A DNA stretch of 40,148 bases from Candidatus Hydrogenedens sp. (lineage in GTDB: Bacteria; Hydrogenedentota; Hydrogenedentia; Hydrogenedentales; Hydrogenedentaceae): assembly GCA_035370665.1 (NCBI GenBank), contig DAOOVZ010000003.1, forward strand, positions 1-40,148. The letters run 5' to 3'. This document shows positions 1-40,148 of this stretch, one piece after another. A program made the position numbers and the translations under genes. Position 1 is the first letter of the stretch. Every line of letters starts with the position of its first letter. The notes beneath the pieces were generated by a model. The model saw only the letters and a program-made list of their open reading frames with translations. It was not told the origin of the DNA and did not search any database.

Positions 1-1593
1 GTCAAAGGGACTAACCATATTTGATAATGAAAGGAGAAATTGTTTCATTGACTTTTTTCTTAGGTTTCGTGCACTTAGAAACACAATTTTGTCATATATC
101 CAATAACTCAAAAAAATGCTTGCAAAGAGTACTAAAAAGGAATGAAGAATAAAATCAAGTCCTTGGTAATGCCCTAAAAAATAGCCGGGAAATACACGCC
201 AAAAAATAAATCCAATGACTACATACATAGGAAGATAAAATAGTTGAATTAAAAAATAATTAGACAAACATCTTGCTTTCCGTTCTAAATGATTATAAAT
301 ATTTTCTTGCAAAAAGTTTTTTGCCCTCTCATAAAAACTCACTTTAAAATTATCAATAATTGGGGACATAATGTCTTTACGAATTTGTGCCTTATCAAGA
401 GTAAACATAAGTTCTGATTGTATTTTGCTAAGTTCATTCTCGTTTCGCTCTGAAATTTGAGAAACCATTTTTATTACAATACTGGATAGTTCTTCTTCAA
501 AGGGAGAGATTGTTTCATCTTGTTTGGTTGTAGAATAAAATTTTCTACGAATAAAATTTATCGGATTTATCTTCCCCGGCAATGACAATAAAAACTCACG
601 AAATCTTGCAATTACAAGGAACATTCCATATAAATGCGGTGCAATAAATCTTTTAAGCCAACGATAAAATGTGCCTATTTCTTTGTTAAATTCAGATTTA
701 ATTGTTTTTTCTGAATGTAATGCTAATTCTACTTTTTTATCATTTATAAATTTTTCTAATTCATTAATATAAGGTTGAATATCTTCAACAAAACTGGTAA
801 GACTGTCTATCGCATTCTTTGCTAATCCGTTCACATTACTTGTCTTTATTTGAAAAATTTTCTGCTCGGTTAATTGTTGAACAAGAAATCTTTCTAACTT
901 ATCAAAATCAAACTCATTGCCTCCTGAGGCAATTCCTAATTTTCTATCTAAAGCCCGAAGCGCATTCACACGAAAAGTAGCCAGAGGAAAGATTTGTTCA
1001 TTCTTCAATTTTTCTAGCCAATCACTCATAATGGAGTCGTCCAAACTTTCTAACCTCGTTTCTAATAGAACAAAACCCCTCTCGTTTTTCAGTTCTCGAA
1101 TCAATGACCAGGTTGCATCTTCAAGATATTTATCTTTAAAACCACATAAAATAATTAAGTCGCATTTACCAAGTACTTTTTTAACAAATTCTCGATGCTC
1201 TTTGATAACGGTATCTGTGTCAGGTGTATCAATAATAACAATATTTTCAAGAGTTGAACGAGGGATAGATATACATTCTGCTTTAAATTCTGCATTTGGT
1301 TCCCAGTCGGGAGGATGATAAATTATAGGTTTATCTGTGCAGGGTCTAAATTGAGAAGTCTTTGCTATCTTATCACCAGCAATTGCATTAATCAGAGTGG
1401 ATTTTCCAACACCTGTTCCACCAACAATGGCAATTATTAATAAAGATTCTATCTGAGCCGCACGCTCTTTTAATTCCTCTACTCGATACTTCAATTTCTT
1501 TGCAACAGGCACAAATCCTTCCCAGACCCCATTATAATTTGAAAGTGTTTCTAATTCATTAATTATATTATCCATCATTTTTACTGGGAACAT
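1..1593 (-). CDS. Dynamin-like P-loop GTPase with membrane hairpin, second of a tandem pair; partial, C-terminus runs off the window
   Basis: Not in the supplied ORF track because it is edge-truncated. I hand-translated the minus strand as MFPVKMMDNIINELETLSNYNGVWEGF... The frame stays open down to position 1. P-loop 'IAIVGGTGVGKSTLINAIAG'; G3-like 'IIDTPDTD' (about nt 1211-1235); long helical region; hydrophobic hairpin 'YFLIQLFYLPMYVVIGFIFW...FILHSFLVLFASIFLSYWIY'. The start is either ATG 1593 (AGGAGG at 1598-1603, 4 nt upstream; overlaps the upstream stop by 13 nt) or ATG 1578 (2 nt after the upstream stop). Confidence 0.75.
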   Translation of the reverse strand, partial: MFPVKMMDNIINELETLSNYNGVWEGFVPVAKKLKYRVEELKERAAQIESLLIIAIVGGTGVGKSTLINAIAGDKIAKTSQFRPCTDKPIIYHPPDWEPNAEFKAECISIPRSTLENIVIIDTPDTDTVIKEHREFVKKVLGKCDLIILCGFKDKYLEDATWSLIRELKNERGFVLLETRLESLDDSIMSDWLEKLKNEQIFPLATFRVNALRALDRKLGIASGGNEFDFDKLERFLVQQLTEQKIFQIKTSNVNGLAKNAIDSLTSFVEDIQPYINELEKFINDKKVELALHSEKTIKSEFNKEIGTFYRWLKRFIAPHLYGMFLVIARFREFLLSLPGKINPINFIRRKFYSTTKQDETISPFEEELSSIVIKMVSQISERNENELSKIQSELMFTLDKAQIRKDIMSPIIDNFKVSFYERAKNFLQENIYNHLERKARCLSNYFLIQLFYLPMYVVIGFIFWRVFPGYFLGHYQGLDFILHSFLVLFASIFLSYWIYDKIVFLSARNLRKKSMKQFLLSLSNMVSPFD

Positions 1594-3431
1594 ATATCCT
1601 CCTTTAAAACTGTCTCCGTCATAACCTGCACAACATTGAGTTCCTTAGAGAAAATCTTTTCTGCCTCTCCTTTTAATTGGTCTGCTAATTTTATATAGTC
1701 ATAAACTACACCTAAAACATTGTATAAAATTTCATCTTTCAAAATCTGGAAAAATTCTTCTCTCTTTTCTTGAACCCACTGGGCGTGTAAATTTTTTACC
1801 TCATATAAAAAATCTCTGTATGATTTGACTTCCAATAAAGCACTCCCGAGCATTGTTCCTCCCGCAATCAAGGACTGAGAAATAGATGTAAGTATAGGAA
1901 TGGTGGAATAAAGAATGGGAGTAAAAAACAGGGCTCCAGTTCCCATTCCAACAATCAGCCATGACAATAGTCTTCTTCGTTTTAGACCTTTTAATTCAGG
2001 GGACTCAAGAAATGTTTGAACGATTTTTTTAATTTCCTCCTCCATTCCTTTTGGAGTGGTTGATATTTTTTTCTCTACCCGAATCAATACATTTTTAAAA
2101 ATCTGTTCTCTCTGATTATTTAATAAATGAAGACGACCTTTTATATATTTATTCAAAGAATCTATTTCAGGAACAAAGTCAAATTTAATCAAACTTTCTA
2201 AAAAGTCTCCAACACATTTTTCAATCATTAGTTTATGCTGTTCATTAATGACAATTTCCAAATCCTTCTTTTGGCCTTCCAACCTTTTTGCTATACTGCG
2301 GTGTCCAGAAAATATAGAAGCAGGCAGTAAAACTAAATATCGGAAATAACCGATTTGCTTGCGAAGTTCAAACTCCAATTCTTTTTCTAATTGGAAACCT
2401 GCAAAAGGATTAAAATCCGCTTCAACGATTTTTCTGAGGTGATATTCGTAATTCTCTATTCTCGATTGAAAACTATTTAATTGAGGAATATATGTTTTGT
2501 TGAACCACTCGCAGAATTGTTTGTTAAACCTATCTATGGTATTTTTCATGACCTTTTCTTTAGTTTCGCGAACAGGAAAAGAGCGAATATAATCTCTCAG
2601 GTCAAGAATATTGTCTGATAAGGAAGGAATTGGTTTGTTCAAAAAATTCTCATTACGCGGATAGATTAAAAAATAAAAGCATGGGTCATCTTCATTAAGT
2701 CCTACCTCTTTCATGAAGTCCTTTATTTGTTCCTTTGTAATTTGTAGTGATTCTGGGTCATTATTATAAACCTTATTCATCACAGGAATAACAATCTTAC
2801 CTTCATAACAAGCCCTGAGAAAAAACTGCACCACTGCGTCATCTTTATACTTCACATCTACCAAAACTGCAATGATAATATCACCCGCAGATACAATTTT
2901 TTCTGCAATATCCCAATGTTCCTTCTGGATTGAATCAATATCTGGTGTATCAAGATACAAATAAGTATCGGGCAGAGTTTCATCCTCTTTTATTAAAAGA
3001 ATATCTAATGGAAGTGATTCGCTAATTGCTTCTTCTTTGTTCTCCATTTCCTTTGCGTCGAACTCAAGAAATAATTTATTTTGTAAGCACTGCTGAGCCA
3101 TATTTTTAGAAGAAATAAGAACAGGCCTCTTTGTAGCAGCAGCAAAAGGATGAACAGGAGTAAATTCCTTCTTCAACAATACATTCAATAAAGTGGATTT
3201 GCCTGTATTTGTGCCTCCTGCCACTGCAATCACAAGGCAACCTTCACCTTCCAGATGTGGTAGAATTTTGCCAAATAAAAGCCGTTCCCACAATAAATTC
3301 TCTTTAAAAATATTCTTGCTAAAATCCGAAGGTAGTAAAGATACTTTATTCTTAAATTCCCTCCATATTACTGCAAAATTTTCAATCTCGTCTACAAACA
3401 CCCTATTCATTCTTCCTATTTTATAATTCAA
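1581..3431 (-). CDS. Dynamin-like P-loop GTPase with C-terminal membrane hairpin, first of a tandem pair
   Basis: 616-aa ORF. P-loop 'AVAGGTNTGKSTLLNVL'; G3-like 'YLDTPDIDS' (about nt 2933-2956); 'PVMNKVYNND' at the G4 position; long helical region; hydrophobic hairpin 'LLSWLIVGMGTGALFFTPILYSTIPILTSISQSLIAGGTMLGSALL'. The track start is TTG 3431, which has no obvious SD. ATG 3410 (MNRVFVDE) is an alternative start. Confidence 0.75.
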   Translation of the reverse strand: MNYKIGRMNRVFVDEIENFAVIWREFKNKVSLLPSDFSKNIFKENLLWERLLFGKILPHLEGEGCLVIAVAGGTNTGKSTLLNVLLKKEFTPVHPFAAATKRPVLISSKNMAQQCLQNKLFLEFDAKEMENKEEAISESLPLDILLIKEDETLPDTYLYLDTPDIDSIQKEHWDIAEKIVSAGDIIIAVLVDVKYKDDAVVQFFLRACYEGKIVIPVMNKVYNNDPESLQITKEQIKDFMKEVGLNEDDPCFYFLIYPRNENFLNKPIPSLSDNILDLRDYIRSFPVRETKEKVMKNTIDRFNKQFCEWFNKTYIPQLNSFQSRIENYEYHLRKIVEADFNPFAGFQLEKELEFELRKQIGYFRYLVLLPASIFSGHRSIAKRLEGQKKDLEIVINEQHKLMIEKCVGDFLESLIKFDFVPEIDSLNKYIKGRLHLLNNQREQIFKNVLIRVEKKISTTPKGMEEEIKKIVQTFLESPELKGLKRRRLLSWLIVGMGTGALFFTPILYSTIPILTSISQSLIAGGTMLGSALLEVKSYRDFLYEVKNLHAQWVQEKREEFFQILKDEILYNVLGVVYDYIKLADQLKGEAEKIFSKELNVVQVMTETVLKEDICSQ

Positions 3432-3453
3432 GACGATTATTTTTGTTTAATAG

Positions 3454-4104
3454 CTATATCTGCAATTTTGGACAGGTTTCCCGAATTGTTCTCAACACAA
3501 ATTTATTAATCTTATTTTCATCATCAGGAAACATACCTACGAACCGTATTCCAATACGATTCGGACTTTCACTCAACGCTACCTGTGTTATAGAGCCGAC
3601 TAGATGAAATGGCGTCTCCTTTTCCCATTTAGCACCTTTCAAAGAGAAAAAAATATCTGCTGAGTCACCTATCTCTAATGTTTCTGGAGACTCTACCAAC
3701 ATACCACCAGCACTGATATTTCTTATTATTACCTTGATTTTATGTGGATGTGCATGGGGTTTAATTTCTGCTGGTATATTTACAGGTATTCGCCAGAAAT
3801 GCCGTAAAAACATACCAGTAGGAGAGGTTGGAAAGGCAAGTAATACTCCTTCTGAAAAGGAATGTGAAACTTCTAATACTTCTGTTGCTAGGACAAGACA
3901 ACCCTGAGAACAACATAACTCCAAATGAACATCCATTCCAGAGAATAATCTACTCAACATTGAGCCACTTGAAATACGAACATGCTCTTCCGCCACAGAT
4001 ATAACTGTTACAGGGCATAAATTTTCTTCATAACTAAGAATGCCCATTGTCCCTGGTTTTAATGCTTCTTCTAATGCCTTTTGAATTTGACTTGTATCAG
4101 TCAT
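3454..4104 (-). CDS. PilZ domain protein (c-di-GMP receptor) with YcgR-like N-terminal domain
   Basis: Both PilZ signature motifs are present with the right spacing: RxxxR as 'RHFWR', and (D/N)xSxxG as 'NISAGG' in 'IIRNISAGGMLVESPE'. About 100 aa of N-terminal domain precede them. The longest ORF starts at GTG 4116 (MKLIM), but GGAG abuts that codon. ATG 4104 (MTDTSQ) lies 11 nt after GGAG and is my preferred start. The stop is 22 nt upstream of the first GTPase gene. Confidence 0.8.
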   Translation of the reverse strand: MTDTSQIQKALEEALKPGTMGILSYEENLCPVTVISVAEEHVRISSGSMLSRLFSGMDVHLELCCSQGCLVLATEVLEVSHSFSEGVLLAFPTSPTGMFLRHFWRIPVNIPAEIKPHAHPHKIKVIIRNISAGGMLVESPETLEIGDSADIFFSLKGAKWEKETPFHLVGSITQVALSESPNRIGIRFVGMFPDDENKINKFVLRTIRETCPKLQI

Positions 4105-4238
4105 AATTAACTTCACTCCATATATTATTTTTTGTATAATTTCTATATATTCTTATATTAAACAAACTTTTGAACCAAAATTGTATTATTCATTCTAATC
4201 AAATAAGTCTCAAAATAACAAAAGGAAAAATATTTATT

Positions 4239-6851
4239 ATGTCTTCATTACCTATATTAAGTTCAGGATTACAAGAGTTAGACTATATCCTGCGTGGTTT
4301 AATTGCAGGTGATAATATAGTTTTTCGAGGCAATATTATTGATGATTATCAAAAATTTGTGCTTCCCTTTGTTCAGCATGGCTGTATAGTCGGTAGTCCA
4401 GTAGTGTATCTACGATTTGGTAATCATCCTCCTCTTGTCAAAGAAAACCAGTCTATAAAGTATGTTTTCATCAACCCAAATGAAGGATTTGAACCTTTTA
4501 TTAGTCAAGTCCATCAAACAATACAAAATACGGAACGGCGAGCCTTTTATGTTTTTGACCAATTGTCAGATTTATCCTCTTGCTGGTTTAGCGATACAAT
4601 GCTTTGCAATTTTTTTATGTTAACATGCCCTTATTTGTTTGACCGTGGTGACCTTGCATACTTTTACCTTGACCGTTCCAAACATGCACCCAAAACAATT
4701 GCACCTATTCAACAAACAGCGCAAATCATAATTGACCTTTTCAATCACGGAGGAAAGATTTTTGTTCGACCTGTAAAAGTGCAACAAAGGCATTCACCAT
4801 CTATGCACATGCTCCATCTATGGAAAAATGAGAAGATGACGCCAATTACTGAGAGTCACATTATGGCAGAGGTTTTGTCTTCAACAATGGGCACTACTGT
4901 CAGTCCAAGTGAAGGTCCTACAGATATATGGAATCGAACATTAAGAGAAGCAAAATATATTATCAAATTGGGGGATGAAACACTCAAAGATGAACTAATG
5001 CAAACAATAATACGAATGATAATTACACGAGAAGAACGGCTCGTTTCATTATTTCAAAATTATTTTACCCTTGAAGATTTAATAAAAATTGGTCAGAGAG
5101 TTATTGGGACAGGCATGATTGGCGGAAAATCAGTAGGCATGTTATTGGCACAAGCGATTTTGCGGAGAAAAAATCCAAAGTGGAACCAAAGACTTGAAAC
5201 ACATGACAGTTTTTATGTTGGTTCTGATGTCTATTACACCTTCCTTGTTAGAAATGGCTGTTGGTGGGCACGCGAGCAACAAAAGGAGTTAGAAAACTTT
5301 TTACCAGGTGCTGAACGAATTCGGAGACGCATAATTACTGGTGAATTTCCTGAAGAAATTGAACAGCAATTTGAACAGATTCTTGAATATTTTGGCTCTT
5401 CACCAATTATAGTTCGTTCTAGTAGTTTATTAGAAGATAATTTTGGGAACTCCTTTGCAGGTAAATATGAGAGTGTATTCTGTGCCAATCAAGGTTCAAC
5501 AAGACAAAGATTAGAAGATTTTAAGGCGGCAGTCCGCACGGTCTATGCAAGCACAGTTAGTGAAGAAGCACTATACTACCGAAAACGGCGAGGACTTTTA
5601 GAAAAAGATGAACAAATGGCACTACTGGTTCAGCGTGTTTCTGGTGCTCAACATGGAAAACTTTACTTTCCAAATATTGCTGGTGTTGGTTTTTCATATA
5701 ACCCTTATGTATGGTCGCCAGAGGTTAATCCGCGTGCAGGAATGGTGCGGTTAGTTTTTGGATTAGGCACACGCGCAGTAGACCGAACTGATGATGACTA
5801 TACACGGATTATTGCTTTAAATGAACCATTGAAACGCCCAGAAGTAACAGTAAAGGAACAAAAAAAATATTCTCAGCATAAAGTAGATGTAATTGACCTG
5901 GATGGAAATCGTCTTATTTCCATTCCTATTCAGGAAATAGTTCCTCAATGTGAGGGATTGCCTATAGAACTTTTTATCTCACAAGATTATGAAGCAGAAC
6001 GATATTACAGAGAGCGTGGTCAAAAAGCACCACCTATTTTGAAAATCCGATTTGACCCTCTTATAACTGAGACCTCATTTGTCCAAGATATGTGCGAAAT
6101 TCTGTCAACCCTTGAAGAGGCTTATCAAAACCCAGTAGATGTAGAATTTACGGCAAATTTTGCAGATGAAAAAGAATATTACATTGACCTTGTCCAATGT
6201 AGACCTTTGCAAGTTAGTGACCGTTCTGAATTGCTTAAAGAACCTGTAATCAAAGATGAAAAAAACATTATTATAAAAGTTGATGGTCCAATTATTGGAA
6301 GAAGCCGATTTAATCAAGTGCATCGTATTATTTATATTGTTCCTCAGGTCTATGGTGAACTCCCCATTTCTGAAAGATATGCTATAGCCCGTGCAATTGG
6401 CACTATAAACCAATCTCCACCATTAGGGATTAGCAAACCCATTTCTGTGCTTATCGGACCCGGACGCTGGGGAACAACTACCCCCTCATTAGGTGTGCCA
6501 ATTAGTTTTTCAGAGATAAGTTCAGTATCTTTTCTATGCGAAATTGTTGCAATGCGTAATGACCTGACTCCAGAAGTCTCGCTTGGCACTCATTTCTTCA
6601 GTGAACTTGTAGAATCGGACCTATTATATTTTGTTTATCTACCCGGAAAAGAAGGTCATCTATTCAACGAATCTTTACTTAATCAATTTCCAAATCAACT
6701 AAAAAAAATTTCTTCTGGATTAGCAGGACACGAAAATGCAATTAAAGTCATAGATTTCCTTCCTGAAAATAGCACATTATCTTGTTATATCTATGCCAAC
6801 ACTTTCGACCAGAAATTATTCTTATACATAAAGGAAAGTGACGAGAATTAA
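4239..6851 (+). CDS. Fusion protein: degenerate (Walker-A-less) KaiC/RecA-like N-domain plus PEP-synthase/PPDK-type ATP-grasp (PPDK_N) domain plus conserved C-terminal domain
   Basis: PPDK_N motifs: 'IGGKSVGMLLAQAIL', 'VRSSSLLEDNFGNSFAGKYESV', 'ALLVQRVSG'. The N-terminal ~200 aa follow the KaiC-like pattern ('SSGLQELDYILRGLIAGDNIVFRG'), but 'NIIDDYQKF' sits where GxxGxGKT is expected. I found no 'TSH' phosphohistidine swivel motif. C-terminal 'GPGRWGTTTPSLGVPISF...SLGTHFF'. I prefer ATG 4239 (AAGGAAAA upstream) over the track's TTG 4170. Confidence 0.7.
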   Translation: MSSLPILSSGLQELDYILRGLIAGDNIVFRGNIIDDYQKFVLPFVQHGCIVGSPVVYLRFGNHPPLVKENQSIKYVFINPNEGFEPFISQVHQTIQNTERRAFYVFDQLSDLSSCWFSDTMLCNFFMLTCPYLFDRGDLAYFYLDRSKHAPKTIAPIQQTAQIIIDLFNHGGKIFVRPVKVQQRHSPSMHMLHLWKNEKMTPITESHIMAEVLSSTMGTTVSPSEGPTDIWNRTLREAKYIIKLGDETLKDELMQTIIRMIITREERLVSLFQNYFTLEDLIKIGQRVIGTGMIGGKSVGMLLAQAILRRKNPKWNQRLETHDSFYVGSDVYYTFLVRNGCWWAREQQKELENFLPGAERIRRRIITGEFPEEIEQQFEQILEYFGSSPIIVRSSSLLEDNFGNSFAGKYESVFCANQGSTRQRLEDFKAAVRTVYASTVSEEALYYRKRRGLLEKDEQMALLVQRVSGAQHGKLYFPNIAGVGFSYNPYVWSPEVNPRAGMVRLVFGLGTRAVDRTDDDYTRIIALNEPLKRPEVTVKEQKKYSQHKVDVIDLDGNRLISIPIQEIVPQCEGLPIELFISQDYEAERYYRERGQKAPPILKIRFDPLITETSFVQDMCEILSTLEEAYQNPVDVEFTANFADEKEYYIDLVQCRPLQVSDRSELLKEPVIKDEKNIIIKVDGPIIGRSRFNQVHRIIYIVPQVYGELPISERYAIARAIGTINQSPPLGISKPISVLIGPGRWGTTTPSLGVPISFSEISSVSFLCEIVAMRNDLTPEVSLGTHFFSELVESDLLYFVYLPGKEGHLFNESLLNQFPNQLKKISSGLAGHENAIKVIDFLPENSTLSCYIYANTFDQKLFLYIKESDEN

Positions 6852-6877
6852 CATAGTCTTGCAAAGTTCAGTTTTTT

Positions 6878-6916
6878 TATATGTCATATAGGACTTATAG
6901 GACTTATAAGTCTTAT
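6878..6916. repeat. Tandem 9-bp repeat (TATAGGACT-like, 4 units) between convergent gene ends
   Basis: Units read directly: TATATGTCA / TATAGGACT / TATAGGACT / TATAAGTCT. Contains the 12-bp palindrome GACTTATAAGTC. Confidence 0.8.
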
Positions 6917-6917
6917 T

Positions 6918-7685
6918 TCATGAGTTTTTGGGCTTATACCCAGAATACAGTAGCACAGCACCACCATTAAATTCTGTCCACTGAGTTTTAACAAATCCCT
7001 CCTCGGTAAGTATCTGTAAGAAACGGTTATGAGAAGGAAATTTACATATAGTTTCAGTCAAGTAGTGATATGAAGAGAAACAACCTGTTAAAGCCCCACC
7101 TAAACATGGAAGAATATATCGCAAATAGAATAAATATGCCTTTCTCCATAATCCTTTTTGAGGCAAGCCAAATTCGAGAATTAGTAACTGTCCACCAGGT
7201 TTCAATACACGAAAAATTTCATTAAGAGCCATGCTAATCTCTGAAACATTGCGAATACCAAAAGCCATAGTTACTACATCTACCGAATCAGAGTCTATAC
7301 CTAGATTAAGAATATCCATTACTACGAAAAAGTCCCTGTCCCTATTATAATTATACTTTTCAAAACCTACTTTTAACATTTCCACTGCAAAATCAATTCC
7401 TACTGCACATCTCTGTTCAGGATAAATATTTCTAAAACTTCTTAAAACTTCACCTGTTCCTGTTGCAAGGTCTAATAAGTAGAAATCTTTTCCTTCTATA
7501 GACATATCAATCTGCTGGATAAGTTTTTTCCGCCAATATATATCCTGCCCAAATGACAATATATGATTTGTCAAATCATAGCGATATGCAATTCTATTAA
7601 AAAGTCGAAAAATTTCTCCACTCTGTCTTAACTTATGTTCTTTATTATAATTTTTTTCTATACATTCTTGTTTTACATCTTTCAT
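6918..7685 (-). CDS. ubiE: Demethylmenaquinone/ubiquinone C-methyltransferase (UbiE/MenG)
   Basis: Family-typical 'YDLTNHILSFGQDIYWRKKLI'; SAM motif I 'LLDLATGTGEV'; 'AFGIRNV'; 'RVLKPGGQLLILEF'. GGGGAGAG SD before the ATG. Confidence 0.85.
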   Translation of the reverse strand: MKDVKQECIEKNYNKEHKLRQSGEIFRLFNRIAYRYDLTNHILSFGQDIYWRKKLIQQIDMSIEGKDFYLLDLATGTGEVLRSFRNIYPEQRCAVGIDFAVEMLKVGFEKYNYNRDRDFFVVMDILNLGIDSDSVDVVTMAFGIRNVSEISMALNEIFRVLKPGGQLLILEFGLPQKGLWRKAYLFYLRYILPCLGGALTGCFSSYHYLTETICKFPSHNRFLQILTEEGFVKTQWTEFNGGAVLLYSGYKPKNS

Positions 7686-8053
7686 AATATACTCTCCCCT
7701 ACTGAATTATGAACCATATTGATTATTGAATATATACAAATCATGTTTTTTCCTAATTTACTAACAATTGTTATTTTGATTTTAACAATGTATAGCGAAG
7801 TAATTATTAATAGAAAAATTTGATGCTTTTTTGTTACTTTAATAATATAGGAATAAATTCCTTCTTGAATTTTAAATGTTTTTTTGATATAATAAGGCAG
7901 TATTATGTCGTAACTGGCGATTATAAGTGGAATAAACCACAAGGGAGCGACATTACAAATAGCCGTTCGCCTGGGCTCGTTAATAAGTGCTTTTTCAATT
8001 GAATAATATAATAACACACAATTGAATGTATTATCACCCTTAGGAGAAATTCT

Positions 8054-9139
8054 TTGGAAGTAAAAAAGACTCCACTTTTTGAATGTTGTGAGAAAGCAGG
8101 CGGTCGGTTCGTAGATTTTCACGGTTGGTATTTGCCAGTCCAATTTGAGGGGATTATTGCAGAGCATATTCATGTTCGTTCCCATGCAGGTATATTTGAC
8201 TGCTCTCACATGGGCGAATTTATCATAGATGGTAAGGACCAAATCGCCAATTTTTCCTATCTAACATGTAGCGATTTTTTACATTTACCTATTGGTCGTT
8301 GTCGTTATACTGTCTTACTAAATAATGATACTTTTATCATTGATGATTGTGTCGGAATGAAACTGGATGAAGAAAATTTATTCGTTGTTACAAATGCAGG
8401 CCCATTAGAGCAAGTTTCTTCTTTATTATGCAATTCTAGTATCCGTGCAAAGAATATTTCCAATCAAATTGTTAAAATTGATGTTCAGGGACCAATGAGT
8501 CTTGATGTATTAATTCAGTCTGGTTTCAGTCCTCAAATATCGGAACTAAAATACTGGACAGGTGGGAAATATAAATGGAAAGAGGAAGAAATTATTATAA
8601 CACGAGCAGGATATACAGGAGAATTGGGCTACGAATTATATTTACCCCCTGATTTGGGTGTAGAAATCTGGGATATACTTATATCTAACGAAAATGTAAA
8701 GCCTTGCGGTTTGGGGGCTCGCGATACTCTGAGAACAGAGATGGGCTATCCCCTTAGTGGGCAGGACCTTTTACCTGATATGACTCCGCTAATGGCTTCT
8801 ATGGACCGATTTATAGAATGGGAACATGATTTTATAGGAAAAGATAAATTACTACAACAAAAAGAGATGGGCAATTATCCTCGTTTGATGGGTATCAAAA
8901 CTTATACAAGACAGGCACCTCGTCATAATCAAAAACTTACTTTGCAAGACTGTGAAGTAGGTGTAGTTACCAGTGGAACCTTTGGTCCCAGTGTAGGAAC
9001 TGGTGTTGGTTTAGCACTATTAGACAAACAAGCCTCAAAACCAGGAACAATTTTACAAATTGTAGGTCGTCCCTTGCAAGTAGAGGTTTCCAATGTCCCA
9101 ATTTATTTAAATGGCACAGCACGAAAAAAGGTATCATAA
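8054..9139 (+). CDS. gcvT: Aminomethyltransferase, glycine cleavage system T protein
   Basis: N-terminus 'KKTPLFECCEKAGGRFVDFHGWYLPVQFEG...HVRSHAGIFDCSHMGEF' is canonical GcvT. TTG start at 8054 with AGGAG at 8043-8047. Followed by gcvH, gcvPA and gcvPB. Confidence 0.9.
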   Translation: MEVKKTPLFECCEKAGGRFVDFHGWYLPVQFEGIIAEHIHVRSHAGIFDCSHMGEFIIDGKDQIANFSYLTCSDFLHLPIGRCRYTVLLNNDTFIIDDCVGMKLDEENLFVVTNAGPLEQVSSLLCNSSIRAKNISNQIVKIDVQGPMSLDVLIQSGFSPQISELKYWTGGKYKWKEEEIIITRAGYTGELGYELYLPPDLGVEIWDILISNENVKPCGLGARDTLRTEMGYPLSGQDLLPDMTPLMASMDRFIEWEHDFIGKDKLLQQKEMGNYPRLMGIKTYTRQAPRHNQKLTLQDCEVGVVTSGTFGPSVGTGVGLALLDKQASKPGTILQIVGRPLQVEVSNVPIYLNGTARKKVS

Positions 9140-9204
9140 ATAATATGTTTTGTAATGGTAAAAAAATAATTAAAAATGCCCCAAAAATATAAGGAGAACA
9201 TGCT

Positions 9205-9585
9205 ATGTATCCAGAGGATGTTCGCTACACAGAGAATCATGAGTGGATTGGGGAAGAAGACGGACTGTATCTCATAGGTATTTCAGAGTATGCTCAGGAA
9301 CAATTGGGTGATGTGACTTATGTAGAACTACCTGAAGTAGGAAAGCATGTCCGCCAAAAAGAACCTGTGGCTCTGGTAGAATCTGTGAAAGCCGCTGAAG
9401 ATATTTATGCCCCTGTTACAGGTGTTATTGTGGAGGTAAATGAGTCGTTGGAGGGCGAGCCTGAATTGCTTAACCTTGACCCTTATGGGAGAGGTTGGTG
9501 CTTCAAAATGGATGATATTGATACGGGACAATATCGCCGATTAATGAATCGAGAAGCATACGAAAAATATCTGAAATCATTATAA
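9205..9585 (+). CDS. gcvH: Glycine cleavage system H protein (lipoyl carrier)
   Basis: 126 aa. Lipoyl-lysine motif 'VESVKAAEDIYAPVTG'. N-terminal 'YTENHEWI'. AGGAG SD 8 nt upstream. Confidence 0.92.
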   Translation: MYPEDVRYTENHEWIGEEDGLYLIGISEYAQEQLGDVTYVELPEVGKHVRQKEPVALVESVKAAEDIYAPVTGVIVEVNESLEGEPELLNLDPYGRGWCFKMDDIDTGQYRRLMNREAYEKYLKSL

Positions 9586-9693
9586 ACATTTTAGCAACAT
9601 TTATTATACTTAAACCTTTTATCATTCCTAAATTTTTTCTATTACTAATAATTATATTGAATTAAAAATTGAAGAGGTTCTGAGGAAAACATT

Positions 9694-11028
9694 ATGGCGT
9701 GGATACCTACTACAAAAAATGATGAGCAGGAAATGTTGAAAACAATTGGCGTTCCCTATATCGAATCGTTGTTTCAAGATATACCTCAATCACTTCGACT
9801 GAAATTGTGGAAGATACCTGAAGCCTTATCGGAAATAGAGACATATCAGAGATTAGAATCATTAAGTCGTAAAAATGAGGTAAACGCAATATCTTTTATT
9901 GGCGGTGGATTTTATGACCATTATATCCCAGCCGTTGTGGATTATCTTTCTCAACGCGGAGAATTTTCTACCACTTACACACCGTATCAGCCTGAATGTT
10001 CACAAGGCACACTTCAATCCATATATGAGTACCAGACAGCACTTTGTCGTTTAACTGATATGGAAGTTGCAAATGCATCGCTATATGACGGTGGAACTGC
10101 TTTATTTGAAGCGGTTATGCTCTCTGTTCGTGTAACTGGTAGACGAAAGATACACATAATTCCTGGATTAAACCCTATCTATGAACAAATGCTACGCACT
10201 CACACTGCAAATCTTGACCTGGAATTAGAGTATAGTGATGACTCTACTAATTGTGCATGTATCATTGCTGCAACACCTGATTTCTTTGGAAACTTACATG
10301 ACCTTACAGATATTGCCCAAAAATGTCACAGTGAAGGAGCACTTCTAATAGTTCAGTTCTATCCTATTTCCTTAGGACTTATGAAAACACCTGGCGAAAT
10401 GGGTGCAGATATTGCAGTAGGCGAAGGACAGAGTTTAGGATTGCCATTGGGTTTTGGTGGACCTTACTTAGGACTTTTTGCTGCAAAGAAAGAATATATT
10501 CGTAAAATGCCGGGGCGTATTTGTGCCATTACAGTTGATAAGCAGGGACAACGCGGTTTCGTCCTTACTCTACAAACGAGGGAACAGCATATTCGCCGTG
10601 AAAAAGCCATGTCAAATGTATGCTCCAATCAGGCTCTATGTGCTTTGCGTGCTCTAATTTACCTATGTGAAGTAGGTAAGAAGGGTCTCACAGAAATTGC
10701 ACAGGATTGTTTCTCAAAAACAGAATACTTAAAACAGCAATTATCTACATTTGTTCCAATAATCAATTCAAGACCTACTTTTAATGAATTTATTATACGA
10801 TTACCCATTCCAGCAGAGAAACTTATTCAAACTCTTAAAATAAAAGGTATATTAGCAGGGATTCCACTAAAATCATTATTGGAACATTGTAAAACTGAAA
10901 TACCCTGCAAAGACTGGAGTGGCACTACCTATGGAGAAGACGGGGATTTACTTATTGCAGTTACAGAAAAACGAACGCGTGAAGAGTTAGACAAACTTGT
11001 TGAAGCAATTCGCACAAGTATCTCATAG
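9694..11028 (+). CDS. gcvPA: Glycine dehydrogenase (decarboxylating) subunit 1
   Basis: 444 aa. 'FIGGGFYDHYIPAVV', 'TPYQPECSQGTLQSIYEYQT' and 'EVANASLYDGGTA' are typical of the split P-protein alpha subunit. Operon context supports the call. Confidence 0.9.
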   Translation: MAWIPTTKNDEQEMLKTIGVPYIESLFQDIPQSLRLKLWKIPEALSEIETYQRLESLSRKNEVNAISFIGGGFYDHYIPAVVDYLSQRGEFSTTYTPYQPECSQGTLQSIYEYQTALCRLTDMEVANASLYDGGTALFEAVMLSVRVTGRRKIHIIPGLNPIYEQMLRTHTANLDLELEYSDDSTNCACIIAATPDFFGNLHDLTDIAQKCHSEGALLIVQFYPISLGLMKTPGEMGADIAVGEGQSLGLPLGFGGPYLGLFAAKKEYIRKMPGRICAITVDKQGQRGFVLTLQTREQHIRREKAMSNVCSNQALCALRALIYLCEVGKKGLTEIAQDCFSKTEYLKQQLSTFVPIINSRPTFNEFIIRLPIPAEKLIQTLKIKGILAGIPLKSLLEHCKTEIPCKDWSGTTYGEDGDLLIAVTEKRTREELDKLVEAIRTSIS

Positions 11029-11039
11029 GAGCAGAAGAG

Positions 11040-12497
11040 ATGGAATTAATTTTTGAAAAATGCAATCATCGTCAGGCTTTTTCACTAGGCAAAGAGTTCT
11101 TTCCTAAAACAGAATTTCTACAAGCCCTTCAAAGAAAGACACCTGCGGAATTGCCCGAAGTATCTGAATTAGATGTAGTTCGCCACTTCACACATTTATC
11201 GCGAAGAAACATAGGAGTTGATACAAATTTTTATCCATTAGGCTCGTGCACAATGAAATACAATCCAAAAATTGCAGATGTTGTTTCATCTTTCAAAGGT
11301 TTTACACAACTTCATCCACAATTTCTCTATTCAGAGGTTTATCATGAACACATTCAGGGTGCACTGGAACTGGTTTACGGACTTGAACAATTATTGAGCG
11401 AAATTTCAGGGATGAAAGCCGTATCGCTTCAACCTATGGCAGGGGCACATGGCGAACTTACAGGGGTGCTTATAATTTCCGCATATCATAAATATTATAA
11501 AAACACACATAAAAAAACTATACTTATTCCTGATTCTGCCCATGGGACTAATCCAGCCAGTGCTGCCATTGCAGGATTTCAGGTTCAGGAGATTCCCTCT
11601 AACTCGCAGGGGACATTGGATTTGAACAGTTTCCGTGAAGCCATGAACGATAATGTTGCTGGAATTATGCTGACATGCCCCAATACTCACGGCTTGTTTG
11701 AAACAGACATTCAAGAGATTGCGGATATAGCGCACAAACACGACGCTATTCTCTATTACGATGGGGCAAACTTAAACGCTATTATGGGACAATGTCGCCC
11801 TGGTGATTTAGGTTTTGATGTCATGCACTTTAATCTTCATAAAACCTTTGGGACTCCACATGGGATGGGAGGTCCTGGTTCGGGTCCGGTTGGCGTAAAT
11901 GAACGACTACTTGAATTCCTGCCCGGTCCAAGGATAATTAAAGAGAATGATGGAAAATTTAATCTTGAATATCCAAAAAACAGTATAGGCAAAGTAGCAC
12001 CATTTTTAGGACATTTTTTGATTGCCGTCCGTGCTTATGTTTATATTCTTATGCAAGGGAGCGAAGGATTGAAAGAAGTGAGCCAGAAAGCGGTGCTTAA
12101 TGCCAATTATATCCTTGCACGACTTCATTCTGTTTTCTTACCTGCATACGACCGCCTCTGCATGCACGAATGCGTGCTTTCGGCTATGCCATTCCATGAT
12201 TACGGAGTGCATGCGTTAGACTTTGCAAAAGCCTTACTCGACCGCGGGTTTCACGCACCAACAGTGTATTTTCCATTAACAGTGAAAGAAGCACTTATGA
12301 TAGAACCCACAGAAACAGAGTCAAAAGAAACCCTTGACCAATTCTGCGACACTATGTTAGACCTTGCAGAATTAGCCAGACAAAATCCTGAAAAATTAAA
12401 GGAAGCACCTACTACCACACCTGTCCGGCGCTTGGATGAAGTTAAGGCTGCAAAAGAATTGAATGTGGTTCGCTCTGTTTCAAAATTAAAGGAATGA
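11040..12497 (+). CDS. gcvPB: Glycine dehydrogenase (decarboxylating) subunit 2 (PLP-binding)
   Basis: 485 aa. 'GSCTMKYNP'; PLP-lysine region 'HFNLHKTFGTPHGMGGPGSGPVGV'. AGGAG SD. 11 nt after gcvPA. Confidence 0.9.
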   Translation: MELIFEKCNHRQAFSLGKEFFPKTEFLQALQRKTPAELPEVSELDVVRHFTHLSRRNIGVDTNFYPLGSCTMKYNPKIADVVSSFKGFTQLHPQFLYSEVYHEHIQGALELVYGLEQLLSEISGMKAVSLQPMAGAHGELTGVLIISAYHKYYKNTHKKTILIPDSAHGTNPASAAIAGFQVQEIPSNSQGTLDLNSFREAMNDNVAGIMLTCPNTHGLFETDIQEIADIAHKHDAILYYDGANLNAIMGQCRPGDLGFDVMHFNLHKTFGTPHGMGGPGSGPVGVNERLLEFLPGPRIIKENDGKFNLEYPKNSIGKVAPFLGHFLIAVRAYVYILMQGSEGLKEVSQKAVLNANYILARLHSVFLPAYDRLCMHECVLSAMPFHDYGVHALDFAKALLDRGFHAPTVYFPLTVKEALMIEPTETESKETLDQFCDTMLDLAELARQNPEKLKEAPTTTPVRRLDEVKAAKELNVVRSVSKLKE

Positions 12498-12516
12498 ATA
12501 TAAAAAGGAATGTATA

Positions 12517-13425
12517 ATGCCCTCTCCCAAAAAAACAAAATTATTAAATGGTAATAAATTGAGCGAAATAATAAAGTTAGAGTTAAAAGAGAAAATAGCA
12601 AAACTTAAAGAAAATAGTGTTATTCCAGGATTGGCAGTGGTATTAGTAGGTGACAATCCAGCAAGCCAGATTTATGTTCGCAACAAGCGTAAAACTTGCG
12701 AAGAGTTAGGGATTCGTTCCTTTTCTTATGACCTGCCAACACAAACTTCAGAGACTGACCTAATTAAATTGATAAATGAACTTAACAATAATGGCGAAGT
12801 GCATGGAATATTAATTCAAAGCCCGTTGCCAAAACACATTAACGAAGAAAAAATCCTTACAACCATTGACCCTGATAAAGATGTGGACGGATTTCACCCT
12901 GTAAACAAGGGAAAATTACTTAATGGACAGGATTGCTTTGTGGCATGCACTCCTGCAGGTATTCAGGAACTGCTTTTGCGGTATGGATATAAAATTGAGG
13001 GAAAACATGTCGTTATTGTAGGTCGCTCCAATATTGTTGGCAAACCTTTAGCTGCCTTGCTTGTCCAAAAAGCCAGAGGTGCTGACGCAACAGTGACTAT
13101 ATGCCACTCACATACACGCAATTTAAGCAAAATAACACAAACTGCCGACATACTAGTAGCAGCCATAGGCGTCCCTGAATTTATTTGTGGCAGAATGGTA
13201 AAAAAGGGATGTATTGTGATAGATGTAGGTATGAACCGTATTCCGGACAGTTCAAAAAAATCTGGCTCGAGGCTTGTAGGTGATGTCCATTACACGAGTG
13301 TTGCTAAAAAAGTCCGGGCGATTACGCCTGTCCCGGGTGGTATTGGACCTATGACTATTGCAATGCTTATGAAAAACACTGTTAAAGCCGCCGAAAATAT
13401 TCTGAATCATAAACAAACTTTTTAA
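12517..13425 (+). CDS. folD: Bifunctional methylene-THF dehydrogenase / methenyl-THF cyclohydrolase
   Basis: 'PGLAVVLVGDNPASQIYVRNKRKTCEELGI', 'VDGFHPVNKGKL', 'GRSNIVGKPLAALL' and 'PVPGGIGPMTIAMLMKNT' are canonical FolD. 19 nt after gcvPB. Confidence 0.92.
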   Translation: MPSPKKTKLLNGNKLSEIIKLELKEKIAKLKENSVIPGLAVVLVGDNPASQIYVRNKRKTCEELGIRSFSYDLPTQTSETDLIKLINELNNNGEVHGILIQSPLPKHINEEKILTTIDPDKDVDGFHPVNKGKLLNGQDCFVACTPAGIQELLLRYGYKIEGKHVVIVGRSNIVGKPLAALLVQKARGADATVTICHSHTRNLSKITQTADILVAAIGVPEFICGRMVKKGCIVIDVGMNRIPDSSKKSGSRLVGDVHYTSVAKKVRAITPVPGGIGPMTIAMLMKNTVKAAENILNHKQTF

Positions 13426-13529
13426 TCAAACCACATTCCTATCCCCTAAAAGATTTAGGAAATAAATAATACCTTTAAATATTGGATAGACTATTCAAAA
13501 AGCCGATTTAAGATAGTTTAATAATATGA

Positions 13530-14222
13530 TTAATCTTCACTACTACCGTTAGGTATTGTCTCCTTCCCTTTCTTTAATAACAATATATTACGGAAATATA
13601 TAAAGAGCGTAGTTAAAAGACCCAATGCGTATAGCCATTCACTCTGGAAAGAGTAGGATATAATTTGTAGGGCAGAGGCAATCAGGCTAATATACCAAAA
13701 AATTGGTGGAATGATACTCTGTTTCTTTACCTCTGTGGCTAACCATTGAATCAGAAATCGCAGAGCAAAAAGAGCCTGACCTAAAATGCCTAAAAATATC
13801 CAGAAACCATGCTGTATTGCTAAATGTCGCTCCATTCCTCGAACATGGAAAAATTTTTGGTAGAATACATAACATACCACCACTGTTGAAACTATAAATG
13901 CTATTAATACGAGTCCGTGAGCAAAGTAGTATCGGAAGGGCGTCAGTTTCCCCTGCTCCCTCCATATATGAATTAAATTGCGGACATACACCAGTAAATT
14001 AAAACCATAACTAAATACACCGACTGGAGATAAAATGAATACCCCGTATCCCAAAAGCATAATTGAACCCACAGCACTCATATACCAGAAAATAATAGGG
14101 ATAACACTTCGACCTAACTTTTCTGACCAAATCCACTGAACATAAAATCGTCCAAAGAAAATTACTGCACCAATAATGCCAATTGTCTGCCAAAGAAAAC
14201 TCCATGTAAAAAAAGTTGTCAT
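13530..14222 (-). CDS. 7-TM membrane protein made of two tandem LAB_N (lipid-A-disaccharide synthase N-terminal-type) domains
   Basis: Clear internal duplication: 'IGIIGAVIFFGRFYVQWIWSEKLGRSVIPIIFWYMSAVGSIMLLGYGVF' versus 'LGILGQALFALRFLIQWLATEVKKQSIIPPIFWYISLIASALQIISYSF'. The two copies are separated by one extra hydrophobic helix, 'HGLVLIAFIVSTVVVCYVFY'. The RF-x-QW-x-SE and FW-x-x-S pattern matches what I recall of LAB_N. Confidence 0.7.
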   Translation of the reverse strand: MTTFFTWSFLWQTIGIIGAVIFFGRFYVQWIWSEKLGRSVIPIIFWYMSAVGSIMLLGYGVFILSPVGVFSYGFNLLVYVRNLIHIWREQGKLTPFRYYFAHGLVLIAFIVSTVVVCYVFYQKFFHVRGMERHLAIQHGFWIFLGILGQALFALRFLIQWLATEVKKQSIIPPIFWYISLIASALQIISYSFQSEWLYALGLLTTLFIYFRNILLLKKGKETIPNGSSED

Positions 14223-14297
14223 CTATGAATGCCTAATATATATTAATAGAATTAAAGATATTACTGTATTCTAAACTAAAAATGGAAGATATTGGAA

Positions 14298-14351
14298 ATA
14301 AGACTTATAAGACATATATGACATATACGACATATAGGTCTTATAGGAAAG
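14298..14351. repeat. Tandem 9-bp repeat, 6 units (ATAAGACTT-like), with inverted-repeat ends
   Basis: Units: ATAAGACTT / ATAAGACAT / ATATGACAT / ATACGACAT / ATAGGTCTT / ATAGGAAAG. CTTATAAGAC and GTCTTATAGG form a 9/10 inverted repeat. Lies in the 200-bp gap between two minus-strand genes. Confidence 0.8.
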
Positions 14352-14386
14352 AAAGAGATATTATACAATATTTTCTATTGTTTACT

Positions 14387-14404
14387 TTCTGTGTTCTCTG
14401 TGTT
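14387..14404. repeat. Tandem 9-bp repeat, 2 units (TTCTGTGTT / CTCTGTGTT)
   Basis: Read directly. Located 19 nt downstream of the stop of the 749-aa gene on the minus strand. Confidence 0.6.
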
Positions 14405-14422
14405 AAGGAAAATGAAAAGTTT

Positions 14423-16672
14423 TTATTCTATCAAACCTAAATATCTGCCCAACCAATAAGGGAACAAATAGAAAGTTGATGCCCACTCGGTAGTGCCACC
14501 ATCTCCTTGAACAGCCTGCCACCTATTTTTATCCCAGCGTATTACCCCTGTCTCACCCGGTGGTAAAAGCCGTGAGGTCTGGATATGCTCCAGGATTGGT
14601 TCTCGAACGAGGTGAATATCTTCTCGATTACTATTGTCTACTGTCCAATTGATAAGGTCGAATGGTATTTCTCTTAAAGTAGTAATGGTCTCATTCAAAT
14701 TTTGGTTTGACCCCATACACCAGGCATAAATGAAATCGTATAATGGGCTATGTTCATTCTCAATTCCACGGTGCCAGTGTTGTATGCTTTCTCGATACAA
14801 TTCTAACCATTTTTCATCAGTCTCATATCTGAATAGTGCAGGATAGGTAAATGCAAGAAGTTCATCGTCAATATGTGTTCTTGATGAAGGACCGTAATTT
14901 TTTGCCTTTTTTACTAATGAAGCATAATCTTCATCTATTAGCAATCGTTCATATTCTTGCTGATATTTGCTATCGCCTGTGATGTGATAGCTAGCCTTTA
15001 AATAAGACAGAATTTCCAGAGCGTTTATCCCTCTCTCGTTTGCCCAATCAGGGTCATGTTTCAATCGTTCAGGTGCCCAAACACCCCAACGAGTATGAGT
15101 CCCATCAATATCTTTCAACACATATCCGTCAGTAATAATTTTGTCCATAACACGACTGACTAATTGTTCCAGTTCCTTTTTATCTGCTTCATCGGCAGCT
15201 ATGTCATAATAAATAGACCAGCCAAAGAAATGCGCTGTGATTTCATCACTACTTGTATCGCCTTTCCAGAGCCATTTGCCATCTTTTGATTTTCTCCATC
15301 GTTCTGGAACGGGTTTATAGCGTGGGTCTTGTGTTTTTAAGAAGGCTATTCCCTGAGGAGTTAAATCCTCATTTGGGTCAAGGACCCGTGTCCATGTATG
15401 CGGCACAACTGTTCGTGCTATAAACCCTGGCATTTCTGTTACCTGTTCCAAAAATAAAATCGCTTGAAATATTTGTTTTGCCCGCTGACGAACATTTTCA
15501 TCCTTTGTAACAGCATACTGCAAAGAGAGGGCAGCGAGATACATATTAGTATATCCACCATCATTATCGTCATCTAACGGTCCCCAGGTGGAAACATCAC
15601 CAGGAACACGCAACAGACATTTTTCTACAAGACCTGGTTCGCGGGTGTGGCGTATTTGTGCTAACTCTTCAAAATATTCTGCTTTCTCCTTTAAGGTTTT
15701 ATATTCTATCTTCAATTGACTTATCCCGCCTTGTGTGGATACATATATATTGTTCGGAGATAAATCAATATCAAATATATTATCGTTTAGCAACCATCTA
15801 CGACTTCTGAAAACTTTTTTAGAGGTATTTCTTTCTCGAGACATATAGATTAATCCGTTATTTGTTCCAACCCACACCTTATCTAAATTAGAATCGTAGA
15901 CAATTTTTTTTATCTGTTCACCGGGAAATTCATTATAGCGATAATGTTTAATAACTTTTCCATTTTTTAATACAGTTATACCACCTAATCCACCTACCCA
16001 TATTTCGTCTTCTGGCAGAACGCAGACTGTCATTAAACTATTAGAAACTAATCTTTCTTCTTCGTTTTCCGAACTGAATAAGTCCTCATTGTGCTTATAG
16101 TATTTTTTATCATTATCTTTTATTCGAACAAGTCCTACTTCAGTAGCAACCCATATTTGGCTAGAAGAATCTATTGCTATATCTCGTATGCTTTTGGGAA
16201 GTGTTCCCTTTTTCTGTTCCCAGCCTTTATCAGTAGAATAGGTATAGATACCATTATATCCTCCTGCTATAATAGATTTATCAAAGCATTTTACCACTGC
16301 AATTGGTCCTGAACCGACTTCTTCAATTTTATTTGATTTGCCATCTACAAGTTCATAAAGTCCGTCCCATGCACCTATGTATAATTTACCTTCGGGTCCC
16401 TTTTCTATATCAAACACAGGTCCTTTCTCTGACAAACATACGACTTCTATCCATTCCTGGTTTTCTGTTGAAAAGGCGAATAAACCTTCATTTGTCCCTA
16501 CATAAGTTACTGTCTTATCCCCATTCATAACCACCAGAGGAATAGAAATTGTATCGGACAAAGATGGCAATCCTGCAATAGGATACGGTGTATGGAAGAA
16601 ATGTTCATAAGGGACATCTTCAACACCTGCAAACTGTGATAGCAATATCACGAAAAGCAAGGGAGTAAACAT
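14423..16672 (-). CDS. Secreted protein: N-terminal beta-propeller (two-component-regulator-propeller-like repeats) plus C-terminal domain of unknown function (possibly alpha/alpha-toroid, glycoside-hydrolase-like)
   Basis: Signal peptide 'MFTPLLFVILLSQFAGV'. Recurring 'W(V/I)(A/G)(T/G)xxGL' blades: 'IWVATEVGLVRI', 'IWVGGLGGITVL', 'VWVGTNNGLIYM', 'IYVSTQGGISQL'. The C-terminal ~400 aa are Trp/acidic-rich ('WLWKGDTSSDEITAHFFGW', 'RWGVWAPERLKHDPDWANERGINALE'). The fold assignment is a guess. AAGGAG SD. Confidence 0.55.
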   Translation of the reverse strand: MFTPLLFVILLSQFAGVEDVPYEHFFHTPYPIAGLPSLSDTISIPLVVMNGDKTVTYVGTNEGLFAFSTENQEWIEVVCLSEKGPVFDIEKGPEGKLYIGAWDGLYELVDGKSNKIEEVGSGPIAVVKCFDKSIIAGGYNGIYTYSTDKGWEQKKGTLPKSIRDIAIDSSSQIWVATEVGLVRIKDNDKKYYKHNEDLFSSENEEERLVSNSLMTVCVLPEDEIWVGGLGGITVLKNGKVIKHYRYNEFPGEQIKKIVYDSNLDKVWVGTNNGLIYMSRERNTSKKVFRSRRWLLNDNIFDIDLSPNNIYVSTQGGISQLKIEYKTLKEKAEYFEELAQIRHTREPGLVEKCLLRVPGDVSTWGPLDDDNDGGYTNMYLAALSLQYAVTKDENVRQRAKQIFQAILFLEQVTEMPGFIARTVVPHTWTRVLDPNEDLTPQGIAFLKTQDPRYKPVPERWRKSKDGKWLWKGDTSSDEITAHFFGWSIYYDIAADEADKKELEQLVSRVMDKIITDGYVLKDIDGTHTRWGVWAPERLKHDPDWANERGINALEILSYLKASYHITGDSKYQQEYERLLIDEDYASLVKKAKNYGPSSRTHIDDELLAFTYPALFRYETDEKWLELYRESIQHWHRGIENEHSPLYDFIYAWCMGSNQNLNETITTLREIPFDLINWTVDNSNREDIHLVREPILEHIQTSRLLPPGETGVIRWDKNRWQAVQGDGGTTEWASTFYLFPYWLGRYLGLIE

Positions 16673-16830
16673 TATCTCTTAACTCCTTATTGTAATATAA
16701 TTTTTCTAACTTTATTCTAAAAGATTATGACTACAAAAATATCTTTTTGGTGTTTATCCGGTATATCTTTTCAAAACAACTTACACTAAACAATATCGAA
16801 AGATTTTTTCAATAATTATGTAAGAGAATT

Positions 16831-18567
16831 TTAGTTCTTATGCCTAAGGAGACAACCTGCATTTAGACCTTTTTGAAAATTGCCTCCTTTTACTACTCGT
16901 TTTCCATTAATGATAACTTCCTCAATACCGGTTGGAGGCTCGGTAGGGGACTTAAAGCATGCATTAGAACCAATGTTTTCCATATCTATTACAAGCACAT
17001 CTGCAAAATAACCCTCTTTCAACAAACCTCTATTTTGTATTTGGAAATGTTCTGCGGCTAAAGAGGTGCATTTACGAATTGCCGTCTCAAGGTCTACTAA
17101 TTTCATTTTCTTGCAATAACGCTGTAAATATTTTGGGTAACATCCATAAAATAACGGAGAAGGTTTTCCAAGTCCCATTAAGATTGCATCCGTAGAAATC
17201 ATGACTTCAGGATGTGACATAGAAGGAAAAGTTGAACGCTCAGTAAACGAATCGTCAGGCTCTGCCATACTTTCAAAAACAAACACATTACCGTCTTCTT
17301 CGAGAAGCAAATCACAAGCGGCGTCAAAGGGATGGACCTTTCGTTCTCTGGCAATATCTACAAGGTTCATTCCCTCATATCGTTTGTTCTTTTCTGATTT
17401 AACTGTCATTATGGTCACACATTCCCAGCCCATAAGGCGGAATAGGTTCAATGACCATGAATCAGGTCCTGTATGTGGCCATTCCATTTTCCCATATTCA
17501 ATGCTATGCAGAATTTTCTTCCTCGTCTCTTTATCTCTCAGCCGATTTATTACCTGTTCCCGGTCTCCTAACAGAGACCATGGTGGGAAGAAGGCTAAAA
17601 GATGTGTAAAACCTGTGGTGGTTGGCATTACATCAACCCCAATATGGACATCTCTGCTTTTAGGGCTAATAATTCGTTCAATAGCCTGTTCAATCGGTTT
17701 TCCTAATGGAATTGGAATTGTAACCCATTTTGATAAACTTGCCATCATTCTCACAATGGAACGAACAAAAGGACCGAATACACCGAAATCTGGAACCCAA
17801 AACAGATGGGATACCTGTGCACGAATTTGATTTTTTTCTGCAACTGTAATAACCTCATCAATTGCATTATTTAAAGTAGTGCTGCTATAACTTCGTAGAT
17901 GACTTGTAAAAATTCCATTATATTTCTTTAATACCCTTCCAAGTTCTACCAATTCCCTTGTATCTGTTTGATTTCCCGGATAATACTGTAAACCTGTGGA
18001 CATGCCAATTCCACCGGCATCCATACACGCATCTAAATCGCGGACCATCGTTTGAATCTCATCATCAGTTGCATATCGGTTTTCTATCCCTACACCGTGT
18101 AATCGCAATAAACCGTGAGGGATAAGAATTGTCGAATTCAATGGCATTTTTTTTGTCTCAAGGAAATCAAAATATTCAGCAGTAGTTCTCCATTGAAATT
18201 CTTTTTCAGAGTCGAAACTGGAAAAGACGCCAATATATGTCAGAATAGGGTCTTTACGCTCTTCAAAAATAGGTGATAGTCCTACCCCACAATTTCCACC
18301 TACGAATGTAGTAATTCCCTGTTGTATTAATGGTTGCAATAACTCTTCTGCATTTTTTTTATGCAGACTCATATCTGCGTGAGAATGTGGGTCAACAAAA
18401 CCGGGACATACTACCTTAGCATCTGCATTGATTTCTTCTCTGGCTGTGGCTTCTGACAGATTCCCTATTGCTACAATCTTGTCCTGTTCAATTGCGAGGT
18501 CTGCTATATATCCTTTTTGACCACTCCCATCAATAATTTTGCCTCTCCGAATAATAACATCCCACAT
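16831..18567 (-). CDS. N-acyl-D-amino-acid deacylase (D-aminoacylase) family amidohydrolase
   Basis: The N-terminus 'WDVIIRRGKIIDGSGQKGYIADLAIEQDKIVAIGNL...VVCPGFVDPHSHADMSL' matches the D-aminoacylase beta-sandwich plus metal-binding HxH pattern. The 578-aa length fits the family. Confidence 0.75.
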   Translation of the reverse strand: MWDVIIRRGKIIDGSGQKGYIADLAIEQDKIVAIGNLSEATAREEINADAKVVCPGFVDPHSHADMSLHKKNAEELLQPLIQQGITTFVGGNCGVGLSPIFEERKDPILTYIGVFSSFDSEKEFQWRTTAEYFDFLETKKMPLNSTILIPHGLLRLHGVGIENRYATDDEIQTMVRDLDACMDAGGIGMSTGLQYYPGNQTDTRELVELGRVLKKYNGIFTSHLRSYSSTTLNNAIDEVITVAEKNQIRAQVSHLFWVPDFGVFGPFVRSIVRMMASLSKWVTIPIPLGKPIEQAIERIISPKSRDVHIGVDVMPTTTGFTHLLAFFPPWSLLGDREQVINRLRDKETRKKILHSIEYGKMEWPHTGPDSWSLNLFRLMGWECVTIMTVKSEKNKRYEGMNLVDIARERKVHPFDAACDLLLEEDGNVFVFESMAEPDDSFTERSTFPSMSHPEVMISTDAILMGLGKPSPLFYGCYPKYLQRYCKKMKLVDLETAIRKCTSLAAEHFQIQNRGLLKEGYFADVLVIDMENIGSNACFKSPTEPPTGIEEVIINGKRVVKGGNFQKGLNAGCLLRHKN

Positions 18568-18592
18568 ACAGAGTTCCTTTCCTTTACCATTT

Positions 18593-18630
18593 AAAATTCA
18601 CGGGGAAAATTTCTTCTCCCCGTGAATTTT
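18593..18630 (-). terminator. Intrinsic (rho-independent) terminator after the 1288-aa gene
   Basis: Perfect 14-bp inverted repeat AAAATTCACGGGGA (18593-18606) / TCCCCGTGAATTTT (18617-18630) with a 10-nt loop. On the minus-strand transcript the GC-rich core stem is followed by UUUUAAAU. It sits 17 nt downstream of the stop at 18647. Confidence 0.7.
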
Positions 18631-18646
18631 ATGAAACATTTATTTC

Positions 18647-21600
18647 TTATCTACTTGGTGGACCTGCACCAAATCCGTCCTCACCAGTTGGGTCTATATG
18701 ATACCCACCTAAATTGAAGAATTGGATTAATCTTAAAAGTTCTCTAAGTTCAATTTTCCAATCTTGCGAGTTGTAGTCAGAAGCATGTGGTTTACAATTA
18801 TGATTAGGACCTTCACCTACTTCATAACCGTCTTCAGTTGCATTGGGAGTTTCAGCACAATGATAACCCCAGGAATTAAAGAACTGGATTACTCGCAAAA
18901 GTTCTCGTAAGTCTATTTTCCAATTCATATCTCTATCTGCGCTATGCCATAGATATTCTTCGCCTTCGGAAGTCCCTTCTGCACTCCCTTCAATTGTTCC
19001 TTCTCCTTCTCCCTCAATTACTCCTTCTGAAACACCTTCTCCTCCTCCCTCAATTACTCCTTCTGAAACACCTTCTCCTTCTGCCAAAACGACTGTTACG
19101 GTTACAGGGTAAATAAGTGAATCCGACACACCTGAAAATGATACTAAAGCAAGGTGTTCTCCTGGACTTACTCCATCAGCACAGAATTTTATAACCACAT
19201 TCTGGCTTTGCCCTGGATTTAAATTGTAATTAGCACCAGAAATTATCTGGAAGGCTTCGGGAGGCACATTGGGTGCACTTATTACTGCATTTCCTATAAG
19301 AGCCTCTGTACTCAACTGGGAATTTGTAAGTGTAAATGTTCCTTCTTTACAATCGGCGGTAGAAACTTCACCCAATTCAAGCACATACGGCTGAATAATA
19401 GGAATCACAGAAGGTTGTTCACCTTCTGAGGAACCTTCTGGTTGAACTGGCACAAACATTGCTTTCAAAGTTGTATTTTGAGTAATACTAAACAATATGG
19501 GGTTTGACAAACCTGCAAATTGCCCATTTATTACCCAACCTTGCCATATATCCTTTGAAAAATCATAACTAACTTGTGCACTAATATTTGTTCCTTGATA
19601 ATAGTAGCCCGGGTTTAATCCTTCACTGCTTGTAGGAGATACTTGAACGGAAACGGGCGCTGTGTTGCCCTCTGTCATAATAGACAACTGATACATAGGC
19701 AAAATCTCACCTTCATTTGTCTCACTAAAACATGGTGCACCACAACCACCACCATTGCTCTTTGCGGTTGGGTCTATTGCAGACAGAACAAAGGTTATAA
19801 TACTACTGTTTGTTCCGTCAAAGGTCGCATTATACTCTGCCAGATTACATACCCTATCTCCATCTGCATCACCATACACACCTAAATACTGACTTGCTGA
19901 AGTGTCTATTTGACTATTAGAGAATGAAATCCCAATTTGAGAAGCCATTTGCCTTAATAAACTTATTGTTGTGCTGTCTCCCAGAGTGGCTATACCTGCA
20001 AAAAGCGATTTTAATTGTGCTGCAGTAATCTGAGATAAGATGGATTGTGAAATTAAACCCTGAGTCACAGCAGAATCAATAATATTTGTAAACAGAGTAT
20101 AGTTGCTTTGCCATGCAGACAATACACAACAACGATTCTGGACACCGGGATTGCCCAAAATAATATCTAATAATTGTAATTGAGCAGCCTCAACCATCTG
20201 GTTCATATCCAAATCTGCTGAAACAGAGTCAATTCCTTTCATTACACAATAAGTTTCCCATGAATTACGAGCATTTCCTTGCACGCTCGTAGTCCCACAC
20301 GAAACGATTTCACAGTGCTGTGGACAGCCGGGAATTTCGCCTTCTGTTACACCTTCAACTGTGCCTTCTACTGTTCCTTCAGGGATACCTTCACCTTCAA
20401 CACTACCCTCAGGAATTCCTTCAATAACGCCTTCTGGTTCAATACATAGAGCATAACGCGTTACATCACTCTCCTTGAAATTAGTAGGGACACCATTTCC
20501 TGCTGATATACCGACTAAACCATCGAAGGCTTCTATATTCAACCAGGATATAGCAATTCGACCGTCAAAGAACATCTCTATCTGAAAACTTGCCGTATCG
20601 CCTGTAAAATTCCCATCTACACGAACCTCGTTATAGGTAACGACAAACCTATCACTCAATTGTTTCCACCAGATTTGACCGCCATCATTAGGTTTTAAAT
20701 TGTCAAACATCCCTGAAACGCGTGGAATTCTAAAGTGCGTTTCAGTGGATTCTCCATTTGTTGTGTCACCCTCTGTGAAAGTTAGATACCCATTACTACC
20801 GATAAATACTCGGTCATAAGCCACACCATATAAAACTACCTGTTTACCATCGGCTAATGGAACTTCTACATAAGCATCGTCACCTAAATTGACTGTCGTA
20901 GAAAGCAGAGAATCTACTGGATAATCGGAAATCTGGCTTGTACAGGCAATATACTTATTAGCATTATTTGTAGGAGTCAATAACAAACGATGGTAATCTA
21001 AATCATTATCCGTTCCGAAATCTTCTGTAAACCAATCCGTTGCTGGTTGAGTAGGTGGTTCTGAAGTAAAGTTTGCTTCATAACTACTAAATGCCAGGTC
21101 AAGAGGCCCATTATAGGGAGCCCACGGTATTGTTAATATGGGTAAAGAATAATTAAGTCCAAAAATTTTTATAAATACAGTAGGATAAAAATTCACAGAT
21201 AGAACCAGATTACAAATTTCATTGTAATTCATTATAGTCCGATAGCCATTTTCTCCTACTTCTACTGGCACAGATTGTCCTTCTGTCCAGAACAATAATC
21301 CCTCCTGCAAACTGATGGTATCACATTCTAAAGAGCCATCTGTGGTTGTAGAAGCATCTATTCCTGCACCAGCAGAAAAAGGTATCCAACTCAACCATGA
21401 TGGCAAAGTTACCCCTATCAGTCCTAATATTGTATCAACTAAATCTACATTAAATAAATTTGTTTTGGGAGTCGCATCTTGAAGAACAGATGTGGATTCA
21501 AGTAAGAAACTATTGAAATAATCATATTTACTCGCCCTGAGATTTACATCAGGCACATAGGGAATATCTACTACAAATGGGTCTATAATTCCTAAATCAA

Positions 21601-22513
21601 AGCCTGCCTTCATTAACAATTCTGCACCAAAATCATAACCCCAAAAACCACTGGCATTTCCCGCAGTAAGCCAGGGTGGACTAAGATGGAAAAACCCTTG
21701 AATATCGGCTTGATAGTTAGATACTGCTGCGGCACGAATTCGCACTTGCACCGGAAAACCGCCGGGTTGTTCTTCAAAACCACCTTCTCCCTTACCATTA
21801 GGCCACCAACCTGAATCAAAACTTAAGTTCAAACCTGTCAACGGTGCTGTAAATTGAACAGGCTGAGTTTCAACGGCTTTGCCCAAATCTCCCTTAACAT
21901 CTACCTTTATAACTTCTTCAACTCCACCTTTCACTACATACTCCGTATTTAAATTTGATTTAGCACCAGAATAAGGTTCAAACACTTGAACAATTACCCC
22001 TTGTTGTCCATCTCTCTGGTAATCACAACGAATAAAAGTAGGACGCACCCCATTTGCAGAATAGACTTCTTCCCGTTTCTCAGTATATAAAAGTTTATCT
22101 TTTACATAGCAATTTGTTTTACAAATACCTTGATTTCCTTTGGGTTGAAAAACAGTCCATTCCATAGTAGCCGTGTCCATTTGAACACGAAAAACTTTGC
22201 TACCATCTTTGGTTTCCATTTTTTCGGCTTCATTTGCAAATTTTTCTAAGAGTGCACGATTCAATGAAGTAAAACCGGGATAACCAACTTTAGGTTTTCC
22301 AAATTGAACTATACTGCGTCGAAGAATTCCATCTTCGCCAAATTCAATATACTCTAATGAGCCTTGCTCTTTAGCAAGGGATACCAACTCTGAATCGGAT
22401 GGGACGGAACTCCCTTCCCAACGGGCTGAATATACCCAATACGAGTCTCCATACGCAAATAACGGGGAAACAAAAAGCAACAAGAGTAAAATCATAAAAT
22501 TTTTGTGTTTCAT
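18647..22513 (-). CDS. Giant secreted multidomain surface/adhesin-like protein (NIDO-like domain, EF-hand/TSP3-like Ca site, InlB-B-repeat-like and Ig/ASH-like domains, twin C-terminal dockerin-like module)
   Basis: Signal peptide 'MKHKNFMILLLLLFVSPLFAYG' and a strong AAGGAGGA SD. NIDO-like 'YDRVFIGSNGYLTF...FQIEMFFDGRIAISW'. 'GDADGDRVCNLAEYN' Ca-loop. Glu/Gly/Val linkers ('EGIPEGSVEGEGIPEGTVEGTVEG', 'EGEGVSEGVIEGGGEGVSEGVIEGEGEG'). C-terminal duplicated 'WKI(D/E)LRELLR(V/L)IQFFN..GYH'. Confidence 0.8.
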   Translation of the reverse strand: MKHKNFMILLLLLFVSPLFAYGDSYWVYSARWEGSSVPSDSELVSLAKEQGSLEYIEFGEDGILRRSIVQFGKPKVGYPGFTSLNRALLEKFANEAEKMETKDGSKVFRVQMDTATMEWTVFQPKGNQGICKTNCYVKDKLLYTEKREEVYSANGVRPTFIRCDYQRDGQQGVIVQVFEPYSGAKSNLNTEYVVKGGVEEVIKVDVKGDLGKAVETQPVQFTAPLTGLNLSFDSGWWPNGKGEGGFEEQPGGFPVQVRIRAAAVSNYQADIQGFFHLSPPWLTAGNASGFWGYDFGAELLMKAGFDLGIIDPFVVDIPYVPDVNLRASKYDYFNSFLLESTSVLQDATPKTNLFNVDLVDTILGLIGVTLPSWLSWIPFSAGAGIDASTTTDGSLECDTISLQEGLLFWTEGQSVPVEVGENGYRTIMNYNEICNLVLSVNFYPTVFIKIFGLNYSLPILTIPWAPYNGPLDLAFSSYEANFTSEPPTQPATDWFTEDFGTDNDLDYHRLLLTPTNNANKYIACTSQISDYPVDSLLSTTVNLGDDAYVEVPLADGKQVVLYGVAYDRVFIGSNGYLTFTEGDTTNGESTETHFRIPRVSGMFDNLKPNDGGQIWWKQLSDRFVVTYNEVRVDGNFTGDTASFQIEMFFDGRIAISWLNIEAFDGLVGISAGNGVPTNFKESDVTRYALCIEPEGVIEGIPEGSVEGEGIPEGTVEGTVEGVTEGEIPGCPQHCEIVSCGTTSVQGNARNSWETYCVMKGIDSVSADLDMNQMVEAAQLQLLDIILGNPGVQNRCCVLSAWQSNYTLFTNIIDSAVTQGLISQSILSQITAAQLKSLFAGIATLGDSTTISLLRQMASQIGISFSNSQIDTSASQYLGVYGDADGDRVCNLAEYNATFDGTNSSIITFVLSAIDPTAKSNGGGCGAPCFSETNEGEILPMYQLSIMTEGNTAPVSVQVSPTSSEGLNPGYYYQGTNISAQVSYDFSKDIWQGWVINGQFAGLSNPILFSITQNTTLKAMFVPVQPEGSSEGEQPSVIPIIQPYVLELGEVSTADCKEGTFTLTNSQLSTEALIGNAVISAPNVPPEAFQIISGANYNLNPGQSQNVVIKFCADGVSPGEHLALVSFSGVSDSLIYPVTVTVVLAEGEGVSEGVIEGGGEGVSEGVIEGEGEGTIEGSAEGTSEGEEYLWHSADRDMNWKIDLRELLRVIQFFNSWGYHCAETPNATEDGYEVGEGPNHNCKPHASDYNSQDWKIELRELLRLIQFFNLGGYHIDPTGEDGFGAGPPSR
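19011..19082 (-). repeat. In-frame 36-nt tandem duplication (35/36 identical) inside the Glu/Gly-rich linker of the giant protein
   Basis: CCCTCAATTACTCCTTCTGAAACACCTTCTCCTCCT (19011-19046) versus ...CCTTCT (19047-19082). Encodes the 12-aa unit EG(G/E)GEGVSEGVI repeated. Confidence 0.85.
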
Positions 22514-22732
22514 TAGTGGTCCTCCTTTGAAGCCAATATAAAGTTATTCGTTATTTTTTTATTTTATTATAACTAAAAGCAAAATCTATAAATTCTATAA
22601 AAATATAGCACTTTTATAATATTACCATGAATTTGAATAAATTGCAAGTTTTTTTAAATAGAATTTTAAATTTAAAAAAATACTAAAATGATATTCGGTT
22701 ATTTTTTGTCTCAAAGATATTAATATAAACTG

Positions 22733-24682
22733 TTAGCCTTTTAATTTTTGTTCGGATAGACTGAAATATACGCCTAAAATAACTATCAGAGTTTCTATAA
22801 TCCAAAAAATGAGAAGGGAATTCCATGCACCACGGGTAAATCCGTAACTATGCAGTCCGACACCCAACAGGTTTACTCCCCACCATGAGAAGGAAACGAC
22901 AATACCTAGTATGACAGAGCCCCACGCACGACCTGCTGGTCCTAACATTCTGCCGAGATTCGCATGAATAACGATGAGACACCACAGCACAATTAGTAAT
23001 GCTCCATTCTCTTTCGGGTCCCAACCCCAAAAGCGTCCCCAACTCTGCAATGCCCAAATTCCGCCTAAAACAGTCCCGACTAAAGAGAAAAAGAAACAAA
23101 AGCAGATAATTCCATAAATACCTTGGGATAAGCGATTATAAAATTCTACATCGTTCCCCTTTACTTTTAATAACCTTCCTAAAATCCAGATATGCCCAAA
23201 GGCACTTGCTAATAGTCCTGCACCGTAGCCAATGACAATAGTTGTGACATGAGCCGTTAACCAGAAGTTTGTATCCAGCACTGCTACCAGGCTGGGCATG
23301 GTATCTGTGCCTTCTACCATTTCATAACGATTAGCAATGAATAAACCTAATAATCCTAAAAAACTTGCTAAACTTAATGAAATGCCGTCCTTTCTAAGCC
23401 ATTCCATAATGAACGCTAAAATGACAGCAACTGCTGTTGAGAATAATATTGTTTCATATAAGGTGGTTACAGGGGGACGCCCTCGAATAATACAACGCAA
23501 GGTTATTGCCATAATAAGCAATAACAAGGCAATAGTATTAACCGAGATTACACTTAATTTTAAATATTTATTATCAATAGAAAGCCACCATATTGCCGTA
23601 ATAACCACAGCGAGGAAAAATATCCACTGGCTATAAAATAGAAATTTACCTTTGTAGTAAAGGACCTCTATCGGTATCTTTTTATATTCTCCGCGTGTTT
23701 CTGCCTTTTGAATAATATTGTTCGCCAATTGTAAAAATGTTTTTTGAAATTGTTCTCTGTTATCTCGTTCTTGCACAAGTTGGTTAAAGAGGAAGAATAT
23801 ACTCATATCTGGGACTGTATCGGTTGATGGGTCAAAGACAGGGATTATGCTATCTATTGGGGACATCCATTTGTCCTGTGCAGTATCTGATGGAGGCAGC
23901 ACAGTGAAATGTTCTGAGGCATGAACTAATTCGTTTACCTCTCCCAAAAGGTTTCGTATTGTTTCCAGTTCTTTTCTTACCTGCTCCTTATCCATTGTTT
24001 GAGAAATTTCTCTTAGTTTCTTCTTAATATCCGGAAACTGTTTTACAATCTCCACCAATGAAACATTATTTTTATCTGGGAAAAACTCTGATAGCATTGA
24101 ATCTCTAGGGATAGAGAATTCAAAGCGTGTAAAGTCCAGGAAACCAAGCAACTCTTCAAAAACTAAAATATTATCTGCGAGGTAAAGTGTCTGCTCATGA
24201 ATTCTTGTCCTTTGTGCAGGTGTTATTTGAGAATATTTCTGTGCTTCGTCCATTAATTTATTACGAGCCACTACCAATTCATTATAAGCATAGCGGTCTC
24301 GTTTTTTACCGTGCCCTTCTATGCCGAGGTTTTCTAAAACTGTTTCATCTTGAATAATAAAAACGGGATATTTCTTTGCGGCTTCTGGATAAAAGAGGCA
24401 GTCTAAAAACCATTCTGTTGATGACAATGTTTTTCCATCAAGTCTTTTAATAGAGGTTTTGCCACTCAATCTTAAAAGTAGAAATCGCGAATAGGTGCTT
24501 AATGGTTTTACACGACCGTCTGATTGAATAGGAAGTTTTTCTGCATACGCGATAATCTCCTTTCCCCAGAGTGGAGGTAGTTCATTAATCTGATGTGTTG
24601 TATTTGAAACTATCTCACTGGTATTAGGCAGTGTCAATTGCATTGCAATCAAGATTGTATTTATAAACAGAGACAATATCAT
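22733..24682 (-). CDS. ccsA: Cytochrome c biogenesis protein CcsA/ResC (system II heme handling), long form with N-terminal extracytoplasmic extension
   Basis: Trp-rich heme-handling signature 'WGRFWGWDPKENGALLIVLW'. Multiple C-terminal TM helices. 4-nt ATGA overlap with the upstream resB-like gene. Confidence 0.88.
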   Translation of the reverse strand: MILSLFINTILIAMQLTLPNTSEIVSNTTHQINELPPLWGKEIIAYAEKLPIQSDGRVKPLSTYSRFLLLRLSGKTSIKRLDGKTLSSTEWFLDCLFYPEAAKKYPVFIIQDETVLENLGIEGHGKKRDRYAYNELVVARNKLMDEAQKYSQITPAQRTRIHEQTLYLADNILVFEELLGFLDFTRFEFSIPRDSMLSEFFPDKNNVSLVEIVKQFPDIKKKLREISQTMDKEQVRKELETIRNLLGEVNELVHASEHFTVLPPSDTAQDKWMSPIDSIIPVFDPSTDTVPDMSIFFLFNQLVQERDNREQFQKTFLQLANNIIQKAETRGEYKKIPIEVLYYKGKFLFYSQWIFFLAVVITAIWWLSIDNKYLKLSVISVNTIALLLLIMAITLRCIIRGRPPVTTLYETILFSTAVAVILAFIMEWLRKDGISLSLASFLGLLGLFIANRYEMVEGTDTMPSLVAVLDTNFWLTAHVTTIVIGYGAGLLASAFGHIWILGRLLKVKGNDVEFYNRLSQGIYGIICFCFFFSLVGTVLGGIWALQSWGRFWGWDPKENGALLIVLWCLIVIHANLGRMLGPAGRAWGSVILGIVVSFSWWGVNLLGVGLHSYGFTRGAWNSLLIFWIIETLIVILGVYFSLSEQKLKG

Positions 24683-25836
24683 TTAATTTCTCCTGCTTCT
24701 CTTTTATGCTTCAAATATCTGTTCAACTTTTGAGCGAAATGAATTAACAATCCTAATGAAATAATCACACAAGAGTATAAGGGTATTTGTTCGGCAGGAT
24801 TGCTTGTTACGGCTAAAGTTGAGAAAACAGGTGAAGATTGGACTCCTGTGGCTGTCCCCCATGATGCCTGATATATAGTAAAACCTTTGTATCGTAAAGG
24901 CTCGTTCATCCGTATCACGATGCGTTGTTCCCAGTCTCCTGTGAAATATACTACCTCACTCGCAAAGAAACGAGGTTTGTTAGTGCCCGGATAAAATTCT
25001 TTAATAAATTTCTCTAACTTAATAGTAAATGGTAATTCTATCCTACGATGTCTAATACCCGTTGCATATAATTCTTTACCTATCTCAAAGACCCAGGGCT
25101 GAACTTCACCTCCCCAAAGAATGCCAAGATGATGTTGTTCATTTGCAGCAACTTCTACATATATCCCGGCAAGGTTTAACTCTTCATCTTTTTCTAATTC
25201 TACTGCTTCCAACAGAACCCCTTGAATCCCCTGTTCCACACCGGGGATAGCCAATCGAGGCATAGCATTTTTCATAAAACGCATAAGCGTTATCTCAAAG
25301 GGAAGTTCTTGAGAATAGAAGGTTCGTCTCATTGCACCGCGGAGATGGGCAAAATCTTTCTGAGGAATTATCCATTCCATAGTAGGTGTATTATTTTCTT
25401 TTGCTAACTTCCAGATATAAATTTCCCAATTTTTAGTATCTTCAAACTCCTTTTTTGATTCTCCTTCAAAAAGTGAGATTTGTCCATAGTCTCCCCATAA
25501 TTTGCCCCAGAATCCACCAAGAATAAGCAAAATAACACCTAAGTGTGCGATAAGCATGCCCGGTCTCTTAATGCTTTTTGGTGCCAGCAAAACACCCCCA
25601 ATAAACAGGTTAATTAGTAAGCATACCATTAAAAGTCCACCACCGGGTAAAGGTAATGGAATTTTATTGGCTATCCAATGAACTACAAACACTGATTCAA
25701 AATATCGCTTTTGTATTTCATAGATTCCGTGTTCTGTCTGTGCTAATGTTCCAAAAAACACAATAGCCATAAGAAAAAAGAGTAAGACTACGGAAAGTTT
25801 ATAGGAACCTAAAAAACGAAGCACTTTTTTCATCAT
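24679..25836 (-). CDS. ccsB: Cytochrome c biogenesis protein CcsB/ResB (Ccs1)
   Basis: ResB-type N-terminus 'LRFLGSYKLSVVLLFFLMAIVFFGTLAQ'. Large soluble loop, then a C-terminal TM helix. Translationally coupled to ccsA. Confidence 0.85.
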   Translation of the reverse strand: MMKKVLRFLGSYKLSVVLLFFLMAIVFFGTLAQTEHGIYEIQKRYFESVFVVHWIANKIPLPLPGGGLLMVCLLINLFIGGVLLAPKSIKRPGMLIAHLGVILLILGGFWGKLWGDYGQISLFEGESKKEFEDTKNWEIYIWKLAKENNTPTMEWIIPQKDFAHLRGAMRRTFYSQELPFEITLMRFMKNAMPRLAIPGVEQGIQGVLLEAVELEKDEELNLAGIYVEVAANEQHHLGILWGGEVQPWVFEIGKELYATGIRHRRIELPFTIKLEKFIKEFYPGTNKPRFFASEVVYFTGDWEQRIVIRMNEPLRYKGFTIYQASWGTATGVQSSPVFSTLAVTSNPAEQIPLYSCVIISLGLLIHFAQKLNRYLKHKREAGEIK

Positions 25837-25855
25837 TATTCTTCCATCATGTTGT

Positions 25856-26608
25856 TTAGTTGGCTAAAGAGAGTGATTTGCATAAGTTGAAAAAATTTTC
25901 TTTTTGCTGGGCTACTTCCTTATCTGTGCCTGTCATTTTAATAAATAGTGTGTGATTTTCCAGGGGACAAACTGTGCCTAATAAACGATGATTTTTAAAA
26001 GTATTTCCTTGCATATCTATATAATCACCGCTAATATCCAACACTTTGCATGATTTCCCCAGAATAGTAATTTCAGGCAACTGTGAAAGGGATTGAACAT
26101 TTATGTTTGTTTTTCCCATCTGGCTTGCCCAACGATTAAAATTTGCTTCAACTCCACCTGCCTGAGCCGTAAGCACACTTATATAACATTCCCAACTTGA
26201 ACCTTCACCCCCTGTAAATGTAACTATACGCATTGGTTTACCCCTATCCTCCTGCCAGCCGTCAGGTGTCTGCCAGATTAAATTTAATTGAGCAAATCCA
26301 CCAACCACAGAATTAGGAGTATTTGCTCCTTCATTTCCATCAAGGGCTTCTTCTACTTTCTGTGGAATTTGTGATTGTGGATTTGCTAATTGCGATTCTT
26401 CGCTCTGATTTGATACAGAATCTATATCATTAGGAACGAGAGGAACGAGTCGTAGTCGTTGAGGAACTGGCAAAGGAGTGACAGAATTATTTGATTGAGG
26501 GGTGGTAAATTCCCTCTTTGTTTTTATTTCTACTCTTTCAGGCTGGGAACATCCTACATAAATACACAATAAAAAAATTATCAGAAGTATTTTTATTCTA
26601 TTTTTCAT
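25856..26608 (-). CDS. Lipoprotein of unknown function (conserved C-terminal domain with 'NFNRW' motif)
   Basis: Lipobox 'LLCIYVGC|SQ'. Pro/Ser/Gln-rich linker. C-terminal ~140 aa 'WQTPDGWQEDRGKPMRIVTF...GGVEANFNRWASQMG'. No CxxC. 19 nt upstream of ccsB on the same strand. Confidence 0.7.
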   Translation of the reverse strand: MKNRIKILLIIFLLCIYVGCSQPERVEIKTKREFTTPQSNNSVTPLPVPQRLRLVPLVPNDIDSVSNQSEESQLANPQSQIPQKVEEALDGNEGANTPNSVVGGFAQLNLIWQTPDGWQEDRGKPMRIVTFTGGEGSSWECYISVLTAQAGGVEANFNRWASQMGKTNINVQSLSQLPEITILGKSCKVLDISGDYIDMQGNTFKNHRLLGTVCPLENHTLFIKMTGTDKEVAQQKENFFNLCKSLSLAN

Positions 26609-26766
26609 TAAATTATCCTACTTATTTTAAAAGAATAGTCCAATATTTTAAAAACAAATATCACTTACTCTTGCCATTATGAAACTATATGGAAGGATTT
26701 TATCATTTTCTTGAATAGTTTTAATAATGGACTATATTTTATAGCGAAAACATTGCATATAGTTTT

Positions 26767-26795
26767 TTGCCTTTCTCAAAAGAAATCGTTATAAT
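26767..26795 (+). promoter_or_regulatory. Sigma70-type promoter for the SRP RNA
   Basis: -35 TTGCCT (26767-26772), 17-nt spacer, -10 TATAAT (26790-26795). The closing stem of the RNA begins 7 nt downstream. Confidence 0.6.
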
Positions 26796-26801
26796 AATAG
26801 T

Positions 26802-27076
26802 TGCTCGCGCTAGGTGGGAACGAAGCGGCGTTCCTGAACTCGCAAATCCGCTTTAGCGAGGCTGAATTCCCTCCCGAGGGCGGTATGTCCTTTAGCAGGC
26901 GCAGAGTAAGTGGTGTTGACGGTTTGGTCCTACTCAACAGATGGACGACAAACTCGGTCAGGTCCGGAAGGAAGCAGCCGTAGTCGAATCTGTCTGTGTG
27001 CTGTAGGGTCGCCGGACCCGAGCTAACTGCTCTGTTGCCGTTCTGAACATATCGTTCGACGGAAGGTGCGCGAGCA
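26802..27076 (+). ncRNA. ffs: Signal recognition particle RNA, long (Alu-domain-containing, Bacillus-type) form
   Basis: Contains the invariant domain IV motif GTCAGGTCCGGAAGGAAGCAGCC (26957-26979). A 9-bp terminal stem TGCTCGCGC (26802-26810) / GCGCGAGCA (27068-27076) closes a ~275-nt, locally GC-rich molecule. It lies immediately upstream of dnaX, as in Bacillus. Confidence 0.9.
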
Positions 27077-27109
27077 CTTCATAATTAAGTTCTGGAAAAA
27101 TAGAAAACT

Positions 27110-28966
27110 ATGCCAAAACCAAATGATACATATCATGTTCTTGCCCGAAAATGGAGACCGCAGCAATTTGATGAGGTTGTCGGGCAGGAACATATTACAC
27201 GGACATTGAAAAATGCGGTTGTTTCAGGTCGCATACATCATGCCTTATTATTTATTGGCTCAAGAGGAATTGGAAAAACTACAACGGCGCGTATTCTTGC
27301 AAAATCATTGAATTGCCTGAGTTCTGATAAACCAACACCTAGTCCATGTGATAAATGCGATAACTGCATAGAAATTGGGAATGGGACACATCTGGATGTT
27401 CAGGAAATTGATGGTGCTTCTAATAATAGCGTAGATAATATTCGTGAAATTCGTGAGGCAGTCAGATTGGCACCTGCTCATGCTAGATACAAGGTTTATA
27501 TTATTGACGAAGTTCATCAATTGTCTTCAGCGGCGTTTAATGCTCTACTAAAAACATTAGAAGAACCACCGTCTCATGCGGTTTTTATACTTGCTACGAC
27601 AGAAGCACATAAGATTCCAGCCACAATTATATCTCGATGTCAACGCTATGATTTTCGCAGAGTTGCTGTGCCTAATATTGTTCATCTTTTAGAACAAATT
27701 GTAAAGGCAGAGAAACGGAGTGCTACACGAGAAGCACTGTTTGTAATTTCACGCACAGCCGATGGAGGTGTTCGAGATGCGGAAAGTATCCTCGACCAAC
27801 TTATGACCTACTGCGATGGAGAAATTACTTATAAAGATGTTCAGGATGTTCTTGGACTTATTGAAACAGAGAAAATTGACCAATTAGTCTATGCTCTACA
27901 AGATAAAGATGTTCTAAAAACACTAACCATTATTGATGAGATTTCTACATCTGGAAAAGACCTAACACAGTTTGTCGAAGAATTTATCCAGCATATAAGA
28001 AATTTACTTATCTTGAAAACGACACAGGACCCAAATCAACTCTTTCTACCCAAAGAAGATATTGAACGATTAAAAGAACAGTCAGAAAAATTTTCAATAG
28101 TTCAACTTATCAGACTTGTAGAGCAATTGGCAGAATTAAATCAACATTTTACTTTGCAACTTTCCCATCGGACTGCATTGGAAGCCTTTTTTGTTAAAAA
28201 CTGCAAAGTAGGTGCTGAATTATCTATTGAAACCATTCTGGATAAAATACTTCAACTTGAAGATTTTCTGAAACTTCCGTCCTCCACTACTGTCAAAGAA
28301 TCCCGTCAAATTTATCCACAAAATGTAGAGATGCCAGAAAAAAAAACAATAGAAACACCTCATCCACCTAAAAAAGATACCGAAAAACCGATTGTTCTCA
28401 CATCAAACCAATCCAATATATCAATGGATAAGAAAGTCTCTAAACAGGTTTCAATTCACACCTCCAACCAACAAAAAAAAAGTCAGGAATATTTAACAAA
28501 AAAACTGCTTCATGAACTTTCCAAAGAAGGTATAGAGATAAGGTTATCTTTAAATTCCATTCAGGTATCACATCAAAAAGAAACAGAGACATTGTTTGTT
28601 TATGTAAATTCTACAAATACAACTGCTATTTCATGTCTGTCTGATGAAAAAACACAACAACTTCTTCGCAATATTATGAATCGGCTTCAATATCCAACTA
28701 AAAATATACAAGTTATTAAAGAGGAATATATACCAAACCCATCGCAAACTCAAACCCAGCAAAGTGGGAATTTTAAAGACCTCGTATCTCCTGATATTGC
28801 GGAAGAATTAAAAAAAATTCCTCAAATTCAGTCTTTATTAACACAGTTTAGAGGCAGAATTGTAAAAGTTGTAGCAAATGAGGAAGAAGTTAAAAAGGAA
28901 GATAATGCGGATGATAAGACAGAGGTGGAAGGGAAAACAGATTATTTTGAGGGGGAAAATGATTGA
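27110..28966 (+). CDS. dnaX: DNA polymerase III subunits tau/gamma
   Basis: 'LARKWRPQQFDEVVGQEHITRTLKNAV', P-loop 'GSRGIGKTTTARILAKSLNC', Zn module 'CDKCDNC', 'IIDEVHQLS', 'SRCQRYDF'. The C-terminal ~220 aa are low-complexity and tau-specific. Confidence 0.92.
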   Translation: MPKPNDTYHVLARKWRPQQFDEVVGQEHITRTLKNAVVSGRIHHALLFIGSRGIGKTTTARILAKSLNCLSSDKPTPSPCDKCDNCIEIGNGTHLDVQEIDGASNNSVDNIREIREAVRLAPAHARYKVYIIDEVHQLSSAAFNALLKTLEEPPSHAVFILATTEAHKIPATIISRCQRYDFRRVAVPNIVHLLEQIVKAEKRSATREALFVISRTADGGVRDAESILDQLMTYCDGEITYKDVQDVLGLIETEKIDQLVYALQDKDVLKTLTIIDEISTSGKDLTQFVEEFIQHIRNLLILKTTQDPNQLFLPKEDIERLKEQSEKFSIVQLIRLVEQLAELNQHFTLQLSHRTALEAFFVKNCKVGAELSIETILDKILQLEDFLKLPSSTTVKESRQIYPQNVEMPEKKTIETPHPPKKDTEKPIVLTSNQSNISMDKKVSKQVSIHTSNQQKKSQEYLTKKLLHELSKEGIEIRLSLNSIQVSHQKETETLFVYVNSTNTTAISCLSDEKTQQLLRNIMNRLQYPTKNIQVIKEEYIPNPSQTQTQQSGNFKDLVSPDIAEELKKIPQIQSLLTQFRGRIVKVVANEEEVKKEDNADDKTEVEGKTDYFEGEND

Positions 28967-29026
28967 CAGGTTTTGTATATTTCCAAACTATGCTATACTT
29001 TCAAACAAGAATTGCAGGGAGAAAAC

Positions 29027-30025
29027 ATGTTTACTTATGAAACAAGAATTACAAAAATGTTGGGGATTACATATCCTATCCTTATGGGTGGCTTACAATG
29101 GTTAGCAAAGTCAAAGATGGTTTCTGCTGTATCTAATGCAGGTGGTTTAGGATTCATTACAGCAGTATCATGTGCTAGTGGAGAAGAATTACGAGAAGAA
29201 ATTCGTAAAACACAAGACATGACCGATAAACCGTTTGGAGTAAATATTTCCATGCTTCCTGTAATTATGCCCAGTGATATGACTGAAACTTTTGTAAATA
29301 TTGTTTGTGAAGAAGGAATTCCTGTCGTTGAAACTGCGGGAAGAAATCCAGAACCATATTTACCTAAATTGAAATCTGCTGGGGTAAAAGTTATTCATAA
29401 AGTTCCTGCTGTCCGCTATGCCAAGAAAGCGGAACAAGTCGGTGTAGATGCGGTTACTGTAGTTGGTTTTGAATGCGGAGGACATCCTGGGATGGACGAT
29501 GTCTCCACGCTCATTGTGCTGCCCAAAACAGTAGAAACAGTGTCTATACCTGTGATAGCCGCAGGCGGTTTTTGTGATGGTAAAGGGTTAGTATCGGCTT
29601 TGTGTCTAGGTGCAGACGCTATACTAATGGGTACTCGCTTTATGGCTTCTAAGGAATCTCCTATTCATGAAAATTTCAAGCAATGGATAGTGCAAGCACA
29701 GGAAACCGATACTATTGTAGTAGAACGCTCTATTCGCAATCCTGCAAGAATTATGAAGAATGAAGCCGCTTTAACCGTAGCCAGCATGGAACAGCAAGGT
29801 GCTACCCTCGAAGAACTATTGCCGATTATTTCCGGCAAGATAGGTAGGGAAGCCTATTTTAGTGGGGATATTAACCGGGGCTGTATCGCTTGTGGACAGG
29901 TTGTCGGCAGGATTCATGAGATAAAAAGCATTTCAGAAATTATAAATGATATTATGACAGAAGCAGAACAAACCCTTGAAAAACTGAATGAAATTGCCAG
30001 AAAAACTTTTTCGGATACTAATTAA
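29027..30025 (+). CDS. FMN-dependent nitronate monooxygenase / FabK-like enoyl-ACP reductase family oxidoreductase
   Basis: 'ITKMLGITYPILMGGLQWLAKSKMVSAVSNAGGLGFI', 'ECGGHPG', 'PVIAAGGFCDGKGLVSALCLGADAILMGTRF'. I prefer ATG 29027 (GGGAGA SD) over the track start 28973, which begins 7 nt after the dnaX stop with no SD. Confidence 0.8.
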   Translation: MFTYETRITKMLGITYPILMGGLQWLAKSKMVSAVSNAGGLGFITAVSCASGEELREEIRKTQDMTDKPFGVNISMLPVIMPSDMTETFVNIVCEEGIPVVETAGRNPEPYLPKLKSAGVKVIHKVPAVRYAKKAEQVGVDAVTVVGFECGGHPGMDDVSTLIVLPKTVETVSIPVIAAGGFCDGKGLVSALCLGADAILMGTRFMASKESPIHENFKQWIVQAQETDTIVVERSIRNPARIMKNEAALTVASMEQQGATLEELLPIISGKIGREAYFSGDINRGCIACGQVVGRIHEIKSISEIINDIMTEAEQTLEKLNEIARKTFSDTN

Positions 30026-30045
30026 AATCTACTTATTTATATTAT

Positions 30046-32025
30046 ATGGAACCATTACCAACAAATACAGAATCTTTACCAGAGTTATTCTTATCTGAAC
30101 CAAAACGGACAAGTTCAGGTTGGAAGGTTTATTTTCGACTAATCCATTATGCCCTGGTCTATAAATCTCGTCTAATTGTAGCCATTGTCCTGTCTATTAT
30201 TATTGCGTTCTCATTTGGGACTATGATTGTAAGTCTGGGAACAGCAGTTAAACTTACTTTATATCAATCGCCTGATTCTCAAAATACAATTTTGCTTAGC
30301 AACGAAAAAGACCCTGCAATTGAATATGCAAAAGAAATTCAAAAATGGGATTCGGACATTCATAAATGGCTGGGTAAGCCACCCGCAGAATGGGATAAAT
30401 CCTTTATAAGACTTGTAGAAAGAATGCGAAAATATAAACTGTTTGCTCTGTCTATTGCCATTGTTATTGTTATTACACTAACTTTTATAAGTGGTTGTGC
30501 TCGATTTTTTCAGGAATACCTTGCTGGTTCTGTCGGTGCGTTTGTTTCAGTTGACCTGTCTCAAAAAATGTATGAAAATATAATGACTCAATCGTTAGGT
30601 TTTTTTGAATCTCATTCTTCTGGGGATGTTGTTGCGAGATTTAGTAATGATATTTTCATGGTCAATCGTGGACTTTCTAACGCTTTTATCAAGGTGCTAC
30701 GCGAACCCTTTAAGGCGTTAATCTTTCTTGCCGTTGCTGTCAGTGTTGACCCATGGCTAACACTTGTTGGTGTTTGTGTCTTGCCACCTTTAGGATACAC
30801 GCTAATCCATTTAGGACTGTATGTTCGTAAAAGTGTTCGCCGTTCACTTATGAAAGTTGCAGATATTGCCTCATTAATCAACGAAACCACCCGGGGAATT
30901 ATTATCGTTAAAGGTTTTCAGATGGAGGATTTTCTGAAAAAGCGATTCAATTTTGAGGCGTCTAAATTACGGAAATTCTTAAGGAAAATGGTCAAAGCAG
31001 ATTCCGCGACTGAACCCATTACGGAATTCATACTTGTAGTAGGTTTTTCTGGCTTTATCTTGTTTAGCGGTTATCGAGTCATTGCACATCGTCTCGATAT
31101 TGGTGACCTGTTGCAGGTTTACCTCGCATTAGCCATGATACTTGACCCGATTCGGAAGTTGTCTACTGTAAATAATCTGATACAAACCAGTGTCGCAAGT
31201 GCTGAAAGAGTTTTTGAATATTTAGACCTGAAGCCTGATATCCAGAATGCCCCTCATGCTACACACTTAAAACCACTTTTTAACCATATACGGTTTGAGA
31301 ATGTCTCTTTCTCCTACGATGGCAAAAAGATTGTCCTCGATAACATAAATTTCTTTATTCGGCATGGAGAGAAAATCGCACTGGTCGGACCTAGTGGTGC
31401 AGGAAAAACAACTATTGTAAAACTTATCCCTCGTTTTTATGATGTTAATGGAGGGGCTATATATTTTGATGATATGGATATTAGAAATGTAACATTGGAA
31501 AGTTTGCGGCAGCAGATAGCAATAGTCACACAGGAAACCATCCTTTTCTCAGGTTCAATTCGCGACAATATGACGGGAGGAGATAGAAATATCACTGACG
31601 AGCAAATTCAAGAAGCATTAATAATGGCACATGCAGAATCGTTTGTCCAACAAATGCCTAATGGGTTAGACAGTAATCTGGGTGAATTTGGACAACTACT
31701 CTCTGGCGGACAAAGGCAACGACTTGCATTGGCACGCGCCATCTTAAGAAATCCCCGAGTGCTACTTTTAGATGAAGCCACTTCCAATCTCGACTCGGAA
31801 AGTGAAAAATATATTCAAGAAGCCTTAGCAACCTTCTTAAAAGGACGAACCAGTGTTATAATTGCTCATCGTCTATCTACTATTATGAACGCTGACCGAA
31901 TTTTAGTATTAGACTATGGGAAAATCATAGAAGAGGGGACTCACAAACAGTTATTGGAACAACAGGGATTTTATTACCAACTATATCAACACCAATTCCT
32001 TATACAAGACCATGAGACAGACTAA
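30046..32025 (+). CDS. ABC exporter, fused permease/ATPase (MsbA/ABCB-like)
   Basis: Six-TM N-domain. Walker A 'GPSGAGKTT', signature 'LSGGQRQRLALARA', Walker B 'LLLDEATSNLD', H-loop 'IIAHRLST'. The first extracytoplasmic loop (~60 aa) is unusually long. Confidence 0.88.
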   Translation: MEPLPTNTESLPELFLSEPKRTSSGWKVYFRLIHYALVYKSRLIVAIVLSIIIAFSFGTMIVSLGTAVKLTLYQSPDSQNTILLSNEKDPAIEYAKEIQKWDSDIHKWLGKPPAEWDKSFIRLVERMRKYKLFALSIAIVIVITLTFISGCARFFQEYLAGSVGAFVSVDLSQKMYENIMTQSLGFFESHSSGDVVARFSNDIFMVNRGLSNAFIKVLREPFKALIFLAVAVSVDPWLTLVGVCVLPPLGYTLIHLGLYVRKSVRRSLMKVADIASLINETTRGIIIVKGFQMEDFLKKRFNFEASKLRKFLRKMVKADSATEPITEFILVVGFSGFILFSGYRVIAHRLDIGDLLQVYLALAMILDPIRKLSTVNNLIQTSVASAERVFEYLDLKPDIQNAPHATHLKPLFNHIRFENVSFSYDGKKIVLDNINFFIRHGEKIALVGPSGAGKTTIVKLIPRFYDVNGGAIYFDDMDIRNVTLESLRQQIAIVTQETILFSGSIRDNMTGGDRNITDEQIQEALIMAHAESFVQQMPNGLDSNLGEFGQLLSGGQRQRLALARAILRNPRVLLLDEATSNLDSESEKYIQEALATFLKGRTSVIIAHRLSTIMNADRILVLDYGKIIEEGTHKQLLEQQGFYYQLYQHQFLIQDHETD

Positions 32026-32758
32026 AAATAAATGGAATAAAATTTATTTACAACTTCTCTTTCTATTTTTGCTATTTTCATTTGTTTTTTCTTGTAATCA
32101 AAAAGATGCAGAGAAAAAACAGCCTTCTGAAAAAACTAATAAACCTGTCGAAACCATTGAGCCTAAGACCTCTCCTGAAACACCCGCAATAGAAAGAAAC
32201 AATGCAAATCCATTGGTTACTGGCAAAATAATCATCATTGATAGCACAGGGAAACCACTTGAAAACATGGCAGGTATTGCTACGGAAAAGCCTAATGCCT
32301 TTGATGAGCCTATTGCTCGTGGTAATTTGAGTGGTCCTGATGGAATAAGTATTATACAAGTTCCAAAGAATAAAGCCGTATATATTCGTGCATGGGACCC
32401 TGTTTTACATTATTTCCCCAATAACTACTTTGAAATTGCTCCAACTAATGCTGATTATCTTGAAGATATGCAGGTAGTCATGCTTGAAGCAAGTTCCGTA
32501 GAATTGCGATTAATTGATAAAGATAGTCAACCTATCTCAAATGAAAATGTAGGGCTAATGATGTTCCACCCTAAATTAGGACCCTGGTGGCCCTGCAATG
32601 CACATACCGATGAAGCGGGAAATATTTTATTTTCTCCTCTTCCTGCGGGAATGTATAACCTGCGGATAAAAACTGAAAATGGAATGATATTAGAAATTAA
32701 AGAAGTAAAAATTCTGCCAGGATCCTCCCTTAATTTAGGCATTATTAAACCCACATAA
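32012..32758 (+). CDS. Lipoprotein, possibly with carboxypeptidase-regulatory-like (transthyretin-fold) repeats
   Basis: Lipobox 'LFSFVFSC|NQ'. Two segments resemble CarboxypepD_reg-like strands ('GKIIIIDSTGKPLENM', 'LRLIDKDSQPISNENV...DEAGNILFSPLPAGMYNLRI'). The start overlaps the ABC gene by 14 nt. Confidence 0.6.
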   Translation: MRQTKNKWNKIYLQLLFLFLLFSFVFSCNQKDAEKKQPSEKTNKPVETIEPKTSPETPAIERNNANPLVTGKIIIIDSTGKPLENMAGIATEKPNAFDEPIARGNLSGPDGISIIQVPKNKAVYIRAWDPVLHYFPNNYFEIAPTNADYLEDMQVVMLEASSVELRLIDKDSQPISNENVGLMMFHPKLGPWWPCNAHTDEAGNILFSPLPAGMYNLRIKTENGMILEIKEVKILPGSSLNLGIIKPT

Positions 32759-32784
32759 TATTCTTAATTGGCAAAAATAAAGAA

Positions 32785-35292
32785 TTATTTCTTGTCTTTT
32801 TGTTGATTTAAGACTTTTCTTATACGACGGGCAAGGTCTCGAGCAACTATAGGTTTCATCACTATATCATCAATACCCAATCGTGATAATTCTTCTGTTG
32901 AAAGTTCGCCACTAAAACCTGTGAACAAAATAACAGGGACATCAGGACGAAGTTCTTTAACCCATTTTGCTAAGACCTCACCGGACATTTTGGGCATAGC
33001 CTGGTCAGTAACAACAATGTCGAATCGCTCAGTGTTCTGTGTAAAAAGGGCTAATGCAGTCATAGGATTCTGGCATACTTCCACTTTATACCCCCATTGT
33101 GTCAGTACTCGTTTCCCTAACTTGCATACCGATTCTTCATCATCAACAAACAAGATTCTTTCCTCTCCCTCCAGTGGTTCTTCTTCTTGATTCTTCTCAG
33201 ATACAATAGGATTATCAATTCTTGGGAAATATGTGTAAAAGGTTGAACCCATAGCAGGTTTACTTTCTACTACAATTGCGCCGCTGTGAGAGGTAACAAT
33301 TCCATGGACTACTGCCAATCCCATACCTGTTCCTTCGCTGGGCTTTTTCGTAGTGAAAAATGGGTCAAAAATTCGTTCTAATATCTGTGGTTCCATTCCG
33401 TAGCCTGTGTCGCGAACAGTCAATTTTACATAGGTGCCGGGATTAAGTTTTGGATGAATTTGTGAGGCATTATCGCTTAGGGTGACATCGCGAATTTCTA
33501 CTTCCAATTTACCTCCCTTAGGCATGGCTTGAATAGCATTGGTGCAATAGTTCATAACAACTTGATGTATCTGTGCTGGATTGCCCATAATTGCGCCAGA
33601 ATGGACATCTATGCTATCAATAATTTCTATGGTAGGTGGGGTAGTCACTCTTAGGAGTTTCAGTGCTTCGCGGGCAACTACATGTAAATACAGAGGGGTA
33701 TTTTCCTCACCTGTTTGTCTGCTAAATGTCAAAATCTGTTTCACAAGGTCCTTTGCTCTATGTGCTGCCTGCAATACTTCTTTCAGGTCTTCATGGATTG
33801 CTGATTTTTTTGGAATCTCATTTAACGCCATGTCTGTTAAGCCAATAATCACAGCAAGCAGATTATTAAAATCGTGTGCAATTCCCCCTGCCAATACGCC
33901 TAAACTTTCTAATCGTTGTGAATGTTGAACCTGTTGTTCTGCATGTCTTCTTGCCTCTTCTTCTTCCTTTTGCACAGTTATATCTTTTATTGAACCCAGT
34001 ATGCGATAGGCTTCACCTGTTGTATCAGGCAAAACTACGCCCTGGTCCTCTACATAACGATATTCACCACTTTTATGCCGTAATCGGTACTCAATCCGAA
34101 ATTTTCCCACCTCTTCTACTGCAACTCGAATATGTGCCTTTACTCGAGGCAAATCTTCAGGATGAATATGGTCAATCCATCTTTGTAAATTGATTGTCTC
34201 CAATTCGTGTAGTAGATAGCCTGTTACTTGTGTTACTGCACCTCCCCATTTAATTTTTCCCGTATTAAGGTTGCAATCATAAATCATCATGCCTGTCTGT
34301 GCTGCCAGAATTCTATACCTCGAAGCACTGTCGGAAAGGCGTTCAGAGGTAAGACTTTGTGTTTCTTCAAGAGGCTGACCAATAGTAATGATACAGGAGT
34401 GTTTGTCTGTATCAAATGCTCTTGCCTGAACATATACGGGTATTTGTCTGCCATCTTTGGCTAAAATGACTGTTTCAAAGGATACTTGCTGGTGCTGAGT
34501 AATACTTTCAATTCTACCTTCTATTCCTCTGGCACGATTTGGAGGGATAATATCACGCAATCTAAGGTGTAAAAAATCTTCTCGACTATAACCTGTTATC
34601 TGGTATACAATTGAGTTGGCATCGAGGAAACGACTATCTTCAATATTCTCATCAAGTTCAAATATTAATATCGGGTTTGTGCAATTGTCTAATAAAAAAC
34701 GGTTCAGGGAATCATATATGAACAGAGCACGCGACCGCTCCTCTGCCAGTCCCATCAACCGACGATTGGCTTCCCAAAGCCCAATTTCCGCCTGCCTCAT
34801 ACGCAATAATATACGGATACGAGTTATAATTTCAGGCATATCACATGGGAAAATTAGAAAATCATCTATGCCTGCAACCAGCCATTCCCAACGGCGTTCG
34901 GTTGATGTTTCATAGTCCACTATAAGTAGGATAGGTATCTTTGAGGTTTCCAGAGAAGTTTTCCAGTATCTGCATAGTGTTAAACAAACTTCATCTCCAA
35001 GAGCATTATCAATAATTAAACAATCAGGCACAAAAAGTTTCACATAGTCCATTGTCTCTTCTATTGAATGGACACAGTCAATATGGCATTCAGGAAGATG
35101 TTCTAGTATTGTAGGATGTAACGATTGATGCGGTCCCTGTAATGGCTGAACAAACAAAACACGATATAATTTCGTTGAGAAAGGAACATTTTCTTTATTT
35201 ATAGGTGAGCCCAAAGTCCTATCTTTTAATTCTGCAGTGTCCATTTTTGGTGGAGTAGGTTGCTCTTTTTTTGCTATTGCCTTTTTTCCCAT
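32785..35292 (-). CDS. Hybrid sensor histidine kinase (N-terminal pseudo-receiver, 2x PAS, HisKA, HATPase_c, C-terminal receiver)
   Basis: H-box 'GGIAHDFNNLLAVIIG', N-box 'NYCTNAIQAM', G-boxes 'VRDTGYGM' and 'GTGMGLAVVHGIV'. C-terminal REC 'ILFVDDEES...DIVVTDQAMPKMSG...VMKP'. PAS/PAC 'FRIEYRLRHKSGEYRYVEDQG'. The N-terminal REC-like fold lacks the acidic pair ('VLFVQP'). Confidence 0.88.
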   Translation of the reverse strand: MGKKAIAKKEQPTPPKMDTAELKDRTLGSPINKENVPFSTKLYRVLFVQPLQGPHQSLHPTILEHLPECHIDCVHSIEETMDYVKLFVPDCLIIDNALGDEVCLTLCRYWKTSLETSKIPILLIVDYETSTERRWEWLVAGIDDFLIFPCDMPEIITRIRILLRMRQAEIGLWEANRRLMGLAEERSRALFIYDSLNRFLLDNCTNPILIFELDENIEDSRFLDANSIVYQITGYSREDFLHLRLRDIIPPNRARGIEGRIESITQHQQVSFETVILAKDGRQIPVYVQARAFDTDKHSCIITIGQPLEETQSLTSERLSDSASRYRILAAQTGMMIYDCNLNTGKIKWGGAVTQVTGYLLHELETINLQRWIDHIHPEDLPRVKAHIRVAVEEVGKFRIEYRLRHKSGEYRYVEDQGVVLPDTTGEAYRILGSIKDITVQKEEEEARRHAEQQVQHSQRLESLGVLAGGIAHDFNNLLAVIIGLTDMALNEIPKKSAIHEDLKEVLQAAHRAKDLVKQILTFSRQTGEENTPLYLHVVAREALKLLRVTTPPTIEIIDSIDVHSGAIMGNPAQIHQVVMNYCTNAIQAMPKGGKLEVEIRDVTLSDNASQIHPKLNPGTYVKLTVRDTGYGMEPQILERIFDPFFTTKKPSEGTGMGLAVVHGIVTSHSGAIVVESKPAMGSTFYTYFPRIDNPIVSEKNQEEEPLEGEERILFVDDEESVCKLGKRVLTQWGYKVEVCQNPMTALALFTQNTERFDIVVTDQAMPKMSGEVLAKWVKELRPDVPVILFTGFSGELSTEELSRLGIDDIVMKPIVARDLARRIRKVLNQQKDKK

Positions 35293-35360
35293 AATTCCTC
35301 GTAATTAAAATATAAATTGTGATACTCTATTTCTATAATATTATATTAAAGGGAAGACCT

Positions 35361-38282
35361 TTGAGAAAACAAATATTTCACATTGTAAAGTATATTATTT
35401 TTACTTTTATTTTTGGCTTTTGTATTTTAGTTCTAACCACTTTGGGAATCTGGGCAACATTTCAAATTAAAGGTTCTATATCCTTCAAACCCACTTCGGA
35501 TATATCCATATCATTGAAAGGGCTATCTTTTTATCCAAGCGTTTCTTTTGAAAAAATCTATATTCAACTACTTAATTATAACACGGCATTAGAATTTAAT
35601 AATTTTCAGGTAAAATTTTCAACATGGAAATTAAAAAATTACCATTTAAATATTGATGAATGTAAAATCAATATTTCTACGAGACCTAAAGGTAAAGAAG
35701 ATATTAAATCTACAACAACTCACACTTATAACAAGGAAACAAAAGATTATAATTATTACTTTAAATACTTGCCAGAAAATTTGACTATTAACAAAATTTT
35801 CTTTTCAGGTTCAGATTCGGAAAATAGCCTGTTTTTAACAGGTGTTCAATTAATGATTGATAAACAGAAAAAGAGTCTTTCTCTTGACGCACCGAATACA
35901 AATTTAGAAGTTCTTCATAATCAGCAGATAGAAAAGATTCATGGAGTTATTCATATTACATGCAAATCACTCCAAGAATTATATGAAATAGACACACTCG
36001 TCCAATTTATGCCTCATATCCTTATTTCGGGAAAATTTAATATTGATAAATCTGGCACAAAAATTGATTTTGATAATATCCGTTTATACTCAGATGAACT
36101 TGCGGCAAACTATATATCTGAATTGTCTTATTCTTTTCTGTCGTTCCCTGTCTATTGGCAAAAGATTGAAATAAAAAATCTCGTAGGAAATATCCGCTAT
36201 CAAAAACCAATATGGATTCCTGAAACTATTAACGGAGATATATCTGTTCATTCTTTAACAATAGGAGCAAAAGACAAGCCATGGCTTGATTATACCTCTA
36301 CTATGCACATTTATTCTGATTTTCTGGACAACGAGCAAAGCACGATTGTATCCCTAAACACGGCTGAAGAACCTAAATGGAATATAGAGTGGAAATATAC
36401 ACCTGCAAATCAGAACATGGGATTAAAACTTGTTTCAGATAGTCCACTTCACAGTTCCATAATCCAGAAAATCTCTCCTTATATATACGATACACTCATG
36501 TTGGGCAAAATTGCACCTTTCACTATTGATTATTCCCTTCTGTTAAATGGGATATTCCCCAATTTGGAAGGAGAAATTCAGGGAAAGTGCGCTTCTTCGG
36601 AATTTGAGGCAATCACATTAAATAGTAAATTCCATACTACTCTGGATGTAAACGATAAACATAAAGTAAACTGGAATGGAGATGTAAATTTTCTGTCTCA
36701 TCCTATTCTTTTTTCAACAGAATTTATGCCCTTTGAGTCATATAAGATAAATATAAACACAGAAAAGTTTCCTTTAAAATATTTTGAGAATTGGGCACCT
36801 TCAATTATAAAAAATACGCTGGCAAATTCAATTGGAAACTGCAATCTAAATATACAGGGCACATCGTGGAATGATATACAATTACAGGCTGCTGGCAATT
36901 TATCCCCTGAAAATGAAGATAACGAATTTTTACCTATTTCACCATCGGAATTTAATTTTCAAGGAATGATTAAAAATTTACAGATGTTTTCCGGGACTTT
37001 TCAAATTACCTCTGAAAATTCTATGGACCTTGAATTGCAATCTTTTAATCTACATTTGTCTCCGCTGTCTCTGGAAGGAAAGGTAAAAACGAAAATATAT
37101 CTTTCTTCAATCTCTACTGATTTTTTGCCTTTCTACCTACCAGGAAAAATAGATTTCACAGGCAATCTCAATTGGGATGGAAAACAAAAAATTCAGATTC
37201 AAGGTTCAGGCACAGGCGAAGGAATAGGAATGGCGGGATATACACTACCTGAAGGGACAAATTTATGTGTTAATGGAGGTGCATTCCTTGACTATTCAAA
37301 ATACAAAGTCGAGATTGAACAATTGCAAATCGGTATCCAGAATTGTTCTCTGGGCAATATCCAGAAATGTAGTTTTGAATTTCCAACGGAGGGCAAAAGT
37401 CTTCTATTAGATGTGGGAAATGTGTCAATTACAGGGAATCTGGCTGAGTTGTATGGACTGGGAATAGGTCCAGCTAGCAAAGGGACTTTTTCTCTGATAG
37501 CAGATGAAATTAAGTATAGGGACAACAGGTTAAACAGCGGGAATATAAAATGGAATATTGATATACAAAAATTAGATGTTCCTGCATGGCAAATCCAGAT
37601 AGAAAATTTCTTATCGGAAGGTTATAAACAAAACATAGCAGAAACGACATTTCCTATCCACTCAGACGCGGGTAATTTTGTCTTTTATAAGATTCCTTTA
37701 CAACAAATAGAAAGCAATTTTCATCTCAATTTATTACCCCTTGAAATGAAATTAGAAAATATATCTGGTAGTTTGTGGAAAGGCAAGTTTAACTTTGGAG
37801 GAACTGTGCAGTGGAAAGATAATTCGTTTCTGGGCAACATTAAAGGTTCGTTTGAGGAATTGGATTTATCGCAATTTACAGAGGAAGTCCGACCTCCATG
37901 GATACGACTTTCAGGAACAGCCCACGGTTCTTTTGACTTTGATGTGAACCTTATGACGGGGCAATTGATAAATGGCGATTTTAATCTGGCATGCCCCGAT
38001 GGATTGACTATTAACCGAGATGTGCTACTTCGTCTAATACTATATCTACAAAATGTTAGCATTGTAGAGAAGCAACTGGAAAAATTATTGGGAAAAGAGG
38101 ACCCAAAACCTTTCACCAATGGTGAATTAATGATTGGATTTAGGAATAATCAGGCAACAGTTTCTTTACTATTAACAACTCCAAATATAAATCTTGCACC
38201 TATCTTCTATATCAATGCCGACTGGAAAACGCTCTGGTCTTTAATAACGACTCCCTCAGATGTTCAAATAGAAATTAAGTAA
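35361..38282 (+). CDS. Large N-terminally membrane-anchored beta-rich protein, possibly AsmA/TamB-like
   Basis: Single N-terminal TM helix 'IVKYIIFTFIFGFCILVLTTLGIWA', followed by ~940 aa of Asn/Ser/Gly-rich, beta-strand-like sequence with no catalytic motif. The family assignment is weak. I prefer TTG 35361 (AAGGGAAG upstream); the longest ORF starts at GTG 35319. Confidence 0.55.
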   Translation: MRKQIFHIVKYIIFTFIFGFCILVLTTLGIWATFQIKGSISFKPTSDISISLKGLSFYPSVSFEKIYIQLLNYNTALEFNNFQVKFSTWKLKNYHLNIDECKINISTRPKGKEDIKSTTTHTYNKETKDYNYYFKYLPENLTINKIFFSGSDSENSLFLTGVQLMIDKQKKSLSLDAPNTNLEVLHNQQIEKIHGVIHITCKSLQELYEIDTLVQFMPHILISGKFNIDKSGTKIDFDNIRLYSDELAANYISELSYSFLSFPVYWQKIEIKNLVGNIRYQKPIWIPETINGDISVHSLTIGAKDKPWLDYTSTMHIYSDFLDNEQSTIVSLNTAEEPKWNIEWKYTPANQNMGLKLVSDSPLHSSIIQKISPYIYDTLMLGKIAPFTIDYSLLLNGIFPNLEGEIQGKCASSEFEAITLNSKFHTTLDVNDKHKVNWNGDVNFLSHPILFSTEFMPFESYKININTEKFPLKYFENWAPSIIKNTLANSIGNCNLNIQGTSWNDIQLQAAGNLSPENEDNEFLPISPSEFNFQGMIKNLQMFSGTFQITSENSMDLELQSFNLHLSPLSLEGKVKTKIYLSSISTDFLPFYLPGKIDFTGNLNWDGKQKIQIQGSGTGEGIGMAGYTLPEGTNLCVNGGAFLDYSKYKVEIEQLQIGIQNCSLGNIQKCSFEFPTEGKSLLLDVGNVSITGNLAELYGLGIGPASKGTFSLIADEIKYRDNRLNSGNIKWNIDIQKLDVPAWQIQIENFLSEGYKQNIAETTFPIHSDAGNFVFYKIPLQQIESNFHLNLLPLEMKLENISGSLWKGKFNFGGTVQWKDNSFLGNIKGSFEELDLSQFTEEVRPPWIRLSGTAHGSFDFDVNLMTGQLINGDFNLACPDGLTINRDVLLRLILYLQNVSIVEKQLEKLLGKEDPKPFTNGELMIGFRNNQATVSLLLTTPNINLAPIFYINADWKTLWSLITTPSDVQIEIK

Positions 38283-38284
38283 AA

Positions 38285-38311
38285 ATAAGACCTATAAGGT
38301 TTTGATGGTTT
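38285..38311. repeat. Short 9-bp periodic repeat (ATAAGACCT / ATAAGGTTT / TGATGGTTT)
   Basis: Read directly. Begins 3 nt after the stop of the 35361-38282 gene and shares the ATAAG(A/G) core with the repeats at 6878 and 14298. Confidence 0.5.
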
Positions 38312-38401
38312 TGAAAATTAGATAGTGATAAAATATAAGTTTAGAACAGATAAGCATTGCCAACTTAAATAAAAATCACTGACAAAACAAAGGCAAAAAT
38401 A

Positions 38402-38668
38402 ATGGCAAAACACTCAATCTGCACAACTTGTGGATATGTTGGCTACCCACAACGAATAACCAGAGGAAGTTTCTATATTGAACTTGCACTATGGCTGCTT
38501 TTTATCTTACCCGGTTTAATCTACACAATTTGGCGATTGACAAGTCAATATGAAATTTGTCCTGAATGCAGAAATACTTCCATGATACCCGTAGACACAC
38601 CCAGAGGACAGAGATTGCTTGAAATAATACAAGAATATACCGCATCGTCTAATAGCAATAAAAAATGA
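38402..38668 (+). CDS. Small LITAF-like zinc-ribbon membrane protein
   Basis: 88 aa. CxxC 'CTTCG', then the hydrophobic stretch 'IELALWLLFILPGLIYTIWRL', then CxxC 'CPECR'. This is the LITAF/SIMPLE-type split zinc knuckle around a membrane-inserted helix. Confidence 0.65.
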   Translation: MAKHSICTTCGYVGYPQRITRGSFYIELALWLLFILPGLIYTIWRLTSQYEICPECRNTSMIPVDTPRGQRLLEIIQEYTASSNSNKK

Positions 38669-38742
38669 AACTCTAAAAAAATAAAGTAGTTTTTTCTCGT
38701 AATTAAATGTCCTACCTGTATATTTCTGTTTATGAAGCCGAT

Positions 38743-38773
38743 TTGACAGTAATGGGTTATATACTTTTATAAT
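38743..38773 (+). promoter_or_regulatory. Candidate sigma70 promoter of dinB
   Basis: -35 TTGACA (38743-38748) and -10 TATAAT (38768-38773). The spacer is 19 nt, longer than optimal. Confidence 0.35.
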
Positions 38774-38801
38774 TATATGGTGAAAATATTTTCACTATAT
38801 A
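38774..38801. promoter_or_regulatory. 28-bp near-perfect palindrome (candidate operator) between the putative -10 and the dinB SD
   Basis: TATATG-GTGAAAATATTTTCAC-TATATA. The inner 16 bp (38780-38795) are perfectly palindromic. The outer arms have one mismatched pair (G79/T96). Confidence 0.45.
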
Positions 38802-38814
38802 AAGGAAACTGCTT

Positions 38815-39990
38815 ATGGGAACACGGATATTACATGTAGATATGGACGCTTTTTTTGCATCTATAGAACAGGCAGAGCATCCTGAATATCGAGGAAAACC
38901 ATTGGTAGTGGTAACAAAGATAGACAATCCAAGAGGGGTCGTATCTTCTGCTTCGTATGAAGCACGGAAATATGGAATTACTGCTGGTATGCCTGTGGGA
39001 GAAGTTCGGAGAAAATGTCCGGGAGCGGTTCTGGTCGCTGGGAATTACGAGAAATATGTATATGTTTCGGAGAAAGTTGTAGATATTCTTCATCGTTTTT
39101 CTCCGCAGGTGATGGTTGCATCTATTGATGAATCTTTTTTGGACATTACAAATTGTATAAGCCTGTTTGGGTCAGAAGATAATTTAGCATTAGAACTGAA
39201 AAATACATTGTGGAATAAAGTAAATTTGCCATGCACGGTAGGGATAGCCTCAAATTATATTGTTTCAAAAATTGCTGTAAAGCAGGCGAAACCAGATGGG
39301 TATCTTTCTGTGCCTCCGGGGAAAGATTTAGACTTTATTACCCCCTTACCTGTCCGTAGTGTTCCGGGTATTGGACCACGGGCAGAACAGGTTTTCCATT
39401 CTTTAGGTGTCTACACAATAGGTCAAATTAGAAAGTTTTCATTAGAAAAATTAGAGGAACTTTTTGGTCGTGCGTATGGTTTTCATGTTTATCAATGGAC
39501 AAGAGGGCTTGATGTAGAATATCTTCCTCATACAGATTTACCAAGGGTTATTTCAAGAGAAATCACTTTTGATAGCGATTTGGTCTATTGGCGAGAAATT
39601 ATTCCAAAGATAATAAAACTTCTAGAAGCATGCACCTATGAATTAAGGCAGAAACAAATGGAGGCAAAGCGATTTACCCTAAAAGTGCGTTATGCCGATT
39701 TTATCACACGGACATTCTCCTGTTCTTTTCCAGAGCCTACTCTTTTGGATAGCGATTTTTTACTAGCACTACCTCCCTTAATTGCAAAGGCGAAAAGTCG
39801 AAGGTATCGGGTTCGTTTGGTTGGCGTAATGCTTTCTGAATTGACCTCATTACAGGGACAATTATTGCTTTTTCACTCTTTAAAGGAATGGAAGATAAAA
39901 CAGGGATTGAAATGTATTGACAAGTTGAGAGAGCGTTATGGTTTTTCATTTATTCATTGGGCTTCCGCATTAGAGATATTAAGTGACTAA
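38815..39990 (+). CDS. dinB: DNA polymerase IV (Y-family translesion polymerase)
   Basis: 'ILHVDMDAFFASIEQAEHPEYRGKPLVV', 'SIDESFLDIT', 'TVGIASNYIVSKIAVKQAKPDG', 'LPVRSVPGIGPRAEQ'. AAGGAAA SD 8 nt upstream. Confidence 0.92.
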   Translation: MGTRILHVDMDAFFASIEQAEHPEYRGKPLVVVTKIDNPRGVVSSASYEARKYGITAGMPVGEVRRKCPGAVLVAGNYEKYVYVSEKVVDILHRFSPQVMVASIDESFLDITNCISLFGSEDNLALELKNTLWNKVNLPCTVGIASNYIVSKIAVKQAKPDGYLSVPPGKDLDFITPLPVRSVPGIGPRAEQVFHSLGVYTIGQIRKFSLEKLEELFGRAYGFHVYQWTRGLDVEYLPHTDLPRVISREITFDSDLVYWREIIPKIIKLLEACTYELRQKQMEAKRFTLKVRYADFITRTFSCSFPEPTLLDSDFLLALPPLIAKAKSRRYRVRLVGVMLSELTSLQGQLLLFHSLKEWKIKQGLKCIDKLRERYGFSFIHWASALEILSD

Positions 39991-40023
39991 TATTGTGTTT
40001 CCCATCTTTGCGGACTTGGCGTC

Positions 40024-40039
40024 TTGGCGGTAAATATCT
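40024..40039. repeat. Tandem 8-bp repeat (ACTTGGCG / TCTTGGCG) downstream of dinB
   Basis: Read directly, 34 nt after the dinB stop. Only two units. Confidence 0.4.
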
Positions 40040-40148
40040 TAAATCTAAAAAATAAATGGTTGGAGGTTTTACTGTCATCTTTGTATTAACTAGATTAATT
40101 GTTTCTGGTGTTTTAGAAAAAAGTTCCGCAGGGGAAGGTCTGTTTCCA

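Follow-up and report, generated by a model that had tools for sequence, protein, structure and literature searches.

Several bacteria encode large GTPases of the dynamin superfamily as paralogous pairs in one operon, among them DLP1/DLP2 of Campylobacter jejuni, IniA/IniC of mycobacteria, the BDLP of Nostoc and DynA of Bacillus subtilis, in which the pair is fused. In each protein a G domain of the Dynamin_N family is combined with a helical bundle and a hydrophobic tip that binds membrane. Receptors for c-di-GMP of the YcgR/MotI type, which carry a PilZ domain, act by binding to partner proteins, and the genes for PilZ adaptors are often distant from those of their targets. In Streptomyces, a cytoplasmic DynA and a membrane-anchored DynB are associated with FtsZ rings and septation. 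A connection between dynamin-like proteins (DLPs) and c-di-GMP has been published for E. coli, where the soluble DLP RdcA (YjdA) and its partner RdcB, which is not a GTPase, are tied to c-di-GMP signalling through DgcE (PMC6510439, PMC13463826). The direction there is from GTPase to cyclase, which RdcA activates, and PilZ is not involved.

The locus considered here lies at one end of the window, a 40,148-nucleotide stretch of DNA from Candidatus Hydrogenedens sp. A preliminary description had proposed a tight minus-strand packing of a PilZ gene and two dynamin-like GTPase genes, and an ORF check of the window found all three where it had placed them. The genes are taken here as PilZ (3454..4104), G1 (1581..3410) and G2 (1..1593, its C-terminus beyond the window). 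PilZ and G1 are 43 nt apart, G1 and G2 overlap by 13 nt, and no terminator-like site was found at either junction in the window; the three genes are probably co-transcribed. The PilZ ORF can be read from a GTG (3454-4116), but gene callers in the near-identical contig L001 take ATG 4104, with GGAG just upstream, which gives 216 aa. For G1, TTG 3431 (1581-3431, 616 aa) is possible, but ATG 3410 behind AGGAAG (609 aa) is called in L001. G2 can start at ATG 1593 behind AGGAGG; this ATG lies 7 nt past AAAGGAGG and overlaps the G1 TAA (1583-1581), with an alternative ATG at 1578. The window edge cuts G2 after 531 codons, and the missing C-terminus, sought in another contig, was recovered from L001 (12512-14188), where the full protein has 558 aa. 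Two plus-strand ORFs inside the GTPase genes (917-1318 and 3193-3426) are unsupported.

The divergent region upstream of PilZ (4105..4238) is probably the promoter region of the three genes. Its top minus-strand sigma-70-like match is TTGAGA-17-AATAAT (4213-4185, 10/12), although sigma-70-like sites are in total no more frequent there than in shuffled sequence, and neither an Rfam match nor a c-di-GMP riboswitch was found in it. On its other side lies a plus-strand gene (4239..6851) for a PPDK_N-only protein (PPDK_N, 1.3e-54) of 870 aa as called, or 893 aa from TTG 4170. We treat this gene as context and as a competing candidate partner of PilZ.

Both GTPases score above the Dynamin_N cut-off of 27 bits (41.2 bits for G1, 39.5 for G2) and also match MMR_HSR1 (32.5 bits for G1, against a cut-off of 21.9, and 38.1 for G2). 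By a profile-profile match with a probability of 99.2% (E 1e-19), they are paralogues. The hydrophobic region of G1 (residues ~488-540 in the 616-aa, TTG-start numbering, which the AF2 model also uses) keeps its position across orthologues, as do the hydrophobic segments of G2 (~447-465 and ~478-504), which are more hydrophobic than those of G1 and probably form a transmembrane hairpin. In the AF2 model of G1 (pLDDT 81.6), the hydrophobic stretch lies where a hairpin of two helices (H478-510 and H515-593) turns. Foldseek matched this model to Drp1, BDLP (2j69), DLP1/2 (5owv), Fzo1, SynDLP, OPA1, IniA and MFN, with E values from 4e-8 to 1e-4, and its top matches in the PDB were exclusively large GTPases of the dynamin superfamily; the low global TM-scores (0.24) are what one expects of hinged proteins. 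Sequence and predicted fold together mark G1 as a dynamin-like GTPase in which a helical bundle is joined by a helical hairpin of moderate hydrophobicity. The proposal of two dynamin-like GTPases with hydrophobic hairpins was borne out.

Sequence-profile searches against the PDB gave matches at the level of the P-loop only, to BDLP, Era and Der, so that membership of the dynamin superfamily rests on Pfam and the predicted fold. In both proteins DTPDxD(S/T) replaces the usual DxxG, with loss of the G3 glycine (DTPDIDS in G1, DTPDTDT in G2), and the G4 aspartate is absent (NKVY in G1); invariant motifs were found among the orthologues of both G1 and G2. These substitutions cast doubt on GTP hydrolysis, and even on which nucleotide the proteins prefer.

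A genome scan turned up 133 relatives, nearly all titled Hydrogenedentota. G2 comes directly after G1 at 72 of the 80 species-level Hydrogenedentota loci, mostly with overlapping stop and start codons; five further loci run off a contig edge. No other neighbour of the pair is kept in more than 19 loci. The setting varies among loci and is one of housekeeping genes (Thx-rpsL-rpsG-fusA, a GHMP kinase, SurA-like genes); in close relatives the pair adjoins the str operon, and its neighbours in the window include gcvTHP-folD, dnaX, ccs and dinB. N_methyl/DUF1559 pseudopilin-like genes come after the pair in this organism. The presence of the pair throughout the phylum in variable housekeeping settings points to core genes passed on together by vertical descent and speaks against a defence island.

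The PilZ protein scores 45.6 bits against Pfam PilZ (cut-off 22.5, E 9.5e-12). The preliminary description held that it retains both c-di-GMP-binding motifs, and this was borne out: RHFWR (residues 101-105) and NISAGG (129-134) supply the RxxxR and NxSxxG residues R101, R105, N129, S131 and G134, all invariant in an alignment of 14 orthologues. Its AF2 model (pLDDT 83) has full-length Foldseek matches to MotI/DgrA (5vx6, 1.5e-10), YcgR (5y6f), VCA0042, MrkH and PlzA, and a PDB profile search returned YpfA (5vx6, 3e-5). Judged by sequence and model together, it is a stand-alone two-domain c-di-GMP receptor of YcgR/MotI type, with an N-terminal beta-barrel and a C-terminal PilZ barrel. The resemblance extends to length (216 aa, equal to that of YpfA) and to the position of RxxxR at the inter-domain linker and of NxSxxG in the PilZ barrel, and receptors of the YcgR/MotI (DgrA, YpfA)/PlzD type are its top matches in both structure and sequence. 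It differs from them in that a profile search with the Pfam PilZN/YcgR model gave no match, in that no flagellar genes lie near it here, and in that its orthologues (14 clusters, all Ca. Hydrogenedens) are limited to one genus.

The linkage of PilZ to the pair is much narrower than the pair itself, and the gene order that was to be checked in relatives is conserved only in part. Some nine lineages of the Hydrogenedens clade have the order PilZ-G1-G2 (the window/L001, L003, L004, L005, L007, L087, L089, L091 and L093), with PilZ-G1 gaps of 36-70 nt and proteins only 46-57% identical. This order is absent from L006, a close relative that has the pair without PilZ, and in the roughly 70 further genomes of Hydrogenedentota with a G1-G2 pair no PilZ gene was found upstream of it; among 61 same-strand upstream ORFs, Pfam PilZ matched six, all in the close clade. 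Within this clade, three orthologues of PilZ (L086, L090 and L083-85) have intact motifs and no adjacent GTPase; the genome that contains L083 has its G1-G2 pair on a separate contig (L008), and in L086 and L090 PilZ retains only the divergent PPDK_N-like neighbour. The linkage was lost independently at least twice. Since most carriers of the pair have no PilZ next to it, and PilZ persists without the pair beside it, gene order neither refutes nor establishes functional coupling; as read from gene order, PilZ is a lineage-specific neighbour of the pair in one genus.

We consider the best explanation, with a probability of roughly 0.7, to be an anciently duplicated, heterotypic DLP pair that has been inherited vertically in the phylum and that a PilZ adaptor joined upstream in the Hydrogenedens clade. 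G2 would be translationally coupled to G1. By analogy with the family, G2 may be held in the cytoplasmic membrane by its transmembrane hairpin, and the helical bundle of G1 may end in a hairpin or paddle that is less hydrophobic; if the G domains pair in a nucleotide-dependent way, G1-G2 complexes would assemble and tether, fuse or stabilise membrane. The role of the pair may be a housekeeping one, such as membrane repair or division support, as for Campylobacter DLP1/DLP2, B. subtilis DynA, mycobacterial IniA/IniC and Streptomyces DynA/DynB. The PilZ protein would be a canonical YcgR/MotI-type adaptor that became the upstream neighbour within the clade, and the pair would be independent of it.

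Where PilZ acts is a separate matter. It is possible, though not probable, that it serves another target, either the PPDK_N-like enzyme or a motility or pilus machine, and that it came to lie beside the pair by an accident of history. The PPDK_N-like protein is its other conserved neighbour (71-78% identity across the genus), and that adjacency outlasts the loss of the GTPases in L086 and L090; the structures nearest to the PilZ protein are those of MotI and YcgR, proteins of the flagellar brake and clutch kind, adaptor genes of this family commonly lie apart from their targets, and the pseudopilin-like genes after the pair would suit a pilus. Yet the PPDK_N gene is not beside PilZ in L089 or L083, the 40-kb window contains no flagellar or pilus motor genes, and divergent neighbours have a common promoter region only, not a common transcript.

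That c-di-GMP controls the pair, with ligand-bound PilZ docking on one DLP and switching its assembly or membrane remodelling on or off, is rather doubtful. One strand, the short spacer, the overlap and junctions free of terminator-like sites would suit such a module, as would the invariant ligand-binding motifs, the reliance of YcgR/MotI-type proteins, to which the fold is matched, on partners, and the ability of dynamin-like GTPases to join c-di-GMP circuits, as RdcA does (PMC6510439, PMC13463826). Retention of the gene order with a short spacer at only ~50% identity fits a real functional tie. Synteny at such phylogenetic depth, however, can be inherited without one, PilZ is linked about equally often to the PPDK_N-like gene, and the pair does without PilZ in L006 and the ~70 other genomes, just as three motif-intact PilZ orthologues are unlinked although their genome or lineage has the pair elsewhere.

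It is quite unlikely that the GTPases are instead signalling switches, RdcA-like GTP sensors that feed a c-di-GMP network with PilZ as feedback. The published RdcA precedent (PMC6510439, PMC13463826) and the non-canonical G3/G4 motifs, which could mean a slow, sensor-like GTPase, are set against the lack of a diguanylate cyclase or MASE1 gene nearby, the conserved hydrophobic hairpins in both G1 and G2 where RdcA is soluble, and a match of only 17 bits to the model of CrfC, an E. coli dynamin-like GTPase, with no RdcA/YjdA model among the matches. The defence role suggested earlier, as anti-phage dynamins of Eleos/LeoABC type with PilZ as sensor, is very unlikely: those systems also have paired dynamin-like GTPases, PADLOC gave weak matches (LeoA 9e-8, LeoBC 8e-8), B. 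subtilis DynA aids phage resistance (PMC12998192) and in a MAG of Thermoguttaceae a G1-type homologue that stands alone adjoins MmeI, near GmrSD, but the matches score ~30 bits and cover the N-terminal G domain only (three of the four best stretches being the P-loop region alone), the window has no other defence genes, and the pair is found phylum-wide at syntenic housekeeping sites rather than patchily in variable islands.

A vertically inherited DLP pair with a PilZ neighbour can be set beside the systems described at the outset. The preliminary description knew of no DLP pair genetically coupled to a c-di-GMP receptor. Its claim of novelty needs qualification, since RdcA/RdcB-DgcE already connects a DLP with c-di-GMP, though in the opposite direction (PMC6510439, PMC13463826). 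That system, too, has a dynamin-like GTPase and a partner protein tied to c-di-GMP signalling. Here, however, a receptor gene adjoins the GTPases, and RdcA/RdcB-DgcE has no meaningful sequence match to G1 or G2.

Streptomyces DynA/DynB offers a lead. As in that system, one partner in our locus appears to be more firmly membrane-anchored. A D[TA]PDIDS signature is common to actinobacterial 'dynamin family' proteins, which are the only relatives outside Hydrogenedentota, among those examined, that were checked for the signature and have it. The Streptomyces members, which we identify only putatively as DynA and DynB, appear to be tandem neighbours; in the first the P-loop lysine is near residue 71-73, whereas the second type begins with a long disordered stretch and has this lysine at ~118-140, to be compared with the published mutants DynA K74 and DynB K129 (bioRxiv 10.1101/2025.06.23.661029). 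The actinobacterial candidates are only 21-32% identical to G1 over part of its length, and Hydrogenedentota are not filamentous sporulating bacteria.

In its two adjacent, paralogous large GTPases and their architecture the locus resembles C. jejuni DLP1/DLP2 and their class, whose structures 5owv/5oxf, 2j69 and 6j72 the G1 model matches over the full length. Sequence similarity to that class is confined to the P-loop, and G1 and G2 are shorter (558-609 aa), have DTPD in place of DxxG and lack the G4 Asp; the segments of G2 look truly transmembrane. G1-G2 is further set apart by its retention across a phylum and by the upstream PilZ gene in one genus. We regard G1-G2 as an uncharacterised addition to the bacterial DLPs that occur in pairs, and PilZ as a neighbour that is specific to the lineage and probably co-transcribed.

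Three minus-strand genes in the same orientation occupy the first 4.1 kb of the window and encode a PilZ protein and two GTPases, G1 and G2. The PilZ ORF (3454-4116) opens with GTG; an ATG at 4104 behind GGAG gives a protein of 216 aa and is the called start in L001, a 52.6-kb JGI metagenome contig whose PilZ and G1 proteins are identical to those of the window. G1 starts at 3431 (TTG) or at 3410 (ATG behind AGGAAG, 609 aa) and stops at a TAA (1583-1581). The G2 start, an ATG at 1593 located 7 nt past AAAGGAGG, overlaps the G1 stop by 13 nt, and the gene is truncated by the window edge after 531 codons. The preliminary description agrees in every detail of layout and coordinates with the window ORFs. 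The G2 C-terminus, which it noted as missing, has been recovered from L001, where 27 further residues bring the protein to 558 aa; a few C-terminal positions of G2 are not the same in L001 and in the window copy. No terminator-like hairpin is present at the PilZ-G1 or the G1-G2 junction, which is the sole usable result of a promoter and terminator scan of the locus; promoter-like sites were no more numerous than in shuffled sequence. Rfam scans found neither a c-di-GMP riboswitch nor any other RNA at the PilZ-GTPase locus.

Both GTPases match Dynamin_N (G1 41.2 bits, G2 39.5 bits, gathering score 27) and also pass MMR_HSR1, and the precomputed Pfam annotation of their orthologues agrees with the Dynamin_N result. 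In the AF2 model of G1 (pLDDT 81.6), long helices come after a G domain. The top Foldseek matches of this model in the PDB are Drp1, Nostoc BDLP, Campylobacter DLP1 and DLP2, Fzo1, SynDLP, OPA1, IniA and mitofusins (MFN), aligned over 470-840 columns, with dynamin-1 and MxA also among the best: all are dynamin-superfamily large GTPases, matched with probability 1.00 over long alignments, at low global TM-scores (about 0.24) that are expected of hinged multi-domain proteins. G1 and G2 are paralogues (hhalign probability 99.2%, E 1e-19), and from this profile homology we infer a dynamin-type fold for G2. Sequence-profile searches of the PDB gave only P-loop-level matches for either protein (EngA/Der, Era, septin, BDLP), together with a coiled-coil match to the dynamin-1 stalk. 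These profiles are uninformative as to GTPase family, and placement therefore rests on Pfam and the predicted fold. Each protein has a hydrophobic region whose position is conserved across orthologues. That of G1 (residues ~475-520) is moderate and forms a helical-hairpin turn in the model. That of G2 (~440-505) reaches Kyte-Doolittle peaks of up to 3.1, which suggests that its segments are true transmembrane segments. The order of G domain, helical region and hydrophobic hairpin first read from the sequence is thus borne out by Pfam, the G1 model and hydropathy.

The nucleotide-binding motifs are conserved and in part non-canonical. The P-loop and the Thr motif are invariant in both proteins (GGTNTGKST and T100 in G1, GGTGVGKST and T86 in G2). 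At G3 both paralogues carry an invariant DTPD(I/T)D(S/T) instead of DxxG, the Gly being replaced by an invariant Asp, and at G4 they have NKxx or TKxx, which lacks the specificity Asp. Actinobacterial proteins with a dynamin-family annotation have the same G3 variant, as D[TA]PDIDS; in Streptomyces, where they belong to the core genes, they are about 535 aa long and number thousands of matches.

A scan of genomes, each GTDB species being represented once, gave 133 relatives of G1, and nearly all of the 80 loci retained are titled Hydrogenedentota; the named homologues are from Candidatus Hydrogenedens and the phylum Hydrogenedentota. G2 directly follows G1 in 72 of the 80 loci, mostly with a stop/start overlap (median estimate about 24 nt). 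Of the other eight, five stop at a contig edge; in L020 and L056 about 1.3 kb separates G1 from G2, and in L039 no G2 could be detected over the next 9 kb downstream. MAGs with the pair are often titled 'uncultured Nitrospirales/Nitrospiraceae bacterium' (L003, L008, L012, L013 and others, from binchicken and SRP co-assemblies), and single records are titled 'FCB group' or 'Rhodothermaeota'; all these titles are probably taxonomic mislabels. An exhaustive profile search gave 1071 representative proteins at E<=1e-10, 171 of which reach E<=1e-30, with full-length relatives in Verrucomicrobiota and Planctomycetota at E 1e-45 to 1e-100. Both of the contexts inspected in these two phyla hold solitary genes. 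In a Thermoguttaceae MAG (L095), a solitary G1-type homologue has its start 2 nt past an MmeI-type restriction-modification gene, and a GmrSD gene is about 3 kb away (L095:3189-7833, 11173-12891), a defence-like setting unlike that of the Hydrogenedentota loci.

No conserved third gene accompanies the pair, according to all-against-all ORF clustering around 82 loci. Many of the clusters are shadow ORFs of the GTPase genes; the largest real non-GTPase clusters are a GHMP kinase (19 loci, and 10 of 61 same-strand upstream ORFs in a Pfam scan) and an unannotated protein of about 550 aa (14 loci). The str operon (Thx-rpsL-rpsG-fusA) lies directly downstream of the pair in the close relatives L003, L004, L005, L007, L087 and L091. 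The window organism instead has two N_methyl/SBP_bac_10 (DUF1559) pseudopilin-like genes after G2 (L001:14296-16378), and this difference indicates rearrangement on the 3' side. A ribosome-associated role, prompted by the MMR_HSR1 matches and the str-operon adjacency, is rejected because the fold is dynamin-type over its full length, the hairpins are hydrophobic and the adjacency is lost in most of the phylum.

The remainder of the window is ordinary chromosome, including cytochrome c assembly genes, dinB and a hybrid kinase. A ZMP/ZTP riboswitch on the plus strand (7900-7983; RF01750, 62 bits against a gathering score of 39) stands directly upstream of gcvT-gcvH-gcvPA-gcvPB-folD (8054-13425, plus strand), and the 186-aa minus-strand ORF that overlaps it (7682-8242) is unlikely to be a gene. 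Immediately 5' of dnaX (27110-28966) there is a large bacterial SRP RNA (26805-27073, plus strand; RF01854, 165.7 bits). Four ORFs have no Pfam match at E<=1e-5: 18647-22513 (minus strand, 1288 aa), 35319-38282 (plus strand, 987 aa), 25856-26608 (250 aa) and 32012-32758 (248 aa).

The two dynamin-fold GTPases of the locus are a heterotypic pair whose hydrophobic hairpins are conserved; the pair is translationally coupled and inherited throughout the phylum in housekeeping surroundings. The best explanation as a whole, to which we give a probability of roughly 0.7, is that the pair serves membrane tethering, fusion or stabilisation and that PilZ is a lineage-specific neighbour. G2 would be anchored in the cytoplasmic membrane and G1 would join it through its weaker hairpin; nucleotide-driven pairing of the G domains would then generate complexes that tether, fuse or stabilise the membrane for repair or division, a role modelled on characterised bacterial pairs. 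In the window, a divergent promoter region at about 4105-4238 would drive PilZ and the pair as one transcript.

The PilZ protein scores 45.6 bits against the Pfam PilZ model (gathering score 22.5). The two intact c-di-GMP motifs reported earlier, R101xxxR105 and N129xS131xxG134, are present and invariant across 14 orthologue clusters, three uncoupled ones included. In the AF2 model (pLDDT 83), two beta-barrels precede a C-terminal helix. As a whole the model resembles MotI/DgrA 5vx6 (E 1.5e-10), YcgR, VCA0042/PlzD, MrkH and PlzA in Foldseek, with full-length matches to PDB entries 5vx6, 5y6f, 2rde, 5kgo and 7mie; a sequence profile likewise finds YpfA/MotI. Among the Pfam models that the preliminary description had named for searching, PilZ, Dynamin_N and MMR_HSR1 all score above cut-off and PilZN has no match in the window PilZ. 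Because the Pfam score, the invariant motifs, the two-barrel model and the structural matches agree, PilZ is, on its predicted structure, a stand-alone YcgR/MotI-type c-di-GMP adaptor, in which a YcgR-N-like barrel precedes the PilZ barrel. This class of PilZ protein works through partner binding.

The PilZ orthologues are limited to Ca. Hydrogenedens, where they fall into just 14 clusters with identities of at least 50%. The synteny on which the idea of a three-gene system had been built, in which spacers measure 36-70 nt, holds in about nine lineages of Hydrogenedens (the window and L001, L003, L004 from Ca. H. terephthalaticus, L005, L007, L087, L089, L091 and L093). It does not hold in L006, L008, L009 or any more distant locus, nor for three of the PilZ orthologues (P0050, P0052 and P0057). 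In L006, whose G1 is 46% identical, a divergent FGGY kinase lies upstream in place of PilZ, and in one MAG PilZ occurs alone (L083-85) and the G1-G2 pair is on a separate contig (L008) without PilZ. The Pfam scan found PilZ in 6 of the 61 same-strand upstream ORFs, all six from the close clade. In a neighbour-joining tree of PilZ, the uncoupled P0050 and P0052 group together as sisters within the coupled lineages, and the uncoupled P0057 is sister to the coupled P0056; the linkage has therefore been lost at least twice, with the c-di-GMP motifs intact. Adjacency of PilZ to the pair is thus confined to one genus, and is breakable.

On its other side PilZ adjoins a divergent plus-strand gene (4239-6851, or from 4170; 870-893 aa) about as often as it adjoins the GTPases. 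The only Pfam match in the product is a PPDK_N ATP-grasp domain (residues 316-696), and the N-terminal part of about 300 aa and the C-terminal 190 aa have no Pfam match. Across the genus the protein shows 71-78% identity, much more than PilZ or the GTPases do. It is possible that the target of PilZ lies elsewhere than in the pair, for example in this PPDK_N-like enzyme or in a motility or pilus machine. The PPDK_N-like gene is still beside PilZ in L086 and L090, both without the GTPases; in both of them the following genes are on the opposite strand, and in L090 the PPDK_N-like gene is also frameshifted.

It is doubtful that PilZ, once bound to c-di-GMP, docks on G1 or G2 and gates how they assemble at the membrane, as an adaptor recruited into the operon of the pair in Ca. 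Hydrogenedens. The synteny of the three genes is what motivates this gating, and the interpretation exceeds the evidence because that synteny is genus-restricted and repeatedly lost. If true, a second messenger would for the first time be seen to control a bacterial dynamin-like membrane-remodelling machine directly, opposite in direction to E. coli RdcA, in which c-di-GMP synthesis is under the control of a dynamin-like GTPase. If PilZ binds the GTPases, the three proteins would also provide a simple system for reconstitution.

A signalling role of the GTPases like that of RdcA is very unlikely. No RdcA/YjdA model is among their matches, which include just a 17-bit match to the model of CrfC, a dynamin-like GTPase of E. 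coli. Neither the window nor the L001 flank has a GGDEF/MASE1 gene, and with this and the 17-bit match the locus is not of the RdcA/RdcB-DgcE type. Anti-phage defence, an option raised in the preliminary description, is most improbable, as the pair matches LeoA/LeoBC weakly and in part, is distributed throughout the phylum and has the str operon, gcv, folD and dnaX among its housekeeping neighbours.

The main value of the check is negative: a gene order that looked like a new system is genus-confined and breakable, and the locus is no defence island. Paired bacterial DLPs are widespread; to our knowledge, few have an established role in the cell or an established mode of regulation. A phylum-conserved, coupled pair with a predicted membrane anchor and the DTPD motif is a clean natural case for the study of heterotypic DLPs as housekeeping machines. 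The G3/G4 variant signature common with Actinobacteria and the possible PilZ-GTPase interaction are also of note.

Literature searches on PilZ with DLPs and on Hydrogenedentes with dynamin turned up neither a paper that connects a PilZ receptor with a DLP nor a description of the PilZ-GTPase-GTPase arrangement. The lack of precedent claimed at the outset therefore stands for the PilZ-DLP pairing in the literature searched, with the qualification that DLPs and c-di-GMP in general are linked in print by E. coli RdcA/RdcB-DgcE, in which a dynamin-like GTPase activates a cyclase (PMC6510439, PMC13463826). Membership in Eleos/LeoABC fails on profile coverage and distribution. The best LeoA and LeoBC scores in PADLOC (29.6 and 29.9 bits) cover the N-terminal G domain only (G1 61-87 and 65-127; G2 29-152 and 36-81), the longer stretches covering short profile segments with no full-length profile match, and the pair is not patchily distributed in variable defence islands. 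The actinobacterial relatives, which are more distant, are candidates for Streptomyces DynA/DynB, likened by motif, layout and Lys positions only: they carry D[TA]PDIDS, appear to be in tandem in Streptomyces and have P-loop Lys residues at 71-73 and 118-140, near the published K74 of DynA and K129 of DynB (bioRxiv 10.1101/2025.06.23.661029). This D[TA]PDIDS signature may mark a distinct DLP clade that includes DynA/DynB. As in the operon-paired heterotypic BDLPs, two distinct, co-oriented and adjacent paralogues are found here in an arrangement conserved among relatives, and the GTPase pair is an uncharacterised, strongly divergent case of these established bacterial systems.
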